DNA of 64,000 nt from Escherichia coli (GTDB lineage: Bacteria > Pseudomonadota > Gammaproteobacteria > Enterobacterales > Enterobacteriaceae). The stretch is from assembly GCF_965641715.1 (NCBI RefSeq), contig NZ_OZ282453.1; one strand, given 5' to 3'. Positions 1 to 64,000 of the stretch are shown in pieces (within the stretch, counting starts at the first letter, position 1; every line of letters starts with the position of its first letter). Both the position numbers and the translations under genes were made by a program. The notes under the pieces were generated by a model. That model made no database searches and was not told the DNA's origin. It saw only the letters and a list, made by a program, of their open reading frames with translations.

Positions 1-208
1 GCGTGCGCATGCCACCGGTGAAGTGGACGATAGCAAATTTAACGTGCTTGGTGGCTCGATTGCATACGGGCATCCCTTTGCGGCGACCGGCGCGCGAATG
101 ATAACCCAGACATTGCATGAACTTCGCCGCCGCGGCGGTGGATTTGGTTTAGTGACCGCCTGTGCTGCCGGTGGGCTTGGCGCGGCAATGGTTCTGGAGG
201 CGGAATAA
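1..208 (+). CDS. fadI: 3-ketoacyl-CoA thiolase FadI, C-terminal end (gene begins upstream of window)
   Basis: ORF end ...[20 protein letters not shown] is a thiolase C-terminus. The stop overlaps the fadJ start (TAATG), as in the fadIJ operon. Confidence 0.85.
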
Positions 209-2352
209 TGGGAATGGCATCAGCGTTTACTCTTAATGTTCGTCTGGACAACATTGCTATCATCACCATCGACGTATCGGGTGAGAAAATGAATACCCTG
301 AAGGCGGAGTTTGCCTCGCAGGTGCGCGCCATTATTAAGCAACTCCGTGAAAACAAAGAGTTGCGAGGCGTGGTGTTTGTCTCCGCTAAACCGGACAACT
401 TCATTGCTGGCGCAGACATCAACATGATCGGCAACTGCAAAACGGCGCAAGAAGCGGAAGCTCTGGCGCGGCAGGGCCAACAGTTGATGGCGGAGATTCA
501 TGCTTTGCCCATTCCGGTTATTGCCGCTATTCATGGCGCTTGCCTGGGCGGTGGGCTGGAGCTGGCGCTCGCGTGCCACGGTCGCGTTTGTACTGACGAT
601 CCTAAAACGGTGCTCGGTTTGCCTGAAGTACAACTTGGATTGTTACCCGGTTCAGGCGGCACCCAGCGTTTACCGCGTCTGATAGGCGTCAGCACAGCAT
701 TAGAGATGATCCTCACCGGAAAACAACTTCGGGCGAAACAGGCATTAAAGCTGGGGCTGGTGGATGACGTCGTTCCGCACTCCATTCTGCTGGAAGCCGC
801 TGTTGAGCTGGCAAAGCAGGATCGTCCATCTTCCCGCCCTCTACCTGTACGCGAGCGTATTCTGGCGGGGCCGTTAGGTCGTGCGCTGCTGTTCAAAATG
901 GTCGGCAAGAAAACTGAGCACAAAACTCAGGGTAACTACCCGGCGACAGAACGTATTCTTGACGTTATTGAAACCGGATTAGCGCAGGGGACCAGCAGTG
1001 GCTATGACGCTGAAGCTCGCGCCTTTGGCGAACTGGCGATGACGCCACAATCGCAAGCTTTGCGTAGTATCTTTTTTGCCAGTACTGAAGTGAAGAAAGA
1101 TCCCGGTAGTGATGCGCCGCCTGCGTCATTAAACAGCGTGGGGATTTTAGGCGGTGGCTTGATGGGCGGTGGAATTGCCTACGTTACTGCCTGTAAAGCG
1201 GCTCTACCGGTAAGAATTAAAGATATCAACGCTCAGGGCATAAATCATGCGCTGAAGTACAGTTGGGATCAGCTTGATGGCAAAGTGCGCCGCCGCCATC
1301 TCAAAGCCAGCGAACGCGACAAGCAACTGGCTTTAATTTCGGGGACGACAGATTATCGCGGCTTTGCCCATCGCGATCTGATTATTGAAGCGGTGTTTGA
1401 AAATCTCGAGTTAAAACAACAGATGGTGGCGGAAGTGGAGCAAAACTGCGCCGCTCATACCATCTTTGCTTCGAATACTTCATCTTTACCGATTGGTGAT
1501 ATCGCCGCTCACGCCGCGCGACCTGAGCAGGTTATTGGCCTGCATTACTTCAGCCCGGTGGAAAAAATGCCGCTGGTGGAGATTATTCCTCATGCGGGTA
1601 CATCGGCGCAAACCATCGCCACTACGGTAAAACTGGCGAAAAAACAGGGCAAAACGCCAATCGTCGTGCGTGACAAAGCCGGGTTTTACGTCAATCGCAT
1701 CTTAGCGCCTTACATTAATGAAGCTATCCGCATGCTGACCGAAGGTGAACGGGTAGAGCACATTGATGCCGCGCTAGTGAAATTTGGTTTTCCGGTAGGT
1801 CCAATCCAACTTTTGGATGAGGTAGGAATCGACACCGGGACTAAAATTATTCCTGTACTGGAAGCCGCTTATGGAGAACGTTTTAGCGCGCCTGCAAATG
1901 TTGTTTCTTCAATTTTGAACGACGATCGCAAAGGCAGAAAAAATGGTCGGGGTTTCTATCTTTATGGTCAGAAAGGGCGTAAAAGCAAAAAACAGGTCGA
2001 TCCTGCCATTTACCCGCTCATTGGCGCACAAGGGCAGGGGCGACTCTCCGCACCGCAGGTTGCTGAACGGTGTGTGATGTTGATGCTGAATGAAGCAGTA
2101 CGTTGTGTTGATGAGCAGGTTATCCGTAGCGTGCGTGACGGGGATATTGGTGCGGTATTTGGCATTGGTTTTCCGCCATTTCTCGGTGGACCGTTTCGCT
2201 ATATCGATTCTCTCGGCGCGGGCGAAGTGGTTGCAATAATGCAACGACTGGCCACGCAGTATGGTTCACGTTTTACCCCTTGCGAGCGTTTAGTCGAGAT
2301 GGGTGCGCGTGGGGAAAGTTTTTGGAAAACAACTGCAACTGACCTGCAATAA
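208..2352 (+). CDS. fadJ: Anaerobic fatty-acid oxidation multifunctional enzyme FadJ (enoyl-CoA hydratase / 3-hydroxyacyl-CoA dehydrogenase)
   Basis: 714-aa ORF. It has an N-terminal crotonase fold ([11 protein letters not shown]) and a central Rossmann [10 protein letters not shown] motif, and matches remembered K-12 FadJ in length and start. Confidence 0.95.
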
Positions 2353-2554
2353 GAAGGTCAAAGCTATATGAATCCGCGCTGAATGGCGGATTGCTGGTCA
2401 AAATGTAAACGCATATTGACTATACTTACGCCATTGAGGTAAAAAACAGCGTTTCATTCGGTGAATGGATAAGGCACAATGCCGGCCACCGTTTTCTTTC
2501 TCTGGTTTCAGATGAAAGAAAACGGGCGAATCTGGTTAACAAAAGCGGTGCAAT

Positions 2555-3040
2555 ATGCAAGTTTTTATCATGCGTCACGGCGACGCAGCCCTCGATGCCG
2601 CCAGTGATTCGGTTCGTCCTCTGACTACTAATGGTTGTGACGAATCTCGCCTGATGGCGAACTGGCTGAAAGGTCAAAAAGTGGAAATCGAACGCGTTCT
2701 GGTGAGCCCGTTCCTGCGAGCCGAGCAAACACTGGAGGAAGTAGGGGATTGTCTGAACCTGCCTTCCAGTGCAGAAGTTCTGCCGGAGTTAACGCCCTGC
2801 GGCGATGTTGGTCTGGTCAGTGCCTATTTGCAGGCGTTGACCAATGAAGGTGTTGCTTCGGTGTTGGTTATCTCCCACTTACCGTTAGTCGGGTATCTGG
2901 TTGCCGAGTTATGTCCGGGCGAAACGCCGCCTATGTTTACCACCTCGGCCATTGCCAGCGTAACGCTTGATGAAAGCGGAAAAGGCGAGTTCAACTGGCA
3001 GATGAGCCCATGTAATTTGAAGATGGCGAAAGCTATCTGA
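2555..3040 (+). CDS. sixA: Phosphohistidine phosphatase SixA
   Basis: 161-aa ORF starting MQVFIMRHGDA (RHG histidine-phosphatase motif). It sits after fadJ as in K-12. Confidence 0.95.
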   Translation: MQVFIMRHGDAALDAASDSVRPLTTNGCDESRLMANWLKGQKVEIERVLVSPFLRAEQTLEEVGDCLNLPSSAEVLPELTPCGDVGLVSAYLQALTNEGVASVLVISHLPLVGYLVAELCPGETPPMFTTSAIASVTLDESGKGEFNWQMSPCNLKMAKAI

Positions 3041-3053
3041 TTCGTTTGAAAAA

Positions 3054-3092
3054 ATGCCCGATGTACAGCTTACATCGGGCATTTGTCTTTTT
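3054..3092 (+). terminator. Rho-independent terminator after sixA
   Basis: 12-bp stem ATGCCCGATGTA / TACATCGGGCAT (3054-3065 / 3071-3082) followed by a T-rich tail. Confidence 0.65.
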
Positions 3093-3685
3093 GCAATAGT
3101 AGATATTCACTCAAAACCTTTCACGGAGTTGATACGCTTCGATACAGAATTCATCGCACTTTTTCCTCTGCTTCCCTATTAATTTCTGACGAAATGAGAC
3201 TAAGTTGTAATGTATTTTTACAAAGCATCAAACTAATAGAACAGTTAATAATAAAAAAGAAATGATATTTTCGTGTCTTAATTTAATATTATTTGTGATG
3301 TGTTAATAGTATAACTTCAAAAAAGTACAATCTCAAACTTAATCTAAGATTGTCTTTTTTGCGCAGGTTATTCATAAATTGAAATTATGTGTAAGATATT
3401 TTTTTAAGCATTTCATTTCTTTTTTATAAGAAAATCCTCAAAATATTTCTATTCTGGCTATACATTAAGCGGTCCTTAATTCGCTGTTAAGTAAATATAA
3501 TTTGAAACAATAAAGACAAAATATCACCATCCGCCCACACCAAAGAATATCTTCTTATGCGACCTATTTTCTTGTTAGTTAGATCGGATAGCTTATTCAA
3601 TGGCTGGGTATAAATAATTGCTATTGACTGAATCAATGTATTGCAATGTTTATATTTTTAATTATTTATGGTTTAAGGACAAATA

Positions 3686-4249
3686 ATGAGTAAGTTTGTA
3701 AAAACAGCTATTGCTGCAACAATGGTAATGGGTGCGTTCGCTTCTACTTCAACAATCGCCGCTGGCAACAATGGTACAGCACGTTTCTACGGCACCATTG
3801 AAGATTCCCCGTGCTCCATCGTTCCTGATGATCACAAACTGGAAGTTGATATGGGTGACATTGGTTCAGGGATCCTGAAAAACAACGGGACTTCTACACC
3901 GAAAGCTTTCCAGATCCATCTGCAAGACTGTGTGTTTGACACCCAGACAACGATGACCACTACCTTCACCGGTAACGCGTCTTCTACCAACAGCGGCAAT
4001 TACTACACCATTTACAATACCGATACTGGTGCGGCATTTAACAATGTCAGCCTGGCCATTGGTGACGCTCAGGGAACCTCTTATAAAAGCGGCGCGGGTA
4101 TCGAACAGAAAATCGTAAACGATACGGCGACCAACAAAGGCAAAGCGAAGCAGACGCTGGACTTTAAAGCCTGGCTGGTGGGCGCGGCTGATGCGCCAGA
4201 TTTAGGTAATTTTGAAGCCAACACGACCTTCCAGATTACTTATCTCTAA
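3686..4249 (+). CDS. yfcV: Yfc chaperone-usher fimbria, major subunit
   Basis: 187-aa ORF with a signal peptide and a fimbrial-subunit C-terminus (...TTFQITYL). It is the first gene of the yfc cluster and is preceded by a 640-bp AT-rich regulatory region. Confidence 0.9.
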   Translation: MSKFVKTAIAATMVMGAFASTSTIAAGNNGTARFYGTIEDSPCSIVPDDHKLEVDMGDIGSGILKNNGTSTPKAFQIHLQDCVFDTQTTMTTTFTGNASSTNSGNYYTIYNTDTGAAFNNVSLAIGDAQGTSYKSGAGIEQKIVNDTATNKGKAKQTLDFKAWLVGAADAPDLGNFEANTTFQITYL

Positions 4250-4256
4250 GTGATAC

Positions 4257-4285
4257 CCCCATAGCTTTCGGGCTATGGGGTTTTT
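4257..4285 (+). terminator. Intra-operon hairpin/attenuator between major subunit and usher
   Basis: Stem CCCCATAGC (4257-4265) / GCTATGGGG (4272-4280) followed by TTTTT. Confidence 0.75.
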
Positions 4286-4330
4286 AAATGGAATTCGCGC
4301 AAATTATAATAATTACGGATGGATACGTGT

Positions 4331-6970
4331 ATGCCTGACCATTCTCTTTTCCGACTGCGGGTACTTCCCTGCTGCGTTGCATTGGCAATGTCCGGGAGTT
4401 ATGTCAATGCCTGGGCTGAAGATGAAATTCAGTTTGATTCCCGTTTTCTGGAGTTAAAAGGCGACACAAAAATCGATCTGAAGCGATTTTCCAGCCAGGG
4501 TTATGTCGAGCCTGGGAAATACAATTTACAGGTTCAACTAAATAAACAGCCGCTGACGGAAGAATACGATATTTTCTGGTACGCCTCTGAGAACGATGCC
4601 AGTAAAACCTATGCCTGCCTGACGCCTGAACTGGTCGCGCAGTTTGGCTTAAAAGAGGATGTGGCAAAAAACCTGCAATGGATCCACGACGGCAAATGCC
4701 TGAAACCCGGTCAACTGGAAGGCATTGATATTAAAGCTGACCTGAGTCAGTCAGCGTTAGTCATTTCATTACCCCAGGCTTACCTTGAATATACCGACAT
4801 CAACTGGGATCCGCCTTCACGCTGGGATGACGGTATATCTGGTTTAATTGCTGACTACAGTATTACCGCCCAGACACGACATGAAGAAAATGGCGGGGAT
4901 GACAGCAATGAAATTAGCGGTAACGGGACGGTTGGGGTGAACCTCGGCGCATGGCGTCTTCGTGCCGACTGGCAGACTGATTATTTGCATAGTAAAAGCA
5001 ATGATGACGATGTTATCAACGGTGATGACACGCAAAAAAACTGGGAGTGGAGCCGCTACTACGCCTGGCGAGCCTTACCGTCGCTAAAAGCCAAACTTGG
5101 GCTTGGCGAAGACTACCTGAATTCTGATATTTTCGACGGCTTTAACTACGTGGGTGGCAGTATCAGCACCGACGATCAAATGTTGCCGCCGAATCTGCGC
5201 GGCTATGCGCCGGATATCTCCGGCGTGGCGCACACCACCGCGAAAGTGACCGTCAGCCAGATGGGCCGCGTGATTTACGAAACTCAGGTCCCGGCGGGGC
5301 CGTTCCGTATCCAGGATCTTGGCGATTCCGTCTCCGGTACGCTGCATATCCGCATTGAAGAGCAGAACGGTCAGGTGCAGGAATATGACATTAACACTGC
5401 GTCAATGCCGTTCCTGACCCGCCCCGGCCAGGTGCGCTATAAACTGATGATGGGCCGCCCGCAGGAGTGGGGGCACCACGTGGAAGGCGGTTTCTTCTCC
5501 GGCGGCGAAGCTTCCTGGGGGATTGCCAACGGCTGGTCGCTCTACGGCGGGGCGCTGGCAGATGAACACTATCAGTCGGCGGCGCTTGGCATCGGTCGCG
5601 ACCTGTCTGCCTTTGGCGCGGTCGCCTTTGATATCACCCACTCGCATACCCGCCTGGATAAAGAAACTGCCTACGGTAAAGGTTCACTGGACGGTAACTC
5701 GTTTCGCGTGAGCTATTCCAAAGACTTCGATGAACTGAACAGCCGCGTCACTTTTGCCGGATACCGCTTCTCGGAAGAGAACTTCATGACCATGAGCGAG
5801 TATCTCGATGCCAGCGACAGCGAAATGGTGCGCACCGGCAACGACAAAGAGATGTACACCGCCACCTATAACCAGAACTTCAGGGATGCCGGTGTGTCTG
5901 TTTATCTCAACTACACCCGCCATACCTACTGGGATCGCGACGAACAGACTAACTACAACATCATGCTCTCGCACTACTTCAACCTGGGCAGTATCCGCAA
6001 CATGAGCATTTCCATGACCGGATACCGCTACGAGTATGACAACCAGGCCGATAAAGGTGTGTACATATCGCTCAGTATGCCGTGGGGTGACAGCAGCACC
6101 ATCAGCTATAACGGCAACTACGGCAGCGGTTCGGACAGCAGCCAGGTGGGGTATTTCAGCCGTGTCGATGACGCAACCCATTACCAGTTGAACGTAGGCA
6201 CCAGCGACAATCACTCCAGCGTTGACGGTTATTACAGCCACGACGGATCGCTGGCGCAGGTCGATCTCAGCGCTAACTACCATGAAGGGCAGTACACCTC
6301 GGCGGGTATTTCCTTACAGGGCGGCGCGACGCTCACCGCACAAGGTGGCGCGCTCCACCGTACCCAGAATATGGGCGGCACGCGTCTGTTAATAGATGCC
6401 GATGGCGTGGTCGGTGTTCCGGTGGAAGGAAACGGTGCAGCGGTTTACACCAATATGTTCGGTAAGGCCGTGGTGGCAGACGTCAACAACTACTACCGCA
6501 ACCAGGCGTATATCGACCTAAACAACCTGCCGGAAAACGCCGAAGCCACCCAGTCCGTGGTGCAGGCCACCCTTACCGAAGGGGCCATTGGCTACCGTAA
6601 GTTCTCGGTTATCAGCGGGCAAAAAGCGATGGCGGTCCTGCGTCTGCAGGATGGTAGCTACCCGCCGTTTGGCGCGGAAGTGAAAAATGACAACGCGCAG
6701 AACGTTGGTCTGGTTGACGATGACGGCAACGTCTACCTCGCGGGCGTCAAACCTGGCGAGCATATGATCGTTTCATGGGGCGGTGTGGCCCACTGCGATA
6801 TTCATCTGCCTGACCCGCTGCCAGCCGATCTGTTCAATGGCCTGTTATTACCATGCCAGCAAACAGGGGCGATATCTCCTTCGATGCCTCATGAAATTAA
6901 GCCGATGATCCAGGAGCAGACCCAGCAGGTGATGCCAACGGAAGCACCGGTATCGGTATCCGCCAATTAA
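4331..6970 (+). CDS. yfcU: Fimbrial outer-membrane usher (intact)
   Basis: Long uninterrupted ORF. I chose the start at MPDHSLFRLRVLP to match the remembered K-12 YfcU N-terminus. The sequence has usher-typical composition (FDSRFL..., beta-barrel Y/G-rich). Confidence 0.88.
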   Translation: MPDHSLFRLRVLPCCVALAMSGSYVNAWAEDEIQFDSRFLELKGDTKIDLKRFSSQGYVEPGKYNLQVQLNKQPLTEEYDIFWYASENDASKTYACLTPELVAQFGLKEDVAKNLQWIHDGKCLKPGQLEGIDIKADLSQSALVISLPQAYLEYTDINWDPPSRWDDGISGLIADYSITAQTRHEENGGDDSNEISGNGTVGVNLGAWRLRADWQTDYLHSKSNDDDVINGDDTQKNWEWSRYYAWRALPSLKAKLGLGEDYLNSDIFDGFNYVGGSISTDDQMLPPNLRGYAPDISGVAHTTAKVTVSQMGRVIYETQVPAGPFRIQDLGDSVSGTLHIRIEEQNGQVQEYDINTASMPFLTRPGQVRYKLMMGRPQEWGHHVEGGFFSGGEASWGIANGWSLYGGALADEHYQSAALGIGRDLSAFGAVAFDITHSHTRLDKETAYGKGSLDGNSFRVSYSKDFDELNSRVTFAGYRFSEENFMTMSEYLDASDSEMVRTGNDKEMYTATYNQNFRDAGVSVYLNYTRHTYWDRDEQTNYNIMLSHYFNLGSIRNMSISMTGYRYEYDNQADKGVYISLSMPWGDSSTISYNGNYGSGSDSSQVGYFSRVDDATHYQLNVGTSDNHSSVDGYYSHDGSLAQVDLSANYHEGQYTSAGISLQGGATLTAQGGALHRTQNMGGTRLLIDADGVVGVPVEGNGAAVYTNMFGKAVVADVNNYYRNQAYIDLNNLPENAEATQSVVQATLTEGAIGYRKFSVISGQKAMAVLRLQDGSYPPFGAEVKNDNAQNVGLVDDDGNVYLAGVKPGEHMIVSWGGVAHCDIHLPDPLPADLFNGLLLPCQQTGAISPSMPHEIKPMIQEQTQQVMPTEAPVSVSAN

Positions 6971-6992
6971 TAACGTGATTAAGGAATGATCC

Positions 6993-7745
6993 ATGACGAA
7001 TCTATTTTGCTCTGCCAAAAAATCCACAATGTTGCTGGCATTGCTACTAACCACTGCCAGCCTGTCAGCACAGGCCTCTGTCACGCCAGACCGTACACGC
7101 CTGATTTTTAATGAGAGTGATAAATCAATCAGCGTCACGCTGCGTAATAACGACCCGAAAATGCCGTATCTGGCACAAAGCTGGATGGAAGATGAACAGG
7201 GTAACAGGATTAGCTCGCCACTGACGGCCCTGCCGCCGGTGCAGCGCATCGATTCCATGATGAACGGCCAGGTGAAGGTGCAGGGGATGCCGGATATCAA
7301 CAAGCTGCCTGCCGACCGCGAGAGCGTGTTCTACTTCAACGTGCGTGAAATTCCGCCGAAATCGAATAAACCCAACACGTTACAGATAGTGCTGCAAACG
7401 CGCATCAAGCTGTTCTGGCGACCAAAGGCGCTGGAAAACGTCAGCATGAAAAACCCGTGGCAGCATAAGGTGACCTTAACCCGCAGCGGTCAGGAGTTTA
7501 CCGTCAATAATCCTACGCCGTACTACGTGGTTATCAGTAACGCCAGCACGCAGAAAAATGGCAATCCGGCAGCGGGATTTTCCCCCATGGTGATATCGCC
7601 AAAAACCTCTGTGCCGTTAAAAGTCAAAATGGATAGCGTCCCGGTGCTGTCTTACGTCAACGACTATGGCGCACGGATGCCGCTGTATTTTAAATGTGGC
7701 GGTGATACATGCCAGGTGGATGTAGAGCAGAGCCGCAAAGGCTGA
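6993..7745 (+). CDS. yfcS: Periplasmic fimbrial chaperone (PapD-like)
   Basis: 250-aa ORF with a signal peptide and chaperone motifs (TRLIFNESDKSISVTLRN, FYFNVREIPP). Confidence 0.9.
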   Translation: MTNLFCSAKKSTMLLALLLTTASLSAQASVTPDRTRLIFNESDKSISVTLRNNDPKMPYLAQSWMEDEQGNRISSPLTALPPVQRIDSMMNGQVKVQGMPDINKLPADRESVFYFNVREIPPKSNKPNTLQIVLQTRIKLFWRPKALENVSMKNPWQHKVTLTRSGQEFTVNNPTPYYVVISNASTQKNGNPAAGFSPMVISPKTSVPLKVKMDSVPVLSYVNDYGARMPLYFKCGGDTCQVDVEQSRKG

Positions 7746-7760
7746 TGCCGGGAGAGCGAC

Positions 7761-8264
7761 ATGAGACAAATTTTTGTTGTGGGGGTGGGTATATTACTGC
7801 TGGGCGTTAGTGGGATATATAACATTATCCTTGCAAATTCAAAACCTGTTGATCTCATTTTACAGGTACATGTAGATCCTCCTCCGCCATGTAGCGTAAC
7901 GGGGAGTTCAGTAGATTTTCAGACTGTGAATATCAACGATATCAATGGTAGTAATTATCGTAAAGATGCAGGATATACGTTGTCATGCCCTGACCGAAAA
8001 GCTGATGATTTACGTATGCAGTTGAGAGGAAACACCACCACAATTAATGGAGAAAAAGTCGTTGATGTAGGGGTTCCAGGATTTGGTATTCGAATCGAGA
8101 ATGCAGATAACAACTCACTATTCTCCATTGGAGAAAACAACTGGACCCCTTTCAATATCACATCACAGCCGAAACTTAATGCAGTCCCGGTAAAACAAAG
8201 TGGTGCACAACTTTCAGGGGCCGATTTTAGTGGGAGTTTAACAATGGTGGTGGATTATCAATGA
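7761..8264 (+). CDS. yfcR: Fimbrial minor subunit
   Basis: 167-aa ORF with a signal-like N-terminus and a fimbrial C-terminal strand (...LTMVVDYQ). Position in the yfc operon fits. Confidence 0.8.
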   Translation: MRQIFVVGVGILLLGVSGIYNIILANSKPVDLILQVHVDPPPPCSVTGSSVDFQTVNINDINGSNYRKDAGYTLSCPDRKADDLRMQLRGNTTTINGEKVVDVGVPGFGIRIENADNNSLFSIGENNWTPFNITSQPKLNAVPVKQSGAQLSGADFSGSLTMVVDYQ

Positions 8265-8737
8265 AAATACTCTTGTATTTATTGCTCTGTATGAGCAGCG
8301 GTATTGTGAATGCATCACCGGATATCACCTTCAAAGGAACTCTTGTATTGCCTCCGGCATGTACTATTAGTGATGGAAACACTATCGAGGTGGAGTTCAG
8401 GGATGTAATTATCGATAGCATTGATGGAAATAATGGGCGAGAGGTCGTGCCCTACGATATTAAATGTGATGCTGTTACACCCGGTAGTTCCTGGGATATG
8501 ACATTGACATGGATAGGCACACAAACAAGTTATGATGATGCTGCAATCGAAACTGATGTAACAGGATTAGGGATTAAACTTCGGCAAAATGGTCAGCCAT
8601 TTAGAGTAAATACACCGATACAAATTAACGCCGATACGAAACCACAATTAGAGGCTGTCCCCGTGAAGGCGGTAGATGCTGTATTAACAGACGGAACGTT
8701 TTCAGCTTCGGCCACATTACGGGTGGAATATCAATGA
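8261..8737 (+). CDS. yfcQ: Fimbrial minor subunit
   Basis: 158-aa ORF overlapping yfcR by 4 nt, with fimbrial C-terminus ...TLRVEYQ. Confidence 0.8.
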   Translation: MKILLYLLLCMSSGIVNASPDITFKGTLVLPPACTISDGNTIEVEFRDVIIDSIDGNNGREVVPYDIKCDAVTPGSSWDMTLTWIGTQTSYDDAAIETDVTGLGIKLRQNGQPFRVNTPIQINADTKPQLEAVPVKAVDAVLTDGTFSASATLRVEYQ

Positions 8738-9258
8738 AGATGAAAACCTGGTTCGCACTCATAGTAATGCTGTTACTGGCAGGAAATAGCACAGCGCGTG
8801 CAGACAATAATTTACACTTCTACGGAAATTTATTAAGTAAATCTTGTACCCTGGTAGTACAAGGACAAGTGCTGGCTGAAGTCCATTTCCCAAGTATCAG
8901 CAGCAGAGATTTAATGTCACGGGAACAATCTGATCGTGTGCCGGTCGTTTTTCAATTGAAAGATTGCAAAGGGCCTGTTGGTTACAAAGTTAGAGTTACG
9001 TTAACCGGTACCGAAGATAGCGATTTGCCAGGGTTTCTGGCTTTGGATGCATCATCGGGTGCGCAAGGTGTGAGCATTGGCATGGAAACAGTTGATGGGA
9101 TACAGGTCCCCATCAACAATTCGGCAGGGGCAATATTTAACCTGAGTAACGGTGCTAATAATCTTAACTTTAAGGCTTGGTTGCAGGCGAAATCTGGGCG
9201 TGAAGTCACTTCTGGTGAATTTACTGCCAGCCTGACGGCAATTTTTGAGTATATCTAA
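8734..9258 (+). CDS. yfcP: Fimbrial minor subunit
   Basis: 174-aa ORF with a signal peptide and fimbrial C-terminus ...LTAIFEYI. Confidence 0.8.
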   Translation: MKMKTWFALIVMLLLAGNSTARADNNLHFYGNLLSKSCTLVVQGQVLAEVHFPSISSRDLMSREQSDRVPVVFQLKDCKGPVGYKVRVTLTGTEDSDLPGFLALDASSGAQGVSIGMETVDGIQVPINNSAGAIFNLSNGANNLNFKAWLQAKSGREVTSGEFTASLTAIFEYI

Positions 9259-10098
9259 ATGAAAATAAAAGTGATTTTATTTGGTATGTTATTGTTCGGG
9301 CTTAATTCTTCTGTACAAGCAGACGTTACATTTAATAATGTTCAGACTTATGGCGCATCTTATGGCAGTGGGCTAACAACATCTATCGTTTATAAAATAG
9401 ATGTGTTAACCCCTGAAGGGGCATATTATGGGACATATTCACAAGGGGGGATTATGGTACAGGCAGGAGTTGTGCCTAACTTAACCTGGACTGGACCGGG
9501 TGTCCCCCCAGACATAACAATTCCGCCAGGGCGGGCACCGATAGTAGATGATTCTTATTGTCCCGGTATGACCTCTGGTTGGGTTTGTCATAGACTTCCT
9601 GTAAATGTACATGTTACGGGTACAACCCATGGTTGCCCTTGGGTGGTGACAACATCAATTTATAGCACAGCAAGGCCTCCGCAGGCGGGGCCATATTATT
9701 ATCAGGGGCCGAATGCGCACCAATCAAATTGTCCAACAGAGCCAGTAGCAAGCTATGATATTTCCTGGGATGAAAACACCGTTGTTCATAATAAATCATT
9801 AAGCCTGCAATCTACGGGGGGGGTTATTGAGAAATCGTTGCCGACATTCTTAATGAAAGATGGGCGATTATGTGATGGCAGTGACTTCAGTGATGACCGT
9901 GGAGCCTATTGTCGCCTGGTATCACAATTAATGACGTTTAGTGTCCAGGGTTGTGATAACAATAAAGTGAACGTAACGGCAAACCGACATCCTGTAACTG
10001 ATAAACAACTCCATGACATGCAGGTGCGTGTTGATACTAGTGAACGGCAAAGTTTTGATGCTACATGTCGCTTTCAATATATTCTTAATGAACTTTAA
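9259..10098 (+). CDS. yfcO: Fimbrial tip/adhesin-like protein
   Basis: 279-aa ORF with a signal peptide. It is Cys-rich and is the last gene of the yfc cluster, as in K-12. Confidence 0.75.
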   Translation: MKIKVILFGMLLFGLNSSVQADVTFNNVQTYGASYGSGLTTSIVYKIDVLTPEGAYYGTYSQGGIMVQAGVVPNLTWTGPGVPPDITIPPGRAPIVDDSYCPGMTSGWVCHRLPVNVHVTGTTHGCPWVVTTSIYSTARPPQAGPYYYQGPNAHQSNCPTEPVASYDISWDENTVVHNKSLSLQSTGGVIEKSLPTFLMKDGRLCDGSDFSDDRGAYCRLVSQLMTFSVQGCDNNKVNVTANRHPVTDKQLHDMQVRVDTSERQSFDATCRFQYILNEL

Positions 10099-10125
10099 TT
10101 AATATTATTAGCCTCGACAGTGTTC

Positions 10126-10160
10126 GTAGCCGGATAAGGCGTTTACCCCGCATCCGGCAT
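10126..10160. repeat. REP (repetitive extragenic palindrome) element
   Basis: GTAGCCGGATAAGGCGTTTACCCCGCATCCGGCAT, which matches the REP consensus. Confidence 0.55.
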
Positions 10161-10211
10161 TTGGTCCCAGCATTCAGGGCGAAATGGCAAAACGCATCCG
10201 CCCCCTAATAT

Positions 10212-10763
10212 TCATGGCAACTCCGGCGGTAGCCACTCTTCCACTTCAATCAACACTAACAACGCTGCATCTCCGCCGTACTCTTTCGGCGCCTGGTGAA
10301 ATGCCATTACATGCGGATGTTGTGCCAGCCACAGCGGCGTTTGCTGTTTTAAAATATGCTTCCCGTGCCCGTGCATTACGCAAGCGCAAAACACATGTTC
10401 ACGGCGGCAGGCGGCAATCAACGCCCCCAGTTCCTGCTTGGCCTGTAGCTGCGTCAGACCGTGTAAATCCAAAAACAATTCCGGCGAATAATCACCGCGT
10501 CGCAACTTCTTCGCTTCAAAATGACTAACATCCGGGCGGACATATTTCACTGGGCCTTCGGTATTCAGTAACGGCTGAAACTCATCTGAGAAATAATGGC
10601 TGGCATCAGCCTGCTCCTGGATCAAGCGTTTCACCGGCACTTCGCTGACTTTTTTACGCTGTGGCCGATGGACAATGGTGTCCTGCTTAATCTTGCGAGT
10701 CCCCGCCATCAACTGGCGAAACAGAGCCTGGTCCTCCTCGCTAAGTGTTGTTTTCTTTTTCAT
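10212..10763 (-). CDS. smrB: Smr-domain ribosome-rescue endonuclease SmrB
   Basis: 183-aa ORF with a C-terminal Smr domain ([15 protein letters not shown]...HGHG). It is divergent from prmB as in K-12. Confidence 0.9.
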
Positions 10764-10928
10764 TTATCTGTCTCTATTTCTAATTTTCCTACAGTTTACC
10801 CGACTCGTAGCGCAATCGATCGTTTTAAACGTATTTTTCCTCACTCACCGCGCGTGAATGCTGATTTATCGTCATCTTCATGGCAAACTAGCCGCCGAAA
10901 TTATTGCGATCATGCCCTGGAGGAATAC

Positions 10929-11861
10929 GTGGATAAAATTTTCGTTGATGAAGCAGTAAATGAGCTGCAAACCATTCAGGACATGTTGCGCTGGTCGGTG
11001 AGCCGCTTCAGCGCGGCAAATATCTGGTACGGTCACGGCACCGATAACCCGTGGGATGAAGCCGTACAGCTGGTATTGCCGTCGCTCTACCTGCCGCTGG
11101 ATATTCCGGAAGATATGCGCACCGCGCGTCTGACCTCCAGCGAAAAACATCGTATTGTTGAGCGCGTGATCCGCCGCGTCAACGAACGCATTCCGGTAGC
11201 TTACCTGACCAACAAAGCGTGGTTCTGCGGCCATGAATTTTACGTCGATGAACGCGTGCTGGTGCCGCGCTCGCCGATTGGTGAATTGATCAACAATAAA
11301 TTTGCCGGACTTATCAGCAAGCAACCGCAGCATATTTTAGATATGTGTACCGGTAGCGGCTGCATCGCCATTGCCTGTGCTTATGCCTTCCCGGAAGCGG
11401 AAGTCGATGCGGTAGATATCTCTCCCGACGCGCTGGCGGTTGCCGAACAGAACATCGAAGAACACGGTCTGATCCACAACGTCATACCGATTCGTTCCGA
11501 TCTGTTCCGTGATTTGCCGAAAGTGCAGTACGACCTGATTGTCACTAACCCGCCGTATGTCGATGCGGAAGATATGTCCGACCTGCCAAACGAATACCGT
11601 CACGAGCCGGAACTGGGCCTGGCATCTGGCACTGACGGCCTGAAACTGACGCGTCGCATTCTCGGTAACGCGGCAGATTACCTTGCTGATGATGGTGTGC
11701 TGATTTGTGAAGTCGGCAACAGCATGGTACATCTTATGGAACAATATCCGGATGTTCCGTTCACCTGGCTGGAGTTTGATAACGGCGGCGATGGTGTGTT
11801 TATGCTCACCAAAGAGCAGCTGCTGGCGGCCCGTGAACATTTCGCGATTTATAAAGATTAA
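10929..11861 (+). CDS. prmB: Ribosomal protein uL3 glutamine N5-methyltransferase PrmB
   Basis: GTG start gives [19 protein letters not shown]... (310 aa) and the NPPY motif (IVTNPPYV) is present. The longer track ORF from 10596 overlaps smrB and was trimmed. Confidence 0.88.
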
Positions 11862-11895
11862 GTAAACACGCAAACACAACAATAACGGAGCCGTG

Positions 11896-12981
11896 ATGGC
11901 TGGAAACACAATTGGACAACTCTTTCGCGTAACCACCTTCGGCGAATCGCACGGGCTGGCGCTCGGCTGCATCGTCGATGGTGTTCCGCCGGGCATTCCG
12001 CTGACGGAAGCGGACCTGCAACATGACCTTGATCGTCGTCGCCCTGGGACATCGCGCTATACCACACAGCGTCGTGAGCCAGATCAGGTCAAAATTCTCT
12101 CCGGTGTTTTTGAAGGTGTTACTACCGGCACCAGCATTGGTTTGTTGATCGAAAATACCGATCAGCGTTCTCAGGATTATAGTGCGATTAAGGACGTTTT
12201 CCGTCCTGGCCATGCCGATTACACCTACGAACAAAAATACGGTCTGCGCGATTATCGCGGCGGTGGACGTTCTTCCGCCCGCGAAACCGCCATGCGCGTG
12301 GCGGCAGGGGCGATTGCCAAAAAATATCTCGCCGAGAAATTTGGTATTGAAATCCGCGGCTGCCTGACCCAGATGGGCGACATTCCGCTGGAAATCAAAG
12401 ACTGGTCGCAGGTTGAACAAAATCCGTTCTTCTGCCCGGACCCGGACAAAATCGACGCGTTAGATGAACTGATGCGCGCGCTGAAAAAAGAGGGCGACTC
12501 CATCGGCGCGAAAGTCACCGTTGTAGCCAGTGGTGTCCCCGCCGGACTTGGCGAGCCGGTCTTTGACCGCCTGGATGCCGACATCGCCCATGCGCTGATG
12601 AGCATCAACGCGGTGAAAGGCGTGGAAATTGGCGACGGTTTTGACGTAGTGGCGCTGCGCGGCAGCCAGAATCGCGACGAAATCACCAAAGACGGTTTCC
12701 AGAGCAACCATGCGGGCGGCATTCTTGGCGGTATCAGCAGCGGGCAGCAAATCATTGCCCATATGGCGCTGAAACCGACCTCCAGCATTACCGTGCCGGG
12801 GCGCACCATTAACCGCTTTGGCGAAGAAGTTGAGATGATCACCAAAGGCCGTCACGATCCTTGTGTCGGGATCCGCGCGGTGCCGATCGCTGAAGCGATG
12901 CTGGCGATCGTATTAATGGATCACCTGTTACGGCAGCGGGCGCAAAATGCCGATGTGAAGACTGATATTCCACGCTGGTAA
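11896..12981 (+). CDS. aroC: Chorismate synthase
   Basis: [20 protein letters not shown]..., 361 aa, a classic AroC sequence. Confidence 0.96.
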
Positions 12982-12984
12982 AAA

Positions 12985-13809
12985 ATGAACAAAACCGCGA
13001 TTGCGCTGCTGGCCCTGCTTGCCAGTAGCGTCAGCCTGGCAGCGACGCCGTGGCAAAAAATAACCCAACCTGTGCCGGGTAGCGCACAATCGATAGGCAG
13101 TTTTTCTAATGGCTGTATCGTCGGCGCTGACACGCTGCCGATACAGTCCGAACATTATCAGGTCATGCGTACCGATCAGCGTCGCTATTTCGGTCACCCG
13201 GACCTGGTGATGTTTATCCAGCGTCTGAGTAGCCAGGTGAGCAATCTGGGCATGGGTACGGTGCTGATTGGCGATATGGGGATGCCCGCTGGTGGGCGTT
13301 TCAACGGCGGTCATGCCAGCCACCAGACCGGACTGGATGTCGATATCTTTCTGCAACTGCCGAAAACTCGCTGGACCTCCGCGCAGCTCTTGCGCCCGCA
13401 AGCGTTAGATTTGGTTTCCCGGGACGGTAAACGCGTTGTCCCCACGCTGTGGAAGCCGGAAATTTTCAGCTTGATCAAACTCGCCGCCCAGGACAAAGAC
13501 GTCACGCGCATTTTTGTTAATCCGGCGATTAAACAACAACTTTGCCTTGATGCGGGCACCGATCGCGACTGGTTGCGCAAAGTGCGACCCTGGTTCCAGC
13601 ATCGTGCGCATATGCATGTACGATTACGTTGCCCTGCCGATAGTCTGGAGTGTGAAGATCAACCTTTACCGCCACCAGGCGATGGTTGCGGGGCAGAACT
13701 GCAAAGCTGGTTTGAACCTCCAAAACCGGGAACAACAAAGCCTGAGAAGAAGACACCGCCTCCGTTGCCGCCTTCCTGCCAGGCGCTACTGGATGAGCAC
13801 GTGATCTAA
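12985..13809 (+). CDS. mepA: Penicillin-insensitive murein DD-endopeptidase MepA
   Basis: 274-aa ORF with a signal peptide and the H..HQTGLDVD / HMHVRL metallopeptidase motifs. Confidence 0.93.
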
Positions 13810-14618
13810 TGGAAACGTTTAATAGCCTGTTTATGGTTTCCCCGCTGTTGCTGGGAGTTCTCTTTTTTGTCGCCATGCTGGCGGGATTTATCGACTCGAT
13901 TGCCGGTGGCGGTGGGTTACTCACCATTCCGGCATTGATGGCAGCGGGGATGTCTCCCGCTAATGCGCTGGCAACCAATAAACTGCAAGCCTGCGGCGGC
14001 TCTATTTCCGCCACTATCTACTTTATTCGCCGCAAAGTGGTTAGTTTAAGCGATCAGAAACTCAATATCGCCATGACCTTTATCGGCTCAATGAGCGGCG
14101 CACTGCTGGTGCAATACGTTCAGGCTGATGTCTTACGGCAGATTTTGCCCATTCTGGTGATTTGTATCGGCCTCTATTTCTTGCTGATGCCAAAGCTGGG
14201 TGAAGAAGATCGCCAGCGCCGGATGTACGGTTTACCCTTCGCGTTAATTGCCGGTGGCTGCGTCGGTTTTTATGACGGATTCTTTGGTCCGGCAGCCGGA
14301 TCGTTTTACGCGCTGGCCTTTGTTACGCTGTGCGGATTCAACCTCGCCAAAGCCACGGCTCACGCCAAATTACTCAACGCAACGTCAAACATCGGCGGTT
14401 TACTGCTGTTTATTCTCGGCGGCAAAGTGATTTGGGCGACGGGCTTTGTGATGCTAGTGGGGCAGTTCCTCGGCGCGCGCATGGGTTCAAGACTGGTGTT
14501 GAGCAAAGGACAAAAACTGATCCGCCCGATGATCGTTATCGTCTCGGCGGTGATGAGTGCCAAATTACTTTATGATAGCCACGGACAGGAGATCCTCCAC
14601 TGGTTGGGGATGAACTAA
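13809..14618 (+). CDS. yfcA: TauE/SafE-family inner-membrane protein YfcA
   Basis: 269-aa polytopic membrane ORF with conserved position. Confidence 0.88.
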   Translation: METFNSLFMVSPLLLGVLFFVAMLAGFIDSIAGGGGLLTIPALMAAGMSPANALATNKLQACGGSISATIYFIRRKVVSLSDQKLNIAMTFIGSMSGALLVQYVQADVLRQILPILVICIGLYFLLMPKLGEEDRQRRMYGLPFALIAGGCVGFYDGFFGPAAGSFYALAFVTLCGFNLAKATAHAKLLNATSNIGGLLLFILGGKVIWATGFVMLVGQFLGARMGSRLVLSKGQKLIRPMIVIVSAVMSAKLLYDSHGQEILHWLGMN

Positions 14619-15166
14619 TGAACAGTACACACCACTATGAGCAGTTGATTGAAATTTTTAATAGCTGCTTTGCCGATGATTTTAATACCCGTCTGATTAA
14701 AGGCGACGACGAACCGATCTATCTTCCTGCTGATGCGGAAGTACCGTATAACCGAATCGTCTTTGCCCACGGCTTTTATGCCAGCGCAATTCATGAGATT
14801 TCGCACTGGTGTATTGCCGGGAAAGCGCGCCGCGAGCAGGTTGATTTCGGCTACTGGTATTGCCCGGACGGTCGCGATGCCCAAACGCAAAGCCAGTTTG
14901 AAGATGTTGAAGTGAAGCCGCAGGCGCTTGACTGGTTGTTCTGCGTGGCGGCGGGATACCCGTTTAACGTCAGTTGCGACAATCTGGAAGGCGACTTCGA
15001 ACCGGACCGCGTGGTGTTTCAACGGCGAGTACATGCGCAGGTGATGGATTATCTAACAACTGGCATTCCGGAACGCCCGGCACGTTTCATTAAAGCACTA
15101 CAAAATTATTATCACACGCCGGAACTTACGGCGGAACAGTTCCCGTGGCCGGAAGCGCTCAACTGA
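14618..15166 (+). CDS. epmC: EF-P beta-lysyl-Lys34 hydroxylase EpmC (YfcM)
   Basis: 182-aa ORF starting MNSTHHYEQLIEIFNSCF, with conserved position after yfcA. Confidence 0.88.
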   Translation: MNSTHHYEQLIEIFNSCFADDFNTRLIKGDDEPIYLPADAEVPYNRIVFAHGFYASAIHEISHWCIAGKARREQVDFGYWYCPDGRDAQTQSQFEDVEVKPQALDWLFCVAAGYPFNVSCDNLEGDFEPDRVVFQRRVHAQVMDYLTTGIPERPARFIKALQNYYHTPELTAEQFPWPEALN

Positions 15167-15199
15167 AGCCAGCGCCACGTTTTACAATGAGGAAAGAAG

Positions 15200-15478
15200 A
15201 TGATCGCGGAGTTTGAATCACGCATTCTGGCATTAATCGACGGTATGGTTGACCATGCCAGTGATGATGAGTTGTTTGCCAGTGGGTATTTGCGTGGCCA
15301 CCTGACATTAGCCATCGCAGAACTGGAAAGTGGTGATGACCACTCCGCTCAGGCGGTACATACGACCGTTAGCCAGAGTCTGGAAAAAGCCATTGGTGCT
15401 GGTGAATTGTCGCCGCGTGACCAGGCGCTGGTGACCGATATGTGGGAAAACCTGTTTCAGCAGGCGTCACAGCAGTAA
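15200..15478 (+). CDS. yfcL: Small conserved protein YfcL
   Basis: 92-aa ORF starting [19 protein letters not shown], with conserved position. Confidence 0.85.
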
Positions 15479-15484
15479 GTTGCG

Positions 15485-15585
<101 letters not shown>

Positions 15586-15598
15586 ATGCCAAAGCTGG

Positions 15599-17671
<2,073 letters not shown>

Positions 17672-17763
17672 CTATTAATTGGCTGATCGGACTTGTTCGG
17701 CGTACAAGTGTACGCTATTGTGCATTCGAAACTTACTCTATGTGCGACTTACAGAGGTATTGA

Positions 17764-18984
17764 ATGAAACGTGCAGTGATTACTGGCCTGGGCATTGTTT
17801 CCAGCATCGGTAATAACCAGCAGGAAGTCCTGGCATCTCTGCGTGAAGGACGTTCAGGGATCACTTTCTCTCAGGAGCTGAAGGATTCCGGCATGCGTAG
17901 CCACGTCTGGGGCAACGTAAAACTGGATACCACTGGCCTCATTGACCGCAAAGTTGTGCGCTTTATGAGCGACGCATCCATTTATGCATTCCTTTCTATG
18001 GAGCAGGCAATCGCTGATGCGGGCCTCTCCCCGGAAGCTTACCAGAATAACCCGCGCGTTGGCCTGATTGCAGGTTCCGGCGGCGGCTCCCCGCGTTTCC
18101 AGGTGTTCGGCGCTGACGCAATGCGCGGCCCGCGCGGCCTGAAAGCGGTTGGCCCGTATGTGGTCACCAAAGCGATGGCATCCGGCGTTTCTGCCTGCCT
18201 CGCCACCCCGTTTAAAATTCATGGCGTTAACTACTCCATCAGCTCCGCGTGTGCGACTTCCGCACACTGTATCGGTAACGCAGTAGAGCAGATCCAACTG
18301 GGCAAACAGGACATCGTGTTTGCTGGCGGCGGCGAAGAGCTGTGCTGGGAAATGGCTTGCGAATTCGACGCAATGGGTGCGCTGTCTACTAAATACAACG
18401 ACACCCCGGAAAAAGCCTCCCGTACTTACGACGCTCACCGTGACGGTTTCGTTATCGCTGGCGGCGGCGGTATGGTGGTGGTTGAAGAGCTGGAACACGC
18501 GCTGGCGCGTGGTGCTCATATCTATGCTGAAATCGTTGGCTACGGCGCAACGTCTGATGGCGCAGATATGGTTGCTCCGTCTGGCGAAGGCGCAGTACGC
18601 TGCATGAAGATGGCGATGCATGGCGTTGATACCCCAATCGATTACCTGAACTCCCACGGTACTTCGACTCCGGTTGGCGACGTGAAAGAGCTGGCAGCTA
18701 TCCGTGAAGTGTTCGGCGATAAGAGCCCTGCGATTTCTGCAACCAAAGCCATGACCGGTCACTCTCTGGGCGCTGCTGGCGTACAGGAAGCTATCTACTC
18801 TCTGCTGATGCTGGAACACGGCTTTATCGCCCCGAGCATCAACATTGAAGAGCTGGACGAGCAGGCTGCGGGTCTGAACATCGTGACCGAAACGACCGAT
18901 CGCGAACTGACCACTGTTATGTCTAACAGCTTCGGCTTCGGCGGCACCAACGCCACGCTGGTAATGCGCAAGCTGAAAGATTAA
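17764..18984 (+). CDS. fabB: 3-oxoacyl-ACP synthase I
   Basis: 406-aa [25 protein letters not shown]... with active-site SSACATS. Confidence 0.97.
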
Positions 18985-18990
18985 TTCGCA

Positions 18991-19062
18991 GTAGGCCGGA
19001 GTAGGTCGGATAAGACGCGTCAGCGTCGCATCCGACGTTACGCGCCAATGCGGCATCCGGCA
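18991..19062. repeat. REP elements
   Basis: GTAGGCCGGAGTAGGTCGGATAAGACGCGTCAGCGTCGCATCCGAC...GCGGCATCCGGCAC. Confidence 0.6.
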
Positions 19063-19070
19063 CTAACGCC

Positions 19071-19096
19071 AAAGGGAACCCGATGGTTCCCTTTTT
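19071..19096 (+). terminator. Rho-independent terminator (fabB)
   Basis: AAAGGGAACC-CGAT-GGTTCCCTTT hairpin followed by a T run. Confidence 0.7.
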
Positions 19097-19255
19097 CACA
19101 TCATTGACAATCGCCGCCTGTTCCAGGCAAACTTCCCGCTTTGTCGATTTCCTTCTGAAAAGACGTACGCGTTAATTCCTGCCAACGCACCGTAACCCTG
19201 AAACCAGAGAGATGAGACGGGGATACTCCTCGCCTTGCGCTGCATTCTGGAGTAA

Positions 19256-21429
<2,174 letters not shown>

Positions 21430-21527
21430 TACGTATCCTTATACCTGAAATCTTCGCAAGTATGCCTGGCCGCGAGATTATGGCACACTTGTCCGGTTAA
21501 CTCTCGTCTCATACAGGTAACACAAAC

Positions 21528-21572
21528 GTGAAAATCCTTGTTGATGAAAAAAATGATGACTTAATTTATTGA
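21528..21572 (+). pseudogene. pdxB: Orphaned native 5' end of pdxB (GTG + 7 native codons, then phage sequence, stop after 14 codons)
   Basis: GTG AAA ATC CTT GTT GAT GAA = MKILVDE, the PdxB N-terminus. It continues into prophage DNA (KNDDLIY*). Confidence 0.75.
21531..21550. repeat. Prophage attachment-site core, ogr/cargo-proximal copy
   Basis: AAAATCCTTGTTGATGAAAA is identical to 57944-57963, and the two copies bracket every phage gene. Confidence 0.8.
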
Positions 21573-21625
21573 TGTAAAAGGATTTATGTCAGCGCGTGTC
21601 CACGCAGTGACCACATTTTCGAGTT

Positions 21626-21669
21626 ACAGATAACACAAAGCCCGTTTTCACGGGCTTTGTGTTATCTGT
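21626..21669. terminator. 19-bp perfect hairpin (bidirectional terminator/insulator)
   Basis: ACAGATAACACAAAGCCCG-TTTTCA-CGGGCTTTGTGTTATCTGT. It lies just downstream of the 297-aa gene (minus strand) and of the pdxB stub (plus strand). Confidence 0.7.
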
Positions 21670-21696
21670 AATTGTGGCTAAGCCACATGATTTATA

Positions 21697-22590
21697 CTAT
21701 TTCCAGTTACAAGCAGATTGAAGCGGTTTTAGCGCGTTTGACAGGCCGTTTAAATTGAAAGTTGCACTTACGGGGCTCTCATTATAAGGCGTTATTTTTG
21801 TATACATTTTGCTTGAGTTGGCTAGTTTTCGGATGAAATCAATGTCATTACCTTTATAAAAAACAGCCTTTGTATCTGTAGATACTAGCCAGTTTCGCTC
21901 AACTGCTTTCTGTTTATCAAGGCGATAAAGCATGCTGGTTTGTTCAAGGCCTAAATATACATCCCAACTAAGAAATACTTCGGTTTTCTTTTCTCGGCAA
22001 GCTATAAACAGAGTAGGAGTAACCGCTTCTCCAAATGGAGTTCTGATATAATCATCACTTTCTAACGATAAAATTACATTTTTCGAATCATCAATTGGCG
22101 ATGTAGTAATGGATGTGTGCCATTTTCCTACATCTGTGGCTTTCTCTAATTTTGATTCAGCTTGAACGGCTTTATCCTGTGGGAATAGTTTATCGTAGCA
22201 GTTTAGTCTGGCTTCTTTATCATTTTCTGCACGACATTTAGATATCTCAGAAAGATTTGGTTGCTGAGCCTCTGTTGTTACTGGCTTTTCCGTTTTAGAT
22301 TTTGAGTTTACAGATGGAATAAATGTTGGAGAAAAGAAACGATCATAACAAGATAAACGTCTATCATCATCTTTCTCATCAGGGCATTGATCTCTGCTTT
22401 CGAATTTTTCAGCAACTTTCGTTCGAGTCGGTTGTATTGACTTATCGTAACAAGAAAGTCTGTCTTTATTATTTTCTATTGCTCGGCACTGGAGTACTGC
22501 ATTGAAGTTCTTATGTTCAGTTGCTGCGTGAACAGGCAGTACACTAATTGATAAAAATGATGCGCCTATAGAAAAAATTATATTTTTCAT
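21697..22590 (-). CDS. Secreted protein with three N-terminal C-x11-C / RLxCYD modules and a VasI/TagO-like C-terminal domain (function unknown)
   Basis: 297-aa ORF with signal peptide MKNIIFSIGASFLSISVLPVHA. The repeats are CRAIENNKDRLSCYDK, CPDEKDDDRRLSCYDR and CRAENDKEARLNCYDK. It sits in an AT-rich prophage-end moron. Confidence 0.7.
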   Translation of the reverse strand: MKNIIFSIGASFLSISVLPVHAATEHKNFNAVLQCRAIENNKDRLSCYDKSIQPTRTKVAEKFESRDQCPDEKDDDRRLSCYDRFFSPTFIPSVNSKSKTEKPVTTEAQQPNLSEISKCRAENDKEARLNCYDKLFPQDKAVQAESKLEKATDVGKWHTSITTSPIDDSKNVILSLESDDYIRTPFGEAVTPTLFIACREKKTEVFLSWDVYLGLEQTSMLYRLDKQKAVERNWLVSTDTKAVFYKGNDIDFIRKLANSSKMYTKITPYNESPVSATFNLNGLSNALKPLQSACNWK

Positions 22591-22594
22591 TTTA

Positions 22595-22927
22595 TTATCC
22601 CTTTGGTTTAGTAAGAAATACTAAAATTCCGATAATGATATCGCCAATAACCCATAAGCTTCCAATGGTAATTAAACCTAAGCCTGTACCAATAACTGCA
22701 CCGGCTTTTTCAGCATCGGATGTGGCATTATTTATTATTTCACTAGTGCCACCTAGTCCAACTAAAAGCGTATAGATCATAAAAATATTAAATAATATAA
22801 AAACCCACTTAATGATCCGTCCAAAAAATGAACGCTTAAGTTTTTGTAGTTGTTTACCACAAGCAGGGCAATACAATGCTGAATCGCTCACCTCTTTCTG
22901 GCATTCAGGACATTTGATTAATGCCAT
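22595..22927 (-). CDS. Zinc-ribbon membrane protein (function unknown)
   Basis: 110-aa ORF with CPEC-x10-CPAC at the N-terminus and two hydrophobic helices. AGGAGG lies 8 nt before the ATG, and the stop is 4 nt from the next gene. Confidence 0.7.
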   Translation of the reverse strand: MALIKCPECQKEVSDSALYCPACGKQLQKLKRSFFGRIIKWVFILFNIFMIYTLLVGLGGTSEIINNATSDAEKAGAVIGTGLGLITIGSLWVIGDIIIGILVFLTKPKG

Positions 22928-23158
22928 GTAATCCGCCTCCTTTGGATTAATACGAGTTGATGTTTGTTACAAAACATTTTGATTTTATCAGATTTTTTTT
23001 TATTGATAAGTGTCAATTGATTAGCTGGTATAGAGTGAGGCATATAGAAGGGCTGATCTGTATCAGTATGTGATGCAAAAATCCCACAGTTTCATGGAAT
23101 TTTTGCAGTTAGAGCTGTGAGATAGGGTGCCTTATCGACCTTACCCTGGCAACCGATT

Positions 23159-23180
23159 GACGGGGGATTGCTCCCCCGTC
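23159..23180 (-). terminator. Hairpin at 3' end of hok-like transcript
   Basis: GACGGGGGA-GCAA-TCCCCCGTC (minus strand), 9 nt after the hok-like stop. Confidence 0.5.
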
Positions 23181-23189
23181 GCGGTTTCC

Positions 23190-23330
23190 TTACTGCTTAC
23201 ACTGTAAGAACGCCGCAAACTCCGCTCCCCAGAAGCTCATCCGTATTTCGCACAGCGAACCGTGAAGCATCCAGATGATGAGGATTGCCGTCACGCAGAA
23301 CGTGATGGCCGTAAGCGATTTTTGCGACAT
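23190..23330 (-). CDS. Hok/Gef-family type I toxin (46 aa; too short for the supplied ORF track)
   Basis: MSQKSLTAITFCVTAILIIWMLHGSLCEIRMSFWGAEFAAFLQCKQ has an N-terminal TM helix, an LCEIR core and a G.E(F/V)AAF tail, as in Hok/Gef/RelF. AAGGAG lies 8 nt upstream, and the leader 23331-23520 is long and structured. Confidence 0.7.
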   Translation of the reverse strand: MSQKSLTAITFCVTAILIIWMLHGSLCEIRMSFWGAEFAAFLQCKQ

Positions 23331-23520
23331 AGCGCTTGCTCCTTTTTCGGGGAGGCGCTAACCTATCACTTGCTTAGGGTAGACGGTTAGGGCCTCGGTT
23401 AAACAAAAGTGTTTTCCGGGGCCTTTCCACATCTGGCCTTCGGGTATTCCCTCCGACCATCAGCCGAAAGGCACCCGCGCGTAATCTATCGCTTTTTTGT
23501 TACTCCGACAATTCTGCCTG

Positions 23521-23781
23521 TTAATTCTGAGGTAAAGGCAAACTCATCTGATTGTTTCCCCTGTGTGAAGCTGGCAGCTCATGCCACGGGATACCTTCTG
23601 ATGAGTGAACGCCGGAGGCGTGTTTCGATGTGAATTTATGGAAAGCTTCCAGTGTTGAGAAGCATACGCCGCATTCCAGATTGTTACACTGGTAATACTT
23701 TTGCCGCACGGTGTTTGAATCATTTTCCGGACGACTGGTGCGGATACGGGCAGATGCGCCACAAAGCGGACAACGGAACAT
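23521..23781 (-). CDS. ogr: Ogr/Delta-family zinc-finger late-gene activator
   Basis: MFRCPLCGASARIRTSR...YYQCNNLECGVCF parallels P2 Ogr (MFHCPLC...HQCQNVNC). AAGGGAGG acts as the SD. Confidence 0.88.
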   Translation of the reverse strand: MFRCPLCGASARIRTSRPENDSNTVRQKYYQCNNLECGVCFSTLEAFHKFTSKHASGVHSSEGIPWHELPASHRGNNQMSLPLPQN

Positions 23782-23823
23782 AGCGACCTCCCTTAACGTG
23801 GTGCTGCCGCTATTCTAAGTTGC

Positions 23824-24933
23824 TCACTCTGTTTCTGCTATCCATTCCGGGATTTTTGCTTCAAGCTCAAGCTGCGTGGTAAAGCCACTGTTATCAATGG
23901 TGTGCTCGGCTTTCGCAATAATCCAGTCCTGATTATCAATCTCGCTTTTAAATCCTGTTACCGTGCCATGCATTTCGGGGTAGAGTTCTGCTCGTCCACG
24001 TGTCAGCGTGATGGAGAATGATGCGGCTCCGCGTTGTAGTTGTTGCCACTTTGCCGCCGCTGCGCGTCTTGCTGCCTGCTCGTTCTGATAAGTCTTGCGT
24101 AACACAAACACATTGCCTTCCGCGCCTTCCATATAATCACCTTCACGGCTGCTGCTTTTCTCTTTTTTCGGTTTTGGCGGTTTGCGGCGTTTCACGCTGA
24201 CTTTTTTCTTTTTCCCGTAATTAAGATCAAGCCAGTAAGCGCGTACCCCCGTATACGCTTCGCGGTCAGCAATGCGGAACTGATGGCGATCGCCACTGCT
24301 GCGTGTGATGGCGAACGATGGCAACGGCTGGCCCTGTGCGTTCACGCCACCGCCGGGCATGATGAATAACAGATTACCGCTTTTTACCGTGGTGATTGCG
24401 CCCAGCATTTCCGCCATGCGCGTAAGGAAGGACATGTCACTTTCTTCGGTCTGGTCGGCGTGGTCGATTTCGATATCCATCAGCATTTCGCTGATTTGCG
24501 GTTTCAGACCGTACCGATGAGCGATGGCGGATACCACACGCTCAACGGTCACATCATGCCAGGACACCTCACGTTTAACGTTAAATTCATCCCGAAAATC
24601 TGCGCTTCTGGCTGAAACAGTCAGCCTGTCCGGCGGTCCTTCGTGTGCGATTTCATCAACAATGTAAGAGCCTTTTTCTGCCAGCGGTTCGCCTTTCCAG
24701 CCAATGAGAACCGTCAGGCGCGCGCCCCGTGGCGGTAGCTGCAACTGACCATCCGCATCATCCAGCGTGATGGTTAGCTGATCTGCCTCAAATCCCCGGT
24801 TGTCGGTCAGCGACAGGCTCATCAGGCGCTCTGCCACTCCGGACAGCGTTTTACCCTCCGCGAGAATATCAAAATCCGGCATTTTTACGGGGTCTGTGCT
24901 CTGACTGAGCAATTGCATGGTGGTATCGGTCAT
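23824..24933 (-). CDS. P2 gpD-like tail protein (late control D)
   Basis: I chose the start at MTDTTMQLLSQ (GGGAGGAAG SD). The ORF has gpD-like length and sits next to ogr. The track ORF extends 44 codons further upstream without an RBS. Confidence 0.8.
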   Translation of the reverse strand: MTDTTMQLLSQSTDPVKMPDFDILAEGKTLSGVAERLMSLSLTDNRGFEADQLTITLDDADGQLQLPPRGARLTVLIGWKGEPLAEKGSYIVDEIAHEGPPDRLTVSARSADFRDEFNVKREVSWHDVTVERVVSAIAHRYGLKPQISEMLMDIEIDHADQTEESDMSFLTRMAEMLGAITTVKSGNLLFIMPGGGVNAQGQPLPSFAITRSSGDRHQFRIADREAYTGVRAYWLDLNYGKKKKVSVKRRKPPKPKKEKSSSREGDYMEGAEGNVFVLRKTYQNEQAARRAAAAKWQQLQRGAASFSITLTRGRAELYPEMHGTVTGFKSEIDNQDWIIAKAEHTIDNSGFTTQLELEAKIPEWIAETE

Positions 24934-25090
24934 CTGCTTCCTCCCTGTGCGGCATGGTCGCATGTGCGTGTGGAGGGGGTTACTGCTTTTTGTTGTCGCC
25001 GTGGCGGGAGAACGGCGCAGGGGTGAGATTACGCGCGTGGTGGGTGATGATTGTTGCCGAATCATTTAACGGATACAAGGGGCTGAAGCT

Positions 25091-26275
25091 ATGAGTGAAA
25101 CTCGTTTTCATGGTGCCCGTGTTACGGAAAATACCGATCTGGTAACAGCGATTAACGATGTTGATTCCAGCGTTATCGGTATCGTGGCAACGGCGGATGA
25201 TGCGGACGCGAATCTGTTCCCGCTGAACAAGCCCACACTGCTGACCCGCGTCAATGACGTGCTGGGAAAATGCGGGACAACGGGGACGCTTTATCGTGCG
25301 CTTAAGGCCATCGCAGACCAGGTGAGCACAAAGGTGATCGTCGTTCGCGTGGCTGAACACAAAGAAGAAGACGGAAAGACGCAGGATCAACTGGTTATCG
25401 GTGGTTCTGAGGATGACGGCAGCTATACGGGGATGTATGCGCTGCTTGTTGCAGAGCAGGATGAAAGCATCGGATACCGTCCGCGTATTCTGGCCGCGCC
25501 GGAGCTGGACACGGAGGCGGTAACGAAATCCCTGTGCGTGATTGCAGGTAAACTGCGCGCGTTTGTGTATGCCTCATGTCACGGCTGTAACACGATGGCT
25601 GAGGCGATTACCTACCGCCAGAAATTCAACGAACGTGAGGTGATGCTCTTATGGCCGGACTTCATCGCCTACAACCCGAAAAGTGGCAAAAACGAAACGT
25701 TCCCCGCACCTGCCTATGCGTGCGGCCTTCGTGCGTACATTGACCATGAGCAGGGGTGGCACAAATCACTGTCCAACGTTCCGGTTAAAAATGTGCTGGG
25801 GATGTCGAAGCATGTGTTCTGGTCGTTGCAGGCCGAAGACAGCGATGCCAACAGCCTCAACAACAAAGAAATCACGACCATTATTCGTCGCAACGGGTTC
25901 CGCTTCTGGGGCAACCGCACACCGGAAACGAACGCCTACATCTTTGAGGTGTATACCCGAACCGCACAGGTGCTGGCTGATTCAATTGCGGAAGCGCAGT
26001 TTGAAACCATCGACAGTCCACTGACGCCTGCGAACGTGAAGGATGTTATCAGTGCCATCAGGGCAAAACTGGATTCACTGGTTACTGCCGGGAAACTGAT
26101 TGGCGCGGAGTGCTGGTATGACGTGGTGGATAACAGCACCACGGATTTACGTCAGGGGCGCGTGCGTATTCGCTACAAATATACGCCCGTTCCGCCACTG
26201 GAAGACATGGAGCTTTACCAGACGTTTACTGATGAATACTTTGAACCCGCATTTGCGGTGCTGGGAGGTGCCTGA
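25091..26275 (+). CDS. Contractile tail sheath protein (P2 gpFI-like)
   Basis: 394-aa ORF collinear with remembered P2 FI (FPLNKP.L, GWHKSLSN, FRFWGNRT, YKYTPVPPLE). Confidence 0.93.
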   Translation: MSETRFHGARVTENTDLVTAINDVDSSVIGIVATADDADANLFPLNKPTLLTRVNDVLGKCGTTGTLYRALKAIADQVSTKVIVVRVAEHKEEDGKTQDQLVIGGSEDDGSYTGMYALLVAEQDESIGYRPRILAAPELDTEAVTKSLCVIAGKLRAFVYASCHGCNTMAEAITYRQKFNEREVMLLWPDFIAYNPKSGKNETFPAPAYACGLRAYIDHEQGWHKSLSNVPVKNVLGMSKHVFWSLQAEDSDANSLNNKEITTIIRRNGFRFWGNRTPETNAYIFEVYTRTAQVLADSIAEAQFETIDSPLTPANVKDVISAIRAKLDSLVTAGKLIGAECWYDVVDNSTTDLRQGRVRIRYKYTPVPPLEDMELYQTFTDEYFEPAFAVLGGA

Positions 26276-26787
26276 TGGCTGTGCCAAAACATCTTCGCTT
26301 TTTTACGCTGTTTGTGGATGGTGAAAACGAAGTGGGTAAGGTGACGTCCGTCACTCTGCCTAAGCTGACGCGCAAAACCGACAGCTACCGGGGTGGCGGC
26401 ATGATGGGTGCGGTAAGTATTGATCTCGGTCTGGACGACTCCGCGCTTGATGCGAGCTTTGTCATGGGGGGCGCAGTTCGTGAGCTGTTCCTTAAGTATG
26501 GCGGCACGATTGACGGCACGCTGCTGCGTTTTGCGGGTGAATACTACACCGATGCAGAAAGCGACCTGTATGAAGTCGAAATGCGCGGACGTGTGACGGA
26601 AATTGATATGGGGGAAGCCAAACAGGGCGAAGCCACATCACACACTTACGCCATTAAAAACACCTACTACAAGCTGAGTGTTAACGATCGCCCGTTGTGG
26701 GAGATTGACCTGCTGAACTTCATCTACCGGAAGGACGGCAAGGACATTGTGCCTGACCGTATCCGTTCCGCGCTTGGGCTTGGCTGA
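26275..26787 (+). CDS. Tail tube protein (P2 gpFII-like)
   Basis: 170-aa ORF with an ATGA overlap with the sheath gene. Size and position fit the tube protein. Confidence 0.88.
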   Translation: MAVPKHLRFFTLFVDGENEVGKVTSVTLPKLTRKTDSYRGGGMMGAVSIDLGLDDSALDASFVMGGAVRELFLKYGGTIDGTLLRFAGEYYTDAESDLYEVEMRGRVTEIDMGEAKQGEATSHTYAIKNTYYKLSVNDRPLWEIDLLNFIYRKDGKDIVPDRIRSALGLG

Positions 26788-26841
26788 TAAGTAATATGCA
26801 GGCGGCGCAGTGCGTCGCCTCTGACTGAAAGGAGTTTCCTG

Positions 26842-27207
26842 ATGAAAGAGACGAAAAACATCGATACCGAAAACACGGTAGTTACTGACACTGTGAAAGA
26901 AACCAGTGAGCGTGGCGTAAAACTTACCCAACCAATTGAGCGAGGCGGCGAAAAAATCACGTATGTGGAGATCACCGGGGCTATTGAGCAGGCTGGATCT
27001 CTGCGAGATTTGTCGCTGTCTGATGTGCTGAATCTGAAAGCGGAATCCATGTTTACGCTGCTGTCACGCGTGACATCACCGCGACTGGATGAAGTGACGA
27101 TCAAAAAAATGGCATCCCGTGACTTTATTCAGTTATGTGTGGTTGCCGTAAATTTTTTGAGCGGTGCGGACTCTGGCGGGAAGAACGAACAGGCGACGGA
27201 AGCCTGA
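26842..27207 (+). CDS. Tail assembly chaperone gpE
   Basis: 121-aa ORF between the tube and tape-measure genes. It contains the slippery heptamer. Confidence 0.85.
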   Translation: MKETKNIDTENTVVTDTVKETSERGVKLTQPIERGGEKITYVEITGAIEQAGSLRDLSLSDVLNLKAESMFTLLSRVTSPRLDEVTIKKMASRDFIQLCVVAVNFLSGADSGGKNEQATEA

Positions 27208-27371
27208 TCACGGTTGTGTGCTTTGAGCACATAGAAGACTTTGTGGCGGATATTGCCGCCATTTTTAACTGGTCGCCCGCCGAAATCTTCATGATGACTC
27301 CCGGCGAAGTGGTTAGCTGGCGTGAGCGGGCGGCACTTCGCAGCGGGAATACAGACAATGAAGACTCTTGA
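26842..27371 (+). CDS. gpE+E' fusion produced by programmed -1 frameshift
   Basis: The zero frame reads ..AAT TTT TTG.. (T TTT TTG at 27153-27159). The -1 frame continues ERCGLWREERTG... to the stop at 27371, overlapping the tape-measure start. Confidence 0.8.
27153..27159 (+). promoter_or_regulatory. Slippery heptamer T TTT TTG for the E/E' -1 frameshift
   Basis: X XXY YYZ pattern in the gpE frame, the same heptamer type used by P2 E/E'. Confidence 0.8.
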
Positions 27372-30165
27372 TATCCGGGTCGCTTTCAGCGCCGTTGACA
27401 GGCTGACCCGGCCTGCCGAAAACGCCCGCCGCCTGATGGGGCAGTTTGGTGACTCCATCCAGCGAACGCAGGGGGCGATCAAAAATCTCGAGCGTCAGGC
27501 GCGTTCATTTGAGCGCGCCCGTGACGCTGTCAGTAAAGCGGATGCTGGCATATTGAAAGCACGACGCCAGCTTAACGCTCTTAATCAGTTACAACGCACG
27601 GGTACAGTGCTCAGCGAAAAACAACAAAAGCTGATGCAGCAGTTAAGCACCCGGCTTGAACGCCTGAATGAATCGCGCACACGGGAAATTCAGAAAATGC
27701 GGGAACTTGGCGGAGAGCTGAAACGCCACGGCATTTCCCTGACAGGCAGCGATAACACCATCCAGCAGGCCATCAGACGCACCGAACAGTACAACAACCA
27801 GCTTGAACGCGAACGGCAGGCGCTTGCGCGTGTAACGCGGGCGCGTGAGCGGTATTCGCGCGCGCAGGAAACCGCGGGAAAACTGAAAACAGGTGGTGCG
27901 CTGGCAATTGGTGCGGCAGCGGCGGGCGGCTATGCTGCCGGGCGTTTTTTGCAGCCCGCGATCGGGTTCGGCAAAGAGATGTCCCGCGTTCAGGCGCTGA
28001 CGCGAATCGACCAGAACAGCCCGCAGTTTAAGGCGCTGCGTGAGCAGGCGTTAAAACTTGGCTCTGAAACGCAGTTCACCGCAGGCGATGCCGCCAGTGG
28101 GCAGGCATTTCTTGCAATGGCTGGCTTCACACCGCAGGCCATTCAGGCTGCGCTCCCCGGAGTGCTGAGCATGGCAACGGCTGGCGGTATGGATCTCGGC
28201 GAGACGGCAGATATTGGCTCAAATATCCTGACGCAGTTCGGCCTTTCTGCTGACCAGATGGACCGGGTCGGTGACACGCTCACCGCAGCGTTTACCCGTA
28301 CCAACACTGACCTTCGCGCACTGGGCGAAACCATGAAATATGCAGGTCCGGTGGCGGGCAAGCTGGGAATATCGCTGGAGCAGGCCGCAGCGATGGCGGG
28401 CGTGCTGGCGAATATGGGTATCAGGGGAAGTGATGCCGGGACGGCAATGCGTGCCAGCCTGGCTCGTCTTGCATCACCGCCAAAGGCGGCAGCAGAGGCG
28501 CTGAAAGAGCTTGGTGTGGCAGTCTCTGACGCGAACGGCAAAATGCGCCCGATGGAGGATGTGCTGGCCGACCTTTATAAAGCCACCCGCAAATACGGGG
28601 AAGTTGACCGGGTATCGTTCTTTAAGGACATTGCCGGAGAAGAGGCTTTCACATCGTTTATGGCGCTCGTTGATGCAGCGGGTGACGGTTCCTTACCTAA
28701 ACTGAGAAAAGAACTTGAAGGCGCGCGCGGTGAGGCTGAACGCACAGCAAAGGTTATGGCCAACAACCTTGACGGCGATCTGAAATCACTCGGCAGTGCA
28801 TGGGAAGGGTTGCGCATCCGCATTGCAGATCTGATTGACGGCCCGCTGCGTTCTGTCACGCAGTGGCTCACGCGGGTGGTATCAAGGGTGACGGCGCTGG
28901 CGCAGGCCCATCCGGCACTGACGCGCCAGCTACTGATAGCAGGCGGTGCGTTGCTGGCAATGACTGCAACGATTGGCTCGTTGTCGCTGGTTATTGGCGT
29001 GCTTCACGGGAAACTGGCCACGTTACGTCTTGGTTTTTCTCTCCTGACCGGATCAATGAATGTCGTCAGGGTGCTGCCAGCACTATGGGGAATGGTAACA
29101 GGTTCCATCTCGTTGCTGGGTGGCGCTATCGGGGCGCTGTTCAGTCCGGTCGGATTGATTGTTGCCGCGTTTGTGGCTGCGGCGGTTCTCATCTGGAAAT
29201 ACTGGGAACCCATCAAGGCGTTTTATGCCGGGGTGTTCAGTGGAATTATGGAACGGCTGGCTCCGTTGCGCGAAACCTTTGAACGGTTTGGTCCTGTTTT
29301 TGATGTCGTGCGCGATGGGATTATTCAGCTCTTTAACTGGTTTAAATCGCTGCTGTCACCGATGGAGTCCAGCAAGGAAACGCTGGATAAATGTACCAGT
29401 GCTGGCGAGATATTCGGTAACGTTCTTGGTGGCGCGCTACAGCTTGTTCTGACGCCTGCAAAAATGCTGCTGGATACGCTGGCGTGGATACTTGAAAAAC
29501 TCGGTGTGCTTCCGGATGAAGCGGAAAGGGCGAGAAAGAAAATCGAAGACGCACAGCGTGCGGCCATTCTTCAGGACAAGGTTGCCTTGCTTCAGGGGGA
29601 CCTGGCGAAAATCAATCCGCCGAAGCCTGTGGAAAATGGCAATGGCACCGGAGGTGATAACCCCAAAGACAATAAACCGCTCACAGACAGCAATACCGGG
29701 ACGCTACGCAGACTCAGCAAAATTGCTGATAACACAGGTAAGCTGGTTGATGAGACGAAAAAACGCATTGGCCCCGGCGATATTGTCTTTAAGAACCTGC
29801 CCCGCGCACTTGCTGTTCGTGGGGAGTGGCAGGAGCGGAAGATTGCGCAGGTCAGTAAGCCTGCCCCCGCAATTAATATCACCCCCGTGGTCCCGGCTCC
29901 GCTGCCTCCGGCGCTGGTCCCTGTTGTTGCGGCCAGCTCCCGCCCGGTGGCGGAGGCCATACGATCTCCAGTGGCATCAGTTCCTGTAACTTCCCGTAAC
30001 CGGGAGCCTGTTGCCTCCGGATTTGGTGGTGAAATTCATGTTCATCTGCATAACGTTGTTACGCAGAATCCCCGCGAACTGGCGAAACTGGTCGGTGAAA
30101 TGGTCAGGGCAGAAATGGAACGGCGCGCCCGTGCCGGGCGTGGCAGTTTTTACGATAAAGATTGA
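27358..30165 (+). CDS. Tail tape-measure protein (gpT-like)
   Basis: 935-aa ORF starting at MKTLDIRVAFSAVD, with coiled-coil and hydrophobic central segments. It lies after E/E'. Confidence 0.9.
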   Translation: MKTLDIRVAFSAVDRLTRPAENARRLMGQFGDSIQRTQGAIKNLERQARSFERARDAVSKADAGILKARRQLNALNQLQRTGTVLSEKQQKLMQQLSTRLERLNESRTREIQKMRELGGELKRHGISLTGSDNTIQQAIRRTEQYNNQLERERQALARVTRARERYSRAQETAGKLKTGGALAIGAAAAGGYAAGRFLQPAIGFGKEMSRVQALTRIDQNSPQFKALREQALKLGSETQFTAGDAASGQAFLAMAGFTPQAIQAALPGVLSMATAGGMDLGETADIGSNILTQFGLSADQMDRVGDTLTAAFTRTNTDLRALGETMKYAGPVAGKLGISLEQAAAMAGVLANMGIRGSDAGTAMRASLARLASPPKAAAEALKELGVAVSDANGKMRPMEDVLADLYKATRKYGEVDRVSFFKDIAGEEAFTSFMALVDAAGDGSLPKLRKELEGARGEAERTAKVMANNLDGDLKSLGSAWEGLRIRIADLIDGPLRSVTQWLTRVVSRVTALAQAHPALTRQLLIAGGALLAMTATIGSLSLVIGVLHGKLATLRLGFSLLTGSMNVVRVLPALWGMVTGSISLLGGAIGALFSPVGLIVAAFVAAAVLIWKYWEPIKAFYAGVFSGIMERLAPLRETFERFGPVFDVVRDGIIQLFNWFKSLLSPMESSKETLDKCTSAGEIFGNVLGGALQLVLTPAKMLLDTLAWILEKLGVLPDEAERARKKIEDAQRAAILQDKVALLQGDLAKINPPKPVENGNGTGGDNPKDNKPLTDSNTGTLRRLSKIADNTGKLVDETKKRIGPGDIVFKNLPRALAVRGEWQERKIAQVSKPAPAINITPVVPAPLPPALVPVVAASSRPVAEAIRSPVASVPVTSRNREPVASGFGGEIHVHLHNVVTQNPRELAKLVGEMVRAEMERRARAGRGSFYDKD

Positions 30166-30171
30166 GGAGTC

Positions 30172-30666
30172 ATGGCCATGATGATGATCTACGGCATGTT
30201 TGTTTTTGAGCTGCGCACGTTGCCGCATCAGCAGTTACAGCAAAACAAAAGCTGGCGGCATGTGAAAAATGAACGCGTTAACCGTTCAGCAAGCTGGCAG
30301 TATATCGGGGCAGGCGATGATCGCATCGTTCTTTCTGGTGTGCTTTATCCTGAAATTACAGGTGGCGAAGTGTCGCTTTCGTTGCTGACCACGCAGGCAT
30401 ATACAGGACGCCCCTGGCCTCTGATTGATGGTGTCGGGCAGATTTACGGCATGTATGTCCTGACCGGAACGAATACGACCCGTTCCGAGTTTGATCGCTA
30501 CGGTAAGGCGAAAAAGATAGAATTTTCACTGACCCTTGAACGCTGTGATGAGGATTTGCGGGAGCGCCTGCAATCCTCATCGTTCAGCGATATGCTGTCC
30601 GGCTTCAAAGATAAGGTGACATCATCTCTTAACAGCGCGGCCAGTTCAGTTAAAGGGCTGTTCTGA
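30172..30666 (+). CDS. Tail protein gpU-like
   Basis: MAMMMIYGMFVFELRTLPHQQL...GDDRIVLSGVLYPEITGG parallels P2 gpU (MMMVLGLFVF...ITLAGVLYPELTGG). Confidence 0.88.
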   Translation: MAMMMIYGMFVFELRTLPHQQLQQNKSWRHVKNERVNRSASWQYIGAGDDRIVLSGVLYPEITGGEVSLSLLTTQAYTGRPWPLIDGVGQIYGMYVLTGTNTTRSEFDRYGKAKKIEFSLTLERCDEDLRERLQSSSFSDMLSGFKDKVTSSLNSAASSVKGLF

Positions 30667-30677
30667 TTTAACACAAA

Positions 30678-30710
30678 AACCGCTAATGGTCAGATTAGCG
30701 GTTATTTTGT
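30678..30710. terminator. Shared hairpin between convergent gpU and invertase genes
   Basis: AACCGCTAAT-GGTCAG-ATTAGCGGTT followed by ATTTTGTTTT. It overlaps the invertase stop. Confidence 0.6.
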
Positions 30711-31289
30711 TTTCTGACTCTTCTCTATTGCTCCGCTTGATTCTCCTGCGGGGTGGTAACGATAAATCGTCGATGTACCAATGCCGTAAATTATTGCCAG
30801 TTGTTTTCTGTCGTGACCGTTTTTAATCAGCCTTGCTATTTGCTCATGCTGTTCTTTTGTCAGCTTCGGGCGACGTCCGCCTGTGCGCCCCCGTGCGCGC
30901 GCTGCTGCCAGTCCGGCCAGTGTACGTTCAACAATTAATTCACGTTCCATTTCAGCCAGGGCACCCATCACGTGGAAGAAAAAACGCCCCATTGGAGAAG
31001 ATGTATCTATGCTGTCGGTCAGACTGCGAAAATTAATCCCTCGCTCCCGTAGTTCCCCGACGAGAGAAATCAGATGTTTCATGCTTCGCCCGAGGCGATC
31101 CAGTTTCCAGACAACCAGCGTGTCACCTTTTTGAAGACGCTTTAAAGCGCGTTTTAATCCCGGTCGGTCTGTCTTTGTCCCGCTTAATTTATCTTCAAAT
31201 ATTTGTTCACATCCTGCACAAACAAGAGCGTTTCGTTGCAGGTCTGTATTCTGGTCATTTGTTGATACCCTTACATAGCCAATCAGCAC
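30702..31289 (-). CDS. Serine DNA invertase (Gin/Pin/Cin/Hin family)
   Basis: GTG start gives MLIGYVRVSTNDQNTDLQRNALVCAGCEQIFEDKLSG..., nearly collinear with remembered Mu Gin. A C-terminal HTH is present. Confidence 0.93.
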   Translation of the reverse strand: MLIGYVRVSTNDQNTDLQRNALVCAGCEQIFEDKLSGTKTDRPGLKRALKRLQKGDTLVVWKLDRLGRSMKHLISLVGELRERGINFRSLTDSIDTSSPMGRFFFHVMGALAEMERELIVERTLAGLAAARARGRTGGRRPKLTKEQHEQIARLIKNGHDRKQLAIIYGIGTSTIYRYHPAGESSGAIEKSQKTK

Positions 31290-31343
31290 GCTGAATCTCC
31301 CGTCCAAAAGCGTAAATCATGCCATGCAGGTCAGAAACGGCCA

Positions 31344-31373
31344 TTATCTAAAACCTCGGTTTACAGGAAACGG
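31344..31373. repeat. gix/cix-like crossover site (invertase-proximal)
   Basis: TTATCTAAAACCTCGGTTTACAGGAAACGG. Its reverse complement matches 34405-34434 at 27 of 30 positions and resembles the gix consensus TTCCTGTAAACCGAGGTTTTGGATAA. Confidence 0.85.
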
Positions 31374-32374
31374 TAAACAGGGCTGGTAACGCCGTGCAAA
31401 AAAATGGCGATACTTTGTCCGGTGGGCTTACTTTTGAAAATGACTCAATCCTTGCCTGGATTCGAAATACTGACTGGGCGAAGATTGGATTTAAAAATGA
31501 TGCCGATGGTGACACTGATTCATACATGTGGTTTGAGACAGGCGACAACGGCAATGAATATTTCAAATGGAGAAGCAAACAAAGCACCACAACAAAAGAC
31601 CTGATGAATCTTAAATGGGATGCTTTGTATGTTCTTGTTAAAGCTCTTTTCAGCAGTGAAGTAAAAATATCGACAGTCAATGCACTGAGGATATTTAATT
31701 CATCTTTTGGTGCCATTTTTCGCCGTTCTGAAGAATGCCTGCATATCATCCCTACACGAGAGAATGAGGGGGAAAATGGTAATATAGGGCCACTACGTCC
31801 CTTTACGCTTAATCTCAGAACTGGCCGCATAACTATGGGGCATGGTCTGGATGTTACAGGAGATATAACAACTAACGCCTGGGTGTATGCAAACAGGTTT
31901 GCTATTAATAGTGGCTCAACCTCATGGATTGATATGCGAAACCAGAATGTCATTTTTGGTAGAAACGCAGTATCAACAAGTTCTGCGCAGGCTTTGTTAA
32001 GACAAGACCATGCAGAACGCAAATTTTTTGTCGGTGGACTTGGTAACTACCAGTTTGGTTTTTACATGATTAATAACTCAAGGACAGCCAATGGCACCGA
32101 TGGTCAGGCGTACATGGACAATAACGGTAACTGGCTTTGTGGCTCGCAAGTTATTCCTGGCAACTATGGCAATTTTGATTCCAGATATGTGAGAGATGTT
32201 CGCCTGGGTACGCGAGTTGTTCAATTGATGGCGCGTGGTGGTCGTTATGAAAAAGCCGGACACGCAATTACCGGATTAAGAATCATTGGTGAAGTAGATG
32301 GCGATGATGAAGCCATCTTCAGGCCAATACAAAAATACATCAATGGCACATGGTATAACGTCGCACAGGTGTAA
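31352..32374 (+). CDS. Alternative tail-fibre C-terminal cassette (silent in this orientation; no own start)
   Basis: The frame is open from just after a stop at 31349. It reads [25 protein letters not shown]..., sharing LGLQETV with codons about 425-431 of the expressed fibre, and ends ...INGTWYNVAQV. Confidence 0.8.
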   Translation, partial: NLGLQETVNRAGNAVQKNGDTLSGGLTFENDSILAWIRNTDWAKIGFKNDADGDTDSYMWFETGDNGNEYFKWRSKQSTTTKDLMNLKWDALYVLVKALFSSEVKISTVNALRIFNSSFGAIFRRSEECLHIIPTRENEGENGNIGPLRPFTLNLRTGRITMGHGLDVTGDITTNAWVYANRFAINSGSTSWIDMRNQNVIFGRNAVSTSSAQALLRQDHAERKFFVGGLGNYQFGFYMINNSRTANGTDGQAYMDNNGNWLCGSQVIPGNYGNFDSRYVRDVRLGTRVVQLMARGGRYEKAGHAITGLRIIGEVDGDDEAIFRPIQKYINGTWYNVAQV

Positions 32375-32905
32375 ATGATGCAGCATTTAAAAAATATTAA
32401 GTCTGGAAATCCTAAAACGAAAGAACAATATCAGCTAACAAAGAATTTTGATGTTATCTGGTTATGGTCCGAAGACGATAAAAACTGGTATGAGGAAGTG
32501 AAAAACTTTCAGCCAGACACAATAAAGATTGTTTACGATGCAAATAATATTATTGTCGCCATCACTAAAGATGCCTCCACGCTTAACCCTGAAGGTTTTA
32601 GCGTCGTTGAGGTTCCTGATATTACAGCCAACCGCCGCGCTGATGATTCAGGAAAGTGGATGTTTAAGGATGGAGCTGTAGTTAAACGGATTTATACGGC
32701 AGACGAACAGCAACAACAAGGCGAATCACAAAAGGCCGCATTGCTTTCCGAAGCTGAATCAGTCATCCAGCCGCTGGAACGCGCTGTCAGGCTGAATATG
32801 GCAACAGACGAGGAACGCACACGACTGGAAGCATGGGAACGCTACAGTGTTCTGGTCAGCCGTGTGGATACGGCAAATCCTGAATGGCCACAAAAGCCTG
32901 AATAA
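32375..32905 (+). CDS. Tail-fibre assembly chaperone (partner of the silent cassette)
   Basis: 176-aa ORF, highly similar over its N-terminal roughly 100 aa (majority of residues identical by eye) to the opposing 177-aa chaperone. Confidence 0.85.
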
Positions 32906-32933
32906 AAATTAAGGCCCGCGATCGGGCCTTGTC

Positions 32934-33467
32934 TCATTCAGGTTGTTCGGGAAATGTTACTGGCAGGCTGGAGGTGTCTGTAGATTCGACTTTCTGCGCA
33001 TAGAGCATCCACTCGGTTAATTTTTGTTTATTCTCGTCGGAAATGATGCCCAGCCGTAGCTGTGAGTCCCATAGCTGGGTTTTATCCCTAACGAGCTGTA
33101 GCAGGCTTTGCTTTTCATTTTCCGCCTGCTGCCTCTGCTCTTCCTCGGTATAAGTTCGCTTTACCACTACGCCATCTTTGAACATCCATTTACCAGAAAT
33201 ATCAGCCCGGCGATTTGCTGTAATATCAGGAACCTCAACGACGCTTGCGCCTTCTGGATTAATTGCTGAAACATCCTTTTCAATACAAATAATAACGTTG
33301 TTGTGGTCATAGACCATTTTCAACGTATCAGGCTGAAAGTTCTTTTGTTCCTCATACCAGTTTTTCCCATCCTCTGTATAAAGCCATTTGATGTTAAATT
33401 GTTTCGTTAGCTGGTATTGCTCTTTTGTTTTAGGGTTGCCAGCAGTAATATTTTTTAAGTGCATCAT
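32934..33467 (-). CDS. Tail-fibre assembly chaperone (gpG/U-like, expressed orientation)
   Basis: 177-aa ORF immediately downstream of the tail-fibre gene. Confidence 0.87.
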
Positions 33468-33469
33468 AA

Positions 33470-35698
33470 TTAAATACTCCCCGCGTTATACCACGTCCCA
33501 TTAATGCAATACTGAATTGGCCTTGCCTGAGTTGTATCAATTAATTCATCACGGTTTCCGTTAACTGAACCCGTAACGACATAACCTGACCTGTCAGACC
33601 AGCCGGGACCATTCCATGTCTGAACAGATGACAGACCGCCAAGGCGAATACCTGTAATAAACCTTGAGTTACATTCTGCCTGCGTGTATGCACCAACATC
33701 TCCCGCAGAGGGTTTGCGGGTCGTGGTGTAAAACTCTGACCAGTTAGCCTCAAATCCATAACCATCACGCGCTGAACGATAAAAAATACCGCCGTTCCTG
33801 TAATTCACGCGGAACTGTACAGCAGGGCAGCTCCCCGTATTCATATTGAAGTGGAGGATTAATGTCGATGCACCGCTGATATCTGCATCATAAACACCGC
33901 TATTCCAGTTCCAGCCAACAGCTTTATCATTTGCAACCCTGCTTCCTGTTTGCCCTAAAGCAAATGCAGGCTGCTGGTTTTTCGTGTTGTAGTCTCTTCG
34001 CCAGCCAGGAGCATAAGCATCACCATGATTAATATAAGTGAATTGAGCGTTAGAGGTGCCGCCTCCGGTGGAAGTGCTTGGTGTTGTTACACGGATGGTC
34101 ATGGCACCTTTATTACCCATAACCTCAATAACGCAACCTGCAAGATGAATAGTTCCACAGCCAGTATCGGTAATAATTTTATTATTGCCGTATGACCATG
34201 AACATTTGCACATCCAGTATGGGTGATTGAATGCCCCTTGAGAATCCAGCCATTCAATCAATTGTGCCGTTGTCCAGTTCCCTGCCCCTGTACTAATAGC
34301 ACTGTGAAAAGCGCGACATGCACCAATATTTTTTGTGAAGGTATCTTTTCCTGGAATATCTGCGCCGTTCTGGTTTTTCTGTAATGCGCCAGAAGCCTGA
34401 TTTACCGTTTCTTGTAAACCGAGGTATTCGATAACGGCAGCAACGGTCGATTTCGCAAGAATATCCCGCCCGACTTTTGTCAGGGTTGCCAGGCTGGCGA
34501 CATCATTCCCCGTAAAATACGGAAACCTGTCTGCCGCAGTAGCAAGCCCGGCCAGCGCCGTCAGGGTGGCATCTTTCGGTTGCTTACCCGCAAGCGCGTT
34601 AGTCATGGTGGTCGCAAAATTCGGGTCGTTTCCCAGCGCCGCCGCTAACTCGTTCAGCGTATTCAGTGCGTCAGGTGACGAATCTACAAGGGCGGCAATC
34701 GCAGCCATAACGAAAGCCGTGCTTGCGATTTGGGTATTATTCGTTCCCTGTCGCGCAGTTGGCGTTGTTGGCGTTCCGGTCAGCGCAGGACTGTTTAAGG
34801 GCGCTTTCTTGTTCGTTTCATCCATTACCGCCTTAACCGCTTTCGATGTCGCGGCCAGTGTTTCAGACGTGCTGTTGGTGGCACTACTGAGCTGGACTAT
34901 CCCTTTTTGTGCCGTCGTGGCGTCCTGAGCGGTATATTTTGCGTTAGCAAGGTCATACGCGGCCTTTACTGCTTTCGGCGTTGCAGCCTGCGTTTCAGAC
35001 GTGCTGTTGGTGGCGCTACTGAGCTGAACTATCCCTTTTCGCGCAGTGGTAGCGTCCTGTGCGGTGTATTTGCCATTAGCCAGGTCATATGCCGCCTTAA
35101 CAGCCTTTGGCGTTGCCGCAAGCGTTTCAGACGTGCTGTTAGTGGCGCTGCTAAGTTGAACAAAGCCTTTTGCGGTCAGCGAGGCGTCCGGGTGACGTCG
35201 TGAGTGTTCATGCTCTTTCAGTTTGTCATCCACGTAATCCACTGTGGCCATTACCATGGTGTTATCCACGGTAAGCGCCACGGTGGCAGTGCTGGATACG
35301 GTCAGAATGGTGCGAAATGTTTGTGCACGTCCTGACCCTTCGGCAACGGTTGGCTTGTAACTTTCGGCAGTATTGCCTACTGCGATTAAATCGCCGTGCT
35401 CATCAAACACACCAATTTCCCGGATCCAGAATCCGCCCGTTTCTGGAGGAATAACCAGCTCCGCAATAATGCGGTTCTGATGTGTTGCGTCCAGGATGAC
35501 GCGATTAACAGTGTGTCGCCACACCTCATGCACCAGACGGGTCTGCTTACTGTCTGGTGTGGGCAACGTGCCGCCACCGTCGCCCACGGCCATATGAGTC
35601 AGGCGGACAGGCTTACCATCTGGCGCGGCTGCCTGAGCTAATTTTTTTGCACCCGTATCGGTGATAACGGTTTTAAATTTTCGTGTTGTGGTACTCAT
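33470..35698 (-). CDS. Tail fibre protein (gpH-like; constant N-part plus currently joined variable C-part)
   Basis: 742-aa ORF with three 44-aa phage tail-fibre repeats ([15 protein letters not shown]..AATPKAVK). The gix site lies inside at codons about 422-431. Confidence 0.92.
34405..34434. repeat. gix/cix-like crossover site inside the tail-fibre gene
   Basis: CCGTTTCTTGTAAACCGAGGTATTCGATAA, which encodes IEYLGLQET on the minus strand. Confidence 0.85.
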
Positions 35699-35700
35699 GC

Positions 35701-36231
35701 TTAATCGTCCGGATAAATGGTAATGACTTCACCGTCGTAAGTTGCTGCCGCCGCGAAAATATCTCCCGGGATCTCCTGAATGATATTCAGCCCTGTCATG
35801 TGGCGGCTGACCGGGCGGGCATCAGCAATCAACCGCTCCATTTCCAGATACATTTCCTCCGTCACGCCACTGTCCAGCGTGCCGACTTCAACGGTAAATG
35901 TTCCCGGTTCTCCGTCGAACTCCCACCACTCAGACACGCGAATGAGGTATCCCAGCGGCTCAATGGCCCGGCGCAGTGCGCTGATGGTCCCTTTGTGTCG
36001 GTGTATCAGCCATGCATCACGAATCACCTGTCGCTTTGTCTCTTCCGGCCAGTTGCGATCCCAGCGGTCAACGGAAAATGCCCAGGCGAGATAAGGCAGC
36101 AAATGCACCGGGCAGGTGTCCGGTGACCACAGCGTGTTGAGGTCTACCGGGATGTCTGTAATGCGCGCTCCGACAGCTTCGGCGCAACGCATGAAACGGC
36201 TGGCTGATGGCGGTAACAGTGAATTACTCAT
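35701..36231 (-). CDS. Baseplate protein gpI-like
   Basis: 176 aa from MSNSLLPPSAS (the same length as P2 gpI). The start is embedded in the gpJ stop region (AATGAGTAA). Confidence 0.85.
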   Translation of the reverse strand: MSNSLLPPSASRFMRCAEAVGARITDIPVDLNTLWSPDTCPVHLLPYLAWAFSVDRWDRNWPEETKRQVIRDAWLIHRHKGTISALRRAIEPLGYLIRVSEWWEFDGEPGTFTVEVGTLDSGVTEEMYLEMERLIADARPVSRHMTGLNIIQEIPGDIFAAAATYDGEVITIYPDD

Positions 36232-37120
36232 TGCGCCCACCTTCGCTGATGGTGAATGACTCACAGCGCGCCGCCTGTATGTCGCTGATGGCCAGATTCT
36301 GTGTGGGTTCGATTATCTCCACGCGTTGCACACCGTGCACATGCAGTGCGGCAGCAATGGCGGACAACGCCACGTCCTGACCGATAAGCCCCTGCTCAGC
36401 CAGCCACTTCCTGAACGACGATTCAGCCGCCGCCAGAATAGGTTCGGATTCCGGGCCGGGGTAAAAGTACAGTTTTGCATTCAGCCGCCATGTCACGATT
36501 CTGGCACTCTGTACGGTCAGGCGGTCGGCCACCGGGCGGGTATCCTCTGCATTCAGAACGGCGCGAACGGTATTAAGCAACGCCTCCGTTGCTGTGCCGT
36601 CGCCCTCAGTGGACAGGATGGAAACCGTCACGTTGGCCGGAGACGGGCTGATGGCCCGCGCATCGCGCACCAGACCGCTGGCGCTGCGTGCAAAATACTC
36701 GTATGCGCCTGACGGGCCAGCAACACTCAGACCATCATACGCCCGTTGCGCCCGCAGTCTCAGCGAGGTGTCGCTCTCCATCACCGCGTCGGTGGTATCC
36801 GTTGCCGGAGTGATAACCAGGCGCTTTGTGTTCATATTGCCCGCGAGGTTGTCCAGGTCTGTTCCGGTGCTGTGGCTCAACATGCAGGCGCGTGCGCCCT
36901 CGTTAACCCGCTGGCGTAACAGCATTTCACGAAACGACATGGTTTGAGCGATAACGTTCAGGGGTTCCGATTCCAGCTCCAGCGCGGCGGAGACGGCTTC
37001 ACGCTGTTCGGCGGGATAAGCCGCAATCATCATGGCCTTTGTGTCAGCCAGAATTGCTTCAAAGTCAGGCTCCGCGATGATGGCGGGTTCCGGTAACTGG
37101 GAAAGGTCAACGGCAGGCAT
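36224..37120 (-). CDS. Baseplate wedge protein gpJ-like
   Basis: 298-aa ORF with P2 order W-J-I. Confidence 0.85.
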   Translation of the reverse strand: MPAVDLSQLPEPAIIAEPDFEAILADTKAMMIAAYPAEQREAVSAALELESEPLNVIAQTMSFREMLLRQRVNEGARACMLSHSTGTDLDNLAGNMNTKRLVITPATDTTDAVMESDTSLRLRAQRAYDGLSVAGPSGAYEYFARSASGLVRDARAISPSPANVTVSILSTEGDGTATEALLNTVRAVLNAEDTRPVADRLTVQSARIVTWRLNAKLYFYPGPESEPILAAAESSFRKWLAEQGLIGQDVALSAIAAALHVHGVQRVEIIEPTQNLAISDIQAARCESFTISEGGRNE

Positions 37121-37123
37121 GAT

Positions 37124-37474
37124 TTACTCCCTCAGCGTGATGGTTAATTCAACATTCTGCATGGTCTGCATGACAGTACCCGACAGCGTCACCCCGGCGC
37201 GGCCTCCTGCTTTCCAGACAACGTCGATGGCATCCAGGGCAATGCGGGGTTCCCATCGCGTCAGTGCAATCACGGCAGCACTCATGCATTGCAGACGCGT
37301 GGTGTTATTCATGGGTTCGTCAATTAAATCAGGCACAAGGCTGCCATATTCCCGTCGCATAACCCGGCTTGCCAGCGGGGTGATCAGGATGTCCCTGACT
37401 GACTGTTTCAGGTGCTCCATATCGTTCAGGTTTCCCGTCCCGTCCGGGTTCATTCCTGTGTAGCGGGTTGTCAC
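37124..37474 (-). CDS. Baseplate protein gpW-like (GPW/gp25 family)
   Basis: 116-aa ORF with sequence typical of the family (LKQSVRDILITPLASRVMRREYGS). Confidence 0.87.
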   Translation of the reverse strand: MTTRYTGMNPDGTGNLNDMEHLKQSVRDILITPLASRVMRREYGSLVPDLIDEPMNNTTRLQCMSAAVIALTRWEPRIALDAIDVVWKAGGRAGVTLSGTVMQTMQNVELTITLRE

Positions 37475-38052
37475 TGCGGGCCTCCTGTCGAATCGCTGCC
37501 ACCTTTAACGCCACCGTGTTTATGCGTATGCACTGTGATGCCGTTTGAGGTGAAATCGCCGCCGCTGTGCGTGATATTGCCGCTCATCTTTCCCCCTTTT
37601 GTGACGTCAAGCGTCGCTGTTCTCAGAAGGTCTGTGCATTCCACGACAGGCGTGTCCAGTGTCACACTGACGGATGCCTGCAGGGTGGCCGTTTTCATGC
37701 CGCTGGCGCTCAGTGCGCCTGCGTCTGCGTCGTAGCGGAACACCGCGCCATCCGGCGCGCTGACCACGATTTCTTTCAGGCTTTTGCCTGGGGCCGGAAT
37801 GGCATCACTCCACAGGCTGCCAATTATCATGGCGGTTTCCGGGTTGCCGCCAATGCAGGCAATGACCACCTGTTCGCCTGGTGATGGCGGCAGCCACACA
37901 TTGAAGGCTCCCGCGCGCGTGGTGTTCCAGCGCAACCAGCCTGTTTCCAGTTCGCCGCTGCGAACGCGCACGCGCCAGGACTTCTCATCAACTTCAGAGA
38001 TGATCCCGGTGCGGATGATATTGCTCAGTAGCCGCATGAGTTCTGCGCTCAC
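37471..38052 (-). CDS. Baseplate central spike gpV-like
   Basis: 193-aa ORF starting MSAELMRLLSNIIRTGIISEVD, with a C-terminal HTHKHGG metal-binding apex. Confidence 0.87.
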   Translation of the reverse strand: MSAELMRLLSNIIRTGIISEVDEKSWRVRVRSGELETGWLRWNTTRAGAFNVWLPPSPGEQVVIACIGGNPETAMIIGSLWSDAIPAPGKSLKEIVVSAPDGAVFRYDADAGALSASGMKTATLQASVSVTLDTPVVECTDLLRTATLDVTKGGKMSGNITHSGGDFTSNGITVHTHKHGGVKGGSDSTGGPQ

Positions 38053-38693
38053 CGTACAGCCTCCGCAATCCGGCCCAGCACCGTGTTATAAATCAGGCGC
38101 TCATCTGCCTGGCTGATACCCAGCAGCTCACGTACCGGGTAATCGGTGAAAATGCCCGGCGCAACCTGATCGCGCTCACCGAACTGATGAACGCGTGCAA
38201 TACGTGCGGCCACGCCGCTGTAACCCACCGTCACACCGGAAGCATCTGCACGGGCTTTCAGGTAGCGGGCGGTGCGCAGTTTTACGAACATGGGGACGCG
38301 CCTGGTGCTGTCCTGGTTGATGCGCCGGGTGCGTATTTCCAGAAAGCGGTCGATGTCATCCCGGTAAAACGTGCGGATGCTGTTTTTATCCTCATCCCAC
38401 CCGGTGATGGTTCGCCCGTATTTCCCCGTGTCGTGATGCCAGTTTTTCAGCGTGCGTGCTTCGTTATTCCAGATAAAGCGAATGCGCTCCTGTATCCGGG
38501 TTACGCGGCGTCTGCGTGGTGTCCATGCGGTCCCGTCCGGCGCTTTCTGTGACCGGATGCGCGCCTGCTGGGCGCGGCGTAAATCCTGTGCCAGCTTTCT
38601 GGCGATGTTATTGATGGCCTGCTGATTCAGGCTGTCGCGGATGGCCTCAAAGGTTTCATCCACGCGGGTGAATGCCTTATCCATCGCTTTCAC
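38049..38693 (-). CDS. Virion/tail completion protein gpS-like (longer than P2 gpS)
   Basis: 214-aa ORF between R and V. Confidence 0.75.
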   Translation of the reverse strand: MKAMDKAFTRVDETFEAIRDSLNQQAINNIARKLAQDLRRAQQARIRSQKAPDGTAWTPRRRRVTRIQERIRFIWNNEARTLKNWHHDTGKYGRTITGWDEDKNSIRTFYRDDIDRFLEIRTRRINQDSTRRVPMFVKLRTARYLKARADASGVTVGYSGVAARIARVHQFGERDQVAPGIFTDYPVRELLGISQADERLIYNTVLGRIAEAVR

Positions 38694-39144
38694 CCCACGT
38701 CACATCCTGGAATACATGCGACCAGTCGCCTTCGGAGGAGGGCAGGCGGGGTTTTGGCTCCGGCAGGTGTTCTGCCTGCGGTGTCCCCTGACTGTTGCGC
38801 GTGATGCGAACGCGTTCCCGCAGGGGGAGCGTAAACAGGAGATCGGCGCTGTCATCGTCATTGATAACGGCGGAAAATTTGATGTCCTGATTACACTCCG
38901 GATTAAGCAACAACTGTGGCTGATTTTCGGATAACCACGCCAGCAGCGGCAGCGTGAGGTCGTCCAGCTCTCCGGCGTAATCCATGACAAACATCACCAT
39001 CTGATAGCGGTAAACAAACGAGGGCGTTTCTCCGGTCGTTTCAATGTTGCCGCTCTCCACGAAAATGGTGAATTTTTCCGGGTTGGCCTGACACCATCGG
39101 CATGAACGGGTCATGGCTTCACGCAGGGAATCAGTTTTCAGCAT
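38677..39144 (-). CDS. Tail completion protein gpR-like
   Basis: 155 aa starting MLKTDSLREAMT..., which parallels P2 gpR (MLKPDSLRRALT...) at the same length. Confidence 0.85.
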   Translation of the reverse strand: MLKTDSLREAMTRSCRWCQANPEKFTIFVESGNIETTGETPSFVYRYQMVMFVMDYAGELDDLTLPLLAWLSENQPQLLLNPECNQDIKFSAVINDDDSADLLFTLPLRERVRITRNSQGTPQAEHLPEPKPRLPSSEGDWSHVFQDVTWGESDG

Positions 39145-39184
39145 GGTTGTTGTCCTCGTTATTCACTTGTTGCAGTTCATGAGG

Positions 39185-39730
39185 TTACAGGGCTACACGT
39201 TCTTTCATCCAGCCATAGACAAACGACTCGTTAGCCTCGCGTTTCTCTGCCAGCTCCAGATAGCGTTCGCCCTGCGTACAGTTCATTGCAGACAACATCA
39301 CCATCTCGCCGTCCCGACCGCGTTTTTCCAGATATGCACGCAATGCGTTAATCGTGCGTGGGCCAGTGCGTCCGTCCGTGTCCATATCGGGATACAGTTT
39401 CCCGCCCTGATTGAATACGTTCAGCCAGCGCTGAAGCATTCTGGTTGCCACAGACGGCCCCATATTTACTCCGGTGTCACACAGTTCTGCGGCAATATCC
39501 GGGGACAGCTTCGCTATCTGATCAAAACGCGGTCCGTACCAGTAATCAGCTTCAAGGATTTCCAGTGCCTGTCCGCGAGTTAAATCACGCATATCGCCAC
39601 GGTATCCGTGCGCCCGTGCCACCTTTTCAGTGATGCCCCATTTTGTCGGACCGCCTCTGTCATCCGGGTGATTGACGTAGCCGCCTTCTTTGCCAAGAAC
39701 GACATCAAAAATTTCGTCTTTCGATTTCAT
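39185..39730 (-). CDS. Endolysin, GH108-type N-terminal domain plus peptidoglycan-binding C-terminal domain
   Basis: 181-aa ORF. EGGYVNHPDDRGGPTKWGIT is the GH108 signature. Confidence 0.85.
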   Translation of the reverse strand: MKSKDEIFDVVLGKEGGYVNHPDDRGGPTKWGITEKVARAHGYRGDMRDLTRGQALEILEADYWYGPRFDQIAKLSPDIAAELCDTGVNMGPSVATRMLQRWLNVFNQGGKLYPDMDTDGRTGPRTINALRAYLEKRGRDGEMVMLSAMNCTQGERYLELAEKREANESFVYGWMKERVAL

Positions 39731-39784
39731 TTCGTCACCTCTGTGAATGATTTTTATGGTGATTACCGGCTTTAAGCCTGCGAC

Positions 39785-40108
39785 TTATTCATCTCCCTTT
39801 TGGGTTATGCGGTTAAAGGCGGCAATGATCTTGTCGCGTGCTTTTTCTGCGCCCATAAAACCGATAGATGCGCCGAAAAACGTCACGGCATCTTCAGGAA
39901 CTCCGAAGAAGCGCAACGACCCGGCCACGGCCATGGCAAGAACGCCGCACGCCAGCGATCCCGTTACGGTCTGAACCAGCGTTCGTCCGTCATAAAGACT
40001 CATCAGCGCGGAAATGCTGACTGCCGCGCCTGCTGCATACACCGTTGGCAGGTGGTCAAAGAGCCACGCAATAACCTGCTCTGTGATCCCTGTTTGAATA
40101 GTGCTCAC
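39785..40108 (-). CDS. Holin
   Basis: GTG start after GGGGGGAG gives MSTIQTGITEQVIAWLF... (107 aa) with 2-3 TM helices and a charged C-terminus. It lies between gpX and the endolysin. The 180-aa track ORF is an over-extension overlapping gpX. Confidence 0.75.
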   Translation of the reverse strand: MSTIQTGITEQVIAWLFDHLPTVYAAGAAVSISALMSLYDGRTLVQTVTGSLACGVLAMAVAGSLRFFGVPEDAVTFFGASIGFMGAEKARDKIIAAFNRITQKGDE

Positions 40109-40110
40109 TA

Positions 40111-40317
40111 CTACTCCCCCCACAACTGAATCATTTCTCGTTTCTTCTTCTCCGGCTCCGGCATCTCCACGTCCTGCCCGGGGTCCAGAAATACCTGCTG
40201 ACAGAGTCCGGGGTTGGCATCCAGCACCTTTTCGGTGACGCCCTGCGTCGTGCCGTAGTACCGGAAACAGAGCGAATCCACGGTGTCGCCTTCCAGTGCC
40301 TTCACTTTCATCAGCAC
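40111..40317 (-). CDS. Tail protein gpX-like (LysM-like)
   Basis: 68-aa ORF MLMKVKALEGDTVDSLCFRYYG..., with P2 gpX position and size. Confidence 0.85.
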   Translation of the reverse strand: MLMKVKALEGDTVDSLCFRYYGTTQGVTEKVLDANPGLCQQVFLDPGQDVEMPEPEKKKREMIQLWGE

Positions 40318-40814
40318 AACTCCGCAAAGATTCGCGGTCGTCCCAGAATGTCAGAGATGGCCCAGCTCACATCGCGCCACAAATCCGATGTCTGTATATC
40401 CAGTGCGTCCGCCCGGCGGTCGCCCTTATCCGTTGTGTCCGCATCGCGGTAACGCTCCAGAATCAGGGCGCGTGTGGCGGTATAAACGGCATTGCGCCAG
40501 TGCCAGAGATTGACGCTTTCTCCGTTAATTACGGGTGCCGGAACATCGGCCAGCGTCTGGTGGCCAGCCGCCTGCTGTTCCTGCTGCCACGCTTCCAGCT
40601 CGCGGGTAACGTGTGCCACGGCCCCGGTGGCGGTATGCAGCAGGCGGGAGGTGGTCACACGGCCCGGCAGTCGTATCGCCAGACGCAGCTCACGCAGCAC
40701 AATATCCGGCCAGAATGCGCCCGCTGAAATACGGGTATCACCATCATCGGTATCGGTGATGTCGTCCTCTGCGGGGCCGGGGTTGGTTCTGGCAACCATA
40801 CTCATGGGGTTCAC
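40311..40814 (-). CDS. Head completion/stabilisation protein gpL-like
   Basis: 167-aa ORF following M, as in P2. Confidence 0.82.
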   Translation of the reverse strand: MNPMSMVARTNPGPAEDDITDTDDGDTRISAGAFWPDIVLRELRLAIRLPGRVTTSRLLHTATGAVAHVTRELEAWQQEQQAAGHQTLADVPAPVINGESVNLWHWRNAVYTATRALILERYRDADTTDKGDRRADALDIQTSDLWRDVSWAISDILGRPRIFAELC

Positions 40815-40820
40815 TCCTGA

Positions 40821-40890
40821 AAAAATCGGGCGGTGGGTGCGCGGTGTAAACGGTCACGGAGTCAAACCGGAACACCGTGCACGCCGCCCG
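40821..40890 (-). terminator. Long imperfect hairpin + U6 between gpM and gpL (possible attenuator)
   Basis: On the minus-strand RNA, CGGGCGG...GUGCACGGUG...CACCGCGCAC...CCGCCCG is followed by AUUUUUU. Confidence 0.4.
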
Positions 40891-40906
40891 CTGACGGGGT
40901 CAGTCG

Positions 40907-41707
40907 TTAAACGCGCTTCGCCTTCTGCGTCGCGGTGGTTTTTCGTGTTGCAGGCTTCCGCGTTGTCTTTTTACTTTTGCTGCTTTCGTCCTGCGCCTGC
41001 TGTGCGCTGGCGTCATCTGGGGCGGCTGCGGAATCGGCTTTTTTCAGGGCGCGGGAAAGGGTTGCAATCTCGCGTTTCACACCTGCGTTCGGGTTCAGGT
41101 GCATCGCTTCGCGCAGCAGCTTCAGTGACAGGGCCATGCTGTCCGCATCGCTCAGGCCACGGCGGGCAAAGGCGCACGCCTTGCATAATTTGGCGCGTAC
41201 TTCGTCCGGCATATCCTGGTCGGTGACAATCTCCCGGAGGGTGTCCAGTGGTTCGATAAAGGCGGACAAATCCGCGTCGGCATCCGTCCCGGCCTGCGTC
41301 AGTACCGGGTTGCAGATTTCTTCGGTCAGCACTGTGGCAGCAGTACGGCCAAAGTTATCCGGCATGATGAGGTTGTGACGGACCACATACGCACCAATAC
41401 GCAATGCCAGCGGAAGATCGCCACAGTCAATCGCCCACACCATCAGCGTGGCAATCACCTCATCCTGCTGCCCGCCGTCAGCCTCCAGCGTTCCTTCAAT
41501 CCAGCCAGAAAAGTCCGGTAACAACTCTTTTTTGATGGCGGCTTTGGCGCTTCTGGCCTGTACGCCCTTAAGTCGGGCCTGTGCCAGACGCAGACGATAC
41601 AGCACCTCTTCATGCGCGGTACGTGCGGCGTGATCCACGCCTTCATTCGCCCGGCCTGCGCGCTGCGCCATCACGTTCTGCCAGTGTTGCTGTGCAGGGG
41701 TAATCAT
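40907..41707 (-). CDS. Terminase small/endonuclease subunit gpM-like
   Basis: 266-aa ORF between N and L, with a basic C-terminal tail. Confidence 0.82.
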   Translation of the reverse strand: MITPAQQHWQNVMAQRAGRANEGVDHAARTAHEEVLYRLRLAQARLKGVQARSAKAAIKKELLPDFSGWIEGTLEADGGQQDEVIATLMVWAIDCGDLPLALRIGAYVVRHNLIMPDNFGRTAATVLTEEICNPVLTQAGTDADADLSAFIEPLDTLREIVTDQDMPDEVRAKLCKACAFARRGLSDADSMALSLKLLREAMHLNPNAGVKREIATLSRALKKADSAAAPDDASAQQAQDESSKSKKTTRKPATRKTTATQKAKRV

Positions 41708-41752
41708 TCTTTCTCTCCGTTACAGGCGGGCATGATGCCCGCCGTGAGTTGA

Positions 41753-42805
41753 TTAGCTGTCGGCGAACTTCAGGCCAGTGACCATCGCGCACTTGCCATA
41801 GTCTTCAACGACATAAGCGTCATTGATGGACTGGTAAGTGGCGATGCGGTTGTATTCCGGCTCGTCTTTCATCAGGCGACGCATTGAGCCTCTCTGCCAG
41901 TAAATTGACAGGTTGTTGAATGAGGTAATCAGCATCGTTGCATCCGGGAAGAACGGCGCAAGGAATACATCCAGCCCGCCAATGGTGCGCGATGACAGGA
42001 TGAGCTGTCCGGCGAGTAATTCCGCATTGGGATTCTGGCCGCTGATGCTGTTCAGAACGGGCAGACGCAGCGAGTTAAACAGGTTGCGCCCCATAATCAC
42101 CACGAGGTCGTCTGCTTCCTTGTGCCATTCATCCAGCAGGGATGAGCGCGCGTCCTGTACGAGTGCATCAGCGTTCGCATACTTACCCGCGTGCGCCACG
42201 GTGTTGTCCATGTTGCGGGAAGTCAGCGTCACGTCATTCATTACGCGTTCACTGGCATCGGTTCTGATGTGCTCCAGCCAGCCCACGTTAACGTCCTGAA
42301 GCAGCTTGTTGGTGCTGAAATTGGATTTTTCCGCGTGTGATGTGCCGTTAAAGCCGATCATGATGCGGTCAAGCGCCACCTGCCGGGCAATCTGTGTGCT
42401 GATGCGCGACTGAAAATCGCTGTGAGCCGCCCAGGCATCAAGCTTCGGATACGAAATAAAGGTGTCGTAGTTCACCTGTTCACACTGGTACTGACGAGCC
42501 TTCATATCGACAGCGTTAATCGGATTACGGCGATCTGTGCCGTCATAACTGGTATTCGTGCGCGCAATCGGCCCGGTGGTGTCCAGGAGAACTTTTTCGC
42601 CTTTCTGGTCAGTTACACCGATTACGTTAATTCTTTTCGTAAATTCGGTACTTTCCTTTGAAGCGTTTTCAAAACGCTGTTGTACCGATGGATTGACGGT
42701 AAATCGCGATACCAGCGCAGAAACCGGGATATTGTTAAGCGACGCCTGCTGCGTCATGTAGCAGCCCAGCTTGTTACGGGCATTATCTGACATCACCAGA
42801 TTCAT
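41753..42805 (-). CDS. Major capsid protein gpN-like
   Basis: 350-aa ORF collinear with remembered P2 gpN (FTVNPSV.Q, GFNG, VGWL, L.IYW/YY, VEDY). Confidence 0.92.
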   Translation of the reverse strand: MNLVMSDNARNKLGCYMTQQASLNNIPVSALVSRFTVNPSVQQRFENASKESTEFTKRINVIGVTDQKGEKVLLDTTGPIARTNTSYDGTDRRNPINAVDMKARQYQCEQVNYDTFISYPKLDAWAAHSDFQSRISTQIARQVALDRIMIGFNGTSHAEKSNFSTNKLLQDVNVGWLEHIRTDASERVMNDVTLTSRNMDNTVAHAGKYANADALVQDARSSLLDEWHKEADDLVVIMGRNLFNSLRLPVLNSISGQNPNAELLAGQLILSSRTIGGLDVFLAPFFPDATMLITSFNNLSIYWQRGSMRRLMKDEPEYNRIATYQSINDAYVVEDYGKCAMVTGLKFADS

Positions 42806-42828
42806 AAAAATTTTGCTCCTTTGTCTTA

Positions 42829-43665
42829 TCAGAAGTCAGCCAGTTGGTCGGAGGCTGCGCCCGTTGCGGTGAACCGGTTCTGCGGATCGCCGTCCTGCGT
42901 GCGCAGTTTTTCCTTCAGTGCTGTCAGCTCTGTGGTCAGTGACGTGATTTTCTGACGGTCCTGCTTATGGCGGGCTTCCAGTGCATTAAAACGGTCGATA
43001 ATGTCGGCCTGTGACGTTGCGACGCCTTCCACCGCTTCCTGAATACGGGAAAAACTGGCGTCATCCGCTTTGCGGCCACGGCCAATAATTCCCATTACGC
43101 GGTTAAACCACTGGGTGCCTTCTTCCTGGCGTTGTTCTGCCATTTCGATGATTTCAGACTCGATGGCTTCGGAGATAAGCGGAGCCTCACCCTGGACACT
43201 GTTGAATTTCATCACTGCCTGACGTTGCTGTGCCGTGAATTTCAGACGTTCAGTGCCCAGGCTTGCCGGGGTGTCGGTCATCGCCAGCCCGACCAGATAG
43301 GCGCGCCCGTTAACGGAGAACTGCGGGTGCAGTTCGATACTGGAATAAATTTTCTTGCCGTCAGCGACAAGCTTCTTCATGCGCTCGGTCGGTTCGATTT
43401 CTGCATACAGCGCAGTACGCCCGGCCAGCGGACCTTCCGTAATGTCTTCCGTACTCAGTGCGGTGACATCGCCCATTGCGGAAAATTCGCTTGACGGGCA
43501 TGGCGAGAGATAGTGCTCAACGTTCACGCGGGCAGCGTAAACATCCGGGTCGAAGTTCTCAGCAGCTTCACGCAGATGCACCGGACTGATTTCGCGGCCA
43601 TCAACAGTTGATCCGGAGACAGCCACGCGAAACTTTTTGCGTGATGTCTTTTTTTCATTAGCCAT
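42829..43665 (-). CDS. Capsid scaffold/protease gpO-like
   Basis: Start MANEKKTSRKKFRVAVSGSTVDGREISP parallels P2 gpO (MAKKVSKFFRIGVEGDTCDGRVIS). The ORF is 278 aa. Confidence 0.88.
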   Translation of the reverse strand: MANEKKTSRKKFRVAVSGSTVDGREISPVHLREAAENFDPDVYAARVNVEHYLSPCPSSEFSAMGDVTALSTEDITEGPLAGRTALYAEIEPTERMKKLVADGKKIYSSIELHPQFSVNGRAYLVGLAMTDTPASLGTERLKFTAQQRQAVMKFNSVQGEAPLISEAIESEIIEMAEQRQEEGTQWFNRVMGIIGRGRKADDASFSRIQEAVEGVATSQADIIDRFNALEARHKQDRQKITSLTTELTALKEKLRTQDGDPQNRFTATGAASDQLADF

Positions 43666-43819
43666 AGTTTTTGCCCCTCTGACTGGTTCTTCAGTCATGA
43701 TGGCAAAGCGTAACAGGCTGATACAAAGGGCTTTTGTTGTAAGAAAATGGCCAGAACAGGGGGTTAAGGAGAACGGTTTCGCGCGCGGGTAATCTTCCTG
43801 TAATTACTCAGGGGGAGCA

Positions 43820-45571
43820 ATGATTCAGGACGCTTTTGTGCGCCAGCGTGCGCGACAACTTTACTGGCAGGGTTATCCGCCCGCTGAAATATCACGTCTG
43901 ATGGGAATAAACCCGAACACGATTTATGCGTGGAAAAAACGCGACCAGTGGGATGAAACGCCACCCGTGCAGCGTGTCACGCAGTCCATCGATGCGCGCC
44001 TCATCCAGCTTACTGAAAAACAGAATAAAACAGGCGGTGACTTTAAGGAAATAGACCTGCTGACCCGGCAGCTTAAAAAACTGCATGATGGCCAGCCGGA
44101 TGCGACGGCCACAGGAAAGAAAGGCCGGGCGAAAAAGCTTAAAAATCATTTCACGCCGGAACAGATTGCCGCACTGCGGGAAAAAATCATCAGCAGGCTG
44201 GAGTGGCATCAGCGGGGCTGGTTTGACTCCCTGACCCTTTGCAGGGAAGCCGGGATACGTAACAGGATGATCCTGAAATCCCGACAGATTGGGGCGACCT
44301 GGTATTTTGCACAGGAAGCACTGCTGATGGCGCTGCGTGACGATGTGGCGCAACCTTACCAGCGTAACCAGATTTTTTTGTCTGCGTCGCGTCGTCAGGC
44401 GTTCCAGTTTAAAAGCATTATTCAGAAGGCTGCATCTGAAGTTGATGTGGAGCTGAAAGGGGGCGATAAAATCATCCTCTCCAACGGCGCAGAGCTGCAT
44501 TTTCTCGGCACTTCTGCTGCGACGGCACAGTCCTACACAGGCAATTTTTATTTTGATGAATTTTTCTGGGTCAGTCGCTTTGCTGAACTGCGCAAGGTGG
44601 CTGGCGCTATGGCAACCCTCAGCGGGCTGCGACGCACCTACTTCTCCACGCCATCAACCGAAACGCACGAGGCATACGTCTACTGGAACGGCGACCGCTG
44701 GAACGAGAAAAAGGCCGCGCATAAACGCCAGCGTTTTTCTGTGGACTGGAAAACGCTGCATAACGGGCTTATCTGCCCCGACCGGACGTGGCGGCAAATT
44801 GTCACGCTGGAAGATGTGGTTAATCACGGCTGGAAACACACCGATATTGATGAAATTCGTGATGAAAACACCGAAGACGAGTTCCGCAATCTCTATATGT
44901 GTGAGTTTGTCCGCGAAGGGGAATCGGCATTTAACCTGAATATCCTGATTGGCTGCGGTGTTGACGGATACGACGACTGGAAAGACTGGAAACCTTTTGC
45001 TCCCCGCCCGATGGGGAATCGTCCGGTATGGATTGGGTATGACGCAAACGGCAGCAGTGGAAACGGCGACAGTGGCGCGGTGTCCGTGGTGGTTCCTCCG
45101 GCTGTTCCTGGTGGCCGTTTTCGAACGGTGGAGACGCGACGCGTTCAGGGGCTGGAGTTTGAAGAACAGGCCAGAGTCATTGAAGAGTTCACGTGTCGCT
45201 ACAACGTGGAACACATCGGCATTGATGTGACGGGCGGGAACGGGGAGGCTGTTTATCAGATAGTGAAACGGTTTTTCCCTGCCGCTATTCCGTACACCTT
45301 CACGCTGTCATCAAAACGGTCGCTGGTACTGAAAATGCTGCAAATAATGCGTGCCGGGCGGTGGGAATACGATCGCGCCGAACGCGAGCTGGTCGCGGCC
45401 TTTAACGCCGTGCGTAAGGTGAAAACACCGGGCGGCTTTATCACTTACGAAACGGACCGCGCGAGGGGGATCAGCCACGGCGACCTTGCGTGGGCAACCA
45501 TGCTTGCTGTCATTAACGAACCAATTGGCGGCGAAGGAGAAAACGAGCGTTTCACGGTTATGGAGTTCTGA
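43820..45571 (+). CDS. Terminase large (ATPase) subunit gpP-like
   Basis: 583-aa ORF with an N-terminal HTH-like segment and a Walker-type region (ILKSRQIGATWYF). It is divergent from O, as in P2. Confidence 0.9.
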   Translation: MIQDAFVRQRARQLYWQGYPPAEISRLMGINPNTIYAWKKRDQWDETPPVQRVTQSIDARLIQLTEKQNKTGGDFKEIDLLTRQLKKLHDGQPDATATGKKGRAKKLKNHFTPEQIAALREKIISRLEWHQRGWFDSLTLCREAGIRNRMILKSRQIGATWYFAQEALLMALRDDVAQPYQRNQIFLSASRRQAFQFKSIIQKAASEVDVELKGGDKIILSNGAELHFLGTSAATAQSYTGNFYFDEFFWVSRFAELRKVAGAMATLSGLRRTYFSTPSTETHEAYVYWNGDRWNEKKAAHKRQRFSVDWKTLHNGLICPDRTWRQIVTLEDVVNHGWKHTDIDEIRDENTEDEFRNLYMCEFVREGESAFNLNILIGCGVDGYDDWKDWKPFAPRPMGNRPVWIGYDANGSSGNGDSGAVSVVVPPAVPGGRFRTVETRRVQGLEFEEQARVIEEFTCRYNVEHIGIDVTGGNGEAVYQIVKRFFPAAIPYTFTLSSKRSLVLKMLQIMRAGRWEYDRAERELVAAFNAVRKVKTPGGFITYETDRARGISHGDLAWATMLAVINEPIGGEGENERFTVMEF

Positions 45572-46617
45572 TGAGCAGAAAAAATAAAAAAGTGCGCATG
45601 AGTTCACGCATTGATCTCGCTGATGCGCTCAGGAAAGAATCGTCGCTCAGTGCATTCACATTTGATGGTCCTTACCGCCTGACCGGGCATGACCTGCTGG
45701 ACAATATGTACTGTGCTGATAACGGGCGGTGGTATGAAACCCCGGTGGACTGGTACGGTCTGGCAAGAGCCGCCCGGCAAACGTCCTGGCATCAGTCTGC
45801 GCTTTACTTTAAGCGCAATGTATTGCTCGGTTGCTACATCCCGCACCCGCTGCTTTCCCGGCAGGATTTCTCGGCGCTGGCGCTGGACTGGTTTGTGTTC
45901 GGTAACGCATTCCTTGAGCTTCGGAGCAATATGCTCGGCGAACCACTTAAATTACGGCACGCACTGGCGAAATACATGCGACGCGGAAGCGATCTTGAAT
46001 CATGGTGGTATGTGCAGGATGGCAAGGACGCGTTTCAGTTTCGCCCTGGCAAAGTGTGCCACCTGATGAATCCGGACATTAACCAGGAAATTTACGGCAT
46101 GCCGGAATATCTTGGCGCATTACTCTCGGCCAGCCTGTCTCATTCGGCGGACATGTTCAGAAAACTGTACTACGACAATGGATCCCACGCCGGGTGCATC
46201 ATCTACATCGGTGCAGCGCAGGTAAACCGCGAAAGCATGGACTCCCTGAAGGAAACGCTACAGGGTGCGCGTGGTGGTGGTGCATTTAAAAACGTGCTCA
46301 TTCACGCGCCCAACGGGGGCAAAGAAGGTGTGCAAATTTTGCCGTTCCAGCAGATCACCGCAAAGGATGAGTTCATGAATGTTAAGGCGGCATCCCGTGA
46401 TGATGTGCTGGCTGCGCACCGCGTTCCGCCGCAACTGATGGGGGCGATGCCGGGCGAAAAAAGTGCGTTTGGTGATGTGGAGAAGGCAGCGCGGGTTTAC
46501 GCAATTAACGAGCTGATGCCCGTCATGGAGGCCATGAAGCATATCAATGACTGGCTTGGCGAAGAGGTGATCCGCTTTAACCCTTACGCACTGCTGGACA
46601 CCCAGCCCACATCCTGA
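45571..46617 (+). CDS. Portal protein gpQ-like
   Basis: 348-aa ORF with an ATGA overlap with P. P2 order is P then Q, next to cos. Confidence 0.9.
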   Translation: MSRKNKKVRMSSRIDLADALRKESSLSAFTFDGPYRLTGHDLLDNMYCADNGRWYETPVDWYGLARAARQTSWHQSALYFKRNVLLGCYIPHPLLSRQDFSALALDWFVFGNAFLELRSNMLGEPLKLRHALAKYMRRGSDLESWWYVQDGKDAFQFRPGKVCHLMNPDINQEIYGMPEYLGALLSASLSHSADMFRKLYYDNGSHAGCIIYIGAAQVNRESMDSLKETLQGARGGGAFKNVLIHAPNGGKEGVQILPFQQITAKDEFMNVKAASRDDVLAAHRVPPQLMGAMPGEKSAFGDVEKAARVYAINELMPVMEAMKHINDWLGEEVIRFNPYALLDTQPTS

Positions 46618-46644
46618 CGCGCTTCGCTTGTCTGCTGCTTCGCC

Positions 46645-46667
46645 GGGGCATAAAAAATTTATGCCCC
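46645..46667 (+). terminator. Hairpin after portal gene
   Basis: GGGGCATAAA-AAA-TTTATGCCCC. Confidence 0.6.
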
Positions 46668-46926
46668 GACTCTCCAGCTCCTGTATCAATCAGATAATTT
46701 CACGACGTCTTCCAGCTTATCGCCATCATCGACGGTCAGGCTCTTACGCAATCCCACCGCGTTGACTGCATGTTCTTGCCGCCTCAGTGCGATTTTGACG
46801 GCCTTATCTGTCACCCCATCAAATCAAAAGCCCTCACGCCTTTTTCACGCTCAGTGTGAGAAATACAGCCATTCTGTTGTGTCGCTGCGACATCGTTCAG
46901 GGAATGCTATTTACCCCCTGAAACGC

Positions 46927-46945
46927 GGGCTGTTCCCCCGTCACC
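46927..46945. other. Candidate cos cohesive-end sequence (low confidence)
   Basis: The reverse complement GGTGACGGGGGAACAGCCC matches the remembered P2 cos overhang GGCGAGGCGGGGAAAGCAC at 13 of 19 positions. The location next to Q is as expected. Confidence 0.3.
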
Positions 46946-47041
46946 TGCGCGCAGAAAAAACGCGTTTTTTTGTGCACGCACGGATCCTTGACGGATCCAG
47001 TCGCCACGCGGGCCGGAAGGGTAAAAAGTTGTTCAAAAAAA

Positions 47042-47079
47042 TTGTGCAAATTTGTGCACTATTGTGCGGTGTATAAAAT
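47042..47079 (+). promoter_or_regulatory. Three phased TTGTGC(A/G) repeats plus TATAAAAT, a candidate phd-doc promoter/operator
   Basis: TTGTGCA at 47042, TTGTGCA at 47052 and TTGTGCG at 47062 have an exact 10-bp period. TATAAA is at 47072-47077, about 65-80 bp upstream of the phd start. Confidence 0.45.
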
Positions 47080-47141
47080 GAAAATATGGCGGTGTTATTA
47101 CTGCCCAACAAGCCGTTATACTTACGTTATGGGCGTGCATA

Positions 47142-47498
47142 ATGGAAATGAATATGAAAACTGTAACTGATGATGAATTTCGTGAGAACCTGAGTGAAAT
47201 TCTGGATTACCTTTCTTCCGGTGGCAGTGTCGTTATCACGGCGCAGGGAGGGAAGGATGTTGTTCTTGCTGGTTCTGATCTTAGTCCTGAAATACGGGCT
47301 GTCCTTGGCAAAACCAAAAAACTGCGGGATCAAATAAACAAAATGAAGCAACCACTCTTAATAAATGCAGTGAGAGATCTGGAAAAACGTCATCCAGCTC
47401 TTGTCGCACAGAGAAAAAAAGGATTGTCTTTTGAAGATGCAATGAAGCGTACAAGAGAAAAACATGCGGATATCATTAAAAAGCTTGAGGATAACTGA
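47142..47498 (+). CDS. phd: Phd/YefM-family antitoxin with extended C-terminal region (start may be the ATG at 47154)
   Basis: MKTVTDDEFRENLSEILDYLSSGGSVVITAQGGKDVVL is a Phd/YefM-type N-domain. The stop overlaps the doc start (TGATG). Confidence 0.8.
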   Translation: MEMNMKTVTDDEFRENLSEILDYLSSGGSVVITAQGGKDVVLAGSDLSPEIRAVLGKTKKLRDQINKMKQPLLINAVRDLEKRHPALVAQRKKGLSFEDAMKRTREKHADIIKKLEDN

Positions 47499-47905
47499 TG
47501 GACATAGTGTTTTTGTCAAAAGAACAAGTAGAACGTATCCATGCTGAAACTTTACCCCAGAGCGGAAATGCCAATGACGGGCTACTTGAAGGTGCTTTAA
47601 ATCGCGTCAGGACACTACACTACTATGAAGGGGTTGATGATATTCATGCTCTGGCTGCTATGTATTTGATTGGTATAGCCAAGGCTCATGCCTTTCATGA
47701 TGGGAATAAACGCACAGCTTTTCAGGCTGCATCAATATTTTTAATGATGAACTCTTCCGAACTTTCAAACTCCCTGCTGCTGGTTAAATTAACGGTGTTT
47801 TCAGCAATGGGGATAGCTACCCTTGAGGAAGTTACCTTTGCTTTGAAATTGCTGTCTGATTATGGCAATGAATTAATCAGCGACTACGAAGAAGATTATA
47901 TTTAA
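47498..47905 (+). CDS. doc: Doc (death-on-curing) Fic-fold kinase toxin
   Basis: 135-aa ORF. HAFHDGNKRTA matches the Doc motif H-x-F-x-D-x-N-K-R-T. Confidence 0.88.
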   Translation: MDIVFLSKEQVERIHAETLPQSGNANDGLLEGALNRVRTLHYYEGVDDIHALAAMYLIGIAKAHAFHDGNKRTAFQAASIFLMMNSSELSNSLLLVKLTVFSAMGIATLEEVTFALKLLSDYGNELISDYEEDYI

Positions 47906-48071
47906 TGCTGGCATACTCTGTCGTGTTAAGACAACAGCCTTTGCGGAGACAGGGCAGGGTGCCAGACTTGCCCGCAGCGCGTCTGACATGAGCAGTTATT
48001 CATCTTTTTTATTGTTTTTCTCCATGCAGGGCGACAGTGCGCCCCGATAAAATTAAAAGCCGTCAAATTCG

Positions 48072-48407
48072 TCATTCATGCGTTTTTTCTTCATGGTCTG
48101 TCACTTCTCTCCTGATAACTTCATTGCACAAATCAACGCACTCATTGCAGATGTAAACAGACGGTCCGGCAATCACCTTTGTGACTTCGTACTGGGATTT
48201 ATTGCAGAAGCTGCAATAAATCGTCTCCTCACCTGAAGTCCATGTTTTGCTGGTTTCGCCAGACATCAGTTGTTTGAGGTCTTTTTCACGACGAAGAACT
48301 ATCTGGCCACATTCAGCTATTTTTTGGATGTTGACATTTTCTTCTTTCGCCAGCGCTTCCATCCGCTCAATCAGTCGCTGCGCTTTTTCTCTGTCAATGC
48401 GTTGCAT
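48072..48407 (-). CDS. Stand-alone ClpX N-terminal zinc-binding-domain (ZBD) protein with a coiled-coil N-terminus and no AAA+ module
   Basis: 111-aa [42 protein letters not shown] compares with E. coli Clp[46 protein letters not shown] acts as the SD. Confidence 0.85.
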
Positions 48408-48470
48408 TGTGTCCCCCTTGTTTATGTTCCCGGGTTAAAGTCATCAGGGCGGATGCGCCCTGATGTTGTG

Positions 48471-48782
48471 TTATTCGGGAAATAACGCCCGGATATTTCC
48501 GGCCATCTGACTGGTTATCTGTGCGGTTGATACTGGCTGTGACGCGGGGCGTTCTGTCCTGGTTTGTGTCACTGATAACGCTTCATCATCAGCCCATGCA
48601 GCCAGTCGGTAAGCCTCTGCCGGATTCATTTTCAGAAGTGCCAGCCCGGCCAGAAAAGCCACGCGTTGGCCGCTTTTGCGCGCTTCTGGTGTAAGGCTGT
48701 CCAGCCAGGCGCATGCTTCACCTTCGTTCTTGACGGCGGCGGGCTTCAGATAGAAACTTATCCGTCTGGTTGGAGTCGTCAT
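48471..48782 (-). CDS. parR: ParR-like centromere-binding adaptor (RHH)
   Basis: Start MTTPTRRISFYLKP...LDSLTPEARKSGQRVAFLAGLALL parallels R1 ParR (RRTIAFKLNP...LDSIPQGERSRLNRAALTAGLALY). AAGGAG overlaps the parM stop. Confidence 0.8.
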   Translation of the reverse strand: MTTPTRRISFYLKPAAVKNEGEACAWLDSLTPEARKSGQRVAFLAGLALLKMNPAEAYRLAAWADDEALSVTQTRTERPASQPVSTAQITSQMAGNIRALFPE

Positions 48783-48786
48783 TGGT

Positions 48787-49746
48787 TTACTCCTTGTCCA
48801 TTGCGTACAGCCCATTAACCAGAGCAAACTGTGGCACCCCGTCCGCGATGAAAGTCGCATTAACTCCGCAGGCTTCGCGGATAGCGGGTGCCACAATCTC
48901 CGCCCCGCCACCGACAACCATCACCCGCCCGTAACCCGAAAAAACCGCCAGCGCGCGGATCACGCGTTGTTTCAGTGTTTCTTCCTTTTCACGAATAACC
49001 GCCATCAGGCTGGCGTAATGCGCGTCATTGTGGATGTGCTGGCGCAACCAGGCTTCATCATGGCGATGTTCGATAATGGTATTGGCGATGTGGTGACTGA
49101 TACGCATACCGTTAGTGGCCATCACCGACAGTACGGCATCGGCCATCAGGGAAACGCCTACGTGTGGATCGCAAAACACCTGGCTGATACCTGCCAGTTG
49201 CCCCTGAACCTTTGCCACATCCAGTGTGGTTCCGCCCAAATCCACAATCAGCAGGGATTCAAGCGGACTCATGTCAGCCAGTGCTTTAAAGCCAGCCGGA
49301 ATGGATTCAGGCATAACCCGTACGTTACGGATAGTGAATGTTTCGCCGTTCTGGTACTCCACCGGGCGCATAACGTTCGCTTTTTTGCGGCTGATGTTGG
49401 CCATGTCCGGCTGTGCGTTTGTGTCGAAATACTCGCTCAATGGCAGGGTGACAACCACATCCACCTCCTGTGGCGTGATGCCTGATTTGACCAGCGCGTG
49501 ATGAATGGCAATGACATTCACATCGCTGTACTGGTATTGCGTGTCGGTCGTCTGGACAAAGCGATCGCTGACCGGATCAAAACCATAGCGCACGCCATCA
49601 AGCATGTAGTTCGCGGGCTGCGAGCCACCGAACGGCGCAGACCATTCCGACTTGAAGCTGTTCGGGCTGATGGCGTTGCGGCGTTCGCCGTTCTCAGTCC
49701 ATGCCAGCTTGATGTTGGTGGAGCCGTCGTCGATACAAATTTTCAT
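48787..49746 (-). CDS. parM: ParM/StbA actin-like segregation ATPase
   Basis: 319-aa ORF. MKICIDDGSTNIKLAW...ISPNSFK...YQYSDVNVIAIHHAL...VMPESIPAG...DLGGTTLD...GGGAE is collinear with R1 ParM. Confidence 0.9.
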   Translation of the reverse strand: MKICIDDGSTNIKLAWTENGERRNAISPNSFKSEWSAPFGGSQPANYMLDGVRYGFDPVSDRFVQTTDTQYQYSDVNVIAIHHALVKSGITPQEVDVVVTLPLSEYFDTNAQPDMANISRKKANVMRPVEYQNGETFTIRNVRVMPESIPAGFKALADMSPLESLLIVDLGGTTLDVAKVQGQLAGISQVFCDPHVGVSLMADAVLSVMATNGMRISHHIANTIIEHRHDEAWLRQHIHNDAHYASLMAVIREKEETLKQRVIRALAVFSGYGRVMVVGGGAEIVAPAIREACGVNATFIADGVPQFALVNGLYAMDKE

Positions 49747-49783
49747 GTCGCTTTTCCTTATGTTGATTAATTAATCGTTTACA

Positions 49784-49871
49784 GGATTTTTAAATCCCGC
49801 TTTTGCCTGTTTTGTGCGCGCTTCATATATCGCGGCACGTTTTTTGCTCATTTATGGGATTTGTGAATCCC
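49784..49871. promoter_or_regulatory. Two GGATT..AATCC palindromes upstream of parM (candidate parC/operator)
   Basis: GGATTT-TT-AAATCC at 49784-49797 and GGGATT-TGTG-AATCCC at 49856-49871. The second lies inside the 3' end of the gpA ORF. Confidence 0.3.
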
Positions 49872-52645
49872 GTTTCTGTCTGTTTTTTGTTTCCACTGGT
49901 CAGGCCACCCCGCAGCAGGTCTGCTTTGCGGCTGGCGCGTTCAGTGGTTTCACTGATTCTCTGTGCGTGCTCTGCGTCGCGGATGGCGCGCAGCATGTCA
50001 GAAAGCACGGTAACGGGTGTTTTCATGGTGTTCTGGTCCTGCTGAAGTGTGGATGCCAGGCGTGCGGCGGCTTCAGGGTCTGATGCCCCCAGCTGTGCCA
50101 GATAGCTGGCGACCGGGTTATGGCGGATCTCCGTGCTGCTTACGCCATGATTACGGCTCAGGCGCTGCCAGAGCTGCGTGATTCGGCTGTCCGGGCGGGT
50201 ATCCGGTTTGCGTACAATTTCAAATCCCTGCGGTGCAATGATGCTGCCGTCAACGTACAGACTGCCGCCCCGTAACAGGTGCTGCATCTGTTGTTCACCG
50301 ATATGCAGGCCGAGAGATTCAGCAGACTCCCGCCATTCTTTAGCGAGTAATTCGTGGTTATCAGGCAAAGGCCGTGGCTGTTTGCGGCTCTGTGTCCAGC
50401 TCTGCATTTCATCACTGCTGTTTTTTGCCTGTTTGTCACGAAGCGAACGCATCAGCGCCCGGCGTTCGTGCCGTTTCAGTGAGCGCATCCATTCGTTCAC
50501 GTCAACGCCGTCAGGAAGCTGCGGCCACGGTGCTGGCCGTTCTTTCGACTGTTCTGTCCCGCTGTTGCCTGTTTCCTGTACACGGGGACAGTTATTGCCA
50601 CGAGTCCAAGGGGCGGCAGGGCCGCCCTGAAGGTCAAAACCATTTTCGCGGGCGCTGTCTTCCGTTTCCGGTTTACGTCTTACCAGTTTCCAGTTATCCG
50701 GATGCGTGCACACACGGGAGGATTCCCCGATGAGTGGTGACCAGATCCCGTAAATCTGTACGCTCTGTTCGCCGTAATCATTCAGCTCATCTGCGAGGTC
50801 GTAGGCGGTGCGAATCAGGTAGTCTTTGCGTGGAACAAGTACGCCGCCCTGTTTTTCAATGTAGGTGGCAAAACACCCGGCATCGGCGGCAGCGAGTACC
50901 GCATCCATTGCGTCATCTTTCAGTCGTTGCGGGCCTTCCGGGTTGCGTGCCATCTGGCTGGCAAGGCGGCGCAGTTCACGCCACACCTGACGGGAGGGGA
51001 TGCCAAAGAACTGGAACTGGCGGACCCGATGAAGGCGCGCCCAGCCGATGGCGCGCTCCACACTCTCGGCCATTGATTTTCCGGTTTCGTGGTCAACGCG
51101 TGGCTTGCCCGTTTTCGGGTCGATGCCATCCACGGCGCGGCTGTCCAGGTTCTTTCCGATGTAGGTCGCGATATAGCTGGTTGGTGTGCCTTTTGAGCCG
51201 TCGACATACTCCGCCTTAAAGCGCGGAGTAATATCATTGCCCAGCTCGTGGCGGTCTTCCTGAATGGCAATATCGCGGGTGATGGCCACGATGCTGTCGA
51301 TTTCTTCCGGATGAGCAAAGACCATCATATGCCAGTGCACGGTGCCGTCATGGTGAGGCTCCACCGTGCGGATGCCATACCAGCGAAGACCGTCGCGGTT
51401 CAGTTTTTTGCGGACCGCCGCAAAAAACGTGTTAACCAGGTAATCGCTGGAGTCGCGCATGGTGGCCCCGTTCCATTTGGGATTCGGATGACCGTTCTCT
51501 GTTGTGGCGTGGTATTTTGACGGGCAGGTGACAGTCAGAAACACCGCTTTGTCGCCACGGGCTTCGGCCAGAAGTTCCAGCCCCTTCATGGTGGCCATCA
51601 TTTCTGCCTTACGGTGAACCGGGTTACTTACTCCCGCGTAATACACCGTCTCGAGATCAATCGTGAACCCGTCTTCATTTTCCAGCATGAAACTTTTCAG
51701 GAAATCGCGTGTTTTCTCGCGCTGTGCGCGAAACTCGCTTAACGCGTCCTGGCTCAGATAGGGCGATGTTTTTCTGGAAACCAGACAGGCGGCGCGGAGT
51801 TGTTCTTCTCTCCACTCGCAACGTAACAGCCACAGTTTGCGTTTCCACCATTCTGCACAGGTCAGGCGAAGGATTGCGCCCGGCAGCAGCTCCGTGTCCG
51901 GTTCGTTCCTCTGGTCTTTGTCTGTTGTCAGTGCGTCATAATGTGGAGGCATGGCGTGCAGGTGTAACGCCATGCGGGCCAGCATCTGATACGCCTTCAG
52001 CGTTACATCCATGGTCAGTTCGCCATCGGTCGCGCCAAAGCCATCGCAGAGTTTTTCGAAGGTGCTGCTGAACATCGCCGCCGTCATGGTGGCCAGTGTC
52101 TGTATCTGGTGTTTGTTGAGCTGCGGCAGGTAAAGCAAATCGTCCAGGCGTTCGCGTCCGGCAAGGGAGCGATAACCCTGTGTCAGCCAGCGGTGATCGG
52201 TGCGCTCCAGACGTTCGAATATTTTGCGCAGGTTTCCGCGCGCGTAGCGTTCAGCCTGCCAGCTCTTTTTGCCTTTCTGACGATCGGCTTCCTGTTTTTT
52301 GCGCAGGAAGGAGAGGTGGCGAATAAGCGGATCGCGCAGATAGGACGGCAGCAGGCGCAGCGAGGCCATGGCTTCATCCACCGCGCCGCGTGCCTGTTTT
52401 CTGGCATCTCCTGCCAGTGTGATGGTTTTGTCCTGTTTTTCCTGTGCGTCCAGGCTTTTATTAATCAGGTTGCCCAGCGGCGTTGCGGAGAACGCCGCAT
52501 CAGCCATTTCCTGGCGGTGCTCGTTCTCTACCCGGTAGGCATCCAGCCAGGAGGAAAGCGCGGATTCAGGAGCGGGGATCCCCGTTCCTTCACGCCCCAC
52601 TGCGTGGCGCGGTTGTTGCCAGTCCCTGATGTACTCTGCCGTCAT
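49823..52645 (-). CDS. Rolling-circle replication initiator endonuclease, gpA-like (940 aa, long C-terminal extension)
   Basis: It contains the HUH-type metal motif (DGTVHWHMMVF) and has the position of P2 A at the end of the early operon. Confidence 0.85.
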   Translation of the reverse strand: MTAEYIRDWQQPRHAVGREGTGIPAPESALSSWLDAYRVENEHRQEMADAAFSATPLGNLINKSLDAQEKQDKTITLAGDARKQARGAVDEAMASLRLLPSYLRDPLIRHLSFLRKKQEADRQKGKKSWQAERYARGNLRKIFERLERTDHRWLTQGYRSLAGRERLDDLLYLPQLNKHQIQTLATMTAAMFSSTFEKLCDGFGATDGELTMDVTLKAYQMLARMALHLHAMPPHYDALTTDKDQRNEPDTELLPGAILRLTCAEWWKRKLWLLRCEWREEQLRAACLVSRKTSPYLSQDALSEFRAQREKTRDFLKSFMLENEDGFTIDLETVYYAGVSNPVHRKAEMMATMKGLELLAEARGDKAVFLTVTCPSKYHATTENGHPNPKWNGATMRDSSDYLVNTFFAAVRKKLNRDGLRWYGIRTVEPHHDGTVHWHMMVFAHPEEIDSIVAITRDIAIQEDRHELGNDITPRFKAEYVDGSKGTPTSYIATYIGKNLDSRAVDGIDPKTGKPRVDHETGKSMAESVERAIGWARLHRVRQFQFFGIPSRQVWRELRRLASQMARNPEGPQRLKDDAMDAVLAAADAGCFATYIEKQGGVLVPRKDYLIRTAYDLADELNDYGEQSVQIYGIWSPLIGESSRVCTHPDNWKLVRRKPETEDSARENGFDLQGGPAAPWTRGNNCPRVQETGNSGTEQSKERPAPWPQLPDGVDVNEWMRSLKRHERRALMRSLRDKQAKNSSDEMQSWTQSRKQPRPLPDNHELLAKEWRESAESLGLHIGEQQMQHLLRGGSLYVDGSIIAPQGFEIVRKPDTRPDSRITQLWQRLSRNHGVSSTEIRHNPVASYLAQLGASDPEAAARLASTLQQDQNTMKTPVTVLSDMLRAIRDAEHAQRISETTERASRKADLLRGGLTSGNKKQTETGFTNPINEQKTCRDI

Positions 52646-52651
52646 AGTGAT

Positions 52652-53017
52652 TTACTTCGTCATGCCATTCAGGGTGTCGCGGCAGACTGTAGCCAGCCGC
52701 TGAATTTCCAGCACGGTGTCTTCTGTGTCGGCATGGCGATGTGTGATGCGGATGCTGTCGGCAATCACATCGACGATTGCAGAGGATGGGCGCTGGTAAA
52801 TGCCAATAACGGACGGGGTGCCACCTTCAATGCGGTAAAGCCTGTAATTTCCCTCGTGGCTGTCAATCATGTAGCGACCATCAATAACAATCTTTCCGTC
52901 AGCGAGCTGCGGTACAGGCAGGGATTTCAGGTACATGTCATAACGATCACGCACGCGAGCGGCAAGATCACGTTCTGTGTTGAGCAGGTATTCAAGAAAG
53001 TCGTTGGCGAGAATCAT
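52652..53017 (-). CDS. Hypothetical protein (121 aa)
   Basis: The ORF is tightly packed between the 76-aa ORF and gpA. I recognise no motif. Confidence 0.6.
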   Translation of the reverse strand: MILANDFLEYLLNTERDLAARVRDRYDMYLKSLPVPQLADGKIVIDGRYMIDSHEGNYRLYRIEGGTPSVIGIYQRPSSAIVDVIADSIRITHRHADTEDTVLEIQRLATVCRDTLNGMTK

Positions 53018-53089
53018 TGCGGCAATCCTCTTGTTACAGATGTGCGAAGGCCTCCCGCCGCAAGGTGCAGGAAAGGCCCGGAACAGGAG

Positions 53090-53320
53090 TTAATGGAGTT
53101 TGTTTTGCTGCTGGATGAGCTGTTGAAGCTCGTGCAGATCATCCGCCAGATAGCTGAAAACAGAGGCGGAATAAATGTTTGATAGTGCGTGGCTGCGCTC
53201 ATGCAGCATATTGATGTGCATGATTTGCGCGACGCGTGATGCGCGGGAAAGTCTGCGGTTGATTTCAGTCTGGATGTGACGACGCTCCGCGATAGCGCGG
53301 TGTGGTTTGCGGTTTGCCAT
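53090..53320 (-). CDS. Small basic protein (76 aa) in the position of icd in P1 immI-type modules
   Basis: AAGGGG lies 7 nt before the ATG. The RBS overlaps the b2-like antisense target. I cannot confirm sequence homology to Icd. Confidence 0.6.
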   Translation of the reverse strand: MANRKPHRAIAERRHIQTEINRRLSRASRVAQIMHINMLHERSHALSNIYSASVFSYLADDLHELQQLIQQQNKLH

Positions 53321-53330
53321 GGTGTGGCCC

Positions 53331-53373
53331 CTTGTGTAGTAAGTTGTGAAAACTCACCATCCAGAGCTGCGAA
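53331..53373 (-). promoter_or_regulatory. Antisense-RNA target boxes a2/b2 overlapping the RBS of the 76-aa ORF
   Basis: The minus-strand RNA carries UUCGCAG (53373-53367) and CUACACAAG (53339-53331). These are perfectly complementary to CUGCGAA and CUUGUGUAG in the RNA candidate. The SD at 53333-53328 overlaps b2. Confidence 0.6.
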
Positions 53374-53377
53374 ACTG

Positions 53378-53458
53378 TGGGTGGCGAGACGTACGAGGTT
53401 CGCAGTACCGGCTACACAAGAACCCGGCCCGACCGAAGTCGGCCCCGTACGCCCCGCC
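53378..53458 (-). ncRNA. c4 (P1/P7) / CI (P4)-type tRNA-like antisense immunity RNA candidate, about 81 nt
   Basis: A 13-bp terminal stem (GGCGGGGCGUACG / CGUACGUCUCGCC) is followed by a 3' ACCCA. An internal C(UUCG)G tetraloop hairpin is present. A second hairpin (GGUUC/GAACC) displays CUUGUGUAG and CUGCGAA. Confidence 0.6.
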
Positions 53459-53525
53459 ATAATTCTGACGCGAAAAAAACGTGGCAATACAGTACGCACA
53501 AAAAAACCGCTGGCGCGGTTGTGCG

Positions 53526-53549
53526 CTTGTGTAGTCAGCAGGCTGCGAA
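53526..53549 (-). promoter_or_regulatory. Upstream copy of the antisense target boxes (a1/b1-like)
   Basis: Plus strand reads CTTGTGTAG-N8-CTGCGAA, so the minus-strand RNA carries UUCGCAG-N8-CUACACAAG, a second perfect target. Confidence 0.5.
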
Positions 53550-53642
53550 ACCCGGCACCCGTTTTGTGAGGTGCAGCGGAAATGTAACCTGACTGATTGC
53601 GGCATGGCAAGCGGTTTTTTTGTGTGTGCATGTTCTGGTTTC

Positions 53643-53942
53643 TTAGTGGTTCAGAAAAAAATCAAAAACCTTGTCAATGCGTTGCAGCAGCTCTTGCTGT
53701 ATTGCTTCCGGCGTTTCCGGTTCGCCTGGCGCCTCCAACGTCGCGCAGAAATCCTCGATTTCATGACGGAGCGTCAGGCGAATGGCGAGAGGTGTGGTTC
53801 TGGCGTGCTCCAGCTCATCCAGCAGCGCCAGCACAGCAGACGGCGAGAGCATTGCGCGAAACGCCAGTAATTTTTGAGGCGTTGCCATTCGTTGCAGGTC
53901 AGTCGCCAGTTCGCGTAATTCCTGGTGGTTGATGGCGCTCAT
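53643..53942 (-). CDS. Hypothetical early protein, Ead/Ea22-like N-terminal motif
   Basis: 99-aa ORF. ...LRELATD...PSAVLALLDELEHAR resembles Ead/Ea22-family proteins. Confidence 0.6.
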   Translation of the reverse strand: MSAINHQELRELATDLQRMATPQKLLAFRAMLSPSAVLALLDELEHARTTPLAIRLTLRHEIEDFCATLEAPGEPETPEAIQQELLQRIDKVFDFFLNH

Positions 53943-54184
53943 GCTCTGGCTTCCTTCAGTAGCTGGTTAAACATGTTGGTAAGTGGATTGCCGCACCCGA
54001 ACGGCATCGGGTTTATCTGGTAAGAAAAGCGACCGCCTGTTTTGCGCTCTTTTCTTATGACTGAACCGCTGCGCCAGAGTCGGCGTAACTCCGCATTAAT
54101 GGCTGTGGTTGGGGTATTCAGTGCTGCGGCGATTTCTCCACCGCTACACCCCGGATTGGCGGCGATATAGTCCAGAATGGTCAT
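53939..54184 (-). CDS. Small winged-helix DNA-binding-like protein
   Basis: 81-aa ORF MTILDYIAANPGCSGGEIAAALNTPTTAINAELRRLWRSGSV with a wHTH pattern. It has 4-nt overlaps on both sides. Confidence 0.6.
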   Translation of the reverse strand: MTILDYIAANPGCSGGEIAAALNTPTTAINAELRRLWRSGSVIRKERKTGGRFSYQINPMPFGCGNPLTNMFNQLLKEARA

Positions 54185-54384
54185 CTGCGTGACTCTTGTA
54201 CCTGTCGGATAAGGTTCACCCGCACCACATTCGTGGCGCAGAAGTAAGTGCCGTCAGTGAGATAGATGTGATGTGCATCCTTTTCTGAACGGTGTTTGTC
54301 GATTGTGGTAATCAGGCGTTCGTCGACTTCGTATTCACGCCCTCTGGAGGTAAAACGAACGACAGGAAAATGCTTAATTGCCAT
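54181..54384 (-). CDS. Hypothetical early protein (67 aa)
   Basis: The ORF is translationally coupled to the downstream gene (4-nt overlap). Confidence 0.55.
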   Translation of the reverse strand: MAIKHFPVVRFTSRGREYEVDERLITTIDKHRSEKDAHHIYLTDGTYFCATNVVRVNLIRQVQESRR

Positions 54385-54469
54385 TACGCCTCCTTGGCGT
54401 GTGCGAATACCTCCGCGAATGCGGATTGTTTTACATTTTCTTATTTAATCTGTGGTTTTATTTGCTCTG

Positions 54470-54583
54470 TTATTCGCCAGTGAAAAAGCGTTCAATCTTT
54501 TTTATTGAATGAATAATTCGCATAATCCCAATAGCGCAGGCCACCGAAATAATCAGAACAAGCCATGAGATAAATATACTCAT
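54470..54583 (-). CDS. 37-aa hydrophobic peptide ORF (too short for the ORF track)
   Basis: MSIFISWLVLIISVACAIGIMRIIHSIKKIERFFTGE. It has an ATGA overlap with the stop of the upstream 81-aa gene. Confidence 0.45.
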   Translation of the reverse strand: MSIFISWLVLIISVACAIGIMRIIHSIKKIERFFTGE

Positions 54584-54825
54584 GCGATATTCCCCAGCTT
54601 ATACGGTTCAATATGTTCCCCGCACTCTGCGGCACAGATCAGCTCGGAAAGTTCGTTAAGTGCATCCAGATCATCAGCGTAAAAAGCCACGTCATACAGA
54701 CTTCGGATTGCTCTGGTCAATGAGTCACGGGCCGCACGTTCAGCATGAGCGCCTGATGCACTTAAGCGAAAATAAAAACGCTCAAGTGCTTTGTTAATGA
54801 GAGTTTTATATTCTTTGCCCATCAC
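54580..54825 (-). CDS. Hypothetical early protein (81 aa)
   Basis: ORF in the early operon. I recognise no motif. Confidence 0.55.
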   Translation of the reverse strand: MMGKEYKTLINKALERFYFRLSASGAHAERAARDSLTRAIRSLYDVAFYADDLDALNELSELICAAECGEHIEPYKLGNIA

Positions 54826-54833
54826 AACGCCCT

Positions 54834-55121
54834 TTAATCTGCTTTCTGTATTTCAGCTTCTGAATCCATACAAATAATTTCGATATAGGGTTCATCGCCA
54901 TTAACCTGGCGTGCCTTTTCAGCTTCGCTAATGATTTCTCGTACGGTCTGGTACGGAAGTTCCACAAGCAGTCGCGTGCCGTTCAGATAAACGTAAGTGG
55001 CTTCGTCGGCTCCGTTTTTACCCGCCGGAGTTACTCCGTCAATAGCGGATGCACGTAATAACAGTTCACCGCGAAAATCAATAAAACGGATAAATACACC
55101 TTGTGCATGGTCTTTGGTCAT
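54834..55121 (-). CDS. Hypothetical early protein (95 aa)
   Basis: I chose the start at MTKDHAQGVFIRF. The longer track ORF overlaps the upstream gene. Confidence 0.55.
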   Translation of the reverse strand: MTKDHAQGVFIRFIDFRGELLLRASAIDGVTPAGKNGADEATYVYLNGTRLLVELPYQTVREIISEAEKARQVNGDEPYIEIICMDSEAEIQKAD

Positions 55122-55131
55122 AAAGCACCTG

Positions 55132-55473
55132 TTATAAATCAGCCTGTTTAATAAAACTTTGCCCGCGAAGCAGACGATCAACCGTGCGAAGTGCTTCGTA
55201 TAATGTGAAATCCTGCCCGAACTGATTGTCGCCACTGCTTAGAGCAAAAATGCGGTTTCCGGTAAACGGATTGCGTGGGCATTTGTGGATCACGATTCCA
55301 GCTTTCTCAATCAGCCAGGCATGCTCGCCGATTTGTTTTACTGGGTAGCCATCCGGCGTTGCATGTGTATCACTCAGGCTGTAGCGGATGTTGCTGCGTG
55401 ATGCACTGGTAGCAAAACGGTTAGCGTGGCGTTCTGCACCATTGCGAAAGCGTGAATTACGTTGCTGTTTCAT
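55132..55473 (-). CDS. Hypothetical early protein (113 aa)
   Basis: ORF in the early operon with a basic N-terminus. Confidence 0.55.
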   Translation of the reverse strand: MKQQRNSRFRNGAERHANRFATSASRSNIRYSLSDTHATPDGYPVKQIGEHAWLIEKAGIVIHKCPRNPFTGNRIFALSSGDNQFGQDFTLYEALRTVDRLLRGQSFIKQADL

Positions 55474-55725
55474 GTTAAAGACTCTGTACAGATTTAATTA
55501 TTCCGGCATAGAGGCCGAACTCAAAATATTTGCGATTAAATCGCATCGCATTGTTTTCACGTTTTGCGGACTGCTGGTTCATTTTCGTTTGCCTCCGCAC
55601 ATGAGAATTGCGCCGCTTAAGAGGTAACCGAAGTTAATTGATAGTATTACAATTAACATAAGGTCCAATTTGTCCATGCCACACATAATTACCCTCATTG
55701 CAGTAGTTGCGGGTTGTCAGGTTTC

Positions 55726-55932
55726 TCACCCGATAAACCAGATAACAAACGCTATAAACATCGCCCCAATAGCTGCCGGGAAAAGTCCTTTGGTATAAGC
55801 GGCGATATATTCAATGCTGAGTTCAATAAAGCGTTCTTCATGTCCCGTTAACTTGCGAAACAAATAGATCTCTATTACGCCTATCTCAATAAAAACAAGG
55901 GTCAGAATGGCGCTGATGATATGGCTGGTCAT
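55726..55932 (-). CDS. Small two-TM membrane protein (68 aa)
   Basis: It has two hydrophobic helices and lies directly downstream of cox. Confidence 0.55.
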   Translation of the reverse strand: MTSHIISAILTLVFIEIGVIEIYLFRKLTGHEERFIELSIEYIAAYTKGLFPAAIGAMFIAFVIWFIG

Positions 55933-55938
55933 TTATGA

Positions 55939-56226
55939 CTAAAGTCCCAGCCACAACAACCATGCGTCGCGGCGTTCTTTCGGTTGCTCAAAAAACGCTT
56001 TGCGCATGCCTTCGTTAAATGCTGGCAGATATACCCAGTTTTCTGATGCACGCGTCTTTACTGAACCTGGTTTCACAAAGTCAATTGTCGGTAGCTTTGC
56101 TGCGTCAATCATGGTTCTGACTGTGGATTCCTTGCGGCCGATCATCTTGGCGAATAGTTGATATGGCACCGCTTCAAGTGGATATGGTGCTACCTGAATG
56201 AACCCCCCAAGCTCTGATTCGCTCAT
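55939..56226 (-). CDS. cox: Cox-like excisionase / lytic-switch repressor
   Basis: 95-aa ORF. ...AVPYQLFAKMIGRKESTVRTMIDAAKLPTIDF...ENWVYLPAFNEGMRKAF...RDAWLLWLGL is collinear with P2 Cox (...AIPYQEFAKLIGKSTGAVRRMIDKGKLPVIDM...EYWVYLPAWNNGLKLAY...RDGWLMWLGL). Confidence 0.9.
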   Translation of the reverse strand: MSESELGGFIQVAPYPLEAVPYQLFAKMIGRKESTVRTMIDAAKLPTIDFVKPGSVKTRASENWVYLPAFNEGMRKAFFEQPKERRDAWLLWLGL

Positions 56227-56339
56227 TGTGGTAATCTCCCTAATTCGTTCGAATGGCTCAAAATGGCTTATATCGGCTTATTTGAGTGTTTTTATGTTTG
56301 TGCCCGATGTGGCATGTTGCGATGGAGGATATGCCCGAT

Positions 56340-56660
56340 ATGGCATCTTTGTCAAGCATGGGTGAAAAATTTCGCCTGATTCGTGAAGCAGAAGGTATGA
56401 CCCGCCAGGAGTTTGCGGATTGTGTTGGGCTGCCTTATGGGACGGTAACTAACTATGAGGTGAGGGGGAAGCAAGTAACAGAGGGTGCCTTACTTAAGGT
56501 TACGAAACACCCTAAATTTAAGAAGTATGCTTATTGGTTATCAACAGATGAAACGATGCCGGAGGTCGGGCAAATTTCTCCGGCTCTCTCTCTTGATGGT
56601 TCCTGCAATTCGGAGGGAGATCGCGTTTCAACCGAAAAAATCCAAAAATTATCCCGCTGA
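56340..56660 (+). CDS. Immunity repressor, P2 C-like (HTH)
   Basis: From MASLSSMGEKFRLIREAEGMTRQEFADCVGLPYGTVTNYE...GQISPAL, which parallels P2 C (...LSRQQLADLTGVPYGTLSYYE...GQIAPAL). It is divergent from cox. Confidence 0.88.
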   Translation: MASLSSMGEKFRLIREAEGMTRQEFADCVGLPYGTVTNYEVRGKQVTEGALLKVTKHPKFKKYAYWLSTDETMPEVGQISPALSLDGSCNSEGDRVSTEKIQKLSR

Positions 56661-56756
56661 GGCCAGAAAACTGGTTAGACCTGCTTTTTGTCTGGTCTGA
56701 TTATTGCTGGAAAGAGGCTGGAGAAATTGTAGAGCGGTTCATTGGAGGGCTTCGTA

Positions 56757-57761
56757 ATGTCGATTAAGAAGCTCGAAGATGGTCGTTATTTGCTGGACAT
56801 CAGGCCGAACGGACGCAAGGGAAAGCGCGTGCGTAAGGTATTTGACAAAAAATCGGTAGCGGTGGCCACTGAACGCTACATCATGGCGAACGCTGAAAAG
56901 CGGGAATATATACAGGGCTACCGTGATCGTCGAACGCTAAATGATTTGCTTGAGTTGTGGTGGATGTATCACGGCCAGCACAGGCGTAAGGCGGAAGAAG
57001 ACCGAAAACAACTGCGCAACATAATCAATGAGCTTGGCGCTGATATGCAGGCTGTGGATCTTGATAAGCTGAAAATTATCGCGTGGCGTTCTCAAAAGAT
57101 AGCTGAAGGATTGAAACCGTCATCTGCTAACAGGTACATGAATCGGTTATCCGGAATGTTTACCGTGCTGAAAAAAATAGGTCTTTGGGATGCAGAACAT
57201 CCAGTAAGGGGAATTTCTATTCTTTATGTATCTCCACGAGAAATGGCGTTCCTGTCACAGAAGGAAGTGGCGCTATTGCTCGATACACTGGAGGGCGACT
57301 ACTGGCGTGTTGCGCTTTTGTGTTTAAGCACAGGGGCGCGCTGGAGTGAAGCTTGTAAGCTTCGTGGTGAACAGATAGTTCATAACCGTGTAACGTTTCT
57401 TGAAACCAAAAATGGCCGGAAGAGAACAGTGCCAATTTCGCAGGCAGTTTGTGAGGCGATCAAAACCAGAGAAACAGGCGGCTTGTTTGAGGTGAAGTAC
57501 CGGGAATTCTGCCTGGCGCTGAAAAGAGTTAAGCCCGACTTACCAAAAGGCCAGGCTGCACATGTGCTGCGGCATACGTTCGCCAGCCATTTTGTGATGA
57601 ACGGAGGAAACATTATTGCGCTTCAGAAGATTCTTGGTCACGCAACCATTCAGCAAACAATGGCATATGCGCATTTTGCACCGGATTACCTGCAGGATGC
57701 GGTGGCCCTTAATCCGCTGAAAGGTGGCGTAAGTGTCCACGCAGTGTCCACGGGGGATTAA
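56757..57761 (+). CDS. int: Tyrosine integrase, P2 Int-like
   Basis: MSIKKLEDGRYLLDIRPNGRKGKRVRKVFDKKS... through ...HVLRHTFASHF...LGH...YAHFAPDYLQDAVALNPL is collinear with P2 Int. Confidence 0.93.
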   Translation: MSIKKLEDGRYLLDIRPNGRKGKRVRKVFDKKSVAVATERYIMANAEKREYIQGYRDRRTLNDLLELWWMYHGQHRRKAEEDRKQLRNIINELGADMQAVDLDKLKIIAWRSQKIAEGLKPSSANRYMNRLSGMFTVLKKIGLWDAEHPVRGISILYVSPREMAFLSQKEVALLLDTLEGDYWRVALLCLSTGARWSEACKLRGEQIVHNRVTFLETKNGRKRTVPISQAVCEAIKTRETGGLFEVKYREFCLALKRVKPDLPKGQAAHVLRHTFASHFVMNGGNIIALQKILGHATIQQTMAYAHFAPDYLQDAVALNPLKGGVSVHAVSTGD

Positions 57762-57787
57762 TTTTATATAGCCTGAAACGGCTTAAA

Positions 57788-57822
57788 GGGCGATACTGAA
57801 TAACAATTTTTCAGTATTGCCC
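57788..57822 (+). terminator. Hairpin downstream of int
   Basis: GGGCGATACTGAA-N9-TTCAGTATTGCCC (13-bp stem with one G-U pair). It has no T tract. Confidence 0.45.
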
Positions 57823-57919
57823 GTCTAAATGGTTATGTTGTTATCTGTATGATTATTAATGTTTTTTCAGATTAAACAGCAGTTTGCAAATGGGCGTTTG
57901 TTGATAAAGGAGCCTTAGA

Positions 57920-59077
57920 TTGTCAGAGACTGAAAAAGGGTTAAAAATCCTTGTTGATGAAAATATGCCTTATGCCCGCGACTTATTTAGCCGTTTGGGT
58001 GAGGTGACCGCGGTTCCCGGGCGTCCAATCCCCGTCGCTCAACTGGCAGACGCGGATGCGCTGATGGTGCGTTCGGTCACGAAAGTGAATGAATCTTTGC
58101 TGGCAGGAAAACCCATTAAATTTGTTGGCACTGCCACTGCGGGGACCGACCATGTCGATGAAGCATGGTTGAAGCAGGCGGGAATTGGTTTTTCCGCTGC
58201 ACCTGGCTGTAATGCGATTGCGGTGGTGGAATATGTTTTCTCCTCCCTGCTGATGCTTGCCGAACGCGATGGATTTTCACTGCACGAGCGTACCGTGGGG
58301 ATCGTGGGCGTTGGTAATGTTGGTCGGCGTTTACAGGCACGACTGGAAGCGTTAGGGATTAAAACCTTGCTTTGCGATCCGCCTCGCGCTGACCGTGGGG
58401 ATGAGGGTGATTTCCGCTCGCTGGATGAATTAGTTCAGCATGCGGATATTCTGACTTTCCATACGCCACTTTTCAAAGACGGGCCGTACAAAACGCTGCA
58501 TCTGGCGGATGAAAAACTGATCCGTAACCTGAAGCCAGGAGCGATTCTGATTAACGCCTGCCGTGGCGCAGTCGTCGATAATACCGCGCTGCTGACCTGC
58601 CTGAATGAAGGCCAGAAGTTAAGCGTAGTGCTGGATGTCTGGGAAGGCGAACCGGAACTTAACGTGGAGTTGCTGACAAAAGTGGATATCGGCACGCCGC
58701 ATATTGCAGGCTATACCCTGGAAGGTAAAGCACGCGGTACTACGCAAGTGTTTGAAGCCTATAGCAAGTTTATTGGGCATGAACAGCACGTTGCGCTGGA
58801 TACATTACTACCCGCGCCAGAGTTTGGTCGCATTACACTGCATGGCCCGCTCGATCAACCGACGCTGAAAAGGCTGGTGCATTTGGTGTATGATGTGCGC
58901 CGCGATGACGCACCGCTGCGTAAAGTCGCCGGGATACCGGGTGAGTTCGATAAACTGCGCAAAAACTATCTTGAGCGCCGTGAATGGTCATCTCTGTATG
59001 TAATTTGTGATGACGCCAGTGCGGCATCATTGCTGTGTAAACTGGGTTTTAACGCCGTTCATCATCCGGCACGTTAA
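57920..59077 (+). CDS. pdxB: Erythronate-4-phosphate dehydrogenase PdxB with phage-derived 5' end (TTG start; an alternative internal ATG is at 57965)
   Basis: From [21 protein letters not shown] onward the sequence is canonical PdxB. The upstream MSETEKGL plus AAGGAG (57907-57912) come from the prophage arm. Confidence 0.88.
57944..57963. repeat. Prophage attachment-site core, int-proximal copy (inside pdxB codons)
   Basis: AAAATCCTTGTTGATGAAAA is identical to 21531-21550. Confidence 0.8.
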
Positions 59078-59142
59078 TCTCTTCTTCATGCTCTCTGCTG
59101 TAACATTGGCAGGGAGCTTTGCTATTTCTGGAGTAAACCACC

Positions 59143-60156
59143 ATGTCTGAAGGCTGGAACATTGCCGTCCTGGGCGCAACTGGCGCTGTGGGCGAAGCCC
59201 TGCTTGAAACGCTGGCTGAACGTCAGTTCCCGGTTGGGGAAATTTATGCACTGGCACGTAACGAAAGCGCAGGCGAACAACTGCGCTTTGGTGGTAAGAC
59301 AATCACCGTGCAGGATGCTGCTGAATTCGACTGGACGCAGGCGCAGCTGGCATTTTTTGTCGCAGGCAAAGAAGCTACCGCTGCCTGGGTTGAAGAAGCG
59401 ACCAACTCAGGTTGCCTGGTGATCGACAGCAGCGGACTGTTTGCTCTCGAACCCGACGTACCGCTGGTGGTGCCGGAAGTAAACCCGTTTGTACTGACCG
59501 ATTACCGCAACCGGAATGTCATCGCCGTACCGGACAGTCTGACCAGTCAGTTGCTGGCGGCACTGAAACCGTTAATCGATCAGGGCGGTTTATCACGTAT
59601 CAGCGTTACCAGCCTGATTTCAGCCTCCGCCCAGGGCAAAAAAGCGGTCGATGCGTTAGCGGGGCAGAGTGCGAAATTGCTCAACGGCATTCCGATTGAC
59701 GAAGAAGATTTCTTCGGGCGTCAGCTGGCGTTCAACATGCTGCCGTTACTGCCGGATAGCGAAGGTAGCGTGCGTGAAGAACGTCGTATCGTTGACGAAG
59801 TACGCAAAATCCTGCAGGACGAAGGGCTGATGATTTCGGCAAGCGTCGTCCAGGCACCGGTATTCTACGGTCATGCCCAGATGGTCAACTTTGAAGCACT
59901 GCGTCCGCTGGCGGCAGAAGAAGCGCGTGATGCGTTTTCTCAGGGCGAAGATATTGTGCTCTCTGAAGAGAACGAATTCCCGACTCAGGTAGGGGATGCT
60001 TCGGGTACGCCGCATCTTTCTGTTGGCTGTGTGCGTAATGACTACGGTATGCCGGAGCAAGTCCAGTTCTGGTCGGTGGCCGATAACGTTCGCTTTGGCG
60101 GCGCGCTGATGGCAGTAAAAATCGCCGAGAAACTGGTGCAGGAGTATCTGTACTAA
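59143..60156 (+). CDS. usg: USG-1 protein (aspartate-semialdehyde dehydrogenase paralogue)
   Basis: 337-aa ORF starting [22 protein letters not shown], upstream of truA. Confidence 0.92.
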
Positions 60157-60968
60157 TGTCCGACCAGCAACAACCGCCAGTTTATAAAATTGCGCTGGGC
60201 ATTGAGTACGACGGCAGTAGGTATTACGGCTGGCAACGGCAGAATGAAGTCCGCAGTGTGCAGGAGAAGCTGGAAAAGGCGCTCTCCCAGGTGGCGAACG
60301 AACCGATCACCGTCTTCTGCGCCGGGCGTACTGACGCAGGGGTACACGGTACCGGGCAGGTGGTGCATTTCGAAACAACCGCGCAGCGCAAAGACGCTGC
60401 GTGGACGTTGGGCGTAAATGCGAATTTACCTGGTGACATCGCCGTGCGTTGGGTTAAAGCTGTACCTGATGATTTTCATGCCCGATTTAGCGCCACGGCT
60501 CGCCGTTATCGCTACATCATCTACAATCATCGGCTGCGCCCGGCGGTACTGAGTAAAGGGGTAACCCATTTTTACGAACCGCTGGACGCTGAACGGATGC
60601 ATCGGGCTGCGCAATGCTTGCTGGGCGAGAATGATTTCACCTCGTTCCGTGCGGTGCAGTGCCAGTCCCGAACCCCGTGGCGCAACGTTATGCATATTAA
60701 TGTCACGCGTCACGGTCCTTATGTGGTGGTTGATATCAAAGCGAATGCCTTTGTACATCATATGGTCAGGAATATTGTCGGCAGCCTGATGGAAGTCGGT
60801 GCCCACAACCAGCCGGAGAGCTGGATAGCAGAGTTGCTGGCGGCAAAGGACAGAACGCTGGCGGCAGCAACGGCAAAAGCGGAAGGGCTGTATCTGGTCG
60901 CGGTGGATTACCCTGACCGGTATGATCTTCCAAAACCGCCAATGGGCCCGCTATTTCTGGCGGACTAA
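60156..60968 (+). CDS. truA: tRNA pseudouridine(38-40) synthase TruA
   Basis: 270-aa ORF containing [20 protein letters not shown] and the catalytic GRTDAGVH motif. Confidence 0.95.
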
Positions 60969-60988
60969 CGAGAATAATGCTCGGAACA

Positions 60989-61023
60989 TTTCAGGCTGTA
61001 GCCAACGTAGTTACAGCCTGAAA
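60989..61023 (+). terminator. Hairpin after truA
   Basis: TTTCAGGCTGTA-N11-TACAGCCTGAAA (12-bp stem). Confidence 0.5.
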
Positions 61024-61050
61024 GATGACGAGTACAAGGCATAGGCAAAT

Positions 61051-61710
61051 ATGGACCTGATTTATTTCCTCATCGATTTTATCCTGCACATTGACGTGCA
61101 TCTGGCAGAGCTGGTCGCGGAGTACGGCGTCTGGGTTTATGCCATTTTGTTCTTAATTTTGTTCTGTGAAACCGGTCTGGTGGTAACGCCGTTTTTACCG
61201 GGTGATTCATTGCTGTTTGTTGCCGGAGCGTTGGCATCACTGGAAACCAACGATCTCAACGTCCATATGATGGTGGTGCTGATGCTGATCGCCGCGATTG
61301 TGGGTGACGCGGTCAATTACACTATCGGGCGGTTGTTCGGTGAAAAGTTATTCAGTAATCCCAATTCGAAAATTTTCCGTCGCAGTTATCTCGACAAAAC
61401 CCATCAGTTTTATGAGAAACATGGCGGCAAAACGATTATTCTCGCCCGTTTTGTGCCGATCGTCAGAACGTTCGCCCCGTTTGTTGCGGGAATGGGCCAC
61501 ATGTCGTACCGTCATTTCGCTGCTTATAACGTGATCGGCGCACTGTTGTGGGTACTGCTTTTTACCTACGCAGGCTATTTCTTCGGTACAATCCCGATGG
61601 TTCAGGATAACCTTAAGCTGCTGATCGTCGGGATTATTGTGGTTTCTATTTTGCCGGGCGTCATCGAAATAATCCGTCACAAACGCGCTGCGGCACGCGC
61701 CGCAAAATAA
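61051..61710 (+). CDS. dedA: DedA-family inner-membrane protein
   Basis: 219-aa membrane ORF with conserved position. Confidence 0.92.
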
Positions 61711-61865
61711 AAAGTAACTCCGCGGTTCGACCACTTTTTTATCCAAAGTTTCGGGCTGTTATGTTTTAATGTGCAACATTCATGGTCTGTTGGGGGCAAA
61801 AATGGCATTATGCGTCCCCAAAGATAAAACTGGCATCGAACCAGGTTCAGACAGAAAGGTCCCTA

Positions 61866-62780
61866 ATGAGCTGGATTGAACGAATTAAAAGCAACATTAC
61901 TCCCACCCGCAAGGCGAGCATTCCTGAAGGGGTGTGGACTAAGTGTGATAGCTGCGGTCAGGTTTTATACCGCGCTGAGCTGGAACGTAATCTTGAGGTC
62001 TGTCCGAAGTGTGACCATCACATGCGTATGACAGCGCGTAATCGCCTGCATAGCCTGTTAGATGAAGGAAGCCTTGTGGAGCTGGGTAGCGAGCTTGAGC
62101 CGAAAGATGTGCTGAAGTTTCGTGACTCCAAGAAGTATAAAGACCGTCTGGCATCTGCGCAGAAAGAAACCGGCGAAAAAGATGCGCTGGTGGTGATGAA
62201 AGGCACTCTGTATGGAATGCCGGTTGTCGCTGCGGCATTCGAGTTCGCCTTTATGGGCGGTTCAATGGGGTCTGTTGTGGGTGCACGTTTCGTGCGTGCC
62301 GTTGAGCAGGCGCTGGAAGATAACTGCCCGCTGATCTGCTTCTCCGCCTCTGGTGGCGCACGTATGCAGGAAGCACTGATGTCGCTGATGCAGATGGCGA
62401 AAACCTCTGCGGCACTGGCAAAAATGCAGGAGCGCGGCTTGCCGTACATCTCCGTGCTGACCGACCCGACGATGGGCGGTGTTTCTGCAAGTTTCGCCAT
62501 GCTGGGCGATCTCAACATCGCTGAACCTAAAGCGTTAATCGGCTTTGCCGGTCCGCGTGTTATCGAACAGACCGTTCGCGAAAAACTGCCGCCAGGATTC
62601 CAGCGCAGTGAATTCCTGATCGAGAAAGGCGCGATCGACATGATCGTCCGTCGTCCGGAAATGCGCCTGAAACTGGCGAGCATTCTGGCGAAGTTGATGA
62701 ATCTGCCAGCGCCGAATCCTGAAGCGCCGCGTGAAGGCGTAGTGGTACCCCCGGTACCGGATCAGGAACCTGAGGCCTGA
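61866..62780 (+). CDS. accD: Acetyl-CoA carboxylase carboxyltransferase beta subunit
   Basis: [35 protein letters not shown]... with a zinc ribbon. 304 aa. The track ORF start at 61782 is an over-extension. Confidence 0.95.
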
Positions 62781-62788
62781 TAACTGAT

Positions 62789-62818
62789 AAGGGCAGGGCC
62801 ACTGGCTCTGCCCTTTTG
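62789..62818 (+). terminator. Rho-independent terminator after accD
   Basis: AAGGGCAG-N11-CTGCCCTT followed by TTT. Confidence 0.7.
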
Positions 62819-62849
62819 CTATTCTCACCGTAACGAATCAGCGGATACC

Positions 62850-64000
62850 ATGATTATCAAACGCACTCCTCAAGCCGCGTCGCCTCTGGCTTCGTGGCTT
62901 TCTTATCTGGAAAACCTGCACAGTAAAACTATCGATCTCGGCCTTGAGCGCGTGAGCCAGGTCGCGGCGCGTCTTGGCGTTCTGAAACCAGCGCCATTTG
63001 TGTTTACCGTTGCGGGTACGAATGGCAAAGGCACCACCTGCCGTACGCTGGAGTCGATTCTGATGGCGGCAGGGTACAAAGTGGGCGTCTACAGTTCGCC
63101 TCATCTGGTGCGTTATACCGAGCGCGTACGTGTGCAGGGTCAGGAATTGCCGGAATCGGCCCACACCGCCTCTTTTGCGGAGATTGAATCGGCACGCGGT
63201 GATATTTCCCTGACCTATTTCGAGTACGGTACGCTGTCGGCGTTGTGGCTGTTCAAACAGGCACAACTTGACGTGGTGATTCTGGAAGTAGGGCTGGGCG
63301 GTCGTCTGGACGCAACCAATATTGTCGACGCCGATGTCGCGGTAGTAACCAGTATTGCGCTGGATCATACCGACTGGCTGGGGCCAGATCGCGAAAGTAT
63401 TGGTCGCGAGAAAGCAGGCATCTTTCGCAGCGAAAAACCGGCAATTGTCGGTGAGCCGGAAATGCCTTCTACCATTGCTGATGTGGCGCAGGAAAAAGGT
63501 GCACTGTTACAACGTCGGGGCGTTGAGTGGAACTATTCCGTCACCGATCATGACTGGGCGTTTAGCGATGCTCACGGCACGCTGGAAAATCTGCCGTTGC
63601 CGCTTGTCCCGCAACCGAATGCCGCAACAGCGCTGGCGGCACTGCGTGCCAGCGGGCTGGAGGTCAGTGAAAATGCCATTCGTGACGGGATTGCCAGCGC
63701 AATTTTGCCGGGACGTTTCCAGATTGTGAGCGAGTCGCCACGCGTTATTTTTGATGTCGCGCATAATCCACATGCGGCGGAATATCTCACCGGGCGTATG
63801 AAAGCGCTACCGAAAAACGGGCGCGTGCTGGCGGTTATCGGTATGCTACATGATAAAGATATTGCCGGAACTCTGGCCTGGTTGAAAAGCGTGGTTGATG
63901 ACTGGTATTGTGCGCCACTGGAAGGGCCGCGCGGTGCCACGGCAGAACAACTGCTTGAGCATTTGGGTAACGGCAAATCATTTGATAGCGTTGCGCAGGC
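62850..64000 (+). CDS. folC: Folylpolyglutamate synthase / dihydrofolate synthase, 5' part (runs off window)
   Basis: ATG at 62850 gives MIIKRTPQAASPLASWLSYLENLH...VAGTNGKGTT (P-loop). The frame is open to the window end, which is why it is absent from the ORF track. Confidence 0.9.
   Translation, partial: MIIKRTPQAASPLASWLSYLENLHSKTIDLGLERVSQVAARLGVLKPAPFVFTVAGTNGKGTTCRTLESILMAAGYKVGVYSSPHLVRYTERVRVQGQELPESAHTASFAEIESARGDISLTYFEYGTLSALWLFKQAQLDVVILEVGLGGRLDATNIVDADVAVVTSIALDHTDWLGPDRESIGREKAGIFRSEKPAIVGEPEMPSTIADVAQEKGALLQRRGVEWNYSVTDHDWAFSDAHGTLENLPLPLVPQPNAATALAALRASGLEVSENAIRDGIASAILPGRFQIVSESPRVIFDVAHNPHAAEYLTGRMKALPKNGRVLAVIGMLHDKDIAGTLAWLKSVVDDWYCAPLEGPRGATAEQLLEHLGNGKSFDSVAQ

Follow-up and report, generated by a model that had tools for sequence, protein, structure and literature searches.

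Phage P2 uses intergenic attachment sites such as locI and is not known to rebuild a host gene. The initial annotation of the locus described here held that phages targeting an open reading frame usually regenerate the 3' end of the gene they interrupt. This is a fair statement, and precedents for the 5' end exist in rac/ttcA and Gifsy-1/lepA (PMC4632033). The rac prophage of E. coli K-12 lies in ttcA, and the TtcA of the lysogen has an N-terminus of phage origin, which is exchanged for the ancestral one upon excision (Liu et al., 2015, Sci Rep 5:16074, PMC4632033). According to its citation in PMC4632033, lepA is functional in the Gifsy-1 lysogen of Salmonella Typhimurium; the att of Gifsy-1 falls in the first 123 bp of the gene (PMC13090387).

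The closest described system is phage ΦSM, for which RP-PCR and Sanger sequencing served to map the att site in E. coli K-12 (Magaziner et al., 2019, J Bacteriol 201:e00638-18, PMC6456863). Its core, ATCCTTGTTGATGAAAA, comprises 17 bp and is located 6 bp inside pdxB; 41 bp upstream of the truncated gene the authors described a TTG that is in frame with it, with AAGGAG at −7, and they proposed a promoter whose −10 element is TAAAGG and whose −35 element is TTGCAA (PMC6456863). The MG1655(ΦSM) lysogen grew in M9 glucose like the wild type, whereas pdxB mutants are auxotrophic (PMC6456863). Besides that paper, we found no literature report of pdxB as an att site. The rebuilding of pdxB is already known, and the finding of the initial annotation is an independent rediscovery of Fig. 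4E of Magaziner et al. (2019). What our analysis adds is an inconsistency in the annotation of the gene, a flaw in the promoter model, an estimate of how frequent the arrangement is and the idea that the expression of pdxB may be tied to the immunity operon of the phage.

A P2-like prophage inside the first codons of pdxB

The window analyzed is a stretch of 64,000 nt of E. coli DNA (contig NZ_OZ282453.1 of assembly GCF_965641715.1). It contains precisely two copies of the 20-nt sequence AAAATCCTTGTTGATGAAAA, both on the + strand, at 21531-21550 (the attL core) and at 57944-57963 (the attR core); no chance copies are expected, even when two mismatches are allowed, and the identity between attL and attR stops at both edges of the 20 nt. 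The repeat includes the published 17-bp core ATCCTTGTTGATGAAAA, which is duplicated at both prophage ends inside the 5' end of pdxB, and at attR it corresponds to codons 2-7 of the gene plus 2 nt of codon 8, within the 5' coding region.

On the left side, the native flk-pdxB intergenic promoter region (21430-21527) remains next to flk (20434..21429, − strand), the divergent neighbor of pdxB in both the ORF list and the RefSeq annotation of the empty site. It is followed on the + strand by the orphaned native start of pdxB (21528..21572), in which the GTG at 21528 and codons 2-7 read GTG AAA ATC CTT GTT GAT GAA (MKILVDE) and then pass into foreign phage DNA, AAA AAT GAT GAC TTA ATT TAT TGA (KNDDLIY-stop), to give a stub of 14 codons, MKILVDEKNDDLIY-stop. 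On the right side, the frame of the second copy runs on as AAT ATG CCT TAT GCC (NMPYARDLF), which is the body of pdxB. The structure of the junctions is thus seen directly. All coordinates of the initial annotation are correct, including those of the repeat that it described as bracketing the phage genes, and all DNA between the two copies is that of a P2-like phage. Its reading of the left copy as the GTG-initiated native N-terminus still attached to the flk-pdxB promoter region, and of the right copy as continuing into the rest of PdxB, is borne out by the sequence, and so is its placement of the core at codons 2-8, the same integration as that reported for ΦSM (PMC6456863).

The prophage spans 36.4 kb (21551..57943) and is of the ΦSM type (Peduoviridae, Xuanwuvirus). 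It shares 95.8% identity with Citrobacter phage Shae_phiSM (OR565851.1) over 34,080 of its 36,433 nt, or 94% of the prophage, and its similarity to ΦSM and P88_4B11 is genome-wide. When the attP site was reconstructed from the right end, one core and the left end, it was found contiguous in phage P88_4B11 (NC_049391.1; 100% coverage, 91.6% identity) and likewise in a metagenome contig. Next to attR lies the P2 gene order of cox (55939-56226, − strand, named after the RefSeq and ΦSM annotations), C (56340..56660, + strand) and int (56757..57761, + strand), and all three ORFs are intact. The C gene, a C-type immunity repressor gene annotated by RefSeq as an HTH repressor in an identical lysogen and named 'C protein' in the ΦSM record, comes first in a C-int operon directed towards attR and pdxB. 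The int product is a tyrosine integrase with the Pfam domains Int_N and Phage_integrase ('phage integrase' in RefSeq), so that a tyrosine integrase with a C/Cox switch adjoins att. ΦSM lacks a 1.3-kb segment of this prophage, the products of which are Phd/Doc and a protein bearing a ClpX-type zinc finger.

Tandem repeats of the form GTGTCCAC-GCA-GTG(T/A)CCAC are found in direct orientation in both phage arms. The pair in the P' arm (21596..21614, + strand) reads GTGTCCAC-GCA-GTGACCAC, and the one in the P arm (57733..57751, + strand), which lies inside the 3' end of int, reads GTGTCCAC-GCA-GTGTCCAC. Going by the attP layout of P2, we take both to be candidate pairs of arm-type sites for Int. 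By every criterion applied to its sequence, the element is a ΦSM-type Xuanwuvirus prophage at pdxB.

Relatives of the integrase with at most 82% identity did not adjoin pdxB, either in a set of one genome per species (54 loci) or in IMG/VR (80 loci, where most contigs stop at the int stop codon). Since these relatives lie elsewhere in other species, we take the specificity for pdxB to be recent and narrow.

Occurrence of the occupied and the empty site in E. coli

The initial annotation expected the GTG, the core and the following pdxB sequence to be contiguous in unlysogenised E. coli. We built a synthetic 600-nt empty site from the left flank, a single core and the right flank, and searched for it in 5426 complete E. 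coli genomes. As predicted, it was contiguous in 5122 of them, many at 100% identity, and the annotation of the empty site consists of divergent flk and pdxB genes, the latter with a GTG start and a length of 378 aa. The int-pdxB junction was found in 302 of the complete genomes and the phage arm alone in 303 of the 5426, distributed over many lineages; O111, O145 and ETEC O6:H16 strains are among the natural lysogens. Together, the counts of empty sites and arms cover essentially every genome, which indicates that no other element uses this site in E. coli. Moreover, pdxB was full length in every sampled lysogen, including strain 2014C-3011, in which int is truncated by an IS3 element.

The start of pdxB in the lysogen

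The arm next to int carries a Shine-Dalgarno sequence, AAGGAG (57907..57912, + strand), 7 nt upstream of a TTG at 57920 that is in frame with pdxB. No stop codon intervenes, and the closest in-frame stop upstream of the TTG is the TAA at 57905. The resulting ORF (57920..59077, + strand) encodes a chimeric PdxB of 385 aa, made of the phage-encoded MSETEKGL and native residues 2-378. Both the ribosome-binding site and the chimeric protein had been proposed in the initial annotation at precisely these positions, and the same TTG and Shine-Dalgarno sequence have been reported for ΦSM (PMC6456863). The chimeric protein is present in identical form on 89 public contigs.

RefSeq gives pdxB two different starts in lysogens. 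Some genomes are annotated from the TTG, as in WP_001705257.1 (1158 nt), and others from the internal ATG of native Met9 (57965..57967, + strand), which yields a product of 370 aa (1113 nt) that is also present in public databases. In a spread sample of 60 lysogens, Met9 was chosen in 43 and the TTG in 17. Two properties of the sequence favor the TTG. A consensus Shine-Dalgarno sequence lies at optimal spacing before it, while none precedes the Met9 ATG, and a start at Met9 would remove the first conserved strand of the catalytic domain: in Pfam, the 2-Hacid_dh model of this domain opens with the ILV of KILVDE, and the motif KIL(V/I)DENMPYA is conserved in the PdxB enzymes of Salmonella and Vibrio. 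A short N-terminal extension is compatible with folding, since the crystallized PdxB constructs of these two organisms, 3OET and 5DT9, have 3-6 extra N-terminal residues. We infer that TTG 57920 is the PdxB start in the lysogen, and that Met9, the commoner RefSeq start, is probably wrong. The predicted RNA structure around the Shine-Dalgarno sequence and the TTG was not significant (z −1.56).

Arms were compared across E. coli genomes, phage genomes and metagenomes, 28 in all with 17 distinct sequences. The Shine-Dalgarno sequence, the TTG and the reading frame are invariant across the 17. Between the int stop codon and the Shine-Dalgarno sequence 23 of 143 positions vary, including much of 57849-57903, and all three indels found in the arms are located there; from the Shine-Dalgarno sequence to the core, only 2 of 39 positions vary, namely a C>A in the spacer and a synonymous AAA>AAG. 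The contrast between the two regions in these 17 distinct arms is not significant (Fisher p = 0.11), and the lower variability of the block formed by the Shine-Dalgarno sequence and the TTG is suggestive. The block is adjacent to the core, where it could also be under constraint from recombination proteins. Among dinucleotide-shuffled arms, 1.8% had a Shine-Dalgarno sequence together with an open in-frame start, and 40% had an open in-frame start of any kind.

At a secondary site, the arm was also seen to form an in-frame fusion with an unrelated gene for a helicase.

We also considered an active-lysogeny switch, in which the gene is off while the prophage is integrated and comes back only upon excision, as with the Listeria phage in comK. 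This was rejected because the ORF at attR is complete with a Shine-Dalgarno sequence and a start codon, and because the lysogens are prototrophic (PMC6456863).

Possible sources of transcription for the displaced gene

For the transcription of pdxB the initial annotation offered two options: a phage-borne promoter in 57823-57906, or read-through from C and int past a hairpin at 57788-57822. A consensus scan of the + strand from int to the Shine-Dalgarno sequence returned no sigma-70-like site, nor did it find anything resembling a terminator in the arm between int and pdxB. Neither consensus nor weight-matrix scans gave a convincing promoter in 57823-57906. The weight-matrix candidates upstream of the Shine-Dalgarno sequence score 7.6-8.4, with a background of 7.15 ± 1.67 across the window. 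Nor does the native pdxB promoter region, whose best match is 7.8, outscore these candidates; the weight-matrix method is therefore weak here, and sequence alone cannot settle where the promoter is.

Within the arm, the sequence that best resembles a sigma-70 promoter is TTGTCA-17-AAAAAT (57920..57948, + strand), which scores among the top 2% of 235-nt bins in the window and has the TTG codon as its −35 element. Such a promoter would initiate downstream of both the Shine-Dalgarno sequence and the TTG, and so could serve only a start at Met9. The promoter published for ΦSM corresponds here to TTGCAA at 57884-57889 and TAAAGG at 57905-57910, with a spacer of 15 nt and a −10 element without the terminal T, and its predicted transcription start (approximately 57916-57918) falls after the Shine-Dalgarno sequence. 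Because its −10 element overlaps the Shine-Dalgarno sequence, that promoter and the Shine-Dalgarno sequence cannot both operate.

The hairpin downstream of int (57788..57822, + strand) exists as had been described; it has 13 bp, with a dG of −22.7 kcal/mol (z −4.8) on the + strand and −18.4 on the − strand. On the + strand it is followed by GUCUAAAUGG and not by a U-tract, and a natural C>T variant at 57791 retains a G-U pair only in the + strand RNA. Lacking a U-tract, the hairpin is not a canonical intrinsic terminator for transcripts of C and int, which makes read-through the more plausible of the two options. The hairpin on the attL side (21622..21673) is a perfect one of 24 bp, with TTTGTGTT following its inner GC stem on each strand (dG −41.7 kcal/mol, z −10.8). 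It is likely a bidirectional terminator that would stop transcripts from the orphaned pdxB promoter, and since that promoter reads into it, the prophage would be insulated.

Lysogens of P2-type phages co-transcribe C and int from Pc. Judging from the arrangement of the operon and the scans above, read-through from C and int is most likely what transcribes pdxB, with a weak promoter in the arm as a live alternative. The prophage also cuts off usg and truA (59143..60968, + strand) from the native promoter. Both are ORFs downstream of pdxB, usg being annotated in RefSeq, and they reportedly belong to one operon with pdxB (Arps and Winkler, 1987).

A model for the rebuilding of pdxB and its alternatives

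The explanation that we consider best overall, and probably right, combines integration at the pdxB core with a TTG start rebuilt by the phage arm and transcription that likely comes from C-int read-through. According to this model, a P2-like temperate phage of the ΦSM type has integrated by tyrosine-integrase recombination at a core of 17-20 bp that corresponds to codons 2-8 of pdxB. The native promoter and the GTG have stayed behind at attL, where they would drive only the 14-codon stub, which ends before the strong terminator. At attR, the integrase-proximal arm provides AAGGAG, a 7-nt spacer, the TTG and seven additional codons that join the duplicated core in frame, and the predicted product of the lysogen would be a 385-aa PdxB that retains all native residues after Met1. 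Transcription would be supplied by read-through of the C-int operon, which is active in lysogeny, perhaps aided by a weak promoter in the arm.

Two alternatives dispense with the phage-borne start. PdxB could be made as a 370-aa protein from the Met9 ATG (57965), transcribed from the hybrid attR promoter TTGTCA-17-AAAAAT, so that the Shine-Dalgarno sequence and the TTG would be irrelevant. The rank of that promoter match in the window, the choice of Met9 by PGAP in 43 of the 60 sampled lysogens and the presence of the 370-aa protein in databases agree with such a start, which we nevertheless judge improbable: the ATG has no Shine-Dalgarno sequence and would follow a leader of merely ~8-10 nt, the −10 element AAAAAT is weak, and the product would lose KILVDEN, the beginning of the Pfam catalytic-domain model, conserved from E. 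coli to Vibrio. The wild-type-like growth of ΦSM lysogens on minimal medium (PMC6456863) is also hard to fit with a truncated and poorly translated enzyme. That growth, in M9 glucose without pyridoxine, weighs as well against the idea that the insertion simply silences pdxB and that lysogens live on external vitamin B6 or bypasses, the Shine-Dalgarno sequence and the TTG being there by chance or belonging to a small phage ORF at attP. Silencing would fit a native promoter, ribosome-binding site and start codon displaced by 36 kb and an arm with no clear promoter upstream of the Shine-Dalgarno sequence. The in-frame fusion could itself be a by-product of the core, as the same arm is in frame with the helicase gene at the secondary site and two-fifths of the shuffled arms have some open in-frame start. 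However, few of these shuffles have a Shine-Dalgarno sequence as well, pdxB is intact in all the sampled lysogens, one of which has a decayed prophage, and the arm is found in 303 complete genomes of many lineages; we regard silencing as highly improbable.

A third alternative accepts translation from the TTG but replaces read-through from C and int by a dedicated constitutive promoter in the arm, which would leave pdxB uncoupled from the regulation of the prophage. There are candidates for it, TTGCCC-16-TGTTAT (57817-57844), CTAAAT-17-TATGAT (57825-57853) and the published TTGCAA/TAAAGG pair, and the weak scores upstream of the Shine-Dalgarno sequence are similar to the best of the native promoter region. 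In addition, pdxB is intact in 2014C-3011, even though the IS3 element that truncates int separates it from C and Pc. The scores are no better than the background of the window, however, and arms differ from one another over much of 57849-57903; the published pair suffers from a short spacer, a −10 element without the conserved final T and a predicted transcription start inside or after the Shine-Dalgarno sequence; and the IS3 element of 2014C-3011 reads in the same direction as pdxB and could itself give read-through. We see a dedicated arm promoter as possible, if rather unlikely. With C-int read-through as the source of transcription, the wider proposal would be that in ~5-6% of E. coli the growth-rate-regulated host promoter of pdxB, and probably of usg-truA too, is replaced by read-through of the immunity operon (Pc, C, int, arm), so that vitamin B6 synthesis is wired to lysogeny and the block of the Shine-Dalgarno sequence and the TTG is kept by selection on host fitness rather than by recombination. 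We put this forward only tentatively.

The locus offers a clear example of a phage that repairs an interrupted gene from its 5' side, a repair that requires translation and transcription signals and not just a stop codon and a tail. The arrangement is common in E. coli, as the arm counts above indicate, and the two starts given to pdxB by RefSeq make it a practical matter for annotation. If the read-through reading is true, the synthesis of vitamin B6 could be coupled to the state of the prophage, a possibility that the initial annotation had raised for PLP.

Comparison with known systems

The prophage of the window is of the same phage type as ΦSM and has the same att core, TTG and AAGGAG at −7. 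Its arm differs from that of ΦSM by 3 substitutions, none of them within the TTG, AAGGAG, TAAAGG or TTGCAA. The window prophage is found in a natural lysogen, whereas the ΦSM lysogen was made in the laboratory; the identity between attL and attR extends over 20 nt here, compared with the 17 reported for ΦSM; and the ΦSM paper gives the lost native start as ATG, while in this strain it is GTG. With P2 the prophage shares the order cox, C, int and attP, the direction of C and int towards att and the tandem direct repeats in both arms. The tyrosine integrase gene of the window has 73.5% nucleotide identity with P2 int over ~100 nt, but it belongs to an integrase clade that is specific for the pdxB core.

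The likeness to Gifsy-1/lepA lies in an att site within the first ~120 bp of the host coding sequence and a gene that is functional in the lysogen, although Gifsy-1 is lambdoid and neither its integrase nor its target is related to those of the pdxB prophage. As in rac/ttcA, the prophage occupies the 5' end of a host ORF, and the lysogen is predicted to make a variant protein with a phage-derived N-terminus. The rac element differs in being a defective lambdoid prophage with another integrase and another target gene, and in its outcome: the rac swap alters four residues and the function of the protein, whereas the pdxB case keeps all native residues after Met1 and adds 7.

Start of pdxB in the lysogen

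The description of phage ΦSM integrated in pdxB of E. coli K-12 (Magaziner et al., 2019; PMC6456863) contains two inaccuracies, one in the pdxB start codon and the other in the arrangement of the −10 box and the Shine-Dalgarno (SD) sequence. What the insertion displaces is the native GTG start of pdxB (21528), as opposed to the ATG given in that paper. When the published elements were placed on the window (57884-57912), the proposed −10 box, TAAAGG, was found to overlap the proposed SD, with the −35 box only 15 nt away, and because of this overlap and short distance the published −10 and SD could not work together.

The start of pdxB is also annotated in two ways in RefSeq lysogen genomes, in which PGAP places it either at the TTG at 57920 or at the internal ATG at 57965 (Met9 of the native protein). 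In a spread sample of 60 of these genomes, the TTG start, giving 385 aa, was chosen in 17 and the Met9 start, giving 370 aa, in 43. With the Met9 gene model the Pfam catalytic domain loses its beginning, and this model is probably a mistake of the annotation.

Separately, in the E. coli 2014C-3011 lysogen (NZ_CP027591.1, L143:1-1362) the N-terminus of int is truncated by an IS3-family element, and the prophage is therefore locked in. The int-proximal arm (P arm) and a full-length pdxB are still present in this strain.

Elements of the phage arms and cargo genes

The hairpin that follows int (57788-57822) pairs more stably as plus-strand RNA (−22.7 kcal/mol) than as minus-strand RNA (−18.4 kcal/mol). 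It includes one G-U pair, and a C>T change at 57791 that occurs in nature adds a further one; in minus-strand RNA the same two positions would be mismatched as A-C. These properties suggest that the hairpin works in the int mRNA, in its stability or processing, and not as a DNA site or a minus-strand terminator. The P arm also contains the 11-nt motif TGTTATCTGTA (57839-57849), which occurs again at 21625-21635 and 21660-21670, one copy in each half of the stem of the likely terminator in the attL-side arm (P′ arm). This motif may be a protein-binding site (for Cox or IHF?) or a coincidence.

A 1.3-kb segment (47081-48415) that is missing from ΦSM is strain-specific prophage cargo. It holds a Phd/YefM-like antitoxin (47142-47498), a Fic/Doc-family toxin (47498-47905) and a small protein (48072-48407, minus strand) that bears a C4 zinc finger of the ClpX type. 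Among the cargo adjoining attL (21697-22927, minus strand) are a T6SS VasI-domain protein (PF11319) of 297 aa and a 110-aa zinc-ribbon protein labelled ‘TagO’ in the ΦSM annotation; both genes read toward the att core, with the strong, probably bidirectional terminator (21622-21673) standing between. The P2-like prophage further carries a ParM-type actin-like segregation protein (48787-49746, minus strand), whose gene is adjoined by a small partner gene in the ΦSM and P88_4B11 annotations, a hint that this phage family may have a stage in which it is kept or segregated in plasmid form.

Attachment sites in other phages and genes

At about 26870-26890 in phage P88_4B11 (NC_049391.1, L004), the attP core differs from the E. 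coli attB by a single base, reading GAGG in place of GATG; the P arm is nearly identical, and the P′ arm diverges strongly directly past the core.

On an IMG/VR contig (IMGVR_UViG_2724678986_000024, L069:3107-4594) a gene other than pdxB is joined in frame to the same combination of int, arm and core. Pfam matched the fused part to the central region of a UvrD/REP helicase (positions 215-264 of the N-terminal domain model), with the junction at helicase motif II, ILVDEYQD. This junction looks like a secondary attB, apparently picked because pdxB codons 3-7 and the helicase motif share the same nucleotides. If so, a helicase fragment without its N-terminal part would be driven by the arm. The insertion parallels the one reported for ΦSM in C. 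rodentium, where the phage interrupts a ‘traF-domain’ gene whose attB is identical (PMC6456863).
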